Part shown: positions 1 through 52,771 of the stretch, piece by piece
Position numbering within the stretch: the stretch's first letter is position 1
How the letters are laid out: every line of letters starts with the position of its first letter
Source of the DNA: Nanobdellota archaeon
GTDB taxonomy: Archaea; Nanobdellota; Nanobdellia; SCGC-AAA011-G17; GW2011-AR18
Direction: 5' to 3'
Assembly: GCA_038046085.1 (NCBI GenBank)
Contig: JBBSWW010000020.1
Coordinates: 1 to 52,771, forward strand
Length of the DNA: 52,771 nucleotides
Made by a program: the position numbers and the translations under genes
Notes under the pieces: generated by a model
The model's input: only the letters and a program-made list of their open reading frames with translations
Told to the model about the DNA's origin: nothing
Databases searched by the model: none

Positions 1-15
1 ATATATGGAAAACTA

Positions 16-23
16 TTTATATA
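16..23 (+). promoter_or_regulatory. TATA-box-like element TTTATATA upstream of the vapB-like gene
   Basis: TTTATATA lies 30 nt upstream of the ATG at 53. The same box and spacing recur upstream of many genes in this window. Confidence 0.35.
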
Positions 24-52
24 ATAAAATTATACATAATGTTATACAAAAA

Positions 53-256
53 ATGGAAATTTTGACAAAAACAAGGAAGATAGGAGGTTCTCTAATAGTT
101 ACAATACCAAAAAATGTTGTAGAAGAACAGAACCTTAAAGAGAATCAGAGTGTTATAATAGAAATTAAAAAATGTAAAAAATCTGGTTTTGGAGTATCTA
201 AAGGTCTAGCATCATTTTCAAAAGAAGACAGGTTTAGGGGACAATTGGAAAAATGA
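53..256 (+). CDS. vapB: AbrB/SpoVT-fold antitoxin (VapB-like)
   Basis: GGSLIVTIPKNVVEEQNL matches the AbrB/MazE swapped-hairpin motif. A 4-nt ATGA overlap couples it to the downstream PIN gene. The ORF-track start at 5 is probably too long; the ATG at 53 sits behind a TATA box. Confidence 0.6.
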   Translation: MEILTKTRKIGGSLIVTIPKNVVEEQNLKENQSVIIEIKKCKKSGFGVSKGLASFSKEDRFRGQLEK

Positions 257-642
257 ATAAGTTTGTTATAGATACTTATGCGTGGATTGAATACTTTAAT
301 GGTACTATTATGGGAAATAAAGTAAAGGATATAGTGGAGAATACGGATAATAATATCTATACAAATGTTATATCAGTTGCAGAATTAGCAAGTTCATATA
401 AGAGAAATTCTTTGAGTTTTGATAATGAAAAAGAGTCATTAATATTATTGTCTAATATTTTTTTGATAGATTTTGATTTTGCTCAAGAAGCTGGGATATT
501 GCATGCTACTCTAAAAAAAGACAGAAAACATATTAGTATGGCCGACATATTCATCTTATTGACAGCAAAGAAACTAAATGCTCATGTAGTTACTGGAGAT
601 CAGGATTTCAAAGGACTTAAAGATGTAATTTTACTTAAATAA
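253..642 (+). CDS. vapC: PIN-domain ribonuclease toxin (VapC-like)
   Basis: It has the N-terminal FVIDTYAWIEY (first acidic residue) and the C-terminal VVTGDQDF motif. At 129 aa it is the right size, and it is translationally coupled to the AbrB-type antitoxin. Confidence 0.7.
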   Translation: MNKFVIDTYAWIEYFNGTIMGNKVKDIVENTDNNIYTNVISVAELASSYKRNSLSFDNEKESLILLSNIFLIDFDFAQEAGILHATLKKDRKHISMADIFILLTAKKLNAHVVTGDQDFKGLKDVILLK

Positions 643-936
643 TTAATATATTATTCTCTTTAATTCTAAACTTCCTATGGAAGCCTCATAAAACACTGTT
701 TGGTCACTGGACACGACACGGACGCTCGCCAGGTTTATATATTAAATTCCTTATTATTATATTTAGAGGTTTGGTCGTTATAAGACGTTAACAGGAAAAT
801 GTTTCCCCCGAAACAACTTTTCAATAAAGTGCTTGGATTTTCCAATAATCCTTCACTTAAGTTTATGAATTCTGTTGACGTTTTAAATGATGCAAACAAA
901 ATTGAAAAAAAACCGAAAGGAAATGGAGGAATAGAT

Positions 937-1203
937 ATGGCAAAACCAATAAAAAAATACAGGAGTGGCCAGTTAGAAGCTGCTATATGGGAGAATGATA
1001 GAGAAGTAAACGGGAATATTGTTTCTTTTAAGACAGTTAGCTTAAGAAAGAGCTGGCATGATAAGGAAAAAAACATCTGGAGAGATAGTACAATCCAGTT
1101 AAGGAGAAATGACATACAGAAGGTACTTGTTATCTTGCAGAAAGTGCAGGAAGACTTATTGTTAGCACAAGAAAATGAAGAGGGAGATGATGAAGATGAG
1201 TAG
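937..1203 (+). CDS. small basic protein with an acidic C-terminal tail (possible ssDNA-binding/PC4-YdbC-like)
   Basis: The ATG at 937 is preceded by GGAGGA (925-930). The 88-aa product ends [10 protein letters not shown], and its stop overlaps the radA start region. The ORF-track start at 799 is unlikely to be correct. Confidence 0.45.
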
Positions 1204-2209
1204 AAAAGTTGAAATATTAGAACAGGTCCAGGAGACTATGGAAGAAGTTAAGACACAAAAAAAGCCTAATGTCATGTCTGTTGAAGACTTGCCAGGTGTT
1301 GGTCCTGCAACTGCAGAGAAATTAAAAGAATCTGGTTTTGATACTTTATTATCATTAGCTGTTGCATCTCCAGGAGAATTAGTTGAGGCTGGTGGTCTGA
1401 CTGAAGCTACTGCTCGTAAAGTCATAAAAGCTGCTCGTGATACTATGAATATGGGTTTCGAGTCTGGTGAAGAAGTTTTCGAAAAAAGAAAGAGTATCAT
1501 GAAGATAACTACATGCGCAAAAGGTCTTGATTCATTATTTGGTGGTGGTATTGAATCTGGTGCTATTACTGAATGTTATGGTGAGTTTGGTTCAGGTAAA
1601 TCTTCTATTGCTCATCAGTTAGCAGTTAGTACACAATTACCAAAAGAGCAAGGTGGTGCTGAGGGTATGGTTGTATGGCTTGATACTGAATCAACTTTTA
1701 GGCCAGAGAGGATTAAGCAGATATGTGAAGGTCGTGGTTTAGACGTTAGCACTACACTAAAAAATATTAAAGTTGCTAGATGTTTTAATTCAGATCATCA
1801 GATGCTTCTTGCTGAAAAAGTTGAGGATTTGATTAAAGAGGGTAATCAAGTTAAATTGGTTATTGTTGACTCTTTGATGTCTCATTTTAGGGCAGATTTT
1901 TCTGGTCGTGGTCAGTTGGCTGATAGACAACAAAAACTGAATAAGCACATGCATGCATTACAAAAACTTGCAACTTCATATAACCTTGCTGTTTATGTAA
2001 CTAATCAAGTAATGTCAAAGCCTGATACTTTCTTTGGTGATCCTACTGCAGCTATTGGTGGACATATTGTTGGGCATAATTCAACTTATCGTGTTTACTT
2101 GAGGAAAGGTAAGAAGGGTACTAGAGTTGCTAAGATGATTGATGCACCTCATTTGCCTGATACTGAAGCTATTTTCCAAGTGACTGAGAAGGGTATTGAG
2201 GATGTCTAA
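1175..2209 (+). CDS. radA: DNA repair and recombination protein RadA
   Basis: It has an N-terminal HhH segment ([17 protein letters not shown]), Walker A GEFGSGKS and Walker B LVIVDS, and resembles archaeal RadA/Rad51 over its full length. The start may instead be the ATG at 1196. Confidence 0.95.
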
Positions 2210-2246
2210 TTCAGGATTTCTTTATTTTTTTTAATTTGTAAACATT

Positions 2247-2254
2247 TTTAAATA
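2247..2254 (+). promoter_or_regulatory. TATA-box-like element upstream of the large adhesin gene
   Basis: TTTAAATA lies 39 nt upstream of the TTG start at 2293. An AGGTG Shine-Dalgarno-like motif (2279-2283) lies between them. Confidence 0.35.
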
Positions 2255-2292
2255 TTGCAGATTATATTTCTTAATAAAAAGGTGTTAAAAAT

Positions 2293-5200
2293 TTGAAAAT
2301 TTCAAGGTATGAAAAGATTAAGCAGCTTAATGAGCAAATAAACTTTTTTAAGCAGGAAAAAGAGAAGGCTATTAGTTCAGGCAACAAGACTCTTGCTTTT
2401 AAGTATGACTCATTAATTAGAAAGGAAAGAATAAATATTGAAAGATTAGATTCCCATAAAAAAAATAATACAAGAGTCTATATTCTCTTGATTGTCATAT
2501 CTGCTTTTGTATTCTCTTTTTTTGTTTTTGATTATGTAAAGACCGGATTTATTGTTGGTAATATAACATCTAATAATACTATTTTAATTCCTAATGCACA
2601 GATTGGAGGCAATATCACACTTCACTTGAAACCTGGTGATTTTATAGGTAATAATATTACAATTAATGTAAGCATTACTAATACTTCTGGTGGTATAACA
2701 AATACTCTCAGCAGAGCTCTCATGACATTGCCAAGTTTTTTTAATAATGCTTCTGAATGGCATTGCAAGAATGATTCATCCCCTTCTTCTAATACTTTTG
2801 TTGATGTTGATAATGTTAGGAACTTTGAGGGTGGTTCTGGTATTGGTTTTGGATATAATGGTTCTGCTGGTTGCACTAATATATTTCAGGTTAATATAAC
2901 ATCTTTTATTCCGTCACTAAATGTTCCACTATATATTAGTGGTCAGTCATTTAATTTATCTGTGAACATTACTTATAACCTAAGCGGACAAGGTCAGGAG
3001 CAAGTCCTTTATTTTTCTAAATTATTATTTATTAATAGGCCTCCTAATATTTCTAGTGTTAACATAATTCCAGCGTCTGCATCAACACATGATTCTATAT
3101 TTGCAGATATTACTGGTCTTGGTGATCCTGATGATATGGGTTCTGTTGAAGCTAACAATGTTAGTTATAATTGGTACGTTAATAATAAGTCTCTAACACT
3201 GTTATATCTTCCATTTACTAATTATATATATTCTCATGATGGTAATACAATGTTTGATTTTAGCGGTCACAATATTAAGAATACTTTTATTCAGGGAGCA
3301 ACTTATACTAATGATAATTGTACTATTGGTGGTTGTTATAGAACAGATGTGAATCCTGCTTTTGGTATAGAAGGGGGTAGTGTTAGACCTGATCATTTTT
3401 CTATGAGGAATTTTACTGTTTTGTTTTGGTATAATCCTAGTAGTACTCCTCCTATTGCAAGTGCTGCAAGTACTAGGGATTACGTTCTTAGATTTTTTGA
3501 TCTTGATTATGGTAATAATGATAATAATGATGAATTGTTCTCTATTGGCTTTACTAATCTTAGTGTTGTTGATGCTGGTAATTTAACTGTGTATATTAAT
3601 TATGCTAATGAATCTTTTGGTAATTATTCTCAAACTTTTGCTTCTAATAATAGTAATTTTTCTGTTAAGAGGTTTATAGCTGTTACTAGAGAAGTTAGTG
3701 TTGGCAAGAATAATGTAAGTGTTTTTTTTGATGTTGATTATGTAGCAAGTCTTAGTGCAGATGGAGGTTCTTTTGGAGGTGCAATCCTTAGTACTAATGG
3801 AGAAGCTAGGCAGATAGGTAAAATGATCGGCACTCTTGATGAATTGATGATTTTCAATAGGACATTAAGTATTGAACAGATAAATTCTTTTTACAATAAT
3901 GGTGTTGGTAATTACAGTAAGATAGTTAAAAATGAAATAAGAGCTAATGAAATTTGGAATGTTTCTGTTGTTCCTATTGATAATCTTGGTCTTAATGGTT
4001 CTATGATAATATCTAATTCTGTTGCTCCTGTAACAAAACCTTCACTTATTAATCCAAGAGGTTCTAAAGTAATTATTAATCCAAGGTTTAATATGAGTTT
4101 TAATTTCAGCACTCTTGGAGCTGTAGGACTTAAGAATGCAACAGTTTATGGCAATTGGAGTAATCTAATCTTTAAGACAAATAATTCTAATATATCCTCT
4201 CTTGTTTCAAGTTCTATTTTTTCTATTGATGTAAAGGGTATTGGTAATGGTACTTGGTCTTGGAATGTTGAAATTTGTAATTCTGATCATAATTGTCAGT
4301 TTAATAACTCCAATTTGACTTTTATTGCAAATAATGCTCCTAATATTTCTAGTGTTTCAATTCTGCCATCGTCTCCAACTGTGAGTTCTGATCTTCTTGC
4401 TAATATTACAGGTCTTACTGACTATGATGGGGATATTGTAGAAGTTAATAATCTGAGTTATAATTGGTATGTTAATCATTCCTCTCTTACTTTACTGAAC
4501 CTTCCTTTTAATGATATTATCTATGGTTCTGATGATAACTTCAATAATATGACTAACAGGACTATTTTTGATTATAGTGGTAATAACTTGTATACTGAAT
4601 TGAGAGGTGTTGCTGGTGCTGTTACTGGTGCTAATGCCAAATTCCCTAATTATACAACTAGCAACTGCACTATTGGTGGTTGCTATAAGTTTGATAATCA
4701 TAGGGCAGGTACATCATCCAACCATTATTATATTAATGTTAGTGATACAGGGGATATTACTCTAAGTATGGGCAAGCATTATTCAGTATTGTTTTGGTAT
4801 CATCCCGGAGGATTCATTAATGTTCTTGGAGCACGTGTTGTCTTTTCAAAAAGTACGGGTAGTGTTTTTAGAATGAATATTGCGAGAGCTACTGGAAACG
4901 GTCCAAATCTAAATTTTAATATGATTCATGTAAATAATACTATTACCTCCAAGACTGCCAATTTTACTATCTCTAATCCTACGGCCTCTAATCCTATATT
5001 TGTCGCATTATTATATGATGGAGAGACTGGTAATACTACATTGATTATTAATGGAACTCTTGCTCTTGAGGCTGAAGAAGCAGATAAGTTGTATGGTGCT
5101 ATTAGAAATGAAACAGGTTTAGCTGATACATCATTCCGTATTGGTTCTGCAGGGTCATTAAATACTGGCATTTTTGGTACTCTTGATGAATTCCAGATCT

Positions 5201-5928
5201 ATAATAGAACATTAACTCCTGCTCAGGTTATGGCTATTTATAATAATGGTAAGGGTAATTATAGTATTATTGTTAAGGAAGAATTATTATTAGATCAGAC
5301 ATGGAATGTCTCTGTCGTTCCTATTGATAATTTAGGTTTGAATGGTTCAAGAATTGTATCAAATTCTGTTACAGTCGCCACACCATCAGCTATCTCTTGT
5401 ACTTGGAGTAATGCTGCTTTGAATGTTAGTTTTGCTGATGGCCTTTCTCAGTCGCTATCTCAGGGCAATGTTTATAATGCTTCTAAGAACTTTGAGGGTT
5501 ATATTGGTTCTTCTTCTCAAAATGTTGGGATCAATTGGTCTTTGTATAACATCACTGCAGATTCTACAAATACTGCAAATGTTAATATCACAATCAAGGG
5601 AGATCACTTATTATCAAACAATAAAGTTATTGGTATAACAAATATTACTTGGATGACTAATGAGACTAATGGTAATGGTACTGATAGTTCTGGTCTTATC
5701 AGGAATTTTACTTATCTCGGTTCTAATTCTGCTGGTCAGAATTTTGAGGGTTATAACTTAACATTGATTAATGATGGTGATCCTAAACTTGCTTTGAGGA
5801 ATAGGAACTTTTCTAATCAGTTAGCAGCTGGTTCTACTGTATGGTTCAGGTTCTGGTTAAGAGTTCCATCCGGACAGCATGCGGGGAATTATGTTGGCAA
5901 TTATACTATGGAGTGCTCGGAAGCTTAA
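2293..5928 (+). CDS. giant TM-anchored surface protein with two LamG/concanavalin-like modules and a C-terminal fibre-subunit-like domain
   Basis: The TTG start lies 9 nt after AGGTG. The N-terminus is coiled-coil followed by one TM helix (VYILLIVISAFVFSFFVF). Two ~340-aa repeat modules each end GTLDE(L/F)xI(F/Y)NRTL...YNNG, which is the LamG_3 signature. There are dozens of N-x-S/T sequons. The last ~180 aa are paralogous to 7364..8089 and 9171..9722. Confidence 0.75.
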   Translation: MKISRYEKIKQLNEQINFFKQEKEKAISSGNKTLAFKYDSLIRKERINIERLDSHKKNNTRVYILLIVISAFVFSFFVFDYVKTGFIVGNITSNNTILIPNAQIGGNITLHLKPGDFIGNNITINVSITNTSGGITNTLSRALMTLPSFFNNASEWHCKNDSSPSSNTFVDVDNVRNFEGGSGIGFGYNGSAGCTNIFQVNITSFIPSLNVPLYISGQSFNLSVNITYNLSGQGQEQVLYFSKLLFINRPPNISSVNIIPASASTHDSIFADITGLGDPDDMGSVEANNVSYNWYVNNKSLTLLYLPFTNYIYSHDGNTMFDFSGHNIKNTFIQGATYTNDNCTIGGCYRTDVNPAFGIEGGSVRPDHFSMRNFTVLFWYNPSSTPPIASAASTRDYVLRFFDLDYGNNDNNDELFSIGFTNLSVVDAGNLTVYINYANESFGNYSQTFASNNSNFSVKRFIAVTREVSVGKNNVSVFFDVDYVASLSADGGSFGGAILSTNGEARQIGKMIGTLDELMIFNRTLSIEQINSFYNNGVGNYSKIVKNEIRANEIWNVSVVPIDNLGLNGSMIISNSVAPVTKPSLINPRGSKVIINPRFNMSFNFSTLGAVGLKNATVYGNWSNLIFKTNNSNISSLVSSSIFSIDVKGIGNGTWSWNVEICNSDHNCQFNNSNLTFIANNAPNISSVSILPSSPTVSSDLLANITGLTDYDGDIVEVNNLSYNWYVNHSSLTLLNLPFNDIIYGSDDNFNNMTNRTIFDYSGNNLYTELRGVAGAVTGANAKFPNYTTSNCTIGGCYKFDNHRAGTSSNHYYINVSDTGDITLSMGKHYSVLFWYHPGGFINVLGARVVFSKSTGSVFRMNIARATGNGPNLNFNMIHVNNTITSKTANFTISNPTASNPIFVALLYDGETGNTTLIINGTLALEAEEADKLYGAIRNETGLADTSFRIGSAGSLNTGIFGTLDEFQIYNRTLTPAQVMAIYNNGKGNYSIIVKEELLLDQTWNVSVVPIDNLGLNGSRIVSNSVTVATPSAISCTWSNAALNVSFADGLSQSLSQGNVYNASKNFEGYIGSSSQNVGINWSLYNITADSTNTANVNITIKGDHLLSNNKVIGITNITWMTNETNGNGTDSSGLIRNFTYLGSNSAGQNFEGYNLTLINDGDPKLALRNRNFSNQLAAGSTVWFRFWLRVPSGQHAGNYVGNYTMECSEA

Positions 5929-5954
5929 TAAATTATAAATACTTTCTTTAATCT

Positions 5955-6197
5955 ATGAATAATAAGCAGAAATTGTTCTTGGTATTCTCTTTATTTCAAT
6001 TATCAATCATATTTTTGATAAATCCATCATTTTATACTGGAGATATAACTGGTAGTACCGATGTTAGTATCACTACTGTTTCAGTTGTGGAAAAAGATAA
6101 CAATTTAGTTATTTATCTGTCTATTTTAGTTTTAGTCTTTTTTCTAATATTAATTATTATTAGGATTTATTTCTTAATTAGAAGATTAAAAAAATAG
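5955..6197 (+). CDS. small membrane protein (N-terminal signal/TM and C-terminal TM plus a basic tail)
   Basis: The 80-aa ORF has two hydrophobic segments and ends RRLKK. I recognise no family. Confidence 0.35.
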   Translation: MNNKQKLFLVFSLFQLSIIFLINPSFYTGDITGSTDVSITTVSVVEKDNNLVIYLSILVLVFFLILIIIRIYFLIRRLKK

Positions 6198-6238
6198 TTT
6201 ATAAAAATTAAATAAAAAAGAAAAAATTAACCCTCTCT

Positions 6239-7192
6239 TTATTGAGGTGTTAATGTTACAGCCAATGTTGTTGTCTGTCCACTATTTACTGTAGCTACAG
6301 TATTATGTTCCTGATATCCTGTTTTAACTAATCTTACAGTATGTTCTCCAGGTGCCAAGTTTGTTACAAACCTTGTAGTTAATCCTTTATAGACACCATC
6401 AACATATAGCTGTGCTCCTGTTGGCGTGCTTGAGACACTCAATGTGCCTGTCTGTACCAATGTAGCATTCAATGTTGTTGTCTGTCTTGAAGTTATTAAG
6501 ACACTTTCCGTTCTTGTAACGTATCCTGATTTCTGCAATCTTACTGTATGTGTTCCCACATCAAGATAATTCACTGCTGCTGTTCCTGCTGAATTTGCAG
6601 TTGCTCTCCATACATTGTTTACATAGACATATGCTCCCGGTGTTGTTATTACATATAGATTTCCTAGATTATCTAAGTTTCTCAGGTTTGCATTGAATAC
6701 GTGTGTATCACCTGATCTAAGTGCTGGATAGGTTATATTATCTAGGTGTCCATTCATATTAAATTTTAATTTCCATGTGTATAGTGTGTTTGCTAGCGGG
6801 ACATACCAATTTATTACTATAGGTGTTACTCCTGGGCATGCTGCATTGTCTCTTATGCACACTCTTGCTCCTGTTGGTGTTGATGCAAGATCAAATACTG
6901 TATATGGTACATCAAATGCTGTTGTTTGTCCTTCAACTACATCTAAATTTCCCCACCATGTTGAACCAATGCTCTCTTGTGATGCTACCTCAACATAATG
7001 TGTTCCTGCTGATAATTCCAATGTTACTGGTGTCATTCCAGAATGTAATCCCATATACTGGCTATCAACCCATACTGTTGAATCATCTGGTGCTGTAATC
7101 TGCAATGTTCCTGTTGCAAATACGCTTCCTACTAAAAATAAAAATAAACTCAAAACTACTAAAGAAATTGTTACTTTTCTTTTATTATTCAA
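6239..7192 (-). CDS. secreted PEGA-domain repeat protein
   Basis: It has an N-terminal signal peptide and repeated PEGA-type motifs (LAPGEHTVRLVKTGY, LDVGTHTVRLQKSGY, LSAGTHYVEV). Confidence 0.75.
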   Translation of the reverse strand: MNNKRKVTISLVVLSLFLFLVGSVFATGTLQITAPDDSTVWVDSQYMGLHSGMTPVTLELSAGTHYVEVASQESIGSTWWGNLDVVEGQTTAFDVPYTVFDLASTPTGARVCIRDNAACPGVTPIVINWYVPLANTLYTWKLKFNMNGHLDNITYPALRSGDTHVFNANLRNLDNLGNLYVITTPGAYVYVNNVWRATANSAGTAAVNYLDVGTHTVRLQKSGYVTRTESVLITSRQTTTLNATLVQTGTLSVSSTPTGAQLYVDGVYKGLTTRFVTNLAPGEHTVRLVKTGYQEHNTVATVNSGQTTTLAVTLTPQ

Positions 7193-7328
7193 TTTTTATC
7201 CCTCCATTTTTTTAAAATCTGCATTAAATTTTATTCATCGTATATATAAAGTTAGTTACAAAAGCAAAATATCTTTTGCAATATATATTTTAACTGATTA
7301 TATCTTATTTTTCTAGATTGTAGATAAA

Positions 7329-7336
7329 TTTATATA
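7329..7336 (+). promoter_or_regulatory. TATA-box-like element for the 7364-10654 operon
   Basis: TTTATATA lies 28 nt upstream of the GTG start at 7364, which is consistent with a leaderless or short-leader transcript. Confidence 0.35.
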
Positions 7337-7363
7337 GCAAAGTGGAGTATTTTAATAAAACAG

Positions 7364-8089
7364 GTGTTTCGGTTGATTGAAAAAAAAGGTTACGTTTCCA
7401 TTGTTCTTATACTTGCAATATTTATCACTCTAGGTTTTATTCTTGGTTATACATTATTTAAAGGCAATTCTAATATGATAACAGGTGCAGCTACAAGTAC
7501 TGTTGGTAATTTGACAGCTAATGTTGTTACTGCTGTTGCTTGCACATGGAGTAATGCTGCTTTGAATGTTAGTTTTGGTGAGGGTATTGCTCAGTCTTTA
7601 TCTCAGGGTTCTATATATAATGCTTCTAAGAATTATGAAGGATATATAGGTGCAGGAGCTCAGAATGCTGGCATCAACTGGACTTTGTATAATGTTACTG
7701 CAGATGTGACAAATACTGATAGTATAAATATCTCAATAAAAGGTTCTCATCTTTTAATTGGAATTAATACTTTAGGTATTAGCAATGTTACTTGGATGAC
7801 TAATGAGACGAATGGAAATGCTACTGATGCTGCTGGGAATACTCATAACTTTACTTATCTTGGATCATTTAATTCTACTATTGGACCTGGTCAGAATTTT
7901 GAAGGTTTTAATCTTACTTTGATTAATGATGGTGATCCTAAATTAGCTTTAAGAAACAGGAATTTTTCCAATCAGTTAGCAGCTGGTTCTACTGTTTGGT
8001 TCAGGTTCTGGCTTCATGTTCCAAGAGGACAGATTGGTGGAAGATACGTGGGAAATTATACGCAGACTTGTACTGCAGCAACAACTTAA
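7364..8089 (+). CDS. secreted fibre-subunit-like protein (paralogue of the adhesin C-terminal domain)
   Basis: The GTG start gives an N-terminus MFRLIEKKG/YVSIVLILAIFITLGF, which could be a class III (prepilin-like) or an ordinary signal. The domain ACTWSNAALNVSFG...WFRFWLHVPRGQIGGRYVGNYTQTC is about three-quarters identical by eye to residues encoded by 5389..5928. Confidence 0.6.
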   Translation: MFRLIEKKGYVSIVLILAIFITLGFILGYTLFKGNSNMITGAATSTVGNLTANVVTAVACTWSNAALNVSFGEGIAQSLSQGSIYNASKNYEGYIGAGAQNAGINWTLYNVTADVTNTDSINISIKGSHLLIGINTLGISNVTWMTNETNGNATDAAGNTHNFTYLGSFNSTIGPGQNFEGFNLTLINDGDPKLALRNRNFSNQLAAGSTVWFRFWLHVPRGQIGGRYVGNYTQTCTAATT

Positions 8090-8092
8090 AAG

Positions 8093-8668
8093 ATGGTGAT
8101 GAATAAAATATTATTTATTGTAGGGATGTTCTTAGTATGCATCTCACTTGTTAGTGCAAGCATCGGTGTAGGTATTTCTCCATCTAAAGTATTGGATCAG
8201 GTTGTCAGTAAACAGGAAAAGAATTATACTTTCACAATTTATAATACTGGTGATATTCCTGTTCTGATAAAGATGAGTGCATCTGATGAACTTGAAGGTA
8301 AAGTTAGATTCTATCCTGAAGAATTGTCTTTGCTTCCTGAGCCTGAACCTCATAGGCTTCCTCCTGTGAATGGTAAGGATATAATTGTTACAGTGAAAGC
8401 TCCTGTATCTCATGATTTGAAAAAGATTACAGGGCATATTGTTGCTACTGCTGGTGCTGCTCCTGGTTCTAGTTTTGGTGGTTCTGGTGCTGTTGCTTCA
8501 AGGTTTGAATTGATGATAGGCCCTCCTAAATATTTCTGGGATTATATGACAGACAAACAGATATTATTAGCAAATCTCGTTATATTATTGATCATTATAA
8601 TATTCATTGCGAGATGGATAATGAAAAAGAAGGGCATACACTTTGCTCTAGTTAAAGAAGAAGAATGA
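8093..8668 (+). CDS. membrane-anchored Ig-like accessory protein (signal peptide, beta-rich domain, C-terminal TM)
   Basis: The motif is SIGVGISPSKV...YTFTIYNTGDIPV...LLPEPEPHRLPPVNGK...GAVAS, followed by a C-terminal TM helix and a basic tail. It is a paralogue of 8665..9174. Confidence 0.55.
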   Translation: MVMNKILFIVGMFLVCISLVSASIGVGISPSKVLDQVVSKQEKNYTFTIYNTGDIPVLIKMSASDELEGKVRFYPEELSLLPEPEPHRLPPVNGKDIIVTVKAPVSHDLKKITGHIVATAGAAPGSSFGGSGAVASRFELMIGPPKYFWDYMTDKQILLANLVILLIIIIFIARWIMKKKGIHFALVKEEE

Positions 8669-9174
8669 AAAAAATAATACTTATATTTATTCTGTTATTG
8701 AACATCTCTATAGTCTCTGCAAGTGTAGGTATTGGTGTCTCTCCAGCTAAGCTTTCTGATACTATATTTACTGGCGATGTTAAGGAATATGAATACATTG
8801 TATATAATACTGGTGATATTAATGTTACAGCAAATATAGAAGTTGAGGGAGATTTGAGTGATTATGCTGATATATCTGATAAAAGTTTATTTTTGCTTCC
8901 TGAGCCTGAACCTCATAGGCTTCCTCCTGTTAATGGTAAGATTACAAAGATAAAGATTCATGCTCCTTTATTATTTAAAGAAAAAAATTACACTTCAAAG
9001 GTTGTTGTCTCTGTCAATCCAGGTTTTGGCGGTTTGATTACAACTGGTGCTGTTGCATCTAATATATTTATCACTGTTAAACCTAAATCTAGTTTTTATT
9101 TTAAGAATATTCTTTTAGCAATTATCATTATAATAATATTTTATCTTCTTCTTAAGAAAAGGAGTTCCAGATGA
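8665..9174 (+). CDS. membrane-anchored Ig-like accessory protein (paralogue of 8093..8668)
   Basis: The motif is SVGIGVSPAKL...YEYIVYNTGDINV...LLPEPEPHRLPPVNGK...GAVAS, followed by a C-terminal TM helix. ATGA overlaps join it to both neighbours. Confidence 0.55.
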   Translation: MKKIILIFILLLNISIVSASVGIGVSPAKLSDTIFTGDVKEYEYIVYNTGDINVTANIEVEGDLSDYADISDKSLFLLPEPEPHRLPPVNGKITKIKIHAPLLFKEKNYTSKVVVSVNPGFGGLITTGAVASNIFITVKPKSSFYFKNILLAIIIIIIFYLLLKKRSSR

Positions 9175-9722
9175 AGACATATTTGATGATCTCATTATTA
9201 GTATTGATGTTTATTTCATTGTTATTTTTTAATAAGTTCACAGGTTATGATTCTGCTCAGTTATCTAACCTTACTGCCAATATTGTTACAGCTATTGCTT
9301 GTACTTTTAGCAATGATGCTTTGAATGTTAGTTTTGGTGATGCTATAACATCGGGTTCTAATTATAATGCTTCTAAAAACTTTATGGACTTATATGGTAA
9401 TACTTGGTATAATATTACAATAGATATTACAAGCAGTAGTAATGTTAATGTCTCGATCAAAGGAACCGATTTTGTTTCAGGTAGTAATTCTGTTGGTGTT
9501 GGTAACGTATCATGGAGTAGTAATATAACATCTCCTAATGGAACTAATATGATCTTTCCAGGGGAAGCTAATATAAGTATATTATATAATTTAAATAATC
9601 TTATAGCATCAAATGCCCAATCAGGAAGTGTTGCCTATTATAGAATATGGCTTAGACTCCCTTCATTGACATCTGGTGGGCAATATTCAGGAACTTACAC
9701 ATTGAGGTGTACTGAATTATGA
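9171..9722 (+). CDS. secreted fibre-subunit-like protein (divergent third copy of the domain)
   Basis: After a signal peptide it reads NLTANIVTAIACTFSNDALNVSFGD...YYRIWLRLPSLTSGGQYSGTYTLRC. It shows the same start and end motifs and the same Cys pair as 7364..8089. Confidence 0.55.
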   Translation: MKTYLMISLLVLMFISLLFFNKFTGYDSAQLSNLTANIVTAIACTFSNDALNVSFGDAITSGSNYNASKNFMDLYGNTWYNITIDITSSSNVNVSIKGTDFVSGSNSVGVGNVSWSSNITSPNGTNMIFPGEANISILYNLNNLIASNAQSGSVAYYRIWLRLPSLTSGGQYSGTYTLRCTEL

Positions 9723-10654
9723 AAAAAATAATTATTTTATTATTAATCTTTATTATAATTGTCCCTGTTATTATAGGTGTTGATGCAGAAAGCAGTGGAA
9801 ATATTACATTCGGTGTTGTATCATCTACTACTTCAACTTCGTCTACTTCAGGTAGATCATCTGGCGGTGGTTCTGCTACCTCAAGTGAATCTTCTGACTT
9901 TGATGTTTATCCTGAGATTATAACTCTTGATTACTTCTCTCCTTCATCAAATAATATTTCATTTACAATAAAGAATAATGGTAATGCAAATATTCCAGTA
10001 TCTGTTGAGGTTTTAGGTATTGAAGAATTCTATTACTCATTAAATAGTAGTTTTTCAATAAGTCATTCATCATCTAAGAATCTCTCAATATCTTTTAATC
10101 CTATGAAAGGAACATCTAGTGGTGTATATGTTGGCAAGATAATTGTTAAGTCTGGTGAGAAGTTCAAGACTATTCTTCTTGTTATAAATTTCAGAGAAAG
10201 TTCTTTGCTTGATATTAATGTTAAGGTATTGCCTGATTATAAGTCTGTATATTCTGGCGATGATATCATCTCATCAGTTTTGTTACATAATTCTGGTACA
10301 AATTCAGGTCTTATTCATGCTGCTATTAATTTTACTGTTATTGATTTTGATAGGAATGTTCTTGTTGAATATTCAAAAGAAGAGGTTGATCTTGGTAAGG
10401 AATTATTTTTCACAAGGAAATTCTTTATACCTTCACACGCAGGTAATGGTAGATATATTATTGTAGGTGCTTTGTCTTATGGTAATTCTTCTGTATATTC
10501 TTATGATTATTTTGATGCTGTTAAAAAACCTGTTATAGAAATAGTGTCTGATTATAGTGTATTGCTTATTGTCATAGCTATAATGCTTGCCATAATTATT
10601 TATGAATTTATTTCACACAGGAATTATTCAAGAAATCTTTCTAAATTTAAATAA
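9719..10654 (+). CDS. membrane-anchored surface protein with a Ser/Thr-rich linker and two Ig-like domains
   Basis: It has a signal peptide, an SSTTSTSSTSGRSSGGGSATSSESS linker, an FTIKNNGNANIPVSVEV-type strand motif and a C-terminal TM helix. An ATGA overlap joins it to the upstream gene. Confidence 0.5.
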   Translation: MKKIIILLLIFIIIVPVIIGVDAESSGNITFGVVSSTTSTSSTSGRSSGGGSATSSESSDFDVYPEIITLDYFSPSSNNISFTIKNNGNANIPVSVEVLGIEEFYYSLNSSFSISHSSSKNLSISFNPMKGTSSGVYVGKIIVKSGEKFKTILLVINFRESSLLDINVKVLPDYKSVYSGDDIISSVLLHNSGTNSGLIHAAINFTVIDFDRNVLVEYSKEEVDLGKELFFTRKFFIPSHAGNGRYIIVGALSYGNSSVYSYDYFDAVKKPVIEIVSDYSVLLIVIAIMLAIIIYEFISHRNYSRNLSKFK

Positions 10655-10764
10655 TTGGTTTACTTCTCAGAGTTTGTTCATTCAGTCATTATCTCTTATC
10701 AGAGTTATATCATCATTGAAGTATATTTAGAATAGTTGATAGTTTTATATAATTAACTAAAGAC

Positions 10765-11638
10765 TTAACCATAAGTTTTTGGATGGAATTTTAGAGATTT
10801 TATTCTTCCATTTTCTAATATTAATAATGTATTGACCTGAGAGCCAAATCCTGCATTTATTACTGTTGTTTTTCCCAGCATTTCTTTATTGAAATGTTCA
10901 TGCATATGTCCACCTATACAGACTAACGGTTGATACTGTTCTATCATGTCTCTTGCTAATACTGAACCATAATGATATCCATATCTTGGTGATTCTTTAT
11001 TTGTTATCATATCTAATGAAGTATTATATGGGACATTGTGCGACATAAATATTACGGGTTTTCTTGCTCTATCAAATAATCTTGAAACATTTCTAGTTAA
11101 TTTATCATATCCTGCCTTAGCCTTTTCTAATTCTTTTTCTGTCATACTATCAATTACATCTTGATGTTGTGGATATTCTGGCCCTGATGTTCTCCCATGT
11201 CCAATAAATTCATAATTTCCAATATCAACTCTTCTCATATCAACATCTACAACATTTTTCAATCCTTTTTTTAATTTTGAATAATGATCTTGATTCAAGA
11301 AATCCCATTTTTCATTTCTTGATATCCATTCCCAATTTCCTGGTGTTATGTAAACTGGAACTCCAAATGAATCTAAAAATTCTAAAATTTCTCTTCCATC
11401 AGAAAGTGATTTCAAAACCATTTGTTTTGCTTTTTTTCTTTCCTACAATATCATACCATTGTAGTTTTGATTTTGGATCTTTAATTGATGCTTGTAATGA
11501 TTGGAATTTGTAAGTTCTTGTTTCATCACTGCAGAAATCTCCTGGAGCTATTATTGCATCAAACTCTTTGAAGTGTACTACAGGTTTGTTTCCGTGTAAG
11601 TCGCCTATAATCAAAAATTTCATATCATCTAATGCCAT
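10765..11638 (-). pseudogene. metallophosphoesterase split by a frameshift at an A7/T7 homopolymer
   Basis: ORF 11399..11638 carries the GDLHG and GD motifs. ORF 10765..11421 carries GNWEW (GNHE-like), SHNVP and GGHMHEH. Removing one base from the T7 run at 11431-11437 fuses the two frames. Confidence 0.7.
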
Positions 11639-11690
11639 TTTATTGTTAATAAATCTATTTGAATTAATAAAGAAATAATTATAAGTCTAA

Positions 11691-12230
11691 CTAAACAGCT
11701 TTCTCATCTATTCTTAACAAATATCCTAAATATTTTATAAAGAAATGTCCTACTACCCATATTATTGTTAAATAAATAAAGAATCTTAGTGATGGATAAT
11801 ATATTGGTAATACTATTATCCCCATCCCTATTGCTGATCCTATCTGGTCTATTATTGGTAATGTCTCTCCTGGTTTTACTCTCATTCTTCTTTTAACAAA
11901 ACTCCCTAATGAATCTCCAAACATTACAGCAATTCCAATTAAGAATCCAAATAATAATATATTAATCTCTTTATAATTTACTAAGCTTATTGCATTGAAT
12001 AAATAATTATTATGTAATAATCTTTGTATTATACTTATGACAATTGCTCCTATTACTGCAAATATTACTCCCCTGAATGTCTTATGATCTCCTAATATTC
12101 TTTTTTTATTAAATTTTTTCTTGAAATCTAATGGATACTCTAATATTTTAAAATGATTTTTTACAAACACAGGCATCATGTTAGCAACAGCAGCAGGTAT
12201 TAAGAAATATATTATTGATACTATATCCAT
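11691..12230 (-). CDS. carS: CDP-archaeol synthase (CDP-2,3-bis-O-geranylgeranyl-sn-glycerol synthase)
   Basis: KKRILGDHKTFRG, AVMFGDSLGSFVKRR and PIIDQI match the conserved CarS (DUF46) blocks. It is a multi-pass membrane protein. Confidence 0.85.
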   Translation of the reverse strand: MDIVSIIYFLIPAAVANMMPVFVKNHFKILEYPLDFKKKFNKKRILGDHKTFRGVIFAVIGAIVISIIQRLLHNNYLFNAISLVNYKEINILLFGFLIGIAVMFGDSLGSFVKRRMRVKPGETLPIIDQIGSAIGMGIIVLPIYYPSLRFFIYLTIIWVVGHFFIKYLGYLLRIDEKAV

Positions 12231-13262
12231 CTATTTTTCACCTAATTTTTTATCTATTATATTAAACAGTTCTTTATTTCCAGGTTTATAACTTTTTTTC
12301 TTGTAATTATCTAGATTATTTAAAAATCTTCTTAGATTTTCTTCTGTTAATTCTTTATAATTCTCGCCATAATTATTCTCTTTTACATATAAAGCATTTA
12401 GGTATTGTTCAAATTGTTTTTTTATTGGTATGACTAATATTGGTTTTTCTAAATATATTGCTTCACTTATTAAATTAATTCCTCCAGTAGTTATTACTGC
12501 TTTACATTCTTTTATATCTCTGTCAAAGTTTTCTTCTGAGAATTTCTTAAATGTTATATTTTTATCTTTTAATTCATCATTGAATCCATATACTATAAAC
12601 TCTTCTCCAAAATTTTTCAATTCTTCTAATATTTTTTTATTTTTTGTTATTGATAAATATATTAATACACTATTCCTTGTTTTTTTCTTGTTTTCTATTA
12701 AGCTTTTTCTTATTACTGGATCTATTCTGATTGCTTTAGATTTATTTTTTAATTTTTCTCCAGGAAATGTTAGTACTATATTCTCATCAGCTTTATTATA
12801 TTCTACTGCAAATTTTTTTGTTATATAATACTCAATTAATCTAATATTATCTATAGCATAGTCTCCTTCTGTTATATAATGTTCATTATCAAATGCTATG
12901 CTTCTTATTCCTTTTCTCATACTATAATTTAATGTTCCTGGTTCAAAATCTGATATAATTATTTCAGGATTAAATTTATCTATTTTTTTTATTGTTTCAT
13001 TATTTATATAATCTCTTTTTAAAAATATCTTATAATTTATAATAAAAGTTTTTATTACTGATACTGAATTATTATTGTTTAATGCAATTTGTAGTCCTTT
13101 AGCATAATATACATTTTCAAAATCTTTTTTTAAATAATCATAAGCACTCAATCCTCCAATTATGAACAATTCATGTTTCTTCTTCAATAAATATTCAATA
13201 AGTATCTTGCTTCTTGAGTAATGCCCAGCTCCTACTCCACAAACTCCATATAATATTCTCAT
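12231..13262 (-). CDS. glycosyltransferase (MJ1255/TIGR00661-like, GT-B fold)
   Basis: It has the N-terminal MRILYGVCGVGAGHYSRSKIL motif and a C-terminal TTGGINLISEA motif. It lies immediately upstream of carS with no gap. Confidence 0.65.
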   Translation of the reverse strand: MRILYGVCGVGAGHYSRSKILIEYLLKKKHELFIIGGLSAYDYLKKDFENVYYAKGLQIALNNNNSVSVIKTFIINYKIFLKRDYINNETIKKIDKFNPEIIISDFEPGTLNYSMRKGIRSIAFDNEHYITEGDYAIDNIRLIEYYITKKFAVEYNKADENIVLTFPGEKLKNKSKAIRIDPVIRKSLIENKKKTRNSVLIYLSITKNKKILEELKNFGEEFIVYGFNDELKDKNITFKKFSEENFDRDIKECKAVITTGGINLISEAIYLEKPILVIPIKKQFEQYLNALYVKENNYGENYKELTEENLRRFLNNLDNYKKKSYKPGNKELFNIIDKKLGEK

Positions 13263-14209
13263 TATCTATTCCTCTTCATCTCTTTTTTTAATATTTTATA
13301 TTCTTTTATTATAAGTTCTAGTGTGGGTCTTATATTGCCTTTATTTTGGTATTCTTGCAAAGTTCTATAGTACTCGCTTCTGTTGTTTAGTCCTATATTT
13401 ACAGGAGGGAATTTATGTTTTATTAATATATTATTCAATAACAATCTTCCCACTCTGCCATTACCGTCTTGGAACGGATGTATATTCTCAAATTGGTTAT
13501 GTACTACTGCGGCCAATAATATTGGATGATACTTGTTTTTGTGTTTGTTGTACCATTCTACAAGTTCATTTAATGATGTATTAATTCTATTTGAAGGTGC
13601 TCCTTTATGTATTACATTCCCATAACCATCTCTTATTACAACTTCAACATCTTTAGGTCTTAATTTTCCTGAAAAACTTTTGCTGTTTTTGAATACTATA
13701 TCGTGCAATTTTTTTATTAATTCTATTGATATATGTTCTTTGCACTCTCTGATATATTTTATTGCTTCAGCAACTCCATATGTCTCTGCTATATCCATTT
13801 TATTGATTTCATTTGGCCACTTATTTTCTTCGAGTATGTCTTCAACTTCTTTTTGATTTACTTTAGATCCTTCTATTGCATTAGTATTATATGTAAATAT
13901 CTCAGTAAATCTTTTCCAGTCATCTTCAGATAAATGGTCTATACTGATTATTTCATTAGGTTCTATTGATTCTAAGAATTTTAGTTCTTTGTCTGATAAT
14001 TCGTGTTTTAATGGATCTTTTGTTTTTTTATAAAATTCAATTTGATCTCTTATTAATACTTCAGCTCTTTTTCTTAAGTTTTCAAGTTCTGCTTCTGTTA
14101 AATCGCTTCCTAAATATCTTGCTATTTTTTTTACTTTTTTTCCCTCTCTAAAAGAGTGGTTTAAATAATATTTTTTCTTCTTTCCTTGTTTTTTTATTTC
14201 TATATTCAT
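13262..14209 (-). CDS. Fic-domain protein (class II, with an internal inhibitory motif)
   Basis: It has the Fic motif HPFQDGNGRVGR and an upstream TNAIEG that matches the (S/T)xxxE(G/N) inhibitory helix. Its stop overlaps the glycosyltransferase start (TAATG). Confidence 0.85.
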   Translation of the reverse strand: MNIEIKKQGKKKKYYLNHSFREGKKVKKIARYLGSDLTEAELENLRKRAEVLIRDQIEFYKKTKDPLKHELSDKELKFLESIEPNEIISIDHLSEDDWKRFTEIFTYNTNAIEGSKVNQKEVEDILEENKWPNEINKMDIAETYGVAEAIKYIRECKEHISIELIKKLHDIVFKNSKSFSGKLRPKDVEVVIRDGYGNVIHKGAPSNRINTSLNELVEWYNKHKNKYHPILLAAVVHNQFENIHPFQDGNGRVGRLLLNNILIKHKFPPVNIGLNNRSEYYRTLQEYQNKGNIRPTLELIIKEYKILKKEMKRNR

Positions 14210-14310
14210 TACAATATATTATAGGGGGCTACATTTATATAGTTTTCTACATTTAGGGGACTACATATTTATTTAGAAATATTTATTAAATCCGATAATT
14301 AAATTTTAGT

Positions 14311-14754
14311 ATGGAACCTTGGTATATATTTGCAGTTATCTGGGTGGCTATGATAGCACACTCTTTCTGGGAGGCATCTATTGAAGGATTGAATGCCTGG
14401 GATAAGAACAAATATGGCTGGAAATGGCAGATTCGTCATAATATATCTTTAACTAGGTATCATTTCTGGTTGTTCTTTGTTTACTTACCTTTGATTATAA
14501 TCTTATTGCCTATGGTAGTTGCAGGTTTTTCATTGAAACTATTCGGAATCCTATTATCAGCATACCTTTCAGGAATGGTTATTGAGGATTTCTTTTGGTT
14601 TGTTGTTAATACTGAAATAAGATTTAAGGAATCATGGAATCCTGAGTTTGCTTCTTATTATCCTTGGTTAGTATTAGGTAAATTTAGAATTCCTGTAATT
14701 TACATAGCAGGTATTGGTTTATCTTTAGTAGTATGGTTCTTGTTCGTACATTGA
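14311..14754 (+). CDS. integral membrane protein of unknown function
   Basis: The 147-aa product is Trp-rich with about four hydrophobic helices. I recognise no family. Confidence 0.4.
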   Translation: MEPWYIFAVIWVAMIAHSFWEASIEGLNAWDKNKYGWKWQIRHNISLTRYHFWLFFVYLPLIIILLPMVVAGFSLKLFGILLSAYLSGMVIEDFFWFVVNTEIRFKESWNPEFASYYPWLVLGKFRIPVIYIAGIGLSLVVWFLFVH

Positions 14755-14788
14755 TTTCTTAAAATTAAATAAGATTATACTTACATTA

Positions 14789-15448
14789 TCATCTTATCTT
14801 GTAGAATCTTTCAGCATATCTGCACTTTGCGTGGAATCCTGAAAAGAATGCTCTTATGATCACATGTGTAAATAATAAATAGATATACAATCTCTGGCTC
14901 TTGAACATCTGCATTGCACTTATTTTTTTCCAGAATGTCTTGCTTACATCTACATATATTCTTGGATGTGTCTCATTTACTACATTCCATATCTCAAATG
15001 CATAAAGGTTTATTGTCTTTTTCTTGTCTATTATATCCAATGCTTTTACAACAGATTGATGTACTCCTCTATGGTCTGGATGTGGATCTTGATTACTATG
15101 TGTTAGTATTGTCTTTGGTTTGTATTCATTTATTATCTTTGCAACTTGTAATATTACTTTTTTCTTTGCTGCCTGTTCAGTTATATCTCCGTCAGGTAAT
15201 CCTAGGAATAGTGTATCATTACATCCAAGATACTTGTCTATATTGACTGACTCATTTATTCTCTCTTCTACTAATGTACCTTTCTTGAGCCATGGTGAAC
15301 TTTTATCTCCATTAGCAAATATTACTACTACTACTCTCTTTCCCTCTTGTGAATATCTTGCTATTGTCGCACCCGCTCCAATAATTTGATCATCGCTGTG
15401 TGCCCCCATAACTAATATTGTTTCTGCCATATGTTTTATAATTATCAT
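14789..15448 (-). CDS. PIG-L/LmbE-family deacetylase
   Basis: It has VMGAHSDDQIIGAG (an AHPDD-like motif) and a later HPDH motif. The start may instead be the ATG at 15430 (MAETILV). Confidence 0.75.
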   Translation of the reverse strand: MIIIKHMAETILVMGAHSDDQIIGAGATIARYSQEGKRVVVVIFANGDKSSPWLKKGTLVEERINESVNIDKYLGCNDTLFLGLPDGDITEQAAKKKVILQVAKIINEYKPKTILTHSNQDPHPDHRGVHQSVVKALDIIDKKKTINLYAFEIWNVVNETHPRIYVDVSKTFWKKISAMQMFKSQRLYIYLLFTHVIIRAFFSGFHAKCRYAERFYKIR

Positions 15449-15653
15449 AGAACTTTTAAATACTGCGATTTCTTATAATAAAATGGAAAAAGTGATTAAT
15501 AAAATTAAGAAGAGAGATAAATAAGGAATTTTAACAATGTTAGCTTCAGAAGATATATTAAAGAAAGACTGGGATAATGAAGCTGACGATAGGTGGAATG
15601 AGTAATTTTTCTCTTTCAAAACCTTTATAAATATTCTCTCAAACCAACTTTTT

Positions 15654-15824
15654 ATGACAAAGGAATTAAAGTGCAATTCTTGCAATACAAGGCTTACTAA
15701 TCTTAATGGTTCTGTAGCTTTCAAATGCCCTAAATGTAACAAGCATGAGATTGTTAGATGTAATCATTGCAGGAAGATTGTTGCTAAGTATGAATGTGCT
15801 TGCGGATTTTCAGGACCTAATTAG
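15654..15824 (+). CDS. small Zn-ribbon protein (COG2888-like) upstream of aEF-1beta
   Basis: This 56-aa ORF is below the ORF-track cutoff: MTKELKCNSCNTRLTNLNGSVAFKCPKCNKHEIVRCNHCRKIVAKYECACGFSGPN. It has four CxxC-type pairs. TTTATAAATA (15624-15633) lies about 21 nt upstream. Adjacency to EF-1beta is conserved in archaea. Confidence 0.65.
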   Translation: MTKELKCNSCNTRLTNLNGSVAFKCPKCNKHEIVRCNHCRKIVAKYECACGFSGPN

Positions 15825-15833
15825 GAGTTTATC

Positions 15834-16106
15834 ATGGCTAAGATGTTTATAACTTTGAAGATTATGCCTGATGATCAGGAAACTAATCTTGAATCTATTA
15901 AGAGTTCAGTTGTTAAGATAATTACTGATTTTGGTGGCTCTTTCAAGGAAGATTCTCTAGAACCAGTTGCTTTTGGATTGAAAGCTTTGAAAATAATGTA
16001 TTTGATTGATGAATCCAAAGGTGTTGATGAACTTTGTGAGTTAATATCAGCAGTTGAAGGTGTTGGCAATGTTGAAGCTGTTGATATGAGAAGAGCTGTG
16101 GGATAA
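15834..16106 (+). CDS. ef1b: translation elongation factor aEF-1 beta
   Basis: The 90-aa product begins MAKMFITLKIMPDDQETNLE and ends VEAVDMRR, as is typical of archaeal EF-1beta. Confidence 0.85.
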   Translation: MAKMFITLKIMPDDQETNLESIKSSVVKIITDFGGSFKEDSLEPVAFGLKALKIMYLIDESKGVDELCELISAVEGVGNVEAVDMRRAVG

Positions 16107-16183
16107 GTTTTCTTATTTTTACACTGATTATTCCAAAAATTTCTGCATAAAGCTTATTAAAACAAAATATTTAATTATTATAT

Positions 16184-16357
16184 ATGTTTAAAAAAAAGAC
16201 TTTTTGGAATTTTATTGGTATTACACTATTTACTATTGGGTGTTTGTTGTTAGTAAACTTTGCTTTAAGATCGAGTCCTATTCCTTATGCGGTAATATCA
16301 GTATTAATAGCATTATCTGGAATGGCTTTAATAGCATGGTTATGGGATGATGATTGA
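16184..16357 (+). CDS. 57-aa two-TM membrane protein (module copy A, gene 1)
   Basis: This ORF is below the track cutoff: MFKKKTFWNFIGITLFTIGCLLLVNFALRSSPIPYAVISVLIALSGMALIAWLWDDD. Its TGA overlaps the ATG of the next gene by 1 nt. A paralogous 57-aa ORF lies at 24279..24452 on the - strand. Confidence 0.4.
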   Translation: MFKKKTFWNFIGITLFTIGCLLLVNFALRSSPIPYAVISVLIALSGMALIAWLWDDD

Positions 16358-16620
16358 TGGATATAAATATTAAGAAAAATATTCTGGATTTGAACTATCA
16401 GAAAAATTTGGTTATCATATCAACAGCTATTATAATAATATTAACTTATATCATTGGTGTTATGATAGCCTTTTTAAGCAATGCTATAGAATTGAGTTTT
16501 TTTAATATTATATATTTAATACTTTTCACTTCTATTATTATAGTCTCTTGTTTATTCTTTTTTATAAAATCTTTTAAAAAATTGAGAAGTATACCTAAAG
16601 AGATAGAAGCTCTTAATTAA
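16357..16620 (+). CDS. 87-aa membrane protein (module copy A, gene 2)
   Basis: The N-terminus MDINIKKNILDLNYQKNL is followed by two TM helices and a C-terminal KLRSIPKEIEALN. It is a paralogue of 24013..24279. Confidence 0.45.
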   Translation: MDINIKKNILDLNYQKNLVIISTAIIIILTYIIGVMIAFLSNAIELSFFNIIYLILFTSIIIVSCLFFFIKSFKKLRSIPKEIEALN

Positions 16621-16655
16621 TAACTTTTATTAACCTTTAATTCTATATATATTTC

Positions 16656-17267
16656 ATGCCTAAACTTTCTAAAGAGGAGATGGATCAGATTCAGGCTTAT
16701 CTTCAGACTTTGCCTGAGAATGAACGTGAAGAAAAACTTAACCAGATCATTGCTACTTATGAGAAATCTCCAGCTCAATGTCCTTTCTGTCTTATGTCTG
16801 AGGGTAAGATTCAAACAACTAAAGTCTATGATGATCCTAATTATATTGCAGTTCTTGAGATTAATCCTGCTAATCCTGGACACACTATTTTATTCCCTAA
16901 ATCTCATATCTCTAGTATTACTAATTTATCTCATGTTGATACTGAAAATCTTTTTAAGATCTCTAAGATATTGTCAACTTCTATTCTCTCATTCTCTGAT
17001 GGTGTCTCTTTGTATGTTGAGGATGGCAAGATCTTAGGTAAGAGATTTGATCATTTTGTCATTAATATTATTCCAAGATTAAAAGATGATGATGTTCATC
17101 TAGTTACTAAGCCTAAACCTTCTACTCCTGATTCTCTTAAAGAGATGCGTGAAAAAATATTAGCTAATCTTCCTAAGGAGAAAAAAGAAGAGCCTAAAAA
17201 AGATGTTGTTGATGATACTCCTTTATTTTCTAAAGAATTTTCTAGGATATCTAAAAGAAGGCCCTGA
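16656..17267 (+). CDS. HIT-superfamily protein with a degenerate histidine triad
   Basis: CPFC...VYDDPNYIAVLEINPANPGHTILFPKSH is typical of HIT proteins. The triad position reads DHFVINIIPR instead of HxHxHxx. Confidence 0.65.
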   Translation: MPKLSKEEMDQIQAYLQTLPENEREEKLNQIIATYEKSPAQCPFCLMSEGKIQTTKVYDDPNYIAVLEINPANPGHTILFPKSHISSITNLSHVDTENLFKISKILSTSILSFSDGVSLYVEDGKILGKRFDHFVINIIPRLKDDDVHLVTKPKPSTPDSLKEMREKILANLPKEKKEEPKKDVVDDTPLFSKEFSRISKRRP

Positions 17268-18276
17268 ATATTGCAAATATGCTTCCGTAGATTATTGTGA
17301 ATAAGAATCCTATTAGGAATCCCGGGACAAATGGTAATCCATCTTTTATTATCACATATTTTATCTTATTATCCCTTAGTCTTTTTATATCATTCTTTGT
17401 TAATCCATAATTCACACTTTTTTCTGTTCTTTTAAGTATGAAACTTAATAGTTGTTTTTTGAATGGTAAATATTTTATTCTTTTAAAGAATTTATTTATT
17501 TTTTTCTTATTATCACTTATTTGATATTCATTCTTATTTTTTATTGAACTGCATATTATCTTGTTTCCTTTTTTTACATCTTCTGCTAACCAGTCTCCTT
17601 CAGTTAATCTGTCTATATTCATTTTTTTGTACATTGAAGATTTCTCTACTGCTTTGAAGAATATGTAAGTTGATGGTAATAATGATAATGTTATTCCTAG
17701 CATTAGTATTAAGAACTTGAATTCATTAGTTATTAGCAAACTTGTTATTATTACTATTATCCCTATGATTATTAAATAAATAAAGGTTTTATGTGCATTT
17801 TCTTTTATGTTTTTAATAAACTCTTTTTTGTTTTTTATTGCTAAATGAGTGCTATAGATTATTCCCCATAATGCTCCAGCAACTAGTATGTTTATTATCA
17901 ATACTATTATGAATGGCAGATCAAATACGGGAGTCAAGTACTTTATTCCTCCATAGTTTCCGAACATTGCTCCCATTCCCATCAATAATTTTGCATCTCC
18001 TCCACCCCATTGTTTTGCATAATACATTACATTAGCAATAATGAAGAATATTCCCAAGCCAATTAATCCATATAATAAATAGCTTCTATCGTTTGTAATT
18101 ATGCTGTAAATAGCTCTTGATCCTAATCCAATAGCAATAAGGCTATAGTTAAGCCAGTTAGGGACTTCTCTTGTTTTTATATCAGTTATTGATGCAAATA
18201 TTAGATATATTAAAGCAACAACTATTAGAAAATACCATATCATATTATTATCTGGAAATGTTAAATTTATAAACAT
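17251..18276 (-). CDS. A24-family prepilin/preflagellin peptidase (PibD/FlaK-like)
   Basis: It is a polytopic membrane protein with the first catalytic Asp in ASITDIKTREVPN and the second in GGGDAKLLMGMG (GxGDxK). Confidence 0.8.
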   Translation of the reverse strand: MFINLTFPDNNMIWYFLIVVALIYLIFASITDIKTREVPNWLNYSLIAIGLGSRAIYSIITNDRSYLLYGLIGLGIFFIIANVMYYAKQWGGGDAKLLMGMGAMFGNYGGIKYLTPVFDLPFIIVLIINILVAGALWGIIYSTHLAIKNKKEFIKNIKENAHKTFIYLIIIGIIVIITSLLITNEFKFLILMLGITLSLLPSTYIFFKAVEKSSMYKKMNIDRLTEGDWLAEDVKKGNKIICSSIKNKNEYQISDNKKKINKFFKRIKYLPFKKQLLSFILKRTEKSVNYGLTKNDIKRLRDNKIKYVIIKDGLPFVPGFLIGFLFTIIYGSIFAIFRAFF

Positions 18277-18295
18277 TCTTAATTATTTTATCTTT

Positions 18296-19390
18296 ATGAT
18301 ATCTATTATTGGTGCAGGTCCTGCTGGAAGTTTTGCTGCTTATAATCTTGCTAGGAAGAATCTTGATGTTGAAGTTTTTGAAGAACATAATAAAGTTGGG
18401 ATTCCTATTCAGTGTAGTGGTGTTATCACTCCTGCTTTAGATTCTTTACTTCCTAAGATCCCTAAGTCTATTCTTGTTAATCAGATTAAGAAAGTTAAAT
18501 TCAATTCTCCTGATGGTAATTCTTTTACTGTAAAGATTCCTGTTGATTATGTTTTTGAAAGATCTAAGCTTGATCAGTATATCTCTTCTTTAGCTGAATC
18601 TGCTGGTGTTAAGTTTCATTTAAACTCTAGATTTGACTCTTTAAAACGTTCTAATAACAAAATTAAGTTTAAGATAAATAGTGCCTACTACGAATCTGAT
18701 TATTTAATTGGTGCTGATGGTCCTTACTCTAAAGTTGGTCAGTCTTCTGGTTTATTAGATATTAATAAGAGAAAGTTCATTACTGGTATGCAAGCTAGAA
18801 CTAAATGTGATATTTTTTCTAAGGATACTGTTGAGATTTTTTTAGGTTATGGTGAGTTTGCTTGGCTTATTCCTGAGAATGATGAATTCGCACGTGTTGG
18901 TTTAGTTTCCGAATCTAATCCTAAAAATGATTTTGATAAACTTATGAAATTAACTAACTCTAAGATTATTTGTTTCCAGAGTGGTATGATCCCTGTTTAT
19001 GATAGAACTCTTAAAACACAAGATAAGAATATCTATCTGATTGGTGATGCTGCTGGTATGGTTAAAGCTAGTTCTCATGGTGGAATTTTTTATAGTATGT
19101 CTGCTTCTAAATATTTAGTAGATTCTATAATTAATAATAAAAATTATGATTCTTTATGGAAGAAGAATTTAGGTTTTGATTTATGGTTGCATTTGCAGAT
19201 TAGGAATACTTTAAAGAAATTTTCAGTTAAGGATTATAATGATTTAGTTGATTATTTCTCTCAGGATAAATTGAAGAACATATTATCAAAAAATGTTAGA
19301 GAATATCCCTCTAAATTTGTCTCTAAGATGTTATTGAAAGAACCTAGACTATTGAAGTTTGGTTTTAAGTTATTAGAATATTCTAAATAG
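18296..19390 (+). CDS. geranylgeranyl reductase-family FAD-dependent oxidoreductase
   Basis: It has the N-terminal dinucleotide-binding motif IIGAGPAGSFAAYNLA, plus LIGADG and GDAAG motifs. Its length is typical of archaeal GGR. Confidence 0.8.
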   Translation: MISIIGAGPAGSFAAYNLARKNLDVEVFEEHNKVGIPIQCSGVITPALDSLLPKIPKSILVNQIKKVKFNSPDGNSFTVKIPVDYVFERSKLDQYISSLAESAGVKFHLNSRFDSLKRSNNKIKFKINSAYYESDYLIGADGPYSKVGQSSGLLDINKRKFITGMQARTKCDIFSKDTVEIFLGYGEFAWLIPENDEFARVGLVSESNPKNDFDKLMKLTNSKIICFQSGMIPVYDRTLKTQDKNIYLIGDAAGMVKASSHGGIFYSMSASKYLVDSIINNKNYDSLWKKNLGFDLWLHLQIRNTLKKFSVKDYNDLVDYFSQDKLKNILSKNVREYPSKFVSKMLLKEPRLLKFGFKLLEYSK

Positions 19391-19416
19391 TGTTGATTTT
19401 TTCTTCTATAAAAACA

Positions 19417-19424
19417 TTTAAATA
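19417..19424 (+). promoter_or_regulatory. TATA-box-like element for the 19447 surface-protein cluster
   Basis: TTTAAATA ends 22 nt upstream of the ATG at 19447. Confidence 0.35.
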
Positions 19425-19446
19425 TTAATATACTACTTTTTCTTAT

Positions 19447-20628
19447 ATGTTTAAATCTAAAAGAGCTGCTGGTGATGGTGGTAATGTTGCTATTCTTATA
19501 ATTCTTATTGCTTTGTTCATGGTTTTATATTTATTATTTGTCCCTCCTGAAGTAAGAGATGATTTATTAGGAGAAAGTAGTTCTAATTCTGGTTCATCAA
19601 GTTCAAGTTCTGAGAGAGCAGAATTATTGGCAGAATCTCCTGGAATTTTATATCCTACTAAGACACAGATTGGTGTTCATGATATTGCTAACATGAATCT
19701 TTTTCTTAAGACTCAGCCAAAAGTTACTGATTTAGCTCAAAATTTAATTATTAAAAATTCTCTTTTCTCAGGATCATCTCCAAGGATAAGGTTCTCAGTT
19801 TCTTCATTATCAGATACAATCAAGGCTAATATTTTCTTCAATGTTGCAAGGTTTGATGGTGAATTAAGGATTAAAGTTAATGGCAACACAATATACACTG
19901 AAGAGATTACATCTTCTGGTATTAAGATTGTTGAGATTCCTAAATCTTATCTTCAGAATAATAATGAAATAGAGTTTAGTGTATCTTCAGGTTTCTTCTC
20001 ATCTAATGTTTATGCTCTTGAAAATATTGGTGTTAAACAGGAGTTCCAGTTCAAGAATTCAGAAGAATTGAGGACTTTTGTTTTATCAGAATCTGAAAGG
20101 AAGAATTTAGAATCAGCAACTATAAGTTACAGACAATATTGTAACGAACCTTTAGAGAATAGTCTGACAAGGTTTGAGATTTTCTTGAATCATAAATCTG
20201 CTTTTGAAAAAAAGGTTTCTTGTTTAAATATTGATGAATCTGCTAATATTGATCCAAAATTATTTGTTGAAGGTTCTAATACATTATCATTTAATGTTGA
20301 TGATGGTAGTTTTATTTTTTCAGATATTGAGTTGAGGACTAAATCTAAAGAAGCTGATTTCCCTTCTTACAGTTTCACTGTCTCTCCAGAGACTTATGAT
20401 AAGATAAAGAATAATGAATTAAAACTGAATTTGCAGTTCTTATTGGAGAATAATCAGTTCAACAAGAATGCTAGATTAGAGATTAATAATAATGAATATC
20501 TTATGAGGACTGATACTAATGAGTTCACTCTTGACTTAAAAGAATATATTATTCAGGGAACTAATTTCTTGAAGATAATTCCTTCTAACACTTTCAATCT
20601 TGTTGCTCTGAAAGTTGTTTTGGAGTAA
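19447..20628 (+). CDS. N-terminally anchored or secreted protein with a poly-Ser linker, function unknown
   Basis: The N-terminus is MFKSKRAAGDGGNVAILIILIALFMVLYLLFV (a TM or class III-like signal), followed by SSSNSGSSSSSS and a beta-rich region. Confidence 0.5.
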   Translation: MFKSKRAAGDGGNVAILIILIALFMVLYLLFVPPEVRDDLLGESSSNSGSSSSSSERAELLAESPGILYPTKTQIGVHDIANMNLFLKTQPKVTDLAQNLIIKNSLFSGSSPRIRFSVSSLSDTIKANIFFNVARFDGELRIKVNGNTIYTEEITSSGIKIVEIPKSYLQNNNEIEFSVSSGFFSSNVYALENIGVKQEFQFKNSEELRTFVLSESERKNLESATISYRQYCNEPLENSLTRFEIFLNHKSAFEKKVSCLNIDESANIDPKLFVEGSNTLSFNVDDGSFIFSDIELRTKSKEADFPSYSFTVSPETYDKIKNNELKLNLQFLLENNQFNKNARLEINNNEYLMRTDTNEFTLDLKEYIIQGTNFLKIIPSNTFNLVALKVVLE

Positions 20629-20631
20629 ATT

Positions 20632-21978
20632 ATGGTTTCTTCTAATAATGATAGAAGTTCTGGACCTAATAATAGAAACCCAGTATCTGTTGCTCTAAGT
20701 CCTTTTGGTTGGTTATTCACATTATTAAAATGGTTATTCTATATTGGTATTCTTGCTCTTGTTATATTCCTTGTTTATGGAGGATTATTTAGGCTTACTC
20801 AAAGTGGTGAAGGATCATCTCAGATCAAACATGCTACTGTAGCAGGTGAAGAACCTTTATCTAAGTTCGGTGCATTTATACAGGGTATTCCTGTTGCAAA
20901 AGATGCTTATAACTTTTATTTTTCCCCTCAGTCTACATCTGTGAGTTTTGAATCTGAAGTACAGTCAAGTTCTAGTAAAAAATTAGGTGTCTATATCTCT
21001 GATTTTAAGGATATTAAAAGAGTGAATAATCCTGGTGATGATATTGAAGTTACAGGAACTATCAAAGCTTCTAGTCTTGAAGATGAAATAAAGTTGAAAG
21101 TTTTCTGTTCTATGGAAGATTATAATAATGAAGAACTGATGCCTGCTGAGATTATTGGTGCTGGTGCTGATAATGAAGTTTCTGTTTTCAAGAATGAAGA
21201 GACAAGTATTAACTTCAATTGTCTTTTCCCTGGAGGTATTCAGAAGGATACTATGAAGACTCCTAAAGTCACTAAATTTGTTAAGGTTGCTGTAACTTAT
21301 GAATTTGGTTCTAGGGCAACTCAGAAAGTTTATTTCCTTCCTAATAATATATTGACATCTTTGGATAGGAATAATGTTGATCCTTTCAAGCAGTATTCTA
21401 TTAATGATCCTTTGGTGAATAATCGTGAAGTTAAAGCAGTCTCTACTCCAGGTCCTTTGAATTTAGGAGTTAATGTTGGTCGTCAGCCTTTGACTGTTAA
21501 TTCAAATCCTTATCAATTATTTGTCCAGTTATCTAGTAATCCTACTTTTAGTGGTAATCTTCAGAAATTAGATAGTATTCAATTACAAGTTCCTGATATC
21601 CAGAATGTTGTTAGTATTGCATTCCAGGGAGAGAATGGTTTCAAAGGCAAAGCATCTCAGTGTGATTTCGAATATTTAGGTCCAGGAGATAATGGTTTCA
21701 AATTATATCAGTTGACTGATGCTGCTCTTGCTCGTGTCAATCGTGACTGCAATTCTAAATCTTTGAAGGATTTTGCTATTTCAGAATCTCAATGTATAAG
21801 TCTTTTCAAATCAACTCCATTATTTGGTTGTAAATTTAGTGTTTTATCTGTTCCAGAATCTGGTCTGCAGTTTGATACTTTCAGATTGACTTCTAAATAT
21901 GTCTACAAAGTTGATAAGAGAACTACTGTTGACTTGTATAAACTTCCTGATTTTGAAGAACCTGTTGCTAACGCTTAA
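20632..21978 (+). CDS. N-terminally TM-anchored Cys-rich extracellular protein (family shared with 22164 and 23075)
   Basis: It has a TM helix (FYIGILALVIFLVYGGLF). The VAVTYEFGSRATQKV and STPGPLNLGVNVGRQP blocks align with blocks in the two downstream lipoproteins. A 3-nt gap separates it from the upstream gene. Confidence 0.5.
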   Translation: MVSSNNDRSSGPNNRNPVSVALSPFGWLFTLLKWLFYIGILALVIFLVYGGLFRLTQSGEGSSQIKHATVAGEEPLSKFGAFIQGIPVAKDAYNFYFSPQSTSVSFESEVQSSSSKKLGVYISDFKDIKRVNNPGDDIEVTGTIKASSLEDEIKLKVFCSMEDYNNEELMPAEIIGAGADNEVSVFKNEETSINFNCLFPGGIQKDTMKTPKVTKFVKVAVTYEFGSRATQKVYFLPNNILTSLDRNNVDPFKQYSINDPLVNNREVKAVSTPGPLNLGVNVGRQPLTVNSNPYQLFVQLSSNPTFSGNLQKLDSIQLQVPDIQNVVSIAFQGENGFKGKASQCDFEYLGPGDNGFKLYQLTDAALARVNRDCNSKSLKDFAISESQCISLFKSTPLFGCKFSVLSVPESGLQFDTFRLTSKYVYKVDKRTTVDLYKLPDFEEPVANA

Positions 21979-22163
21979 CTGCCGCGCAAAATGAATAACA
22001 TGTTTTTGAGAATTGAATTTTATATTCGCTGTTAATAAGTGCGCAAAAACAAAGATTAAAATATGCGCACAACGAATTCCTAAAAAATCTTGAAAAGATA
22101 ATAAATAAATAATGAACTTGATTTAAGAAAAGTTTTTATAACACTTATATAATATATTCAATA

Positions 22164-23078
22164 ATGAAATTTAAAAATTTGGTGATTATATTAGTTTTAT
22201 CAGTTGTTTTGATATCATGTGCTGGTTCAGGAAGTTCAGGTGGTTCTGCTCGTGGTGTTAATATTAAGTTTGTTGAATTGCCTCCTAAAGAATTAGCTGA
22301 GGGTGAGGAATTCTCTACAACTATTCAAATATCTAATGCTGTTGTTAATGCTAATGGTCTTAATGGTGAATTATGTCTGAGAGATACTATCACTGATACT
22401 TATGGTGGTGTCTCTGATAATTCTTGTTTTCCTGTAAATCTTCCTTCAGCTTCACAGAGCGATAAAAGTATTAGTCCTTCTATTGATGAATATACTTTCA
22501 CTTCAAAGCCTTACTCTAATCTTGATCCTAGTATTACTAATGATGTTTCTATTATTGCAGATTTTAGATATTCAGTTGATACTACTGCTGGTGGTGTTGT
22601 ATGTGTAAAGAAACCAGGAGCTAACTCTCCTATTATTCCTTCTAATTGTGGTACTGAACAATCATTATCTGTACAACAACCTGATATGCCTCTTAGAGTT
22701 TCTAAGATATTAGTCAGACCAACAAGGATTAATGCAGGTTCTGTTAAACTAAATACTGAGATTACTTTATCTAAGTCTATTGCAGGTGAATTATTATCAA
22801 AACAAGATTCTTTTGAAAGATCTAGCATGGCATCTGCTGATATTGATTTCAATGTAGAGATTAATGGTTATTCAGCATCATGTGGTGGTATTAGTTCTGG
22901 CGGCAAATTAAATATTAGGACTAATGAAAACGAAAAGGTTATTAAGTGTTCAACTCTAGTAACTTTAAACCAAGATTGGCTTGATGTTCCTGTAAAAATA
23001 AGTATGGGATACGGTTATAGGCAGTCTGTTGTTGGTGAAAAAATAAAGCTCATAAGTAACGAGGTGTTAAGCGCATGA
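22164..23078 (+). CDS. putative lipoprotein, Cys-rich, unknown family
   Basis: It has a signal peptide with a lipobox-like LISC followed by a Gly/Ser linker. ADFRYSVDTTAGGVVCVKK...SNCG...MPLRVSKILVRP aligns with the protein at 23075. Confidence 0.5.
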   Translation: MKFKNLVIILVLSVVLISCAGSGSSGGSARGVNIKFVELPPKELAEGEEFSTTIQISNAVVNANGLNGELCLRDTITDTYGGVSDNSCFPVNLPSASQSDKSISPSIDEYTFTSKPYSNLDPSITNDVSIIADFRYSVDTTAGGVVCVKKPGANSPIIPSNCGTEQSLSVQQPDMPLRVSKILVRPTRINAGSVKLNTEITLSKSIAGELLSKQDSFERSSMASADIDFNVEINGYSASCGGISSGGKLNIRTNENEKVIKCSTLVTLNQDWLDVPVKISMGYGYRQSVVGEKIKLISNEVLSA

Positions 23079-24016
23079 AAAAAATATTATTCATATTATT
23101 GATTTCTTTATTATTGATTACTGCATGTACTACAGGAACTAAAAAAACTCCCACATCTGGTTTTGTCGGCGGTAAAGAGGGTATTGTTTCCAAGATAACT
23201 GTTGAATCTTCAAGTGCTAATAATCAGGTTTTAGATGATAATAAAGAGACTTTCAATATTAATATTAATTTAGAAAATAAAGGTGAGTATACTGTAAAAG
23301 AGGGTGAATCTATGGTTACTCTTGATGGTATTAACTATAATGCTTTTCAGATTCCTAATCCTACTAAATTAAATGAAGTTCCTTTGGAAAAATTAAGGAA
23401 AGAAGCTGATAAAGTTTCAACTGCTTCACAGACTATTATCCAATATGATGCTCGTTATCTTCCTAATGAGGATGCAGATAGAACCTTAGATTTAGCTGCT
23501 AATGTTTGTTACAAGTATGAGACTATTGCTAGAGTTAAAGATTTATGTTTAAGAAAACAGGTCACAGGTATTCCTTCAACTATATGTAAAGTTGATGAAG
23601 CTAAAGTCTCTGAGAATTCAGGAGCTCCTTTGCAAGTTACAACTTTCGTTCAAAGACCTGCAGGTGAAAATAAAGTTTCAGTTTATATTGAAGCTGTGAA
23701 TAATGGTAAAGGAGTATTATACACTAAAGATTATTTATCTAATGGTAAATGTGTTGATAATGATAAAGATAAAAACAAAGTTTACGCTAAAGTTGAATTG
23801 ACTGAATTCCAGAACAGTGTTAATGTTGTTAAATGCAGTTCAATGACTAATAATGAAGGACAATTGAATGTTATCCAGAATAAAGTCTCATTATCATGTA
23901 CTATTGATACATCAGGAATGCAGGATAACGCTTTCGAGACTCCTTTGAGAGTTACATTTGATTATGTCTACAAAGATGGAATTACAACTCAGTTGAAGAT
24001 TAAGAGCGTTGTTTAA
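23075..24016 (+). CDS. putative lipoprotein, Cys-rich, paralogue of 22164..23078
   Basis: It has a signal peptide with lipobox ITAC and the block ANVCYKYETIARVKDLCLRK...TICK...APLQVTTFVQRP. An ATGA overlap joins it to the upstream gene. Confidence 0.5.
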   Translation: MKKILFILLISLLLITACTTGTKKTPTSGFVGGKEGIVSKITVESSSANNQVLDDNKETFNININLENKGEYTVKEGESMVTLDGINYNAFQIPNPTKLNEVPLEKLRKEADKVSTASQTIIQYDARYLPNEDADRTLDLAANVCYKYETIARVKDLCLRKQVTGIPSTICKVDEAKVSENSGAPLQVTTFVQRPAGENKVSVYIEAVNNGKGVLYTKDYLSNGKCVDNDKDKNKVYAKVELTEFQNSVNVVKCSSMTNNEGQLNVIQNKVSLSCTIDTSGMQDNAFETPLRVTFDYVYKDGITTQLKIKSVV

Positions 24017-24279
24017 TTTAAATCTTTTATTTCTTCAATTATCTTATTTAATCTTTCTTTAAACTTCATTAGAAATATTACATTAACAATAATAAAAAAT
24101 GATGATATGACGCTTAAAATACTAAAATCTTTTAAACTTGTATAATCTACTTGTTTTGTTATTAAGGATATCATTACTCCAACTATATAAGTTGAAATTA
24201 TTATTATGACTGTATTATAATACTGTAGGTTTTTATTATACTCTAAATCAAGTATATTCTTTTTTATATTAATGTTCAT
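24013..24279 (-). CDS. 88-aa membrane protein (module copy B, gene 2)
   Basis: The sequence MNINIKKNILDLEYNKNL...KIIEEIKDLN is a paralogue of 16357..16620. Confidence 0.45.
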   Translation of the reverse strand: MNINIKKNILDLEYNKNLQYYNTVIIIISTYIVGVMISLITKQVDYTSLKDFSILSVISSFFIIVNVIFLMKFKERLNKIIEEIKDLN

Positions 24280-24452
24280 TATTCATCACCAATAGAGTAA
24301 GCTATGATTATCATGCCACCTATAATAAATATTGTTGAGAACACAGCCACCCAATATATTTCTTTGATGAATGAAGGGACAGCGAATGTAATACCTAATA
24401 TTGAGGACATTATTCCAGCAGCCAATAATATATTTTTTGCAGATCTTTTCAT
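24279..24452 (-). CDS. 57-aa two-TM membrane protein (module copy B, gene 1)
   Basis: This ORF is below the track cutoff: MKRSAKNILLAAGIMSSILGITFAVPSFIKEIYWVAVFSTIFIIGGMIIIAYSIGDE. Its TAA overlaps the downstream ATG by 1 nt. Length and architecture match 16184..16357. Confidence 0.4.
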   Translation of the reverse strand: MKRSAKNILLAAGIMSSILGITFAVPSFIKEIYWVAVFSTIFIIGGMIIIAYSIGDE

Positions 24453-24582
24453 ATTTTATATTATAATATAGAACTTTATTAATCTTGCTACAAATTTTCT
24501 GTCAATTTTTCAGTTTTTATGAAATTTGAAATTGCTAATATAATGACATAATTATTATAAATCAATAGATACTAACTATTTC

Positions 24583-25815
24583 ATGAAACTTATAGCAGAC
24601 CTACATATTCATGGTCCTTATGCTAATGCCTGTTCTAAGAATACTACTTTAAAACTTTTAGAACAGAATTCTAAGATTAAAGGTTTGGATATTATTGGTA
24701 CAGGTGATGCACTTCATCCTAGATGGTTTAGTTCTATTAAATCTGAATTAACAGAAGATGATAATGGTGTTCTTTGGTCTAAAAACAAATTTCCTTTTTT
24801 ATGGACTTCTGAAATTTCTTTGATGTATTCTCATAATAATAAAGGTCGTAGGATCCATCATGTTTTATTATTTCCAAATAAAGATGTTGTTCAACAAGTT
24901 ACTGATTTAATGCTTACTCGTGGAAGATTGGATTATGATGGTAGACCTATTTTTGGTATTAATAGTATTGAGTTTGTTGATATGATGCGTTCTGTCTCTC
25001 ATGATATTGAAATTATTCCAGCTCATGCTTGGACGAGTTTTTTTGGAATTTTAGGTTCTAAATCTGGTTTTGATTCTGTTGAGGAATGTTTTGAAGACAG
25101 AAGTAAATATATTCATGCAATTGAAACAGGAATTAGTTCAGACCCTTATATGAACCGTAAAATCTCAAGTCTTGACAAATACAATCTAGTGTCATTTTCA
25201 GATCCTCATTCTTCTCATCCATCTCGTTTGGGTAGAGAAGCTACTATTTTTGATTGTGATTTAAAATACAAATCAATTCTTAATTCCATTAGGACTGGTG
25301 AAGGTTTGAGTGGTACTATAGAATGTAATCCAGAATATGGTAAATATCATATTGATGGTCATAGGAATTGCAATACTCTCATGAATTTTGAAGATAGCAA
25401 AAAATTAAATAAAATATGCCCTGTTTGTAAGAAAGAATTAACTATTGGTGTTGAATATAGGATAGAAGAATTGGCTGATCGTAAAGAACCTAAAAATGTT
25501 CCACATTATCTAAAGATTTTACCATTGCATGAATTAATCTCTTCAGTTTATGGTGTTAAACAGTTCACTTCTAAAAAAGTTATTGATTTATACAGTATGT
25601 TGATTAAGAATTTTAATACTGAATACAATATATTATTAGATGTTCCTGAAGAAAAATTAAAGACTGTTGTTGATCCTAAGTTAGTTAATGTCATAATGCT
25701 TAATCGTAATAATAAATTAAATATTAATCCTGGTTATGATGGTGTTTATGGTGAGATTGTTTTAAATGATAATGAAAAAGTTTCAAAGAAAAATAAATCT
25801 TTGGGTGAGTTTTAA
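24583..25815 (+). CDS. endoQ: endonuclease Q (PHP-domain, Zn-finger DNA repair endonuclease)
   Basis: ADLHIHGPY, GLDIIGTGDALHPRW, RRIHHVLLFP, IIPAHAW, SDPHS..PSRLGRE, GKYH, CPVCKKELTIGV and PGYDGVYGEI are collinear with the blocks of Pyrococcus EndoQ. Confidence 0.85.
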   Translation: MKLIADLHIHGPYANACSKNTTLKLLEQNSKIKGLDIIGTGDALHPRWFSSIKSELTEDDNGVLWSKNKFPFLWTSEISLMYSHNNKGRRIHHVLLFPNKDVVQQVTDLMLTRGRLDYDGRPIFGINSIEFVDMMRSVSHDIEIIPAHAWTSFFGILGSKSGFDSVEECFEDRSKYIHAIETGISSDPYMNRKISSLDKYNLVSFSDPHSSHPSRLGREATIFDCDLKYKSILNSIRTGEGLSGTIECNPEYGKYHIDGHRNCNTLMNFEDSKKLNKICPVCKKELTIGVEYRIEELADRKEPKNVPHYLKILPLHELISSVYGVKQFTSKKVIDLYSMLIKNFNTEYNILLDVPEEKLKTVVDPKLVNVIMLNRNNKLNINPGYDGVYGEIVLNDNEKVSKKNKSLGEF

Positions 25816-26276
25816 TGCCTGAAAATGGTTATGTCACTCTTGATGAATATTTGAATAGTGAGTGTTCAAGATTAAAAAATTTAGTTACCAATTTTAGTCG
25901 TTCTGCAGGTCTAGATGTTTTCAAGGATACTATTATTGAATCTAGTTTTGATCATCCTGAGGATATTGCTGATGTTCATGGTACTATATCATTATCTACA
26001 CCTTGGATTCCATTTGTAGGTAAGTATGCTACATTTCTATCAACACCAATTTTTACTCTTGATATATTAATGCATGGTTCCCCAATTTATGATATTCAAG
26101 ATAAGGCTACTGGACATTGGAATTGTTTAGATATTAAATATACTGGTGCCTCATTTCTATTATCACCTAATAGTTCTAAAACTTCTATATGGAGAGATTA
26201 TTATCAAAAACTTGACCCAAAAGTTCATGCTCTTACAAAAAAATTGAGAGAAAATTTTAAGGTTCAATCTGAGTGA
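25815..26276 (+). CDS. hypothetical protein translationally coupled to endoQ
   Basis: This 153-aa ORF has its start overlapping the endoQ stop (TAATG). I recognise no family. Confidence 0.4.
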   Translation: MPENGYVTLDEYLNSECSRLKNLVTNFSRSAGLDVFKDTIIESSFDHPEDIADVHGTISLSTPWIPFVGKYATFLSTPIFTLDILMHGSPIYDIQDKATGHWNCLDIKYTGASFLLSPNSSKTSIWRDYYQKLDPKVHALTKKLRENFKVQSE

Positions 26277-27047
26277 CTATCCTATGTAATTTATTGACTC
26301 TTTCTTTGATTTCTTTGTCTCCTCTTTTAATCCTTCTGCATTATCTAATTTTTTCTTTATCTCTCTATCTAATGTATTTACCTCTTTATTGATACTATTC
26401 ATATTCAATCCTAATTTTAATATCTTATTTAGTATTGCTAATAATTCTTTTGCCTCTTTTATTCCTAAATGTGCTGGGTTTACTGATGTCTCTACCAAGA
26501 ATATTGTACCATCTATCCCTTTTTTCTTTCCCAGTCCTAATAATAATCCTGATACTCCAACTATTGGTCCTATTAATCCTAATGGTTGTTTTACATTTTC
26601 TAACTTATATTTTTTTAATGATTCCTTGCTTGTTCCTGTATAGTATACTTTTGGATTCTTTACAGCATCTTTCATTCCTATGCCACCTAATGTGATTATC
26701 TCCTTTCCTTTATATTTCTTGAAAAGTTCTAATACTGTCTCACAGAATTCATAGCATCCTCTCTCATCTGATGGCTGGACATCTCCTGTTAGCATCAATA
26801 TATCCTTATTCCCTTTTGTTTTTTTATGATATATCTCTATCTTAGGCAATTCAGCTATCCCTTCCTCATTCAAAAATACACAACTTGGAAAATTATCAGA
26901 ATATATCTCATATACCTTATCTGCTTCTAATGTCTGTATTATGAAATCAACTGTTATCTTTCCTACATTTCCCATTCCAGGCAATCCTTCTAGTAATATT
27001 GGATTGTTTATTTTTTTATCTTTGATTTTCTTGATAGTTAATGTCAT
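26277..27047 (-). CDS. PAC2-family proteasome assembly chaperone (COG1938)
   Basis: LLEGLPGMGNVGKITVDFI is the typical PAC2 N-terminal motif. It lies downstream of nop10, a position conserved in archaea. Confidence 0.75.
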   Translation of the reverse strand: MTLTIKKIKDKKINNPILLEGLPGMGNVGKITVDFIIQTLEADKVYEIYSDNFPSCVFLNEEGIAELPKIEIYHKKTKGNKDILMLTGDVQPSDERGCYEFCETVLELFKKYKGKEIITLGGIGMKDAVKNPKVYYTGTSKESLKKYKLENVKQPLGLIGPIVGVSGLLLGLGKKKGIDGTIFLVETSVNPAHLGIKEAKELLAILNKILKLGLNMNSINKEVNTLDREIKKKLDNAEGLKEETKKSKKESINYIG

Positions 27048-27095
27048 TATTAGGAATCTTCTTTTATTTGTTTATATATCTTTGGTAACTATTTT

Positions 27096-27263
27096 CTATA
27101 AATTCTGCTCTCTCTTCTTGTATTCTAATCTGTACTTTGCATATTTGTCTTCTGGACTATACTTAGCTGGTTTTGTTGTCAGACATTCAGAATTACATTT
27201 AGCACATTTCTTTTCCAGAGTATATGTTCTACAATGAGTACATCTTAGTATTTGTTCAACCAT
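27096..27263 (-). CDS. nop10: H/ACA RNP component Nop10
   Basis: This 55-aa ORF is below the track cutoff: MVEQILRCTHCRTYTLEKKCAKCNSECLTTKPAKYSPEDKYAKYRLEYKKREQNL. It has a Zn ribbon plus the SPEDKY.KYR signature. It overlaps the aIF2-alpha stop (ATGGTTGA). Confidence 0.85.
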   Translation of the reverse strand: MVEQILRCTHCRTYTLEKKCAKCNSECLTTKPAKYSPEDKYAKYRLEYKKREQNL

Positions 27264-28029
27264 TCTTCGTATAACTAAATTCTATTAATAATTTTTTTGA
27301 TGATTCTTCTATTTTTTCTATTATTTTCTTTAATAATGTATCAGCTTGCTTTACATCTGTTGATGTTGTTGATATCTTGTATTTTGGTGCTCCTAAGTAC
27401 ATTATCTCTGTTCCATGTTTTTCAGCATCTGTCAATATATTCCTTACTGTCTCTACTCCATTCTCTGCATATGATCTTATGTTTAATATGTAGCTTACTG
27501 TTATTTGTATTGGTTTTATTTTTTCTTTTACTACTTTGTATATCTGTTCTGATAATTTTTCATTACCTTTTAATTCTGTTACTGCATCTTTTCCTTTCTC
27601 TAATATTGCATTGAATAAATTATTAAGACTTCCATATCTCTCTATTGCTTTTGTTCCTACATCTTCATATACTTTTTTTAATGTTAAGCTCTGTTCTTTT
27701 CCTATCTGTTCTAATAATTTTTCTGCTTTTTCTTCTTTCTTGAAATCATTTATCTTATTCACCATCTGTGTTGTGCTTACTCTTCTTAGTGAAAGATCTA
27801 AGTCTCCTTTCTCTGTGATGTTAAGGACTTTACATACTACTCTCTTCTCTTCAACTACATAATCTCTTATGTTCCTTATTCTTCCAGGTGCTATCTCTGA
27901 GATATGTATCATTCCCTCAGCAGTCTCATACTCATCTATGTTTACGAATACTGAATGGTATAGTACTTTCTTTACTGTGCAGATTACTATCTCATCGATC
28001 TCTGGTTTTCCTTTTTTCTTGTAGAACAT
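27256..28029 (-). CDS. eif2a: translation initiation factor aIF2 alpha subunit
   Basis: It has an N-terminal S1 domain (GEIVICTVKKV...EGMIHISEIAPGRIRNIRDYV), the typical length, and the conserved nop10 neighbour. Confidence 0.9.
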   Translation of the reverse strand: MFYKKKGKPEIDEIVICTVKKVLYHSVFVNIDEYETAEGMIHISEIAPGRIRNIRDYVVEEKRVVCKVLNITEKGDLDLSLRRVSTTQMVNKINDFKKEEKAEKLLEQIGKEQSLTLKKVYEDVGTKAIERYGSLNNLFNAILEKGKDAVTELKGNEKLSEQIYKVVKEKIKPIQITVSYILNIRSYAENGVETVRNILTDAEKHGTEIMYLGAPKYKISTTSTDVKQADTLLKKIIEKIEESSKKLLIEFSYTKNG

Positions 28030-28068
28030 GAACTTAAGTACTGAGTAAGGTTTATAACTTTTTCTTTA

Positions 28069-28254
28069 GTGTACTTTTATATGGAATATCCACAATATAG
28101 TAAAGAGAGAGCAGTTGATGCCTGGGTTCAGGTGTATTCTGAATTCTTTCCTCTTCCAGATGACTCTGTTAAAGTAAGCCCTTTGGAAAGTTTATTGGCT
28201 AAATATGATCTTGTAAAGCCGGAAGATATTAAAAGAAATGAATGGACAGCTTAA
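28069..28254 (+). CDS. hypothetical small protein
   Basis: This 61-aa ORF abuts the rlmH-like gene. I recognise no family, so coding status is uncertain. Confidence 0.25.
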   Translation: MYFYMEYPQYSKERAVDAWVQVYSEFFPLPDDSVKVSPLESLLAKYDLVKPEDIKRNEWTA

Positions 28255-28656
28255 TTGATGATTAAGATATTATTTCTTGGCAAGACTAGAGAAAAATTTA
28301 TTTCTTCTGGTATTGATGAATACTTTAAAAGATTGAAGAGATTTACTAAAATAGAGATTGTTGAAGTTAAATCTTTAGACATGGATTTTAAGGATGATTT
28401 CATTATTGTTTTTGATCTGAATGGTAAATTATTATCTTCAGAAGAATTAGCTTCCACTATTAAGAATGTTGAGAATAAGAACATTACAATAATTTTAGGT
28501 GATGAGGATGGTATTCCTGATAAAGTTAAAAGTAAAGCTAACTTAATAATCTCTTTATCTCGTATGACTTTCACTCATGAATTTGCTCGTTTAATAATCA
28601 TGGAACAATTATACAGGAGTTTTACTATAATTAATAACTTAAAATATCATAAATAA
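28255..28656 (+). CDS. rlmH: SPOUT methyltransferase RlmH-like (23S rRNA m3-pseudouridine methyltransferase family)
   Basis: It has the N-terminal IKILFLGKTREKF...EYFKRL and the C-terminal LSLSRMTFTHEFARLIIMEQLYRSFTIINNLKYHK, which matches the RlmH knot region. It is somewhat short at about 132 aa. Confidence 0.7.
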   Translation: MMIKILFLGKTREKFISSGIDEYFKRLKRFTKIEIVEVKSLDMDFKDDFIIVFDLNGKLLSSEELASTIKNVENKNITIILGDEDGIPDKVKSKANLIISLSRMTFTHEFARLIIMEQLYRSFTIINNLKYHK

Positions 28657-28659
28657 TTT

Positions 28660-29238
28660 TTAATGTAATCTTACACTTGCTATATCTTTCCACTCTCCTT
28701 CAACTTTCTTTGCTAAAAATACTTCATCAGTTCTCCATGTTATATCTTTGAATGGATTTAATCCTTGTGTATCGATAGGTTCTTTTATTCTGCATAATGT
28801 TATATGTGGCTGCCATAGATCTCCTGCATATACTGAACCATATCTTAGATAAGCTGCTTCTCTCTCTTTATTACCTATATACTCAGTTGGGAATTTACCT
28901 ATAAGCTCATAAGAATCTATAAAATTTCTTAATGTTTCTATCGTACTAAGATGTACCCTATTGAGGTATCTGTCTTTTCTTAATCTTGCAACTAGTGAAG
29001 CTTTGTCAAATAAATCTAATCCCTCAACTCTTGTATCTCTAGCTGCAGATGGTATTATTGCTTTAAATTCTCTTATTATCTGTTCTTCTTTATCCTCTTT
29101 AAGTGCAGCAGCATACATTATAGTGCAATGTCCTGTATCAATTAAATTTTTAGAAACATTATTGCCTAAACTATTAACATAATCATTTGCTGTTATTAAG
29201 AATTCTTCACTTGGTTTAAAGTAAGCTAGATATTTCAT
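28660..29238 (-). CDS. 2H-phosphoesterase superfamily protein (LigT/cyclic phosphodiesterase-like)
   Basis: It carries two H-x-T/S motifs, GHCTIMY and QPHITLCRI, with the spacing expected for a 2H fold. It lies 8 nt downstream of rps27e on the same strand. Confidence 0.5.
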   Translation of the reverse strand: MKYLAYFKPSEEFLITANDYVNSLGNNVSKNLIDTGHCTIMYAAALKEDKEEQIIREFKAIIPSAARDTRVEGLDLFDKASLVARLRKDRYLNRVHLSTIETLRNFIDSYELIGKFPTEYIGNKEREAAYLRYGSVYAGDLWQPHITLCRIKEPIDTQGLNPFKDITWRTDEVFLAKKVEGEWKDIASVRLH

Positions 29239-29246
29239 TTAAAAAA

Positions 29247-29438
29247 TTAGGATTGTGGAAGAACCTCTACCTCTTTTGCATGTATCCTGCTTTTACCACC
29301 TGTTGGTTCAGCTAATACTTCTTCACATACTAAACATGTTACTTTGTGTGAAACTGCAGAATAGATATTCTGTTCATTTTTGCATTTTTGGCATCTTACT
29401 TTCAAGAATTTTGTTTTTGTTTCTTTCTTTGCTTTCAT
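29247..29438 (-). CDS. rps27e: 30S ribosomal protein S27e
   Basis: It has the Zn ribbon CQKCKNEQ...CLVCEEVLAEPTGGK, is 63 aa long, and has a 4-nt overlap with rpl44e. Confidence 0.9.
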   Translation of the reverse strand: MKAKKETKTKFLKVRCQKCKNEQNIYSAVSHKVTCLVCEEVLAEPTGGKSRIHAKEVEVLPQS

Positions 29439-29749
29439 ACGAACTCCACTTTCTTTGCTCTAAAGCCCTGGCTTTGCTGTGTTGATTTATTGCATACTTT
29501 GCATGTATATTTGAATGCTGTCTTTTTGCTGATCTTAGCTCCAGTTCTCTTGAATTTTGAGATTGCTGGTTTTGATCCCCATTTACCTTTATTTCCTGCA
29601 CCTCTTCCCTGTCCTCTCTTTCTTGCTCTCTGGATTGAACCATGGCTTAGGCTTCCTCTCTTTCCTGTTACTTTTGCCATCTCTACCTTCTGTTCTGTAT
29701 AGTTCTTACACTTAGGACAGAACCTTCTCTTAGATTTTGGCATTTTCAT
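29435..29749 (-). CDS. rpl44e: 50S ribosomal protein L44e (eL42)
   Basis: The sequence is MKMPKSKRRFCPKCKNYTEQKV...KCKVCNKS, with a Zn ribbon and a basic loop. The track start at 29761 is a TTG. The ATG at 29749 lies about 20 nt downstream of a TTTATAAATA box. Confidence 0.9.
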   Translation of the reverse strand: MKMPKSKRRFCPKCKNYTEQKVEMAKVTGKRGSLSHGSIQRARKRGQGRGAGNKGKWGSKPAISKFKRTGAKISKKTAFKYTCKVCNKSTQQSQGFRAKKVEFV

Positions 29750-29769
29750 ATAATTGTGCAAAAGTTAAG

Positions 29770-29779
29770 TATTTATAAA
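29770..29779 (-). promoter_or_regulatory. TATA-box-like element for the rpl44e-rps27e operon
   Basis: The minus strand reads TTTATAAATA, ending about 20 nt upstream of the ATG at 29749. Confidence 0.4.
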
Positions 29780-29840
29780 GGTTTTTAGTGAGTTTTTCTA
29801 AATAATCCGTAAACTTTACAATTTTTTTCACATAATCTAT

Positions 29841-30197
29841 TTGAAGATTTTAGTATATGATATCTTAATGTTTGGGAGTACAAAGATAATAAGGTGGATT
29901 GATATTAAAGAGTTTAAAGAAATGATAGGATCTGATATAATAATAAGTAGTCACGCAATGGATCATTTAAGTAGGAGTCAAAGAAAAATATTTAAAGAAG
30001 AAGAACTGATTATGATAATAACAAGAGAGATTCCATATTGCGTTGGTTTACAGAAGAATGGTAGATATAGTCCATTTTTTAGAAGGAAAGAAAGTTTCAT
30101 TAGGATGATAATTGAAATTAAAGATAAAGTCGAGATTGTGACATTTATGTATACTGATAAATTGCCAAGTTTAGAAAGGATTCAAAATGAAAAATAG
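29841..30197 (+). CDS. DUF4258-like putative toxin
   Basis: ISSHAMDHLSRSQRKI resembles the DUF4258 HA..R..eR motif. It overlaps the downstream DUF2283-like gene by 11 nt. Confidence 0.4.
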   Translation: MKILVYDILMFGSTKIIRWIDIKEFKEMIGSDIIISSHAMDHLSRSQRKIFKEEELIMIITREIPYCVGLQKNGRYSPFFRRKESFIRMIIEIKDKVEIVTFMYTDKLPSLERIQNEK

Positions 30198-30576
30198 GAC
30201 ACTCAATGCAAAAGGTAAGGGAGAATATTCTTATGACTATTCTAACGATATCATGTTATTCAAGATTAAGGATAGAGATTATCTGAATTCTCTAGATTTT
30301 GATGATTGCAATCTTGTTGTTGATTTTGATACTGAGGGATTTATTACTGGTATCAGGATTTTTGATGCTTCTAAAGTTCTGAATCTTACTAAAGTTGCAT
30401 TGAATGACATTAAAGGTTGGGATTTTAACGCCAGTGTTGAGAATAATGTTATAAAAATACAGTTAAGATTTGTTGCTTTATACAGGAATAAAGAGAAAGC
30501 TGTGAACTATGCTCAGAATTTTGTCAGAGAATCTTCTAGTGTTCTTAATGATTCAGTTGCTGTATGTAGTGTTTGA
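30187..30576 (+). CDS. DUF2283-like putative antitoxin
   Basis: YDYSNDIMLFKI...VVDFDTEGFITGIRIFDAS matches the DUF2283 pattern. It is paired with the upstream small ORF. Confidence 0.5.
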   Translation: MKNRTLNAKGKGEYSYDYSNDIMLFKIKDRDYLNSLDFDDCNLVVDFDTEGFITGIRIFDASKVLNLTKVALNDIKGWDFNASVENNVIKIQLRFVALYRNKEKAVNYAQNFVRESSSVLNDSVAVCSV

Positions 30577-30601
30577 TTCTAATTATCCAGCAACTTGTTG
30601 G

Positions 30602-30652
30602 ACTTTCTAATTTTTCTGTAAATCTTTCAATATTTTCTTATAAAGACTTTTT
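30602..30652. repeat. 51-nt direct repeat, copy 1 (flanks the ORF6N gene)
   Basis: ACTTTCTAATTTTTCTGTAAATCTTTCAATATTTTCTTATAAAGACTTTTT differs at 2 of 51 positions from copy 2 at 31588..31638. Confidence 0.85.
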
Positions 30653-31561
30653 TTATTTCAATCCTAATCTATCTAATAACTCAAATGCTTCTTTATTGAA
30701 TTTTGAGAATGCAAACCATTTTTTGCCTAAGTCTTTTAATGAAGCTCCAATATGATATACCTCATTATTATCAATTATAAGAAACCTATCATGAGACTTC
30801 TTAAACTCTTTTATTTCAATGAGTGGATATTGTAAGTTATATTTAGTCAAGTCAAGAAGTAATTGTTTGGAAACATCTTTAGTAAATATTTTAACAAAAA
30901 CATTTTTATTTCTTTTACTAAACAGCGTTAAAATAGAATCATCTATATAGTTATCAATAAGGATTATAGACTTATCAGCAGTTCTAATTATGTCTGACAC
31001 AAATTTGTAAGAGTCAAATATCTGTCCATCAAAAAATATACCCTTTTCCGGCTTGATATCTTTGCTCTGTATTGCATCAAAGATTTCATCAAATTTATTA
31101 TCATGTTCTACTTGTTTTTTCTCAACCCTTTCCAAGCGATGAAAAACTTCTGCATTTGTAGTGATAAATCTTCTCATAGTAACAAATGCTCTCATTATTT
31201 GGACATTAACTTCTATTGCCCTATTATTAGTGATTATGCTAGAAATATTTGCTACTCCTTGTTCAGTAAATGCATATGGTAGATATCCACCAAGATGCTT
31301 TTTTGAAGGTATCGCATTTTGCGACACCAGAAACTCTACTTCTGAATCAGTAAGTTGAAACATAAAATCTGAAGGGAATCTTTTATTGTTTCTTTTGACT
31401 TGTTCTCTTAAGCGAATCGCCTTAACTTCATAAAGTTCAGCCAAATCCTTATCAAGCATTACTTGCATATTTCTTATTGTGTAAATTCTATTTTTGATGT
31501 TATCTGCGCTTAACTCCAATAGGTTATTTATCATTATTTTAATAATGTTATTATTATTCAT
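30653..31561 (-). CDS. ORF6N-domain protein (KilA-N-related DNA-binding domain plus a C-terminal HDR...GASLKDLGKK domain)
   Basis: IYTIRNMQVMLDKDLAELYEVKAIRLREQVKRNNKRFPSDFMFQLT and PYAFTEQGVANISS are the classic ORF6N blocks. Confidence 0.8.
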   Translation of the reverse strand: MNNNNIIKIMINNLLELSADNIKNRIYTIRNMQVMLDKDLAELYEVKAIRLREQVKRNNKRFPSDFMFQLTDSEVEFLVSQNAIPSKKHLGGYLPYAFTEQGVANISSIITNNRAIEVNVQIMRAFVTMRRFITTNAEVFHRLERVEKKQVEHDNKFDEIFDAIQSKDIKPEKGIFFDGQIFDSYKFVSDIIRTADKSIILIDNYIDDSILTLFSKRNKNVFVKIFTKDVSKQLLLDLTKYNLQYPLIEIKEFKKSHDRFLIIDNNEVYHIGASLKDLGKKWFAFSKFNKEAFELLDRLGLK

Positions 31562-31587
31562 AAGTTTAACTGAGAATTTTTAACGAT

Positions 31588-31638
31588 ACTTTCTAGTTTT
31601 TCTGTAAATCTTTCAATATTTTATTATAAAGACTTTTT
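31588..31638. repeat. 51-nt direct repeat, copy 2
   Basis: ACTTTCTAGTTTTTCTGTAAATCTTTCAATATTTTATTATAAAGACTTTTT lies between the ORF6N start and the stop of the TM-protein gene. Confidence 0.85.
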
Positions 31639-31674
31639 AATCTTTAATTATTTATATAATACCAAAGTAAACTT

Positions 31675-32391
31675 TCAAGTTGATATTTTTTCAAGAATGT
31701 AGGTTCTTCCATCTTTTAGATTAGTTAATTTTTTTACATTAATAATATATTCCTTCTTACTACCGACTTTTAGATATTCTATTTTTATCTCGTGAGTAAT
31801 GTTTTCTCCTGTAAAATTCCTTTGTAGTAAAGCACTACCAATAAGGGGGATGCTAGACTGAGGAAATATTGTTACATTATTATAATCAGATTTTATCGGG
31901 TAAGATATTCCATTAAGGGTGATATTTCCATCTAAGCTTTTTATCGAAGCAGGTAAATTACCCCAATTTTTTAGTTCCATATTCATTGTAATGCCATAAT
32001 CTGTAATCTTAGGATAAGAAGTTTCTATATCTAAAAATGGCCTATTTGTCACTTCAAAAGTTTGTATTGTATAATAAACTGAAAAAATTGAAACTATTAT
32101 AGCAAGAAGTGATATGACTATTGTACCAATTTTAGTATAATTGTCTTTTACCTCTAAATTTTTCATATTTTTGAGATCATGCAATTTTCTTATTCCTAAT
32201 TGGGTAAGCTTTATTTTTCCCTCTCTTTGTACTGCGTAAGCTTCTCCATTTGTTGAATGATCTGAATTTACAGCATAAATAGAAAACGTTTCCCAATCTT
32301 TACGAAATATCTTTTTTAAATGTGCATCATTAACATCATTATGAAATATATATTCCATTATCTCTATTATAATATCAATTGAGTCTTTCAT
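31675..32391 (-). CDS. single-pass membrane protein of unknown function, co-oriented 6 nt downstream of hsdM
   Basis: The 238-aa product has an N-terminal soluble domain, one TM helix (IGTIVISLLAIIVSIFSVYY) and a C-terminal beta-rich domain. Confidence 0.45.
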   Translation of the reverse strand: MKDSIDIIIEIMEYIFHNDVNDAHLKKIFRKDWETFSIYAVNSDHSTNGEAYAVQREGKIKLTQLGIRKLHDLKNMKNLEVKDNYTKIGTIVISLLAIIVSIFSVYYTIQTFEVTNRPFLDIETSYPKITDYGITMNMELKNWGNLPASIKSLDGNITLNGISYPIKSDYNNVTIFPQSSIPLIGSALLQRNFTGENITHEIKIEYLKVGSKKEYIINVKKLTNLKDGRTYILEKIST

Positions 32392-32397
32392 CTAATT

Positions 32398-33870
32398 TTA
32401 AACCTCTAGTTCTTTTAAGTTTTTAATAATCTTTTCTTCTAATTCCAATATTTTCTTCTTTATTACTTCAGGCTTTTCATATTTAACTTCTTCATATTCT
32501 ATCTCTTTATACTTTGAAATACTCAGGTCATAATTATTATCTTTTATTTCCTTAATTGGTACTATGAAACATTTTTTCTTTCTGTCAGTTAATTTTTCTT
32601 TAGTCCTATTTTTGAATCTCTCAATTATATCTGGAATATCATTTTTGTCAGGTTGTTCTGTTCTTTTATCATCTAAACTGAACCCATCTGCTTCCATATC
32701 ATAAAACCAAACCTCTTTTGTTGGTTCTCCCTTTGTAAAATAAAGAACCGCAGTAGAAACTCCTGCATATGGCTTGAATACTCCAGATGGCATAGAAATG
32801 ACTGCATCCAATCTGCATTTTTCTAACAATAATTCTCTTATTTTAAAATGTGCCTTTGAATTCCCAAATAAAACTCCATCTGGGACTATAACTGAGCATC
32901 TTCCACTATTTGTAAGAAGATTAAATATTAATTCTAAGAATAAAAGTTCTGTCTTTTTTGTCTGTGTTCTAAAGTTCTCTCCTATCTCTGATTCATCAAT
33001 GCTTCCTTTGAATGGAGGATTTGCTAATATTATATCGTAACAATTTGATTCATCAAATCTTTTTGATAATGTATTTTTTTGTTCTACATTTGGGTTACTT
33101 ATTCCATGCATCATTAAGTTCATTAATGATATTTTAAGCATTACATCGTCAAAATCATATCCATAAAGAGTTTCTTCTCTTAATATTCTCCATTGATTTT
33201 CATTTAGTTTATCTCCTGCAAAATTTCCTTCTTTTACTAGGTCTTTTGATGTATTATTCTTTAGAATATGCTCAAATGCTGAAACTAAGAAACCAGCTGT
33301 TCCGCATGCAGGATCACAGATTTTATCTCCATATTTTGGATTTAAGAGTTCAGTCATCATGTTTATTATATGTCTTGGAGTTCTGAATTGTCCATTTTTT
33401 CCTGCTGTTGCTAATTGTCCTAAAAGATATTCGTATAAATCTCCTTTTGTGTCTCTGTTTTGCTCTTTAATATGCATATCATTAATGATTTTTACAGCTT
33501 CAGCAAGTAAAGATGCAGTAGGTATTGAGAAAGAAGAATTTTTCATATACCTATTATAAACTGAATTTTCTTCACTATTTAATTTTCTTAAAAATGGGAA
33601 AACTGTATCTCTAACATGTTCTAACATTTGTTCAGCAGGCATTTCTGTCCATCTTGACCATTTGCAATCTTCATTTCCTTTAAAAATTGAATTATGTTTA
33701 TTACCTAATAATTTAGCATTTTGGTCTCTTGCAACATCTTCATCTTCTAATCTTTTCATAAATATTAGATAAGACATCTGTTCTATTGCCTGTAATGGAT
33801 TACTAATTCCACCACTCCAAAATTTATTCCATAATAAGTTTATTTTTGATTTTAGTTCTGAATCTAACAT
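32398..33870 (-). CDS. hsdM: type I restriction-modification system methyltransferase subunit HsdM
   Basis: It has an N-terminal HsdM_N helix bundle, the AdoMet motif DPACGTAGFL and the catalytic motif NPPF (LANPPFKGS). Confidence 0.9.
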   Translation of the reverse strand: MLDSELKSKINLLWNKFWSGGISNPLQAIEQMSYLIFMKRLEDEDVARDQNAKLLGNKHNSIFKGNEDCKWSRWTEMPAEQMLEHVRDTVFPFLRKLNSEENSVYNRYMKNSSFSIPTASLLAEAVKIINDMHIKEQNRDTKGDLYEYLLGQLATAGKNGQFRTPRHIINMMTELLNPKYGDKICDPACGTAGFLVSAFEHILKNNTSKDLVKEGNFAGDKLNENQWRILREETLYGYDFDDVMLKISLMNLMMHGISNPNVEQKNTLSKRFDESNCYDIILANPPFKGSIDESEIGENFRTQTKKTELLFLELIFNLLTNSGRCSVIVPDGVLFGNSKAHFKIRELLLEKCRLDAVISMPSGVFKPYAGVSTAVLYFTKGEPTKEVWFYDMEADGFSLDDKRTEQPDKNDIPDIIERFKNRTKEKLTDRKKKCFIVPIKEIKDNNYDLSISKYKEIEYEEVKYEKPEVIKKKILELEEKIIKNLKELEV

Positions 33871-34247
33871 TTTAGTTCCTCGTTTTTAATAATACTTTCA
33901 GACTTAGTTATATTTATTTCTTTATCTATATTATCTTCTATAAAGTATGAAATATCACTATTAAAGCTACATTCAATATATTGTTTTTTTTCTTTTAAAA
34001 AGAAAATAATCTGTTCAAAAAATTCTGGGAGACATTCTATTCTATATCCTTTGCCAAGATATTCTCCATCTTTTATCTCATTTCCCTTTAGTTTTTCTGC
34101 GAATTTCTTAGCTTCTAATAAGTCTTTTTCGAATTGTTCTCTCTCTGTATCTTTAGCTAATAAAATCTCTTCATGCTCGCCTTCATACCAATTATATTCT
34201 ATTTTAAAAATATTCATTTTATTTATAATCTCCTTTTTTATTTTCAC
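33864..34247 (-). CDS. hypothetical protein embedded in the type I R-M operon
   Basis: This 127-aa (or 117-aa from the ATG at 34217) acidic protein overlaps the hsdM start. I recognise no family. Confidence 0.4.
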   Translation of the reverse strand: MKIKKEIINKMNIFKIEYNWYEGEHEEILLAKDTEREQFEKDLLEAKKFAEKLKGNEIKDGEYLGKGYRIECLPEFFEQIIFFLKEKKQYIECSFNSDISYFIEDNIDKEINITKSESIIKNEELKC

Positions 34248-35070
34248 TATTAATGCTTAGTTTCTTAACACTTTTATTATCAATCAATGATCTCATCTGC
34301 GAAATTGCAATTTTATTTAACTTAATTAGTCTTTCTTCTTGTACGATACTATCTTTAATAAATTCAGAATTTAATGCTTCAAGATTGGCTAATACAACCA
34401 ATTGAGAGACATTTGCATAATCTCTTAAATTTCCTTCTTTCTGAGGGTTTTGGTCTTTCCATTCTTTTGCAGTCATACCAAACATTGCTTTATTTAAAAC
34501 ATCAGCCTCAGATGCATAGATAATTCTAGCATCTTTGGGAGAAATTTCTTGTGGTATCAAGTTTTCTTTAATAGCATCGGTATGTATTTTATAGTTTATT
34601 TTTACTAATTCCCTCTTTACATCCCATCCCAGCCTTAACCTTTCACTTTCTTCTATTTTTAACCTTTGGAATTCTTTTATGAGGTATAATCTAAATTCAA
34701 CAGATATCCATGAAGCAAACTCAAAAGCAATATCTTTATGTGCATATGTTCCGCCATATCTTCCAGGTGAAGAAATTATTCCAATGGCTTTAGTTTTATC
34801 TATCCATTGTTTAGGTGTTAAAATAAAACTATTAGTCCCAGCTCGATTTCTAAACCCATCGAATTCGATGGAATTAAAATTAAAATTATTTATCTTTTCC
34901 CAAATTCCTAAAAACTCGATGGTGTCCTTGTTCCTAAGCCAATTCTGTATAAGGTAATCACTTCTTTCAGGATCTTTATATTTTGCAATATCTGTTAGTG
35001 AGATAAAATCTTGATCATGTTTAGATAAAATGACTATATTACTACCTTTAATATTTATCATATTTTTCAT
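34219..35070 (-). CDS. KilA-N domain protein
   Basis: FISLTDIAKYKDPERSDYLIQNWLRNKDTIEFLGIWEKINN, GRYGGTYAHKDIAFEFASWISVEFRLYLIKEFQRLK and KINYKIHTDAIKENLIP are blocks typical of KilA-N proteins found in R-M loci. Confidence 0.85.
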   Translation of the reverse strand: MKNMINIKGSNIVILSKHDQDFISLTDIAKYKDPERSDYLIQNWLRNKDTIEFLGIWEKINNFNFNSIEFDGFRNRAGTNSFILTPKQWIDKTKAIGIISSPGRYGGTYAHKDIAFEFASWISVEFRLYLIKEFQRLKIEESERLRLGWDVKRELVKINYKIHTDAIKENLIPQEISPKDARIIYASEADVLNKAMFGMTAKEWKDQNPQKEGNLRDYANVSQLVVLANLEALNSEFIKDSIVQEERLIKLNKIAISQMRSLIDNKSVKKLSINSENKKGDYK

Positions 35071-35324
35071 ATTGCTTCTCCAGAAATATAGTCCAATTCA
35101 ACAGTATAGAATCTGACACGGTTAAACTTAGGATTATGTATTTTTTCCCAAATTCCTAAAAATTCAAGAGTATTCCTGTTTATAAACAAATTTATAATAA
35201 CAAAACTAGGTTCTTCGGGGTTCTTTTTTTTAGCAATGTCAGTTAAAGAAATATATTTTTGAGCATCTATCTGTTTAATTCCTATATCTGTACATTCTAC
35301 TTGAATTATTTTATTGTTTTTCAC
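35067..35324 (-). pseudogene. truncated KilA-N N-terminal paralogue (85 aa)
   Basis: YISLTDIAKKKNPEEPSFVIINLFINRNTLEFLGIWEKIHNPKFN aligns with the N-terminus of 34219..35070 and then ends. The start is intact, and an ATGA overlap means it could still be expressed as a short protein. Confidence 0.5.
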
Positions 35325-35325
35325 T

Positions 35326-36513
35326 TTAAGCCAATTCTCCCCTGAAAGCTTTTTGCATTAAAACATTAAATAAGTTATCAATGTGTTCTTTTGAATTTTT
35401 CTGTTGCTCTTTCATAACTTCAACTTCTTTGACAATTGAAGCGAATTTGTTTTGTAGTTCTATTGGGGGAATGGGAATCTCTAAATTTTTCATTATTGTT
35501 GTATTAAGATTGGGTTGTGTGCCTTCAGGCGCTAATTTTATAAGATAAGTTGTAATATGATTGATTAATTTTAACAAATAAAATTGATTTATTCTCTTAT
35601 CTAAATTTTCAAATGAAAGCCATCCATCATGGATACATCCTTCAATTTTTAATATCCTTGCAAACCCTAAACTTACTCCACAATTAGCAAAAATAAGTGA
35701 ACCTGGTTTTAATAACACACTTCTTTTAGCTCCTTCTTTAGTTATCATTACTTTTGTATCATCAATAAATAATTCATTTCCTTTAGTCCCATCGCCTATT
35801 TTGATCCAGGGAACTTCATTTCCTATAAACTCATCAATAGGTCTGGGAGATGCTCCTCTTCTGATTGTACATAAATTTTCTAATGGTAGTTTTGACCACT
35901 TTTTATTATTTATAATTGGATTTCCAAACATTTCCATAAAAACACTTTTTAAAAAATATTTAGTCAGTTCATCTATCTCTTTTCTTAATACTTTTGTCTG
36001 CTCTACTTTTTCTAATATTGATACAATTTTTTGCTGGATAACTAAAGGGGGGATTATTAAACAGATTTTTTCAATGGCTGAATTATTTATCCCGCTTTGT
36101 GTTGAACCTGTACTTAATTTATCTTTCAGTTCATTAAAATCCCTAGATATTAACATCAATCTTAAGTAACTAGGAGAGACTAATTTATAATTTACTTTTA
36201 TTCCAGAAAAACCAGTTGATAATATATATTTTTTAATCTCTTCTTTATTTTTTTCATCGAAAGAATAAACTTTTAATGTTGCTTTCATTTTTGCAAACCA
36301 AACAGAATTAAGGACTGGTTGCATATTAGCCCTAGATGGTCTATCTTCATAGGTTATAATGGCTTCAATTTTATTTATTTTTGTTCCCTTAATTGACTCA
36401 GTAGAAAGATAATTTTTTTCATCTTTAAATTCATCTATTCCGCTAGATAATATTGTAAAATATTCTTGATTTCCAAGTTCAACTTCCTTCCAACCATCTG
36501 GTAGTTTATGCAT
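35326..36513 (-). CDS. hsdS: type I R-M specificity subunit HsdS
   Basis: It has two target-recognition halves, each followed by the conserved helix motif (IPPLVIQQKIVSILEKVEQ and IPIPPIELQNKFASIVKEVE). Confidence 0.85.
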   Translation of the reverse strand: MHKLPDGWKEVELGNQEYFTILSSGIDEFKDEKNYLSTESIKGTKINKIEAIITYEDRPSRANMQPVLNSVWFAKMKATLKVYSFDEKNKEEIKKYILSTGFSGIKVNYKLVSPSYLRLMLISRDFNELKDKLSTGSTQSGINNSAIEKICLIIPPLVIQQKIVSILEKVEQTKVLRKEIDELTKYFLKSVFMEMFGNPIINNKKWSKLPLENLCTIRRGASPRPIDEFIGNEVPWIKIGDGTKGNELFIDDTKVMITKEGAKRSVLLKPGSLIFANCGVSLGFARILKIEGCIHDGWLSFENLDKRINQFYLLKLINHITTYLIKLAPEGTQPNLNTTIMKNLEIPIPPIELQNKFASIVKEVEVMKEQQKNSKEHIDNLFNVLMQKAFRGELA

Positions 36514-36961
36514 TCTTCATAACCTCAATAAATTTAGTAAAATCTATTACTTGAAAATTTGGATCTATCTCTTTTACAGCTTCTTGAAGAGCAACGTCAT
36601 TAGTTACAAGAATAAAACTGTTTTTAACGGCAGTCTCAGCAATTAAAGCATCTTTGATATTACCTCTATCTTTTGGTTTAGCTCTCTCTAATAAATTTAA
36701 TAACTTCTTATAAAATTTTCCATCGCTAAATTTTGCTTTACCCCATTTAGAAGTTCCCCAAACTAGCGATTCAGTAGGTAACTCTCTATGGCTGATTTCT
36801 TTAAATTTCGCTTCTAATTGTTTTCTTCTTTCTTCTTTTTGAGTATCATTTAATTCATCTTTAGGAATATGTGTAGTAAAAAATTCTCCTTTAAGACCAT
36901 TAATACAAATCTCATTATCTAAAAGCTTATTATATACATTTGTATCTAACATAAATTTCAT
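36506..36961 (-). CDS. PIN-like domain protein embedded in the type I R-M operon
   Basis: It has the N-terminal FMLDTNVYNKL and the C-terminal DALIAETAVKNSFILVTND, giving a PIN-like arrangement of acidic residues. It overlaps the hsdS start by 8 nt. Confidence 0.5.
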   Translation of the reverse strand: MKFMLDTNVYNKLLDNEICINGLKGEFFTTHIPKDELNDTQKEERRKQLEAKFKEISHRELPTESLVWGTSKWGKAKFSDGKFYKKLLNLLERAKPKDRGNIKDALIAETAVKNSFILVTNDVALQEAVKEIDPNFQVIDFTKFIEVMKNA

Positions 36962-36983
36962 ATTTTTCTCCTAAATTTATTAT

Positions 36984-38012
36984 TCACTTTGATAACTCCT
37001 TTTCTATATCTTCTATTGTAGGGAGACTAGACTTAAGTTTACCAGTTATAGACTTTGTTAATTCATATTCTGAAATGCCAATAGGCCTTGCAATATTTTT
37101 TAATGCATATTCTGCTATTACCTTATTCTTTTTCTTACAGAGTATCAAACCTATAGAAGCATTATCTGAAGTGTGTTTAAGTATATTGTCAACTGCATTT
37201 AAATAAAAATTAATCTTTCCAGCAAACTCCGGCTTAAAATCTCCTGCTTTTAATTCAATTATAACAAAACAACGTAATTTTAGATGATAAAACAATAAAT
37301 CAATATAAAAGTCCTCTTTACCAACTTTAAGAGGGACTTGTTTTCCAACATATGAAAATCCTGCACCTAGTTCCAATAAAAACTTAGTTACATTCTTTAC
37401 TAATTCGTTTTCAATTTCTTTTTCCTGAGCTTCTTCTGTAAGAGTTAAAAAATCAAAAATATATGGGTCTTTTAGAGTTTGTATAGCAAGATCAGATTGA
37501 GGTTTGGGAAGTATAGACTCAAAATTATTAACAAGTTTTCCTTTTCTATAATACAAATTGCTTTCTATATTTATTGAAAGGATATTTCTTGACCAATTAT
37601 TCTTTATAGTTTCAGTTAAGTAGAATATTGCCTCATCTATATTTTTTACCTTATTTAATATTGCAATATTATGTCCCCATGGTAATTGTCCAACAAGCTG
37701 TTGGACTTTTTGTTCAGTTTTAGAATAGAATAAGTACCATTGACGTATATTAAACAAATTTGTTCTAGAAAAACCTTTCATATTTGGGAATTCTTTGCTT
37801 AAATCTTTAGCAAGCATTTCTACTATAGAATCTCCATATTTTCCTCCTTTTTGTTTTTTTGTTATAATTGCTCCAATTTCCCAGTATAATAAAATAAGTT
37901 CTTTGTTAACTGAAATTGCAGCTTTAATTTGAATAGTCTTTATTTTGTTTTTAATATCTGATAAAATAGATAAATACTCATGATCACGTTTTATAACTTG
38001 ATTACTGATCAT
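36984..38012 (-). CDS. DUF1016 (YhcG-like) PD-(D/E)xK nuclease-family protein
   Basis: It has an N-terminal helical domain with LPWGHNIAIL and a C-terminal YIDLLFYH...IIELK core, which is typical of DUF1016. Confidence 0.75.
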   Translation of the reverse strand: MISNQVIKRDHEYLSILSDIKNKIKTIQIKAAISVNKELILLYWEIGAIITKKQKGGKYGDSIVEMLAKDLSKEFPNMKGFSRTNLFNIRQWYLFYSKTEQKVQQLVGQLPWGHNIAILNKVKNIDEAIFYLTETIKNNWSRNILSINIESNLYYRKGKLVNNFESILPKPQSDLAIQTLKDPYIFDFLTLTEEAQEKEIENELVKNVTKFLLELGAGFSYVGKQVPLKVGKEDFYIDLLFYHLKLRCFVIIELKAGDFKPEFAGKINFYLNAVDNILKHTSDNASIGLILCKKKNKVIAEYALKNIARPIGISEYELTKSITGKLKSSLPTIEDIEKELSK

Positions 38013-38410
38013 ATCTTCCCCCTAATTAATTTACTAGGTATAGATACAGCTTCTTTACTATCTTTTTTTATGTAAGTCTCTCTTTCATCAACTGCTTGTT
38101 TCAATGAATCAAACAATTGCCTAATATATTCACTGGATAAATCATATTCAACATCCACGTGTAATCCATTATCAAGAATTACTTTCCAACTAAAATTATC
38201 CTTATATTTATTATAAACAAAAAGGTTTTTTCCAGCAATATTTATAGGAATAGGATTTTTAATCTCATTCTTAATAAGTTCCTTAATCTGTGTTGAAGGT
38301 GTCAATCCCTTTGTATCACAATGAATTTTGAAATCTAAAAATTCAGTTTTTGAGAGCTTTGCTGATACAGTCTTAACTTCATATATGTCATCCCAGCTTT
38401 TTTTTATCAT
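38009..38410 (-). CDS. hypothetical protein between hsdR and the DUF1016 gene
   Basis: This 133-aa ORF has a 4-nt overlap with the DUF1016 gene. I recognise no family. Confidence 0.4.
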   Translation of the reverse strand: MIKKSWDDIYEVKTVSAKLSKTEFLDFKIHCDTKGLTPSTQIKELIKNEIKNPIPINIAGKNLFVYNKYKDNFSWKVILDNGLHVDVEYDLSSEYIRQLFDSLKQAVDERETYIKKDSKEAVSIPSKLIRGKI

Positions 38411-38474
38411 AATGCAATAATGTTAAAGTTATTTATTAATCTTTCTAATCTTGTAAACTTCAGTATACAAAATA

Positions 38475-41198
38475 TCATTTAATCTTTATTTTATTACATT
38501 CAACAACTATCTTTTGTAACTCAGATGTCTGGAACTTATCAAGAGGTCTTTCATTAGAAAGAGGCGGAACCGTAAAATCCTTTAATTCTATATGTTTAGT
38601 CCTGGCAAATACCTTTTTTAAAACTTGTAAGAACTTTATCTGCTCAGAGTTATATTGTTGATTTTTAAATAGTATATGAATATCAAATTCTCTTTCAATC
38701 AATACTTGAGGATCATATTCCCGTTTTAGTCCAAGAATCTTTCTCAAAAAGAGTATAAAATCTATTTTTTGTATCCTCTGTACATTATCAATTGTTATTT
38801 CAGGTCTTAATTCTCTTAATTGCTCTTCAAGTTTAAGAAGTTCATTAGGTGTTATTCCTTCTTCATTCCTTATTTTTTTAATCAAAAGATTTGTCTCTAA
38901 GAATTGTTTAAGTTCTTTATCTTCATTAACTTCTTTCTTAAAATTTTCAACATTTAGAACTAAGTCTGGAGCATCGACTTGTAGCATTCTTTTAGGATTT
39001 TTCTCATAATATACCATTAATGGTGCTAATTCTTTAATAATAAACTCAACATCTTCAAAAGTTAATTGTTCCCAAAAAGTTTCATTTATTATAGTAAGGA
39101 TTATATCCTTTTTATTTTGTATAACTTCTAGATTATCCTTCTGTAGGATATTATTTAGTTTTTCTTCAACATATTCAAAAACAGAGAAAATCTTCTCAAT
39201 ATTTTCATCAATAATATAACCAAATAGTTTTTCAACTTGTAATATAAAACTTGTAACTTCTGAATTTTTTCCAGGATTTAATGAAATTAAAGGAGCTATA
39301 TCTTTCTTTAGTTCTTCAATATAATTATTCAAATCGAACTTTCTAGAAACTATTTTCTTTATTATTGGTAATTTCTCACGTACAATAAATGAATCTTTAT
39401 TTAAAGAATTAACCTCATTTATAATCTTATCCTCAATGAATTTCTTTTGTTCTGGAGCTAATTTCTTATCTAATAGTTCAACTTTATTTAAAAAGATTCT
39501 TGTAAGTGCATCAGTTCCAGATTTTGATTCTTTAGACTCTTTCAAGTGATGATATCTAACATTCGAATGTCCTCCCAAACTAAAGTCCAAAATTAAAAAA
39601 TCATTTTTCTCTCTATTTGGTAACCACTCTTTATGTTTACAAGATTGAAGATTTCTAGTTCCTCTTCCTAGCATCTGCCAAAATCTAATTCCAGAAAATA
39701 CCGGTTTAACAAATACTAAATTGCAAACTTCAGGAATATCTATTCCAGTATCCAAGACTCCTACTGATAAAGCAATCCTTGGTTCAGAATCTAATTTAAA
39801 TCTTGCAATCTCATCAGTGTATCTATAAATCTCAGAGACAATTATCTGAACATCATTTCCCAAAGTTGGATCTAATTTATTAAATATCTTTTTAATATGT
39901 TTAGCATGAGAAATATTTGCACAGAAAAATATTGTTTTTGCAGGTTTACCTTCATCAGATTTATAACATCTATTTAAAAATTCTCTAACAATAAGTTCAT
40001 TAGTCTTATCATCCATAAAAACTTTAGCAAATGAAGCTCCAGGAAGCATCATATATTTTGGATCTTCTTCCTGTTTTATAAGTTGAAGTTGTAAATCTTT
40101 AGTTAAAGTTGCACCTTCAATTCCTAAAGCCAAAACTTTTGTATCAATAATCTGAGCATTATAAGGAACAAGAACTTCATCTCTTATTGCTTCATCATAA
40201 GAATATTCAACTGTTGGTTTATTTCCTTCACAATTAAACATTTCAAATGTATTCCTACTCTCTTCAGATGATGGTGTTGCAGTTAATCCAATTTTTATTG
40301 CATCAAAGTATCTATGAACTTCTCTATTTGGATCGTATATAGACCTATGAGCTTCATCAAAAATAATTAAATCAAAAAAACCAGGACTAATTTTTTCATA
40401 ATATTTACCATTCCTTCCACTTCTTAGCGTTTGAATTGTAGTCACATACATTCCATTTGGAAAACTTTGCGGATTATTTCTTAAATCAGTAACAGGCTCA
40501 CTAGGAAAAAATTCTTTAAAACCTGCTGATTTAGCTTGATTAGCCAAAGCAATCCTATCTGCAACAAAAAGGACATTTCTAACAATATTAGCTCTAAGTA
40601 ATACATCAACCATTGACATAGCAACTCTTGTCTTTCCTGTTCCTGTAGCCATAGAAACTAAAGCAGATTTGTGTCCTTTTTGGATATGTTCCATCAATTG
40701 TTTAACTACAAGAACACTTCTTGATCTATCTACAATTCTATCAATACTTATTTTTGTAGGATCTCTTCTTTTTCTATATAATTCCATTCTTCTTTTCAAA
40801 TCAGATTGAGAGAATACACCACTAACATGTCTTTCAACACCATCTTGATCTATAAATAACCATTTATGGCCATTAGTTAAAAATACAGGAATTTTCTCTC
40901 CAGTTTGATTTTCAATATCCTTAAAATAAGTTCTTGCTTGAGCTCTTCCTTCATCTTCTGAAACAGAAAACTTCTTAGCCTCTATTAATGCAACAGGAGT
41001 ATTATCTTCTGCTAATAATAAATAATCAATAAATCTTCCAGAATCATCATTTTGGCCTTTAGAAAGTACGTACTCTTTAATTTTAAAATTAGATATTACT
41101 GAATTTACTTCTTCCTTAATATATTTCTTAAGCCAACCACGTTTAGTTAATTGATAATCTATTAAATATTCTCTTGTTTGTTTTTCGGATAAATCCAT
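38475..41198 (-). CDS. hsdR: type I restriction enzyme R subunit HsdR (EcoEI-like C-terminus)
   Basis: It has an N-terminal PD-(D/E)xK core (IDYLLL...ALIEAKK), helicase motif I MATGTGKT, the DEAH box FDEAHR and motif VI QMLGRGTR, followed by a long helical C-terminal domain. Confidence 0.9.
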   Translation of the reverse strand: MDLSEKQTREYLIDYQLTKRGWLKKYIKEEVNSVISNFKIKEYVLSKGQNDDSGRFIDYLLLAEDNTPVALIEAKKFSVSEDEGRAQARTYFKDIENQTGEKIPVFLTNGHKWLFIDQDGVERHVSGVFSQSDLKRRMELYRKRRDPTKISIDRIVDRSRSVLVVKQLMEHIQKGHKSALVSMATGTGKTRVAMSMVDVLLRANIVRNVLFVADRIALANQAKSAGFKEFFPSEPVTDLRNNPQSFPNGMYVTTIQTLRSGRNGKYYEKISPGFFDLIIFDEAHRSIYDPNREVHRYFDAIKIGLTATPSSEESRNTFEMFNCEGNKPTVEYSYDEAIRDEVLVPYNAQIIDTKVLALGIEGATLTKDLQLQLIKQEEDPKYMMLPGASFAKVFMDDKTNELIVREFLNRCYKSDEGKPAKTIFFCANISHAKHIKKIFNKLDPTLGNDVQIIVSEIYRYTDEIARFKLDSEPRIALSVGVLDTGIDIPEVCNLVFVKPVFSGIRFWQMLGRGTRNLQSCKHKEWLPNREKNDFLILDFSLGGHSNVRYHHLKESKESKSGTDALTRIFLNKVELLDKKLAPEQKKFIEDKIINEVNSLNKDSFIVREKLPIIKKIVSRKFDLNNYIEELKKDIAPLISLNPGKNSEVTSFILQVEKLFGYIIDENIEKIFSVFEYVEEKLNNILQKDNLEVIQNKKDIILTIINETFWEQLTFEDVEFIIKELAPLMVYYEKNPKRMLQVDAPDLVLNVENFKKEVNEDKELKQFLETNLLIKKIRNEEGITPNELLKLEEQLRELRPEITIDNVQRIQKIDFILFLRKILGLKREYDPQVLIEREFDIHILFKNQQYNSEQIKFLQVLKKVFARTKHIELKDFTVPPLSNERPLDKFQTSELQKIVVECNKIKIK

Positions 41199-41249
41199 TT
41201 TACCTATTTAATATCTAATTAAGGCAATTTATATTATTATCTTATCTGT

Positions 41250-41858
41250 CTAAATAACCTCTACCCTCTTATTCTTAACTAATATCTCTACTATCTTTAC
41301 TGGTAAGTTTGCCATATCTTCTGCTTCATATGGTCCATAGATATTCAGATCATCTCCTAAGAATTTTGGTACTGGCTCTACAAACCTTACAGTCTGGTTC
41401 TTCTTATCTTCTGCTTTACTCTCTCCTTTGACTATTACTTTCTCTGGCTCTCTCCCATCTAATAAATTATACAACACATTCTTCCTATATCCATTAAATA
41501 AATTAACAAGTGCATTATACATATCTCTCTCATCTTCTAATAATGCATCTGCATCCTGTACTGTTCCTGATGCTCTTGAACTTGATAATGCTAAATCTAT
41601 TATTTTTGTCTCTCTTTTCTCATATAACTCTTTCAATAACATCTTACTATTATCTAATTGTCTTTTAGTCTTAGTTATACTATCATTTGCGAATACACTG
41701 TCTTTTGACTCCTGACTTCTTAGTATTGCTTTCTTCTCCTCTAAATATCTTAATAGTTTTTTATAGAAGCTCTTATCTATTCTTTGTAACTCTGTCTTAT
41801 ACTTCTCTAATCTTAATGTTTCATACAGATTATCAAATGTGATTACTCCATCTTCCAT
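41250..41858 (-). CDS. GINS complex subunit (Gins51-like)
   Basis: It has an N-terminal helical A-domain (FDNLYETLRLEK...LQRIDKSFYKKLLRYL) and a C-terminal B-domain (VRFVEPVPKFLGDDLNIYGPYEAEDMANLPVKIVEILVKNKRVEVI). Confidence 0.6.
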   Translation of the reverse strand: MEDGVITFDNLYETLRLEKYKTELQRIDKSFYKKLLRYLEEKKAILRSQESKDSVFANDSITKTKRQLDNSKMLLKELYEKRETKIIDLALSSSRASGTVQDADALLEDERDMYNALVNLFNGYRKNVLYNLLDGREPEKVIVKGESKAEDKKNQTVRFVEPVPKFLGDDLNIYGPYEAEDMANLPVKIVEILVKNKRVEVI

Positions 41859-41935
41859 TGTTACTTTTCTAGTTTTATTTTCGCTTTTTAAAAATTTGTA
41901 TTTTTGAATAGTGATGACTTTAAATTATAGTTGTA

Positions 41936-42616
41936 ATGCTTTTTTGCATGGTTTTATCACTTAATGCCTTTGGAATTCCTGATTATCCTTATTCTGAATG
42001 GATTTTATTGTCTCATAGGACTATGTTTTCTGAATCTTTAGTTATTTATGATAATAATGAGTCTATGTCTTCTAAACCTAAGGATGTTGATCTATGGATT
42101 CGTTGTATAAAGGGCTTAGCTTTCCCTAAAACTAATAATGAGCCTAAAAAATCTAAATCAACAGAAAGTCCTGTACGTTTCAATCTTTACAATGATTGGG
42201 AGAGTAATCTAGTTAATGCTTCTTCATATGATGGAATGTTTTCTGTTCTTGAAAAACTTAATGCATCTTATATGCCTGTTCTCTGTCGTCCATATGAAGC
42301 TCCTTTCAATCCTTATTCTCTTCCTGGAAGTTTTCCTGATATTGTTTATAGTTCTGATATTAGGTCTAGGTTTATAAGTTATGTAAAAGATACTATTGAG
42401 AAAATTGGAGGTAGTGATGATTGTATTAATCATGAGATGAATTATTATCATCAGTTTCCTGAAAGGCTTCGTTCTCTTCAACTTCTAGATGATTTAGTTT
42501 CAAAGAATCCTCCAAATAGTTTAAGATCAAGTGGCTGGGATGCTGATCGTGCTGTCTATCCATATTATATCAGTTTAAAGAGAGAACATGATTTAAGTCG
42601 TGCTTATCTGTTTTAG
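41936..42616 (+). CDS. hypothetical protein
   Basis: This is a 226-aa ORF with no recognisable motif. Confidence 0.35.
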   Translation: MLFCMVLSLNAFGIPDYPYSEWILLSHRTMFSESLVIYDNNESMSSKPKDVDLWIRCIKGLAFPKTNNEPKKSKSTESPVRFNLYNDWESNLVNASSYDGMFSVLEKLNASYMPVLCRPYEAPFNPYSLPGSFPDIVYSSDIRSRFISYVKDTIEKIGGSDDCINHEMNYYHQFPERLRSLQLLDDLVSKNPPNSLRSSGWDADRAVYPYYISLKREHDLSRAYLF

Positions 42617-42653
42617 TTAAGCTTAAATATCAATTGATTTAAAATAAAGTCAT

Positions 42654-43211
42654 ATGATTCAAATAGAAATCAATTACAAATATGAAATCCTTATCTTAAT
42701 ACTTAAAAAAAAGGAATCTTATGGAAGAGAGTTAGCCAAAGAATTGAAAACATCTCTTACTAGAGTACAATCAATATTGGATGAATTAAGAAATGCTTCT
42801 GTAATAGATTATAAGGTTGTAGGCAAGAATCATATCTATTTTCTTAAAAAAAATCTTATTGCAAGATCATTCATAATAAATGCAGAAAATTATAAATTTG
42901 TAAGGACAATACAAAAATATCATATACTTGGTCCAATATTCGAAGATATAATAAAAAAAAGTAAATCTAATCTAATAATTTTGTTTGGAAGTTATGCAAA
43001 AGGTCTAGCAAGAGATGATAGTGATATTGATATCTATATTGATACAAGGGATATAAAAGAAAAGGAGGTAGTTGAGTCTATTTATTCCGAAATAAATGTA
43101 AAAATTAGACTTTTTGACGCGAAGGACTTATTAATTTCAGAGATTATTAAGAATCATGTTATAATAAAAGGCGTTGAAAAGTACTATGATAAATATAACA
43201 TTTTTAAATAA
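42654..43211 (+). CDS. wHTH plus minimal nucleotidyltransferase (MNT) antitoxin-like protein
   Basis: It has an N-terminal winged-helix region and the NTase motif ILFGSYAKGLARDDSDIDIYID. CTTAAATA (42622-42629) lies 24 nt upstream. Confidence 0.75.
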   Translation: MIQIEINYKYEILILILKKKESYGRELAKELKTSLTRVQSILDELRNASVIDYKVVGKNHIYFLKKNLIARSFIINAENYKFVRTIQKYHILGPIFEDIIKKSKSNLIILFGSYAKGLARDDSDIDIYIDTRDIKEKEVVESIYSEINVKIRLFDAKDLLISEIIKNHVIIKGVEKYYDKYNIFK

Positions 43212-43677
43212 ATTAAAAGATGAAGGTTCATTGATAATTATAGAACCATCCGAAGAAATTTCAATATCATATTCTTTAAAGAGTGATAATTGTATAAAGG
43301 TTGCAGAACTTGCTTTTGATGCTGGAATATATGAAAATTCTATAAGCGAAGCATATTATTCTATATATAATTCAGTGATGTCTCTTTTTTATAAATGTGG
43401 CATAAAATGTGAAAATCATTCAGCTGCTGTAATATTAGTTAAAGAACTTTTTAATTTAAAAGAATTATATGACATATTTTCTGAATTTAAGAAAGACAGA
43501 ATAGATAATCAGTATTATACTCCAGAGATAAAAAAGTTAGAAATGACAAAAGATATCTGTAATATTAAATTAAAAAATGCCAAGGACTTCAATTTTCATC
43601 TGCGTGTATATATAAGAGATTTAGGACTTGAGGAAATTAATAGAATAAGAAATAAATTCAATTCTCTTTTTCAGTAA
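43174..43677 (+). CDS. HEPN-domain protein (partner of MNT)
   Basis: Its four-helix pattern (AELAFDAGIYENSISEAYYSIYNSVMSLFYKCGI...NHSAAV) is typical of HEPN. It overlaps the MNT gene. The start may instead be the ATG at 43186. Confidence 0.55.
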   Translation: MKSTMINITFLNKLKDEGSLIIIEPSEEISISYSLKSDNCIKVAELAFDAGIYENSISEAYYSIYNSVMSLFYKCGIKCENHSAAVILVKELFNLKELYDIFSEFKKDRIDNQYYTPEIKKLEMTKDICNIKLKNAKDFNFHLRVYIRDLGLEEINRIRNKFNSLFQ

Positions 43678-44932
43678 TACTATTTTCAAATCCTAATTTT
43701 CTTAATACATCTTTTCCATATAACTGCTTATAGTATCCATCTTCTGCTTCGCTCTCATTGAATCTTTTCATACTATCTCTTTTTACTCCTTTCTTGAAGT
43801 GTAATAATGGTACTGCATCTGACGCATGTCCTCTTAATTCACATGGGCAGGCATGGTCTCCTGTTACTATGAATTCTACATCATCTAATTTTCTTAAAAA
43901 TCCAAAGAACTCTTTGTCTATTAGTTCTATCATTTTCTTCTTCTCTAGTGGATTATTGTCATGTCCCATCACATCTATCTCTTTGAAATGTATAAAATAT
44001 TTACTCAGATTTCCTTTCTTTATCATTATCTTGCTATAAGCTAGTGTCTCATTTAATCCTTTATACAGGTTGTCTAGTAATCCTTTATTTGTTGTTTCTG
44101 GATAATCAAACTTTAACACTTTCATTCCTGATAATTTAGCTATTCCTACCTCTAATGGCATTGATACAACTGCTCCCCATCCCTCTTTCTTAGGCAATTC
44201 AGGCAATATTGTTCCTGCATCTCTTGGTAGTATTGCATTTGCTTTCAGTAAATATTTATTATTTCTTTGATTGTTTATAGGATGATTCTTTAATATTTCT
44301 TGGCATTGTTTTACAAAACTATTAATAACGTTCGCACTTACTTTTGTTCTTCTCTCAGGATCTAGTGCTCTGCACTCTTCTATATTATTGATATTATTAT
44401 TTACTGCAACTCCAAATCTTCCAACTCTTTTGTATGCCGGATCTACATTTGATATATTATCTGAAAAATCTCCTCCTTTGATTATTAATACTCCTCTGTG
44501 TCCTACTGTTGCTTTGAATTCAAAATCATAATCTAGTTTTACTTCTTTATTTATTGCTTTCTCTAATTCTTTAGATTCTTTTGTTGTTAATGTCCTTCCT
44601 ACTCTCCTGTCTAGTATTAATCTGTTATCTACTGTTGCGAAATTTGTTCTTAATGCTAGATTTCCATTCTTGAAATCCATTCCAGCTCCGTAAGCTTCTA
44701 ATGGTCCTCTTCCATAATAATATTTTATTGGATCATATCCTAATAATGCCATTATTGCTTCATCACTTTCTGGCGCTAATTGTTCATTCACTGTATATAC
44801 ATACCCACCATTTCCTCTACTAGCAAAATAATCTAAATTAGGTGTTTTAGCAGCTTCTAACGGTGTTAATCCATCTAATAATTTACATGCTCTATCTCCA
44901 ACTCCATCTAGAATTATGAATATTTTCACCAT
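43658..44932 (-). CDS. apgM: 2,3-bisphosphoglycerate-independent phosphoglycerate mutase, archaeal type (ApgM)
   Basis: It has FIILDGVGDR...GLTPLEAAKTPNLDYFA at the N-terminus, plus the metal-binding motifs DVMGHD and GDHACP. Confidence 0.85.
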   Translation of the reverse strand: MVKIFIILDGVGDRACKLLDGLTPLEAAKTPNLDYFASRGNGGYVYTVNEQLAPESDEAIMALLGYDPIKYYYGRGPLEAYGAGMDFKNGNLALRTNFATVDNRLILDRRVGRTLTTKESKELEKAINKEVKLDYDFEFKATVGHRGVLIIKGGDFSDNISNVDPAYKRVGRFGVAVNNNINNIEECRALDPERRTKVSANVINSFVKQCQEILKNHPINNQRNNKYLLKANAILPRDAGTILPELPKKEGWGAVVSMPLEVGIAKLSGMKVLKFDYPETTNKGLLDNLYKGLNETLAYSKIMIKKGNLSKYFIHFKEIDVMGHDNNPLEKKKMIELIDKEFFGFLRKLDDVEFIVTGDHACPCELRGHASDAVPLLHFKKGVKRDSMKRFNESEAEDGYYKQLYGKDVLRKLGFENSITEKEN

Positions 44933-45000
44933 CTTGTTTTTCTCTGATTAATTTTAGTATTTAATATTATCGTTCAACAAAGTTTTATATTACTTCTTAT

Positions 45001-45999
45001 ATGTTCAATGATATGAAAATCAAGCAAGTGCCTGAAGATTTTATTGTTGATGAAGTTATTCAGTTAAAATTAGTTAAAGATAGGACTAATTATGTTATTT
45101 TTAAATTATCTAAGAATAATTGGGATTCTTTTAAAGTTATGAATAATCTCTCTAAAGCTTTGAATATTAAAAATAAATTGATAGGTTATGCTGGCAATAA
45201 AGATAAGATTGCAATCACATCTCAGTATGTCTCTTTCTATAGGATTCCTAAGGAAAGGATTGAAAGGATTAAGATGCATGATGTTAGATTAGAATTTGTT
45301 GGTTATGCTCATGACAGGATAAATCTTGGAGATTTGGATGGTAATGATTTTATTATCACATTAAGAGATTTGGATAAGGAAGTAGTTATCCCTAAAAATA
45401 TTCAATTAGAGAATTATTTTGGTGATCAAAGATTTGGTAATAAAGCAAATACTCATTTAGTTGGTAAAGCTATTATTAAGAAAGATTTCAAATTAGCTTG
45501 TGAATTATTGAATATCACAATTAGTAATAATGATTTTATTTTTGAATTAAGGAAGCAGCCTAGAAGGTTATTAAGGTTTTATATATCAAGTTATCAGGCT
45601 TTTATATGGAATAGATTATTGAGTGATTTTATTAAAAAACAAAAGAATAGTTTCAAGATTAGTTCTAATTCTGGAGATCTATACTTATCTAAATCTAGTA
45701 TTGAAAATTTCAAGCTTCCTTTGATAAGTTTCGATTCTGAATTATCAGATGAGTTAAAAGTTATTTTAGAAGAGGAGAATATCTCATTGAAGGATTTCAT
45801 TATTCCTCAGATGCCTGAACTGACAACTGAAACTGTTTATAGGAATGCTTTCATTGATGTTAAAGATATATCTTATGAATATAGTGATGATGAACTGAAT
45901 AAAAATAAATTAAAAATAGTTATAAAATTCTTCCTTCCTAAGGGTTGTTATGCAACGATGTTATTGTCTAAATTAGAAAGTTATTTAAACGAAAATTAA
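45001..45999 (+). CDS. truD: tRNA pseudouridine synthase TruD/Pus7 family
   Basis: It has KQVPEDFIVDEV at the N-terminus, GYAGNKDK (catalytic Asp) and the NYFGDQRFG motif. Confidence 0.85.
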   Translation: MFNDMKIKQVPEDFIVDEVIQLKLVKDRTNYVIFKLSKNNWDSFKVMNNLSKALNIKNKLIGYAGNKDKIAITSQYVSFYRIPKERIERIKMHDVRLEFVGYAHDRINLGDLDGNDFIITLRDLDKEVVIPKNIQLENYFGDQRFGNKANTHLVGKAIIKKDFKLACELLNITISNNDFIFELRKQPRRLLRFYISSYQAFIWNRLLSDFIKKQKNSFKISSNSGDLYLSKSSIENFKLPLISFDSELSDELKVILEEENISLKDFIIPQMPELTTETVYRNAFIDVKDISYEYSDDELNKNKLKIVIKFFLPKGCYATMLLSKLESYLNEN

Positions 46000-46011
46000 G
46001 AATATAAGTTT

Positions 46012-48048
46012 ATGCTTGAGCTTTTAGATAAGAGGGTGAGAGAGTTTAATAAACTTCTTAAGACCAGTCATGATTTTATTAAAGAAAATAAGTTCTCTGA
46101 AGCTTTAGAATATTATAACCTTTTAAACAAGCATTTCAATCATGTCCCTAAAGCTCATCGTACTAAAGAAATGTCTGATGGTCTTAGGTTAGTCTATGAA
46201 GAATTAAGATTATACATGAGGATCAATGAAGCTTATAGTTTAGCTAAGAAAGGTGATTTCTCTAAGATGAATGAAGAACTGAATACAATTAATGAGATTG
46301 TCCATGATTTGCATTCAGAAAATTCCAAAGAAATTCCCCCATTATTAGAATCTACTGAAAAATATTTCACTTTCCTTAAGGAAGTATACAGTTTTAGTGT
46401 CTCTAAGAAATCTTTTGTTGAGCATTACAATAATATTAATTCAGATATTGAGAATATGGATATAGCTAAAGCTAATGATGAGATATCTAAATTATTTTAC
46501 TTATACCATAAAATCTCTCCTTTCATTTCACGTAAGGAAAAATTTGAATTGTATGATATGCTTAAATCTACTTACAAAGAACTTTCTATTAAGAACTTGA
46601 TGAAGAAAGCTCATATGAGGAGTTTCTCTATTTTATATGCCCCTGAAAAGATACAGAAACCTAGTAATGAACTCCATATTGAGATTCCAGAATTTAATAT
46701 CAAGTCTACTAATTTCAAGTTTGATAGTATCTATAATGATATCAGGTCTTTGATTAAGAAAGATAAGTATTTTGATTCTTTTGTTAAATATGAAGAACAG
46801 TTGATGGACAATTATCTTGCTCATGATTTAGTTTCTGATTTTGAAAAGCCTAAGGTAGATATGCCTCATCATGATAAGCTTTTGAAGATGCCGAAGTTCA
46901 GGCTGACTGATGTTGTTTTCTATTCTAAAAAATATGATAATATACACAAATTAGTAAGTAAAGGTAAGTATGTTGATGCTGTTAATCTTTATGAGAATGA
47001 GATTGTCCATAATGCTTTCCCTAAATTATTGTTGGATGAAAAATTTAATTTAGACAAGATTAATAATCCTAAGCACGAGAAATCTTTAGTACTTCCAAAT
47101 TTCAATGGCAATGATATTGCTAAGTATGATAGTGCCTACCATAAGGTCCATAGTTCTGTATCAAGGAAAAATTATCATAAGGCTCTTGAATTTTATGAGA
47201 AAGAAGTTAACAATAATAAGTTCTTCAAGGATCTGGCTGATGACTTCAATCTTCCTAAAGTAAAAAATCCTGAACATGATAAGTTTGTCATTCTTCCCGA
47301 ATTCAATAAATTGGAGACAGCAGATTATTCTGAAAATTATGAAAAAGTTCATGAATCATTGGATGAAGAAAACCTCTCAAAAGCTGTTAAGTTTTACAGG
47401 TCAGGCATTGATCATAACTCTATTAAGAATATTCTTAAAAATAAATTCGAGATTCCTAAGATTAAAGAACCTCATAATAAGTTAGAGCATCATGATTTTA
47501 AACCTCAGGAATTAGCAAATATTCCTAGAGAATTAGAAAAACTTCATGATAAATTAGAGAAAGAGATCCCTAAAGCAGAACTTGTTGTCCCTAAAGTCTT
47601 CATTAATCATAAACCCCAATTTAGAAACTTTATAGCTCCTGAATCAGTATCTTATCCTAAACAATTTAGTATAACACATAATAAAATAAAGAATAACACA
47701 TATTTCCCTAAATCAGATGTTCAGATTCCTAATATTAAATTAAATAATTATAAGATATCTAAACGTGAAGTGAAGACTCAGGATGTTGTACAATATTCTA
47801 AGGACTTTGATAAGATACATGATGATATTGATTCTGGTGATTATGATAAGGCTCTTTCTCTTTTAGATAATAGGAAAGTGACTCATAAACCATTTGAGAT
47901 TAAGAAAGTTAAAATTAATACTAAAGCTCCTGTTATTCTTGACAAAGCTCCTAAGCCTGTTCATTATAGTAAGAATTATTCTAAGATCAATTCATTATTG
48001 AAGAAAGGTAATTATGAAGATGCTCTGAAACTGTATGAAAAGATTTAG
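46012..48048 (+). CDS. repeat protein of unknown function (at least six copies of a ~65-70-aa unit)
   Basis: The recurring unit is (F/L)x(L/I)PK(V/I)xxPxH(D/E/N)K...P(E/N/K)F...Y(S/D)xxYxK(I/V)Hxx(L/V)xxxxYxxAxxxYE. Confidence 0.5.
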   Translation: MLELLDKRVREFNKLLKTSHDFIKENKFSEALEYYNLLNKHFNHVPKAHRTKEMSDGLRLVYEELRLYMRINEAYSLAKKGDFSKMNEELNTINEIVHDLHSENSKEIPPLLESTEKYFTFLKEVYSFSVSKKSFVEHYNNINSDIENMDIAKANDEISKLFYLYHKISPFISRKEKFELYDMLKSTYKELSIKNLMKKAHMRSFSILYAPEKIQKPSNELHIEIPEFNIKSTNFKFDSIYNDIRSLIKKDKYFDSFVKYEEQLMDNYLAHDLVSDFEKPKVDMPHHDKLLKMPKFRLTDVVFYSKKYDNIHKLVSKGKYVDAVNLYENEIVHNAFPKLLLDEKFNLDKINNPKHEKSLVLPNFNGNDIAKYDSAYHKVHSSVSRKNYHKALEFYEKEVNNNKFFKDLADDFNLPKVKNPEHDKFVILPEFNKLETADYSENYEKVHESLDEENLSKAVKFYRSGIDHNSIKNILKNKFEIPKIKEPHNKLEHHDFKPQELANIPRELEKLHDKLEKEIPKAELVVPKVFINHKPQFRNFIAPESVSYPKQFSITHNKIKNNTYFPKSDVQIPNIKLNNYKISKREVKTQDVVQYSKDFDKIHDDIDSGDYDKALSLLDNRKVTHKPFEIKKVKINTKAPVILDKAPKPVHYSKNYSKINSLLKKGNYEDALKLYEKI

Positions 48049-48058
48049 ATTAAAAAAG

Positions 48059-48066
48059 TTTAAATA
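48059..48066 (+). promoter_or_regulatory. TATA-box-like element upstream of 48089
   Basis: TTTAAATA ends 22 nt upstream of the ATG. Confidence 0.35.
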
Positions 48067-48088
48067 CCTCTTTTATAGTGAATGATAT

Positions 48089-48622
48089 ATGAAATACTCA
48101 GAAGCTGAAATAGCTGCTAAAAATGCGGAAGAATTAGACTATATAAAAAGAGTTTTTCATGAAGATCTTGGCAGGGTATTGAAATCCTTTAATGATTTGC
48201 AAAAATTTCTCAAAAGTTATAAATTAATATTTAAAGTGATTAATAATGAAGTAAATACTGATAACATTAATGAGCTGTATGCTATTCACAAATTCTTGAT
48301 AAGACCTAAAACCTCTGCTGTTCATAATGGATTTTATGATGTAGAGATAACTCTTAAGGGGCATATCATAACAGAGAGAAGCAAGACTTCTAAAAGTTTT
48401 ATGATCTTTTTTAAAAGAAAGGAATTTAGCGATTTTAATTATTATATGGTTTCACTTGACTCCTTATTCATAATGATAAAAAGATTGTCTGCAAGTAAAA
48501 CTCTTCCTTTGGAAATAAGACGATATAATCATGAATACTTTAAGAATTTAGAAAAGAATATTCGTGATGAACTTATTATAGATAAAGGCAAAATTACAGT
48601 TAAAGTTGAAGATTCTAAATAA
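48089..48622 (+). CDS. hypothetical protein
   Basis: This is a 177-aa ORF with its own TATA-like box. I recognise no family. Confidence 0.4.
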   Translation: MKYSEAEIAAKNAEELDYIKRVFHEDLGRVLKSFNDLQKFLKSYKLIFKVINNEVNTDNINELYAIHKFLIRPKTSAVHNGFYDVEITLKGHIITERSKTSKSFMIFFKRKEFSDFNYYMVSLDSLFIMIKRLSASKTLPLEIRRYNHEYFKNLEKNIRDELIIDKGKITVKVEDSK

Positions 48623-48656
48623 AAAGCTTTAAATCTCTTTTATTCTGATTAATTGT

Positions 48657-49919
48657 ATGTTCGGATTTTTAAAAGATAAACTGAAAGGAGCTATTAGCAA
48701 GTTCTCCAAATCTGTTGAGGAAGAATCTAAAGAGGAATTTACACCTGTTGAGGATAAGCCTAAGAAAGAAACTAAAAAATCTGAAGAGAAGAAAGAAGTT
48801 AAACATAAAGAAGTAAAAAAGAAAGATCATAAAGTTAAGGAGAAAACAAAAAAAGTAGTTGAAGAAAAAAAGCTAGAAGTTGTTGAAGAAGAGATTAAAA
48901 TAGAAAATAAAGATGTTAAAGAATCTGTTGAAGTTAAAGAAGAAAAAAGTTTCTTTTCTAAATTAAAAGATAAATTCACAATTAAGGAAGAATCTAAAGA
49001 AGAATTCAAACATGTTGAAAAGCAAGAAATTAAAGAAGAAAAAAGTTTCTTTGATTCTATTAAAGAAAAGATTACGACAACTAAAATCTCTAATGATAAA
49101 TTTGAAGAATTATTCTCCGAACTAGAAATTGGTTTATTAGAAAGTAATGTTGCTTTAGAAGTTATTGATAAAATTAAAGATGATCTTAAGACTAATATTG
49201 TTGACAAGCCAATTAAGAGAGGTTCTGTTGAGGATGAAATTAAGAATGGTTTGAAATCAAGTATTGAAGATCTTTTCTTAGTTCCTAATATTAATTTAAT
49301 AGATAATATTAAAAATAAATCTCCTAAACCTTATGTTATCTGTTTTGTTGGAATTAATGGTTCTGGTAAGACAACTTCTATATCTAAAATTGCTAATATG
49401 TTAAAACAAAATAAATTATCTGTTGTTCTTGCTGCTTCAGATACTTTCAGAGCTGCAGCTATTCAGCAATTAAAGGAATGGGGAGAAAAACTTAATCTAA
49501 AAGTTATTGCTCATGATTATGGTTCTGATCCTGCAGCAGTTGCTTTTGATGCTATCTCTTATGCTAAGGCTCATAATATTGATGTTGTTTTAATTGATAC
49601 AGCAGGTAGATTACATTCTAATAAAGATTTGGTTAGAGAGATGGAAAAAATAGTTAGAGTTTCAAAACCTGACTTAAAATTATTTGTTGGTGAATCTATT
49701 ACAGGTAATGATTGTACAGAACAATGTAAAGAATTCAATAGTGCAATTAATATTGATGGTATTATATTATCAAAAGCTGATATTGATGAGAAAGGTGGAA
49801 CAATGGTTTCTGTCTCTTATATCACTAAAAAACCTATATTATACTTAGGAACTGGCCAGTCTGTTAATGATATTAAGGAATTCAATAAAGATGAAATAAT
49901 TAAGAATTTAGGGCTTTAA
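48657..49919 (+). CDS. ftsY: signal recognition particle receptor FtsY
   Basis: It has a Lys/Glu-rich N-terminal A region followed by an NG domain with GINGSGKTTS (G1), DTAGR (G3) and SKAD (G4). Confidence 0.9.
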   Translation: MFGFLKDKLKGAISKFSKSVEEESKEEFTPVEDKPKKETKKSEEKKEVKHKEVKKKDHKVKEKTKKVVEEKKLEVVEEEIKIENKDVKESVEVKEEKSFFSKLKDKFTIKEESKEEFKHVEKQEIKEEKSFFDSIKEKITTTKISNDKFEELFSELEIGLLESNVALEVIDKIKDDLKTNIVDKPIKRGSVEDEIKNGLKSSIEDLFLVPNINLIDNIKNKSPKPYVICFVGINGSGKTTSISKIANMLKQNKLSVVLAASDTFRAAAIQQLKEWGEKLNLKVIAHDYGSDPAAVAFDAISYAKAHNIDVVLIDTAGRLHSNKDLVREMEKIVRVSKPDLKLFVGESITGNDCTEQCKEFNSAINIDGIILSKADIDEKGGTMVSVSYITKKPILYLGTGQSVNDIKEFNKDEIIKNLGL

Positions 49920-49982
49920 ACAATAAATATTTACTAAAAACCAAATGCAAATAGTTAAAAATAAGTTTCTTATATGTAGATT

Positions 49983-50678
49983 ATGCATAGAAAGAATAAA
50001 TATGTTGATTTTGTTTCTGATGAACATTTTTTAAAATGTGTTAAATGCGTATGTGATGCTTATCCTATTAAATCAGGTAGCATAGATATGAAAAGATTAA
50101 GGAAAAATGGTATTGATATATTTAAAATGTTATTTGATGTTGTAAATAGTAATATCTCTGTTGATGATTGGGTTAAGAATGAAGTTATTAGGCAGTCTGA
50201 TAAATCTATAAATAATAAAGTTGGCGAATTTCACCAAAAATTATTAGGTGGTGTTAAAGGATGGGTTGATTTAGGTATTGGTGATGATTCTAAAGTAGAT
50301 TTAAAAAATAATGAAAATACAATTTTTATTGAATTAAAAAATAAGTTTAATACTGTAAATTCTGATTCTTTAATTAAGGTACGTGATAAACTTGTTTTAG
50401 CAGTTAAGAATAATCCTAAAGCAATAGCATATTGGGCTTATATAACTAAAAAAGATGGTTCTTCTGGCGAAGCAATCTGGAATTACAAAGGTGATAATAA
50501 TCCACAAATAAAATGTATGTGGGGAGCAAGAGTATATGGGTTAGTTACTAATGATGCTACATCCCTTGAAAAAACATGGAAGGCTATTCCTCAAGCAATT
50601 AACGACTTATTTAATAAAAAATTAAGCTCTGATGATCTCAGTAAGCTCATGAGTTTCTTTAAAACTGGTATTAGCTGA
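49983..50678 (+). CDS. putative type II restriction endonuclease (partner of the C5-MTase)
   Basis: The 231-aa product has a PD-(D/E)xK-like D...E-L-K arrangement (VDLKNNENTIFIELKNK). It converges on and overlaps the adjacent methyltransferase gene. The family is not identified. Confidence 0.5.
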   Translation: MHRKNKYVDFVSDEHFLKCVKCVCDAYPIKSGSIDMKRLRKNGIDIFKMLFDVVNSNISVDDWVKNEVIRQSDKSINNKVGEFHQKLLGGVKGWVDLGIGDDSKVDLKNNENTIFIELKNKFNTVNSDSLIKVRDKLVLAVKNNPKAIAYWAYITKKDGSSGEAIWNYKGDNNPQIKCMWGARVYGLVTNDATSLEKTWKAIPQAINDLFNKKLSSDDLSKLMSFFKTGIS

Positions 50679-51647
50679 ATTATCTAGAGCTTTTATTATT
50701 TGTTTGCCTATAGACTCTGAAAGTTTTACTGGCACAGCATTCCCAATTTGTTTATATTGTGATGTTATACTTCCTAAAAACTGCCAATCATCAGGAAAAG
50801 TTTGAATTCTTGCATACTCTCTTATCCTAAATGGTCTTGTTTCGTCAGGATGACATCTTTCTGTTTGTTTTTGTGATGGTGAAGTTGTTAATGTAAGGGA
50901 TGGTTCATTCCAAGAGAGTCTTCTAGCCATGCCTCTTTTTCCTCCACCACTATTATAACTTTTTCCTAAAAATTCTTTTTGCAAATCTAAGGGTAAATTT
51001 ATCCAACTCCCACCAGGAGGAACTAGATCTAATATTTTTTTTCTTTTAGCTGAATAAGTAGTGCCTGGTGATATAGGTACATCTTTTAATGCTTCACGTA
51101 AAGTTTTTATCTTAAGGTGTTGTTCAGGAAATTCAAATTCTATTCCAGGTAATGTTCCAATAATTACTATTCTTTGTCTTTTTTGAGGGACTGAGTAATT
51201 GACAGCATTTAGTACTTTATATTTTACATTGTACCCTAATGATGAAAGGATGTTTAACATAGTATTTAATGTTTTCCCATTATCATGAGATATTAGTCCA
51301 GCAACATTTTCTGCCCAAAATATTTTTGGTTTTATTTCTTTGACTGCTCTTACAAATTCAAAGAATAAAGTTCCTCTAATATCATCAAATCCCAATCTTT
51401 TACCAGCATAACTGAATGACTGACAGGGAAATCCACCTGTTAAAACATCAGCATTAATTCCTTTAAAATCAATTTTTTTTATATCGTCATGTAATATATT
51501 CCATTGAGGTCTATTTTTTTTTAAAGTTGCTACACAATCTTTATCTAATTCATTTAAAAGTATTGTATTTAATCCTGCTTTCTCTAATCCTAAAGCAAGA
51601 CCGCCGGCACCAGCAAAAAGTTCTACAGATGTATATCCTCTTTTCAT
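50622..51647 (-). CDS. dcm: DNA (cytosine-5)-methyltransferase
   Basis: It has motif I ELFAGAGGLALGLEKAG, motif IV GGFPCQSFS, motif VI ENV and motif X QIGNAVP. Confidence 0.9.
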   Translation of the reverse strand: MKRGYTSVELFAGAGGLALGLEKAGLNTILLNELDKDCVATLKKNRPQWNILHDDIKKIDFKGINADVLTGGFPCQSFSYAGKRLGFDDIRGTLFFEFVRAVKEIKPKIFWAENVAGLISHDNGKTLNTMLNILSSLGYNVKYKVLNAVNYSVPQKRQRIVIIGTLPGIEFEFPEQHLKIKTLREALKDVPISPGTTYSAKRKKILDLVPPGGSWINLPLDLQKEFLGKSYNSGGGKRGMARRLSWNEPSLTLTTSPSQKQTERCHPDETRPFRIREYARIQTFPDDWQFLGSITSQYKQIGNAVPVKLSESIGKQIIKALDNSANTSFKETHELTEIIRA

Positions 51648-51734
51648 TTATTTAATATAGATTTCAAACTTAAAATATCTTTCTGTTTCATTCGCGTAAG
51701 TCTTTTGCTTTAAACTGCAAAATTTTTGTATTCT

Positions 51735-52448
51735 TTAAACAATAACTCCATTTAATCCAAATATTATCTTTAATAATAATCCTACTCCATATCCTATTAC
51801 TGCACATACTATTCCTATTAGCATTAACTCTAAACCTGATCTTTTCCAGTTTCCTATGCTTAATTTTGCTTTTAATGCTCCTACTATGAATAATATTATT
51901 GCTGAAAATATTAGTGATGTTATTATTCCGTTTTTTATATTTAGTAAAAAGAATGGTAATATTGGTATTATTGATCCTATTACTGTAGCTAATCCTACAA
52001 TAGCTGCTACACTTAATGGCTTTTCATACTCTTCAGGACTTAGGTTATGTTCTTCCTGCATTATTGTTTTTGCCCATGTTTTTTTATCTGAAGTTATCTT
52101 ATTAACTATTGAACTTAATAATTTTCCTCTGAATCCTTTATTATAATATAATTCTCTTATCTGTTTTATCTCTGTTTTAGGCTGTTCTCTTATCTCTTGC
52201 TCTTCTTCTTTTATTCTACTTTGATAATATTCTTTTGCTGCTTTACTTGAAGTATAAGCTACTGCTCCCATTGATATTGATTCAGCTACTAATGATACTA
52301 AACCTGCTATTATCACTATTTTTTTATCAGCTGTTGCACTAGCAACTCCTAATACTAATCCTAAAACATTTACTATTCCATCCTGTCCGCCAAGAATTAA
52401 GTTTTTAAAATTAAATTTACTTGACTTATGGCTCATCTCTTTTTTCAT
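51735..52448 (-). CDS. VIT1/CCC1-family iron/manganese transporter
   Basis: It has the LILGGQDGIVNVLGLVLGVA motif, a central acidic helical insertion (EEEQEIREQPKTE) and C-terminal TM helices. Confidence 0.85.
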   Translation of the reverse strand: MKKEMSHKSSKFNFKNLILGGQDGIVNVLGLVLGVASATADKKIVIIAGLVSLVAESISMGAVAYTSSKAAKEYYQSRIKEEEQEIREQPKTEIKQIRELYYNKGFRGKLLSSIVNKITSDKKTWAKTIMQEEHNLSPEEYEKPLSVAAIVGLATVIGSIIPILPFFLLNIKNGIITSLIFSAIILFIVGALKAKLSIGNWKRSGLELMLIGIVCAVIGYGVGLLLKIIFGLNGVIV

Positions 52449-52481
52449 TAATATTCACTTTATATTTTTAATAGTTAACTA

Positions 52482-52489
52482 TTTAAATA
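52482..52489 (+). promoter_or_regulatory. TATA-box-like element upstream of 52510
   Basis: TTTAAATA ends 20 nt upstream of the ATG at 52510. Confidence 0.35.
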
Positions 52490-52509
52490 TTTATAGTTAA
52501 TTCAATAAC

Positions 52510-52764
52510 ATGGCAAGCGTCGCGATTTTTCAATTTAAAAGAGCAGAAGATCCTAAATATTGTCTGGCTGTTCATAGCGATATGGGCCTTATGATTACTG
52601 ATACGTACGCCACAATAGATGAACTAAAAGATGGTTATGCATCCTGGAAAACTTTAGCAAATGATTTAGGAAAAGGAGAACCTGTTCCTTTAGAAATTTT
52701 AGAAGTAAGACCTGACAGGCAGCTTGTTGTCTCTTCTATAGATAGAAAACTTCTTGAAGAATAA
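52510..52764 (+). CDS. hypothetical small protein
   Basis: This is an 84-aa ORF with a TATA-like box. I recognise no family. Confidence 0.35.
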   Translation: MASVAIFQFKRAEDPKYCLAVHSDMGLMITDTYATIDELKDGYASWKTLANDLGKGEPVPLEILEVRPDRQLVVSSIDRKLLEE

Positions 52765-52771
52765 TTAAGCA

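Follow-up and report, generated by a model that had tools for sequence, protein, structure and literature searches.

Organisation of the locus

The window analysed here, i.e. the whole 52,771-nucleotide stretch of contig JBBSWW010000020.1 of a Nanobdellota archaeon, carries the following genes and features between positions 2,293 and 10,654:

2293..5928, + strand: giant adhesin gene (ORF, 1211 aa, TTG start)
5389..5925, + strand: shared-domain copy of the giant adhesin (residues ~1033-1211, first Cys at 1036)
5955..6197, + strand: small bitopic protein gene (ORF, 80 aa)
6239..7192, - strand: PEGA protein gene (ORF, 317 aa, divergently transcribed)
7364..8089, + strand: subunit A gene (ORF, 241 aa)
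8093..8668, + strand: PapD-like protein 1 gene (ORF, 191 aa)
8665..9174, + strand: PapD-like protein 2 gene (ORF, 169 aa)
9171..9722, + strand: subunit B gene (ORF, 183 aa)
9719..10654, + strand: strand-linker-anchor protein gene (ORF, 311 aa)

Read directly, the junctions of the five-gene run at 7364-10654 consist of a 3-nt gap (TAA-AAG-ATG) followed by three ATGA overlaps. Open reading frames, junctions and alignments retrieved in place all of the genes, overlaps and motifs listed by a first-pass annotation, together with its thrice-used ~180-aa domain. The secreted product of 6239..7192 is composed of PEGA / CarboxypepD_reg repeats (PEGA E 1.3e-29). Its gene, for which the first-pass annotation gave no strand, lies upstream in loci L004, L006, L007 and L011 and is absent, among the loci compared, from L001 and the distant ones; because this linkage is limited to close relatives, we do not count the PEGA protein as a core part of the system.

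The giant adhesin begins with a conserved N-terminal cytoplasmic segment of ~60 aa, followed by a hydrophobic helix (residues 62-82, nt 2476-2538), a 'KTG' motif, two repeats of Ig-like plus LamG modules and the shared domain at its C-terminus. Laminin_G_3 matched two stretches (E 1.4e-14), and N-x-S/T sequons were in large excess (70, versus 28.4 +/- 4.6 in composition-preserving shuffles; z about 9), which agrees with its initial description as a TM-anchored, sequon-rich LamG-repeat protein. Orthologues of 1226 and 1813 aa retain both ends, the N-terminal region as well as the C-terminal domain. The neighbouring 5955..6197 product, for which GW2011_AR18 has an orthologue (phmmer 1e-23) likewise adjoining the giant gene, combines an N-terminal hydrophobic segment, 'ITG', a short beta-prone STDVSITTVSVV, a C-terminal TM helix and a basic tail; speculatively, it might be a minimal strand-plus-anchor partner for the giant adhesin.

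The shared domain and the extension of free subunits

Residues 1026-1211 of the giant adhesin are 71% identical to subunit A (BLASTP, E 7e-90), to which subunit B is 37% identical (E 1e-37), and the opening and closing motifs quoted initially were found in the aligned copies. A Cys pair (C23/C199), invariant across 9 family members, bridges the first strand, at its start, and the last strand, at its end. In other genomes the domain is found at the C-terminus of large proteins that are otherwise unrelated (1606, 1323, 1324, 1222 and 730 aa; beta-helix, BNR-like and beta-propeller types occur), usually with a free subunit adjoining.

The AlphaFold2 model of subunit A was of medium quality (pLDDT 66.6, pTM 0.63), and Foldseek returned no PDB match for it reaching E 1e-3. 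Chaperone-usher pilins constituted most of the 50 matches listed, all weak, with CsuA/B as the best pilin (E 0.03, prob 0.87), followed by entries such as the Csu pilus, FimA, PapA, CfaB and Caf1; the Sulfolobus thread subunit was also among these weak matches. The best ones were non-pilin and corresponded to the N-terminal domain of GH123 glycosidases (E 6e-3, TM 0.34), which was also the best local sequence match. Within the family, one Pfam match to Glyco_hydro_123_N_2 (0.0045) was obtained, and two members displayed faint WxLIP_PGBD matches. As first proposed, neither the subunit family nor the PapD-like family described below could be assigned to a named one, no Pfam model covering either of them. 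Pfam, NCBIfam and PDB sequence searches of these proteins identified no chaperone or pilin homologue, and their profiles gave no significant match to those of chaperones or pilins from E. coli (probability below 1%).

In subunit A, a long N-terminal hydrophobic segment precedes an invariant 'TG', the extension GNLTANVVTAVA (nt 7505-7540) and the shared beta-sandwich domain with its Cys pair, while subunit B, after a signal or hydrophobic segment and 'FTG', has the extension SNLTANIVTAIA (nt 9264-9299) ahead of a shortened domain. Both stand-alone copies carry (G/S)NLTAN(V/I)VTA(V/I)A immediately N-terminal to the first Cys, and about 30 free subunits share the consensus GN[LF][TS][AV]x[VI]x[TS]x[VIL][AS]-Cys. 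This extension holds 2.82 bits of information per column, versus 2.36 in the middle of the domain, and is 50-75% identical between A and B paralogues (6/12 to 9/12), versus 41-46% for the domain (9/12 and 45% in the window's own pair). In the AlphaFold2 monomer of subunit A the extension is not built as a strand, and this unused state fits an inter-molecular role. An HMM of the extension did not recover the N-termini of the giant adhesin or of the 9719..10654 product.

The first-pass annotation had described the fused copy as devoid of this segment. This holds for the giant adhesin of the window, where SVTVATPSAIS stands in place of the free GNLTANVVTAVA extension, but not as a rule, since the fused copies of two relatives (P0031, P0039) keep a similar sequence. 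Such extension-like sequence in some fused copies, the negative result with the extension HMM and the conserved cytoplasmic N-terminal region of the giant adhesin count against the fibre model presented below. So do the medium quality of the subunit model with its non-pilin best match, the non-significant profile comparisons, the length of the hydrophobic segments and the single-domain build of the PapD-like proteins, whose fold is shared with non-chaperones.

At 17-25 residues, the hydrophobic N-terminal segments of the subunits are long and could be retained as anchors; in the fibre model, a signal would instead be cut off behind the invariant 'TG'. At the N-terminus of subunit A and its close relatives, ...KKG precedes about 23 hydrophobic residues, reminiscent of a class III signal, and the window contains a Peptidase_A24 / Arc_PepC gene 7 kb downstream (17251..18276), so that the small proteins could be archaeal type IV pilins cut by this prepilin peptidase. 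We consider this highly improbable. Subunit B and most family members have no [KR]G motif, and neither the window nor any of the related cassettes contains a secretion ATPase or platform protein, which already disfavours such pilins; in addition, synteny of the peptidase does not extend beyond close relatives and the conserved partner of the subunits is a PapD-like protein instead.

Alternatively, the shared domain could be a complete beta-sandwich, such as a carbohydrate-binding module resembling the N-terminal domain of GH123 enzymes, in a membrane-anchored glycoprotein coat where the uncleaved N-terminal helices of the small proteins and the C-terminal helices of the Ig-like ones form an envelope layer with lectin-type adhesins. 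Besides the GH123 matches by structure and sequence, the long hydrophobic segments are consistent with such a coat, as is the Cys pair, a first-to-last-strand connection also typical of closed, self-sufficient modules and as such a point against the fibre model. The heavy sequon load (14 in subunit A versus 5.0 +/- 1.9 expected from shuffles; z about 4.7) likewise recalls S-layer glycoproteins. We nevertheless regard this coat as improbable, because a mere stalk would hardly account for the invariant 'TG' and for a conserved extension of beta pattern right behind the helix, and the GH123 matches are weak; the pairing and co-duplication of PapD-like genes reported in the next section point rather to specific subunit handling.

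PapD-like partners, anchor protein and distribution

PapD-like protein 1 comprises a standard signal peptide (VSA|S), one PapD/MSP-type Ig domain, a C-terminal TM helix and a basic tail. Its ectodomain model (AlphaFold2, pLDDT 84.3, pTM 0.74) retrieved 105 PDB matches at E<=1e-3 with Foldseek, and chaperone-usher chaperones (Caf1M, FimC, SfaE, DraB, FaeE, SafB, CsuC) accounted for about two-thirds of the best 50 (E 6e-6 to 2e-4, TM 0.52-0.63). We can therefore confidently predict that it adopts the PapD-like fold of pilus chaperones, a fold also found in MSP, ASH and VAP proteins, which are not chaperones, and present here as one domain whereas chaperone-usher chaperones have two. We propose that this protein may act as a membrane-anchored chaperone or holder of subunits. 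PapD-like protein 2 is a paralogue of the same architecture (44% identity), sharing the motifs GVGISPxK, YNTGD, PEPEPHRLPPVNGK and FGG..GAVAS. With 1 (8093..8668) and 3 sequons, these proteins are not enriched, contrary to the adhesin and subunits, as expected if the latter are the exposed parts and the former assembly factors.

The GVGISPxK...YNTGD motif, initially attributed to three Ig-like proteins, was confirmed in these two and is literally absent from the third (9719..10654, 19% identical). The latter is organized as a signal peptide, a beta-prone GNITFGVVSS (nt 9797-9826), a ~25-aa Ser/Thr/Gly linker, two Ig-like modules, a C-terminal TM helix and a basic tail, and gave weak PapD-clan Pfam matches (Cep192_D4 0.0015, CARDB 0.034). 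Homologues of 312-479 aa, which retain the strand at the N-terminus, the Gly-rich linker and the C-terminal TM, come last in the L001, L004 and L017-L020 cassettes, a place taken by reduced strand-linker-TM proteins in L013 and L015. We propose that it could serve as terminator and membrane anchor.

The PapD-like family comprises 89 proteins. Almost all measure 167-215 aa, the full range being 120-215 aa with three shorter members that are probably fragments; every named source of this family, as of the subunit family, is a DPANN archaeon. A core made of a subunit, a PapD-like TM protein and a strand-linker-TM anchor, in this conserved order, was found in about 11 loci from Woese-, Pace-, Nano- and Micrarchaeota, often adjoined by large proteins ending in the shared domain. 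PapD-like and subunit genes occur in a 1:1 ratio in 9/10 loci, and the clade of the window has two copies of each. The first-pass annotation had made its reading depend on the co-occurrence of the domain with the Ig-like TM proteins in related genomes, and this association extends across distant DPANN lineages.

Such an arrangement is also that of the WxL/WxLIP clusters of Firmicutes, which associate a small domain-only protein, a large protein with the domain C-terminal to binding domains, and a partner of Ig-like type that ends in a TM helix; AlphaFold2 predicts there that a strand of this partner completes the WxL sandwich. The shared domain could be a docking module for non-polymeric surface display, in which membrane-anchored Ig-like partners would keep giant adhesins and small stand-alone proteins on the cell by completing the sandwich with one of their own strands, no fibre being formed. 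This architectural identity with published clusters, the many unrelated giants ending in the domain, the PapD-like partner that always adjoins and the faint WxLIP_PGBD matches all speak for such a display, which we still judge rather unlikely: it leaves unexplained both the strongly conserved extension of free subunits, mostly missing from fused copies, and the third class of strand-linker-TM proteins, and the corresponding proteins have no WxL or DUF916/DUF3324 Pfam match. Furthermore, these archaea have, to our knowledge, no peptidoglycan for WxL-type binding.

A candidate strand-complementation fibre

Our preferred hypothesis, evenly balanced, is an adhesive surface fibre that this DPANN (Woesearchaeota-type) archaeon would export through Sec, without an usher, and assemble by beta-strand complementation. 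Heavily N-glycosylated subunits (7364.., 9171..) would be Ig-like beta-sandwiches behind a conserved 12-residue extension with alternating hydrophobic residues, and would be held by the membrane-anchored PapD-like proteins (8093.., 8665..) when leaving the membrane. By donor-strand exchange, the extension of an incoming subunit would then replace the holder on the previously added one. Ending in the same domain without a free extension, the giant LamG adhesin could only accept a strand and would therefore sit at the distal end, while the 9719.. product would give its N-terminal strand on a flexible linker and keep its C-terminal helix in the membrane, terminating and anchoring the fibre. Sequences and models show that the three domain copies are homologous, that a PapD-like fold is predicted, that the genes recur as a set and that sequons are unevenly spread among the proteins. 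The action as chaperones, the exchange of strands, the polarity and anchoring of the fibre and a signal cut behind 'TG' are inferred.

The tip-adhesin and shared-subunit scheme of the first-pass annotation is supported in part, by the PapD-like helper fold, the weak matches to pilins and the Sulfolobus thread subunit and the co-occurrence, but not by any sequence-level homology to chaperones or pilins; the subunit matches all lay above E 1e-3, with GH123 as the best. Its parallels with WxL clusters and Csu pili were both apt, given the cluster architecture and the CsuA/B match. More loosely, the best reading is an usher-less strand-complementation fibre or display system.

Among known systems, the closest analogue would be the Pam pilus of CPR bacteria, followed by haloarchaeal tafi, Csu pili and WxL/WxLIP clusters. 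Pam pili (2026 preprint) involve FimC/PapD-like chaperones with a C-terminal TM helix, a counterpart of the putative chaperones of our locus, as well as an acceptor-only tip pilin and PamR, which combines an N-terminal strand with a C-terminal TM. Tafi have TafC, a LamG protein, at their tip and TafF as their TM anchor, resembling the roles proposed here for the giant adhesin and the 9719.. protein. The conserved gene set of this tiny, symbiotic-type archaeon resembles a bacterial adhesive pilus adapted to a cell with no outer membrane, and with the Pam preprint and the tafi paper, which describe the same logic, the idea is no longer without precedent.

Organization of the locus and its genomic surroundings

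The window is AT-rich (~ 30% G+C) and carries archaeal genes (RadA, eIF2-alpha, GINS, CDP-archaeol synthase and an archaeal prepilin peptidase); among public sequences, the contigs closest to it come from "archaeon GW2011_AR18" and from Candidatus Woesearchaeota or Nanoarchaeia MAGs. Neither a tRNA nor an Rfam family at gathering score was detected over the whole window. All the ORFs named by the first-pass annotation are present at its coordinates, and the tight junctions claimed for the five-gene operon at 7364-10654 were read from the DNA as TAA-AAG-ATG followed by three ATGA overlaps, the PEGA gene being divergent from this operon. The features considered here are:

2293-5928 (+): giant protein of 1211 aa, whose C-terminal "tail" is a copy of the shared ~ 180-aa domain
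5955-6197: 80-aa protein following the giant gene
6239-7192 (-): PEGA gene
7364-8089 (+): subunit A, a small stand-alone copy of the shared domain
8093-8668 (+): PapD-like protein
8665-9174 (+): PapD-like protein
9171-9722 (+): subunit B, the second stand-alone copy
9719-10654 (+): proposed anchor protein

Several other features were observed around the locus. A MazE/AbrB-PIN toxin-antitoxin pair opens the window (5-642, +) and a Fic-domain protein is encoded downstream of the operon (13262-14209, -). At 10765-11638 (-), a calcineurin-like phosphoesterase is apparently split into two overlapping ORFs, with the N-terminal GDLHG motif in 11399-11638 and the remainder in 10765-11421, which may reflect a frameshift or a pseudogene. 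Type I restriction-modification genes (HsdM from 32398, HsdS from 35326 and HsdR from 38475) occupy 30653-41198 (-), interspersed with ORF6N, KilA-N and YhcG/DUF1016 nuclease genes, and a separate Eco47II endonuclease and C5-methylase pair lies at 49983-51647, representing a dense defence content for a small genome. The archaeal prepilin/preflagellin peptidase (Peptidase_A24 and Arc_PepC; 17251-18276, -) is located 7 kb from the operon, in surroundings devoid of pilin, ATPase and platform genes, and its synteny with the operon is limited to close relatives (L004, L005). Finally, four successive ORFs of 393, 448, 304 and 313 aa at 19447-24016 (+) have no Pfam match, no N-glycosylation sequon and hydrophobic or lipobox-like N-termini (…LISCAGSGSS, …LITACTTGTKK); they look like another uncharacterised cluster of secreted or membrane proteins, sharply unlike the sequon-rich fibre-type proteins described below.

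A shared domain, its N-terminal extension and the proposed anchor proteins

The domain proposed to occur three times at the locus was readily recovered, with 71% identity between the giant tail and subunit A (E 7e-90) and 37% between subunits A and B (E 1e-37), and its conserved Cys pair is invariant across the close family. A word-indexed search with subunit A returned 8 proteins. When a profile was run exhaustively against 1.84 billion representatives, the family rose to 65 proteins at E<=1e-3, of which 35 remained at E<=1e-10. In relatives of 1606, 1323 and 1324 aa the domain again sits C-terminally, behind mutually unrelated N-terminal parts composed of beta-helix-like repeats, BNR-like repeats or Fn3-like modules. 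The earlier remark that none of these proteins could be assigned to a named family holds for the shared-domain and PapD-like families alike, which both lack a Pfam model, an NCBIfam model and a PDB sequence match; searches of the PDB sequences, whether by single proteins or by profiles of the two families, returned nothing meaningful.

The giant protein possesses the announced LamG repeats, as two Laminin_G_3 stretches (E 1.4e-14, 54.9 bits for a Pfam cutoff of 27.6), together with a hydrophobic helix at residues 62-82, and is indeed rich in N-glycosylation sequons (70, versus 28.4 +/- 4.6 in shuffles). The subunits share this enrichment with the giant protein (5-6 sequons per 100 aa; z ~ 9 for the giant protein and 4.7 for the subunits); the PapD-like proteins (0.5-1.8 per 100 aa) and cytoplasmic proteins (0.6 per 100) are not enriched. 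As a separate observation, giant adhesins (2293-2475 in the window; also L011, L012 and the relative P0017) share a conserved 60-110-aa lysine/glutamate-rich segment before the hydrophobic helix. This segment is probably cytoplasmic, which would be unusual if the giant adhesin were released to a fibre tip. A 1000-aa surface protein adjoining the related cassette L018 (10064-13066) starts with a different N-terminal cytoplasmic motif, KRGGKVHGPYYYESYRDESGKIKKRYLG, followed by a membrane helix.

The predicted model of subunit A (pLDDT 66.6, pTM 0.63) comprises a confident beta-sandwich core with long low-confidence loops, its first 22 residues not being built as a strand. Foldseek found no match to this model in the PDB at E 1e-3. 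The best fold matches were GH123 N-terminal domains (E 6e-3), followed by CsuA/B (E 0.03, prob 0.87), the Csu pilus, FimA, PapA, CfaB, Caf1, FimI and PapH, and, lower, the Sulfolobus thread subunit (7pnb, E 1.3); the pilin matches have TM 0.33-0.48. The pilin resemblance of the modelled domain is weak, if suggestive. Comparison of the subunit family with fourteen E. coli K-12 pilins by hhalign gave nothing significant, and neither Pfam Fimbrial nor SCPU matched the locus proteins. A DUF4402 lead was discarded as unusable: of the 43 family members, 7 matched this model, all incompletely and at E >= 0.065, and none matched SCPU.

The subunits carry a 12-residue N-terminal extension, GNLTANVVTAVA, directly before the first Cys. 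In all the free subunits compared (about 30), a hydrophobic segment, a near-invariant "TG" and some six residues precede the pattern GN[LF][TS][AV]x[VI]x[TS]x[VIL][AS]-Cys, which is more conserved than the middle of the domain (2.82 versus 2.36 bits per column). The paralogues A and B share 6-9 of its 12 residues, against 41-46% identity in their domains. Positions -10, -8, -6 and -2 are hydrophobic in an alternating pattern, and -4 is occupied by a small residue. The first-pass annotation had described the fused copy as devoid of this extension; in fused copies the end of the preceding module indeed takes its place, but those of two relatives (P0031, P0039) are partly similar to it. Conserved, beta-patterned and unused in the monomer model, the extension may serve as a donor strand or else as a peptide that binds a partner. 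That closed domains would instead form a surface coat appears improbable.

The near-invariant (I/L/V/F)TG site after the long N-terminal hydrophobic segment (4.1-4.3 bits) is common to every fibre-type protein (subunits, giant adhesins, LamG proteins and, in distant loci, the anchor proteins), as seen for 7364-8089, 9171-9722, 2293-5928 and 5955-6197 in the window and in L013-L020. The PapD-like proteins have ordinary signal peptides instead, ending in VSA|S. The TG site may represent a dedicated processing or sorting site, with no candidate protease identified.

The anchor protein 9719-10654 and its homologues always combine a short N-terminal strand, a flexible low-complexity linker and a C-terminal TM helix, around a variable middle part that is either absent, composed of two Ig-like modules or enlarged by an extra ~ 170-aa domain. 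The 80-aa protein, conserved in GW2011_AR18, is a minimal version of this layout (signal, ITG, strand, TM). An HMM of the extension, run over all window ORFs, recovered only the two subunits, chance ORFs outscoring the N-termini of 9719-10654 and of the giant protein. A motif shared by these N-termini and the subunit extension was therefore not retained as a sequence claim and, since the HMM misses the anchor N-termini, the proposal of a "donor-only" anchor is purely architectural. In L007 (archaeon GW2011_AR18, 3919-4741), the anchor orthologue is split into ORFs of 70 and 211 aa, by either a frameshift or an assembly error.

PapD-like membrane proteins and distribution of the cassette in DPANN archaea

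Three TM-anchored proteins had been credited with the GVGISPxK/YNTGD motif. Two of them carry it, the PapD-like proteins 8093-8668 and 8665-9174, and the third, 9719-10654, is a distinct two-module protein. The ectodomain of 8093-8668 was modelled as a nine-strand sandwich (pLDDT 84.3, pTM 0.74) with 105 Foldseek matches in the PDB at E<=1e-3. Chaperone-usher chaperones dominate the best 50 of these 105 (Caf1M, FimC, SfaE, DraB, FaeE, SafB, CsuC; E 9e-6 to 8e-5, prob 1.00), a likeness at the fold level only, and other members of the PapD-like superfamily (OCRL ASH, HYDIN, MSP, VAP) also appear among the matches. Sub-threshold Pfam matches to PapD-clan families agree with this fold, so that the assignment of the predicted structure is solid; from it we infer a possible chaperone function. 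The architecture is that of a single Ig domain with a TM helix, as opposed to the two-domain boomerang of a chaperone. Pfam PapD_N and PapD_C did not match the PapD-like proteins, the NCBIfam fimbrial chaperone model scored far below cutoff (E 0.058), and hhalign against six E. coli K-12 chaperones was not significant (probability 0.7%, E 0.078), this non-significant alignment nevertheless running in register, with the invariant Lys10 on the chaperones' invariant Arg. Profile searches with the ectodomain gathered 89 PapD-like proteins, nearly all of 167-215 aa, whose named sources are all Woese-, Pace- or Nanoarchaeota.

Woesearchaeota MAGs and one Nanoarchaeia MAG keep the five-gene operon complete; in the Nanoarchaeia MAG, the 1813-aa giant is encoded on a different contig, and neither the PEGA gene nor the small-TM gene is present. 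More distant loci retain a core in which a subunit gene precedes a PapD-like TM protein gene and then a gene for a protein with a short N-terminal strand, a Gly-rich linker and a C-terminal TM helix.

Gene content of distant loci
L017 (Pacearchaeota): core, with an upstream 1222-aa beta-propeller protein ending in the shared domain
L018, L019, L020: order as in L017
L013, L015: strand-linker-TM proteins reduced
L014 (Micrarchaeota): 730-aa protein ending in the shared domain, then subunit, then PapD-like gene
L016: distant subfamily

Subunit and PapD-like genes occur in a 1:1 ratio in nine of ten loci, and both are duplicated in the window's clade. Because the core recurs in distant loci, the expected co-occurrence of the domain with Ig-like TM proteins in related genomes was found, including in Woese-, Pace-, Nano- and Micrarchaeota. 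The surface-fibre interpretation of the first-pass annotation is partly supported, by the helper fold and the co-occurring gene set, the pilin match of the subunit being weak and its profile comparison not significant.

Comparison with known surface systems and possible roles

We consider it an even call, and the likeliest reading, that this previously undescribed DPANN-wide cassette builds an usher-less fibre by strand complementation, a related adhesin-display complex being less likely. The closest counterpart is the Pam pilus of CPR bacteria, composed of PamA/B/E pilins, a PamT tip, PamC/PamD chaperones and a PamR anchor (bioRxiv 10.64898/2026.03.03.709456). Both systems belong to single-membrane cells without an usher or trans-envelope machine, and both include a pair of FimC/PapD-like proteins ending in a TM helix (here 8093-8668 and 8665-9174, with a basic tail), a tip component that would only accept a strand, and exclusively Sec-exported parts encoded in one operon. 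PamR, proposed to terminate and anchor the fibre, has two Ig/FnIII domains, an extra N-terminal strand and a C-terminal TM helix; 9719-10654 and its homologues have a comparable layout and may play this part, the likeness of their strand to the subunit extension being statistically unsupported. Pam pilins are reported from CPR only, and the named members of the PapD-like and shared-domain families are all DPANN. Pam pilins have two domains and donate the inter-domain linker strand, whereas each subunit here consists of a single domain, preceded by a candidate donor extension at its N-terminus; Pam chaperones are two-domain and the PapD-like proteins one-domain; the Pam tip is a small pilin, and the putative tip here a LamG adhesin of more than 1000 aa.

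Chaperone-usher pili, notably the archaic Csu type (CsuA/B, CsuC), share with the locus the PapD-like helper fold, a weakly pilin-like subunit (CsuA/B as best pilin), an alternating-hydrophobic N-terminal extension directly before a Cys-containing first strand, and a FimH-like giant adhesin joining binding domains to a C-terminal pilin-type domain without extension. Unlike in these pili, the helper here is single-domain and membrane-anchored, the subunits are predicted to be heavily N-glycosylated and have a differently placed Cys pair, and there is neither usher nor outer membrane. Such archaea are bounded by one membrane only, and no outer-membrane usher was found in the window or in related cassettes.

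Among archaeal systems, the haloarchaeal Tat-fimbriae (tafi; TafC, TafE, TafA, TafF, TafD and TafG, with further taf-like DUF1102 clusters; PMC11821415) are likewise predicted to form a donor-strand fibre, with LamG in the tip protein, a pair of small subunits related to each other, and a terminator, TafF, held by a TM segment at its C-terminus. TafF is analogous in layout to 9719-10654. The giant LamG region yields a faint NCBIfam TafC match (E 1.9e-4, 20.7 bits for a cutoff of 410). However, the cassette has no TafD-type signal peptidase, TafG/DUF5305 gene or Tat motifs, and peptidase S24/S26, DUF5305 and DUF1102 matched no locus protein; tafi have no PapD-like component, and their tip protein is modelled as a strand donor (PMC11821415). 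Lacking the features of TafD and TafG, the locus was not accepted as a member of the tafi. Sulfolobus threads (Saci_0406) and bundling pili (AbpA/TasA-like) resemble the locus as archaeal, glycosylated assemblies of Ig-like subunits with N-terminal donor strands, but they show no sequence or convincing fold match to it and do not include a giant adhesin sharing the subunit domain. Neither threads nor bundling pili are known to have a chaperone-like partner. The polymerization of archaeal cannulae is called chaperone-free in the title of its report.

A type IV pilin reading would draw on the class III signal ([KR]G before the hydrophobic helix), which occurs only in the close clade of subunit A. 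With this motif unconserved, and the window and related cassettes both lacking genes for a type IV assembly ATPase and platform protein, it was rejected as very improbable. Adhesin display in the manner of the WxL/WxLIP (DUF916-DUF3324-TM) clusters of Firmicutes is a more serious, if rather unlikely, alternative. These clusters also pair a small domain-only protein and a large protein carrying the domain C-terminally with an Ig-like partner bearing a C-terminal TM helix, the partner being predicted to complete the domain by a strand (PMC10599100). They are, by contrast, bacterial and peptidoglycan-associated, and are seen as a display system not thought to polymerise (PMC10599100). Neither the WxL motif pair nor Pfam WxL, DUF916 or DUF3324 was found on the corresponding locus proteins, and faint WxLIP_PGBD matches (E 0.085, 1.3) fell on subunit-family members and not on TM partners. 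If the display model were true, the locus would represent in archaea what WxL-type adhesin docking is in Firmicutes.

Most DPANN archaea have not been cultured, and they depend on attaching to host cells by a machinery that is largely uncharacterised. Tentatively, and at somewhat less than even chances, Woese-, Pace-, Nano- and Micrarchaeota may assemble fibres for attachment to hosts or surfaces through donor-strand exchange helped by chaperones, in which the membrane-anchored PapD-like proteins would act as chaperones, a donor-only protein would serve as membrane anchor, and interchangeable giant adhesins would plug in via the shared acceptor domain. No DPANN or Woesearchaeota version of such a system was found in the literature; the locus comprises new families in a new lineage, with precedents for the assembly principle. 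If this is correct, Archaea would gain their first strand-exchange pilus dependent on a chaperone, matching the Pam pilus of CPR bacteria; the two ultra-small symbiont radiations would then have either converged on such a system or shared it since ancient times.

More broadly, if the fibre reading is true, a conserved cassette could be named for a surface fibre with swappable giant adhesins, two unannotated protein families would gain a testable role, and Archaea would have their first strand-exchange filament with a chaperone-like partner. As it parallels a pilus just described in CPR bacteria, the locus would therefore also bear on the assembly and origin of chaperone-usher-type systems without an outer membrane.

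Follow-up and report, generated by a model that had tools for sequence, protein, structure and literature searches.

Within the 52.8-kb window (the whole stretch of DNA analyzed), the region studied contains an intact type I restriction-modification (R-M) locus of an archaeon. We consider it probable (roughly 0.65) that the additional genes of this locus are exchangeable passengers in two fixed slots, making it a cargo hotspot. Such an arrangement of passengers in slots is known and common; less ordinary is one component of the locus, a small regulator-like gene that is conserved and has a palindromic control site to itself. The host is assigned to the archaea because Gins51, aIF2-alpha, PAC2, L44e, and S27e flank the locus; it is probably DPANN/Woesearchaeota-like and of groundwater origin. 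All eleven minus-strand open reading frames (ORFs) of the initial annotation have the coordinates, lengths, and order given there, its domain assignments (hsdR, DUF1016, hsdS, KilA-N, hsdM, and ORF6N) hold in profile searches, and its picture of an intact type I locus with densely packed, co-oriented accessory genes is borne out. Its count of seven embedded non-R-M genes requires adjustment: six lie between core genes, of which one is a relic and another, u133, belongs to the conserved R-M frame. Nucleases and DNA-binding modules do separate the core subunits, as proposed, but the membrane gene listed with them is placed after hsdM and is not embedded.

The three core genes are intact, with catalytic motifs present in hsdR, hsdS, and hsdM. 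hsdR (907 aa; 38475..41198, on the minus strand, as are all genes and promoter sites below) encodes the restriction subunit, a relative of the EcoAI/EcoEI group (ResIII, 8e-33; EcoEI_R_C, 1e-8; PADLOC REase_I, 2.5e-90), with motifs D58...E73-A-K75, GTGKT186, DEAH281, and QMLGRGTR508 and 49 to 84% identity to HsdR of related loci. The specificity subunit, hsdS (395 aa; 35326..36513), has two target-recognition domains (Methylase_S in two stretches; full-length PADLOC Specificity_I, 2e-53), and its ends are conserved and alignable by blastn with those of relatives, whereas its middle is divergent. hsdM (490 aa; 32398..33870) is the N6-adenine methyltransferase subunit (N6_Mtase, 7e-64; HsdM_N, 4e-14; PADLOC MTase_I, 1.6e-178; motifs DPACGTAGF186 and NPPF284), with at most 93% identity in other archaeal MAGs. 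Together, as HsdR2M2S1, these subunits would be expected to restrict unmethylated DNA in the usual type I manner.

Junctions consist mainly of overlaps and small gaps, and re-measurement agrees with the initial description, including its larger gaps of 64 nt (hsdR/u133) and 22 nt (DUF1016/PIN). Overlaps join u133 to DUF1016 (ATGA, 4 nt), PIN to hsdS (8 nt), the KilA-N fragment to the full KilA-N gene (4 nt), and u127 to hsdM (7 nt); gaps separate hsdS from the KilA-N fragment (1 nt), hsdM from mem238 (6 nt), and mem238 from ORF6N (113 nt). KilA-N and u127 overlap by 29 nt if u127 begins at its GTG; with the ATG at 34217 as the start, they are 1 nt apart. Shine-Dalgarno-like GGAG/GAGG motifs precede internal genes, unlike u133 and ORF6N, whose inspected upstream regions contain none. 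The gene arrangement is identical in the 10 contigs listed of the 18 that carry u133 in the source population. Locally, then, this combination is stable, and cargo and R-M may have evolved a functional coupling there.

Our principal comparison set comprised the 80 genome loci with the closest HsdM relatives (one genome per species, many on incomplete MAG contigs), and a second set comprised 80 KilA-N-related metagenome loci. The HsdM-related loci define a fixed frame, hsdR / u133 – [slot 1] – hsdS – [slot 2] – hsdM, in which the order R–(u133)–S–M is conserved in 56 to 58 loci and hsdR and hsdM lie between 1.16 and 8.6 kb apart (here, 4.6 kb). Of 58 loci, 45 (~78%) carry one or more embedded ORFs of ≥100 aa (median 3, maximum 10), and 172 of 175 embedded ORFs are co-oriented. 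The cargo is diverse (224 proteins falling into 139 clusters, 97 of them singletons, although with simple ORF calling some divergent hsdS pieces may count as cargo) and by Pfam and PADLOC includes SLFN/AlbA_2, Bro-N, NYN, DUF3800, PIN, Fic, UvrD, AAA_15, PDC-S13, PDC-S04, HEC-01A, and others. Compact, cargo-free loci also occur (L028, L034, and L035). The gene combination seen here recurs in none of the 80 HsdM-related genome loci and none of the 80 KilA-N-related metagenome loci, a survey that rarer recurrences could escape given the composition of the genome set. At the nucleotide level (blastn), homology to related locus L001 runs from 41198 to 38021, then 36507–35333, then 33879–32410; because these matches stop and resume there, homology breaks exactly at the cargo borders. 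Variable presence of embedded genes in otherwise similar loci, which the initial annotation had named as evidence against its proposal, is close to what we observe. The diverse cargo, the lack of recurrence, the breaks at cargo borders, and the presence of the cargo families in other settings argue for a cargo hotspot rather than a co-evolved seven-gene system.

The gene u133 (133 aa; 38009..38410) had been listed as an embedded accessory but is instead a conserved, unannotated part of the R-M frame: it lies after hsdR in 32 of the 58 related loci, as it does on every contig anchored on u133. Its 82 homologues, all unnamed and without a Pfam match, have a mean column identity of 70%, and a highly conserved C-terminal domain follows the N-terminus. 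An AF2 model, of medium confidence as a whole (pLDDT 74.6, pTM 0.41), contains helices at residues 21–34 and 38–51 (pLDDT 87–96), ahead of which an unassigned segment may represent the strand of a ribbon-helix-helix (RHH) motif. Along with weak, sub-threshold HMM matches to RHH_7, DUF6290, and ParG, the modeled N-terminus looks like an RHH DNA-binding motif, and u133 is probably a regulator. Beginning 4 nt past the hsdR stop codon is a palindromic, operator-like site, TTGTATAC-TGAA-GTTTACAA (38451..38470), the sole GTNNAC-N2-10-GTNNAC dyad in the window. Most related loci have an equivalent dyad at −52 to −64 from the u133 ATG, an interval into which 20 of 47 dyads in 1.22 Mb fall (~0.14 expected), and the half-site class covaries with the u133 N-terminal strand. 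A TATA-like box, TTAATAAATA (38430..38439), at −29 from the u133 ATG, is predicted to drive a leaderless u133 transcript; such boxes occur at −28 to −34, mostly −29/−30, in 27 of 37 u133 upstream regions. Because the conserved palindrome and TATA box precede u133, a separate u133-to-hsdM transcript is implied, and with the separate ORF6N cassette described below, this suggests at least three transcription units in place of the one or two originally envisaged. In type II R-M systems, controller (C) proteins are of the helix-turn-helix (HTH) type and are encoded upstream of the endonuclease gene. Like the genes for these proteins, u133 is a small, putative regulator gene within an R-M locus, and a palindromic, operator-like site lies immediately ahead of its predicted promoter; by analogy, its likely role would be to adjust how strongly modification genes are expressed relative to restriction genes. 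In contrast, u133 is not HTH and would head the S/M transcript. This comparison is background, drawn in part from the overview given in PMC12255303.

Slot 1 contains two nuclease genes. The first (342 aa; 36984..38012) encodes a DUF1016/YhcG PD-(D/E)xK nuclease (YhcG_C, 7e-63; DUF1016_N, 2e-43; PADLOC PDC-S02, 1.4e-144) with an intact motif, D238...E253-L-K255; DUF1016 is present in none of the 80 HsdM-related genome loci, and blastn homology with L001 stops at its gene start. The second (151 aa; 36506..36961) had been called PIN-like, an assignment that holds: its own Pfam match is weak (1.2e-3), its homologues are annotated PF01850, D6 is nearly invariant and E36, D104, and D122 are invariant, and an AF2 model (pLDDT 85) matches HARP RNase P (1e-5) and VapC (2e-4) in Foldseek. 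Five of the related type I loci carry relatives, and others lie in mobile contexts outside R-M, adjoining a resolvase, transposases, and an integrase. The fold, its four acidic residues, and VapC among the best structural matches recall VapBC modules; unlike in VapBC, no small antitoxin gene neighbors PIN at this locus, and the upstream neighbor differs between loci (DUF1016 here; AlbA_2-type proteins, a 227-aa ORF, or hsdR elsewhere). Dependence of the PIN protein on a neighboring gene could account for the lack of a visible antitoxin.

Slot 2 begins with a KilA-N relic (85 aa; 35067..35324) comprising the N-terminal ~75 residues of a different allele (PDC-S22 positions 1–75, 1.6e-22). A recent tandem duplication is ruled out as its origin because identity between the relic and the adjoining full-length KilA-N (283 aa; 34219..35070; KilA-N, 2e-23; PADLOC PDC-S22, 7e-132) is just 49%. 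KilA-N is found in none of the 80 HsdM-related genome loci; its relatives adjoin type I, DISARM-like, and type II methylase genes and also occur in prophage lysogeny modules, beside integrases and repressors. The small u127/u117 gene (33864..34217 from the ATG taken by gene callers, giving 117 aa; 127 aa from the GTG start) overlaps the hsdM start, matches no family in profile searches, and is a semi-conserved hsdM companion: homologues (53 to 61%) are equally placed in L003 and L005 and lie downstream of hsdM in L070, and DNA homology with L003 continues through the gene into hsdM (blastn).

Beyond hsdM, homology with relatives stops at the hsdM stop codon. The next gene, mem238 (31675..32391), is a single-pass membrane ORFan outside the conserved frame, with one hydrophobic segment (approximately residues 84–112); a word-indexed search found no homologue, only nine weak, partial matches occur among 1.84 billion representatives, and this membrane ORF is present in none of the 80 HsdM-related genome loci. 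The ORF6N-domain gene (302 aa; 30653..31561; ORF6N, 2e-31; PADLOC PDC-S05, 5e-116) is a separate insertion, bracketed by a 51-nt direct repeat. The upstream copy (31588..31638) lies 27 nt before the ORF6N start and the downstream copy (30602..30652) abuts its stop codon; the copies match at 49 of 51 positions, and the 26-mer at their core is present two times in the window, where 0 would be expected. Homologues of ORF6N, 63% identical, reside in slot 1 of L045 and beside hsdM and KilA-N in L157.

Under the hotspot reading, a horizontally mobile R-M family would carry the frame hsdR / operator + TATA – u133 – [slot 1] – hsdS – [slot 2] – hsdM, in which u133, as a small RHH-like DNA-binding protein, probably autoregulates its own transcript via the palindrome. 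The two slots would act as recombination hotspots gathering unrelated, exchangeable genes: here, the DUF1016/YhcG and PIN-fold nucleases in slot 1 and, in slot 2, the relic of an older KilA-N allele, the full KilA-N, and a small gene traveling with hsdM, with the lineage-specific membrane ORF appended after hsdM and ORF6N inserted separately behind it. The promoter ahead of u133 would drive the cargo together with hsdS and hsdM, and cargo genes would be translationally coupled to their neighbors; the cargo would thus share regulation and transfer with the R-M genes. Each cargo gene would probably act alone, as a candidate second-line nuclease, DNA-binding defense, or toxin module.

Embedding in type I R-M systems is frequent, with 96.7% of embedded genes co-oriented, according to the accessible part of a survey of RefSeq genomes that defined the PADLOC PDC families as candidates by their embedding within defense systems (Payne et al. 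2024, bioRxiv 10.1101/2024.01.29.577857). The present locus resembles those loci in its same-orientation accessory genes nested among hsdR, hsdS, and hsdM, in the PADLOC assignment of DUF1016, KilA-N, and ORF6N to PDC-S02, PDC-S22, and PDC-S05 at full length, and in the diverse cargo of its sister loci. It differs in belonging to an archaeal DPANN-like R-M family with R–S–M order, two defined slots, and u133; neither the slots nor u133 is described in the accessible part of the survey. An unlikely alternative, discussed there as a genomic sink, is that selfish or mobile-element-derived hitch-hikers pile up in an insertion-tolerant locus and contribute nothing to defense. Consistent with it are viral contigs in which KilA-N relatives sit next to integrases, CI-like repressors, and recombinases, PIN relatives amid transposases and integrases, the gene relic and insertion scar, the ORFan mem238, and the candidate status of PDC families. 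However, the DUF1016 and PIN catalytic motifs are intact, strict co-orientation and start/stop coupling suggest expression, recognized defense proteins (PtuA, LmuA, OLD-like, and HEC-01) are among related-locus cargo, and several embedded candidates of the same survey protected against phages.

Still more doubtful is the original proposal of a composite, multi-layer system, in which cargo and HsdMSR would form one unit, the cargo held inactive and released upon failure or inhibition of restriction in the manner of PrrC: despite tight, co-oriented, translationally coupled packing, an arrangement constant among the source-population contigs listed, a PIN nuclease without antitoxin, the precedent of PrrC, and the back-up roles that Payne et al. 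(2024) propose in the accessible part of their survey, the gene combination occurs in 0 of 160 related loci, each cargo family is found with other partners or host systems, the same R-M family has compact cargo-free loci, and mem238 and ORF6N, the latter with its own insertion scar, lie outside the conserved frame. The model for the back-up idea, EcoprrI-PrrC, likewise has a latent nuclease gene within a type I R-M operon, masked by R-M and released by anti-restriction; here, in contrast, a profile search of the locus proteins found no PrrC-like, ABC-ATPase, or anticodon-nuclease protein.

Another parallel is the EPEC RRDM island, whose seven ORFs include the repressor RptR and DarTG2 embedded in type I R-M (PMC12255303). 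RptR is all-helical, encoded first in its island, and gammaproteobacterial, whereas u133, which has no sequence relationship to RptR, is RHH-like with an extra C-terminal domain, follows hsdR, and occurs mainly in archaeal loci. The two loci are alike in placing cargo between type I genes (in RRDM, a toxin module) and in having a small dedicated DNA-binding regulator, predicted in the case of u133, with repeated or palindromic sites in the promoter (PMC12255303).

All genes reported in the initial annotation are present, in exactly the order given there, on the minus strand from position 41198 to 30653, and family searches bear out their names. The order begins with hsdR (907 aa) and continues with u133 (an open reading frame [ORF] of 133 aa), a DUF1016/YhcG gene (342 aa), a PIN-like ORF (151 aa), hsdS (395 aa), a KilA-N fragment (85 aa), a full KilA-N gene (283 aa), u127 (a small ORF overlapping the hsdM start; 127 aa, or 117 aa from the ATG chosen by the gene caller), hsdM (490 aa), mem238 (a membrane ORF of 238 aa), and an ORF6N gene (302 aa). 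That description also fits how the genes adjoin: apart from gaps of 64 nt and 22 nt, genes overlap or lie ≤8 nt apart, and ORF6N is preceded by a 113-nt gap. Flanking genes for Gins51, aIF2-alpha, PAC2, ribosomal proteins L44e/S27e, and an archaeal phosphoglycerate mutase identify the host as an archaeon, for which a sigma-70 promoter scan (75 sites, versus 74 expected) is uninformative. Identical contigs originate from Hainich groundwater 0.1-µm filtrates. The window contains no tRNA genes, and a tRNA-targeted island is therefore ruled out.

Features of type I restriction-modification (R-M) systems were found in all three core subunits, whose genes are co-oriented in one locus. In profile searches, HsdR matches ResIII, Helicase_C, and PADLOC REase_I, and it carries an N-terminal PD-(D/E)xK motif (D58...E73xK75) along with SF2 helicase motifs (GTGKT186, DEAH281, and QMLGRGTR508). 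HsdM matches N6_Mtase (7e-64) and HsdM_N, with the SAM-binding motif I DPACGTAGF186 and the catalytic NPPF284, and HsdS has two Methylase_S stretches, corresponding to two target-recognition domains, within a Specificity_I match over residues 24 to 394. With catalytic motifs retained in the core subunits, a functional type I R-M system is predicted. HsdR contains an EcoEI_R_C domain and scores 228.7 bits against the NCBIfam EcoAI/FtnUII model, below the cut-off of 550; it thus appears to be a relative, not a curated member, of the type IB (EcoAI/EcoEI) subfamily. The closest relatives of HsdM come from Woesearchaeota MAGs. Across L001 to L080, the genome loci with the closest HsdM relatives, the protein is 81 to 93% identical among MAGs labelled Woesearchaeota, Methanosarcinales, Nitrososphaeraceae, and Nanohaloarchaea, as well as a Bacteroidota (Vicingus) bin, a sign that the R-M frame has spread horizontally across phyla very recently, unless the bins are in error. 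A complete Woesearchaeota genome (L060, 8517–11431) has two tandem hsdM genes after hsdS, 45% and 63% identical to that of the window.

All proteins of the window were searched against 80 genome loci containing the closest HsdM relatives (62 to 93% identical, one genome per species). The order hsdR, hsdS, hsdM is conserved among these loci, with the distance from hsdR end to hsdM start ranging from 1.16 kb, where hsdS alone intervenes, to 8.6 kb; the 4.6 kb of the window is typical. Most members of this R-M family have embedded genes: 45 of 58 loci contain one or more embedded ORFs of ≥100 aa (median 3, maximum 10), and 172 of 175 such ORFs are co-oriented. This cargo is diverse, its 224 proteins falling into 139 sequence clusters, of which 97 are singletons. 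Pfam matches include Schlafen/AlbA_2, Bro-N, NYN, DUF3800, nucleotidyltransferases, PIN, WYL, Fic, UvrD, PDDEXK_3, and AAA_15, and PADLOC matches include PDC-S13, PDC-S04, PDC-M05A, HEC-01A, PtuA, and LmuA.

Breakpoints in homology to the closest loci define two cargo slots. A first block of DNA homology to one of these loci (L001) begins where hsdR does (41198) and reaches 38021, ten bases short of the u133 end, breaking off as DUF1016 starts; a second block covers hsdS from its start (36507) to its end (35333), and a third opens with hsdM (33879) and closes at its stop codon. Slot 1 (38012–36506) thus holds DUF1016 and PIN, and slot 2 (35324–33871) holds the KilA-N relic, the full KilA-N gene, and u127; the conserved frame includes neither mem238 nor ORF6N. 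The slot borders are exact and readable from the breakpoints, and this architecture of the host family, together with its conserved, unannotated regulator-like gene u133 and the co-varying operator, is the more useful result.

The cargo of the window is rare among its relatives. None of the 80 HsdM-related loci has a relative of DUF1016, KilA-N, or mem238, whereas PIN has relatives in 4, u127 in 3, and ORF6N in 1, where it occupies the first slot. A survey for this exact gene order, as initially suggested, did not detect it outside the source population: the combination was not returned by genome-locus, metagenome-locus, or cargo-family surveys, but is common to all source-population contigs that could be read, and therefore represents a locally stable arrangement, not a recurrent system.

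We favor, with a probability of about 0.65, the reading that a functional type I R-M system provides, in its frame, a dock for independently mobile genes. Cargo genes would be expressed and transferred along with hsdS and hsdM, and every one would act on its own. That the embedded genes have accumulated passively is unlikely: KilA-N and PIN genes do occur in phage and mobile-element contexts, and the locus holds a KilA-N relic and an apparent insertion scar, but the catalytic motifs are intact and the genes are strictly coupled. The composite system proposed initially holds insofar as this is a type I R-M locus with embedded genes, but its union into a single restriction-plus-back-up system is improbable, given that the combination is not recurrent, comparative support is absent, and PADLOC, Pfam, and NCBIfam returned no PrrC or ABC-ATPase match for any ORF of the locus, eliminating a PrrC-type guard with an embedded ABC-ATPase plus anticodon-nuclease protein.

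The locus is an ordinary example of a known phenomenon, the nesting of defense- or toxin-like genes in type I R-M operons. PADLOC, also suggested initially as a check on each ORF, places DUF1016, KilA-N, and ORF6N in the candidate defense families PDC-S02, PDC-S22, and PDC-S05, respectively. In Payne et al. 2024, these three families owe their definition to being embedded in loci for BREX, DISARM, or type I R-M; there and in PMC12988326, they are listed as untested candidates for anti-virus activity. The locus adds an archaeal, small-genome example in which all three, together with an orphan PIN nuclease, occupy one short stretch that could be used as test material. Its novelty is modest and lies in the two-slot frame of this archaeal R-M family, the unannotated u133, and the co-varying operator that precedes it.

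In slot 1, DUF1016 is a full-length match to PDC-S02 (1.4e-144, residues 8 to 341), present as a single gene embedded between u133 and hsdS. DUF1016 genes between type I core genes were noted earlier (PMC9881135), and PDC-S02 is thought to have been transferred from bacteria to archaea (PMC12988326); viral contigs contained no close relative of the window's protein. In a groundwater contig with the same R-M family (L096), a DUF1016 gene lies divergently beside hsdR (3099–4187) with an ArdC-N/Peptidase_M78 gene, and slot 2 contains an OLD-like AAA_15-TOPRIM protein (10834–12453). The adjacent PIN-like ORF has only a weak Pfam match (1.2e-3), but its identity is confirmed by the annotation of some homologues as PF01850, by the conserved residues D6, E36, D104, and D122, and by a structural model (pLDDT 85) matching HARP RNase P and VapC structures. 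Although the PIN fold and conserved acidic residues of a VapBC toxin are present, no small antitoxin gene was found immediately upstream, where the 342-aa DUF1016 gene sits 22 nt away, and the upstream neighbor varies among relatives. A different type I locus has PIN relatives in its slot 1, and others are surrounded by transposases, a resolvase, and an integrase; some follow other genes, or hsdR directly, so a fixed pairing of DUF1016 with PIN was rejected. Truncation of the PIN protein (relatives measure ~173 aa) was also rejected, as both ends align and the difference lies in an internal, variably present "PTES..." repeat segment. In the alignment (A3, columns ~100 to 145), most relatives have an internal duplicated "PTES(A/F)V...SK/R..K(A/S)K" segment that is single-copy in the window and a few others, marking a variable insert in the PIN fold. 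In slot 1 of three related loci (L014, L019, and L045), PIN follows a 438- to 465-aa ORF of cargo cluster 3, which is compatible in size and number with the Schlafen/AlbA_2 plus HATPase_c_4 matches of the census; the two may form a recurrent cargo cassette.

In slot 2, the full KilA-N protein is a full-length match to PDC-S22 (a family of ~280 aa; 7.2e-132, residues 3 to 275) embedded between hsdS and hsdM. The 85-aa fragment beside it is a mere 49% identical to the full copy, which rejects a recent tandem duplication and marks it as the remnant of a different allele; such a remnant points to probable cargo replacement in this slot. An unrelated high-GC locus (L103, JFJP01040389.1, 6500–7700) likewise has an ~80-aa N-terminal KilA-N fragment directly upstream of a full-length gene, cut at the same place as in the window, ~10 residues past NPxFN; the breakpoint may be a recurrent one, or the short form may have a function. 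Among 80 metagenome loci, KilA-N relatives (59 to 68% identical) directly neighbor type I methylases and specificity subunits, DISARM-like SNF2 helicases, and type II methylases; in viral contigs, they adjoin integrases, CI-type repressors, and serine recombinases. Full-length PDC-S22-like KilA-N genes are common in predicted (pro)viruses (L182 to L261), beside integrases and CI/S24 repressors, and the family is therefore shared by prophage lysogeny modules and defense-system slots. A pairing of KilA-N with u127 was rejected, u127 homologues following other genes in two loci (L003 and L005).

Downstream of hsdM, mem238 has a single hydrophobic segment. A search of 5.8 billion proteins returned no homologue and an exhaustive search only fragmentary weak matches, and the protein is an ORFan. 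ORF6N, a full-length match to PDC-S05 (a family of ~300 aa; 5e-116, residues 13 to 299), is adjacent to the R-M genes and not embedded in them. It is bracketed exactly by a 51-nt direct repeat (30602–30652 and 31588–31638; 49/51 identical), one copy of which abuts its stop codon while 27 nt separate the other copy from its start codon, indicating a separately inserted cassette of ~1 kb. The repeat contains a TTTATAA box on the strand of ORF6N and resembles either the scar of an insertion or a duplicate of the cassette's promoter region; among 181 fetched loci, it was confined to contigs of the same population.

The first ORF after hsdR, u133, belongs to the frame and not to the cargo. In 32 of 58 related loci it is the gene immediately after hsdR, and when used as the anchor of a search, it always occurs in loci ordered hsdR–u133–...–hsdS–...–hsdM, its stop codon overlapping the start of the next gene, whichever gene that is. 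It is highly conserved (mean column identity 70%), and none of its 82 homologues is named or has a Pfam domain. The AlphaFold2 (AF2) model (pLDDT 74.6) consists of two helices (residues 21 to 34 and 38 to 51; local pLDDT 87 to 96) followed by a three-stranded sheet and a helix. The sequence carries VSAKLS15 and GLTPS35; the VSAKLS segment, which precedes the helices, could form the strand of a ribbon-helix-helix (RHH) motif, although AF2 assigns none there. The weak matches that point to RHH families (RHH_7, 0.005; DUF6290, 1e-4; and ParG, 1p94, E 0.28) are all subthreshold: nothing exceeded the threshold in Pfam, no PDB sequence matched below an E of 0.28, and Foldseek searches of PDB and BFVD yielded nothing significant.

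The spacer between hsdR and u133 contains a conserved palindrome of the form GTNNAC-N2-8-GTNNAC, which starts 52 to 64 nt before the u133 ATG in most loci, and a TATA-like box mostly at −29/−30 from that ATG, a position that fits a leaderless archaeal transcript. The only such dyad in the window, at 38451–38470, is the predicted operator. Of 37 u133 upstream regions, 9 contain a perfect (8/8) palindrome, versus a mean of 1.1 and a maximum of 5 in shuffles, and 20 of the 47 dyads in 1.22 Mb of related loci lie within 110 nt upstream of u133, where ~0.14 are expected (~140-fold enrichment). The element accompanies u133 when other genes part it from hsdR, and its half-site class tracks the N-terminal strand of the protein (KTVSAKL with GTAAAC, NKVVMAKL with GTTAAC or GTTTAC, and FKSVSAKM with GTCAAC), a correlation to which shared descent could contribute. 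Shine-Dalgarno-like motifs precede internal genes but not u133 or ORF6N. From this pattern, the spacer operator and TATA-like box, and the separate position of ORF6N, we infer three transcription units (hsdR, u133 through mem238, and ORF6N) in place of the one or two initially supposed.

u133 may work like a controller. Its nearest analogues are RptR, from a type I/DarTG island of E. coli, and the type II C proteins; the latter are R-M controllers with an HTH fold encoded upstream of the endonuclease gene, whereas u133 lies downstream of hsdR and matches no HTH family, so it is not a member. The literature searched contained no description of a u133-like regulator. Tentatively, and with the balance still slightly against it, u133 might be the founding member of an undescribed RHH-type controller family of archaeal type I R-M systems that would bind a co-evolving palindrome by the BRE/TATA of its own leaderless transcript, gating hsdS, hsdM, and the slot cargo separately from hsdR; its C-terminal domain, which is very strongly conserved, could link such gating to the state of the R-M complex. 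If so, the frame would be a regulated "expression dock" for swappable defense genes. Control of the S/M/cargo transcript by u133 would explain the safe expression of potentially toxic passengers, and u133 plus its dyad would offer a simple marker with which to find docks and mine new archaeal defense genes.

Two further modules lie near the R-M locus, both on the plus strand. Across the GINS gene, at 42654–43677, a nucleotidyltransferase gene (Polbeta/NTP_transf_2, with weak PDC-M05A/PDC-S09 matches) overlaps a HEPN-like ORF, forming an MNT-HEPN toxin-antitoxin-like pair. Next to the island, at 29841–30576, a small module made up of a DUF2283 gene and a 118-aa ORF that overlaps it is convergent with ORF6N, from which it is separated by a hairpin at 30586–30602.
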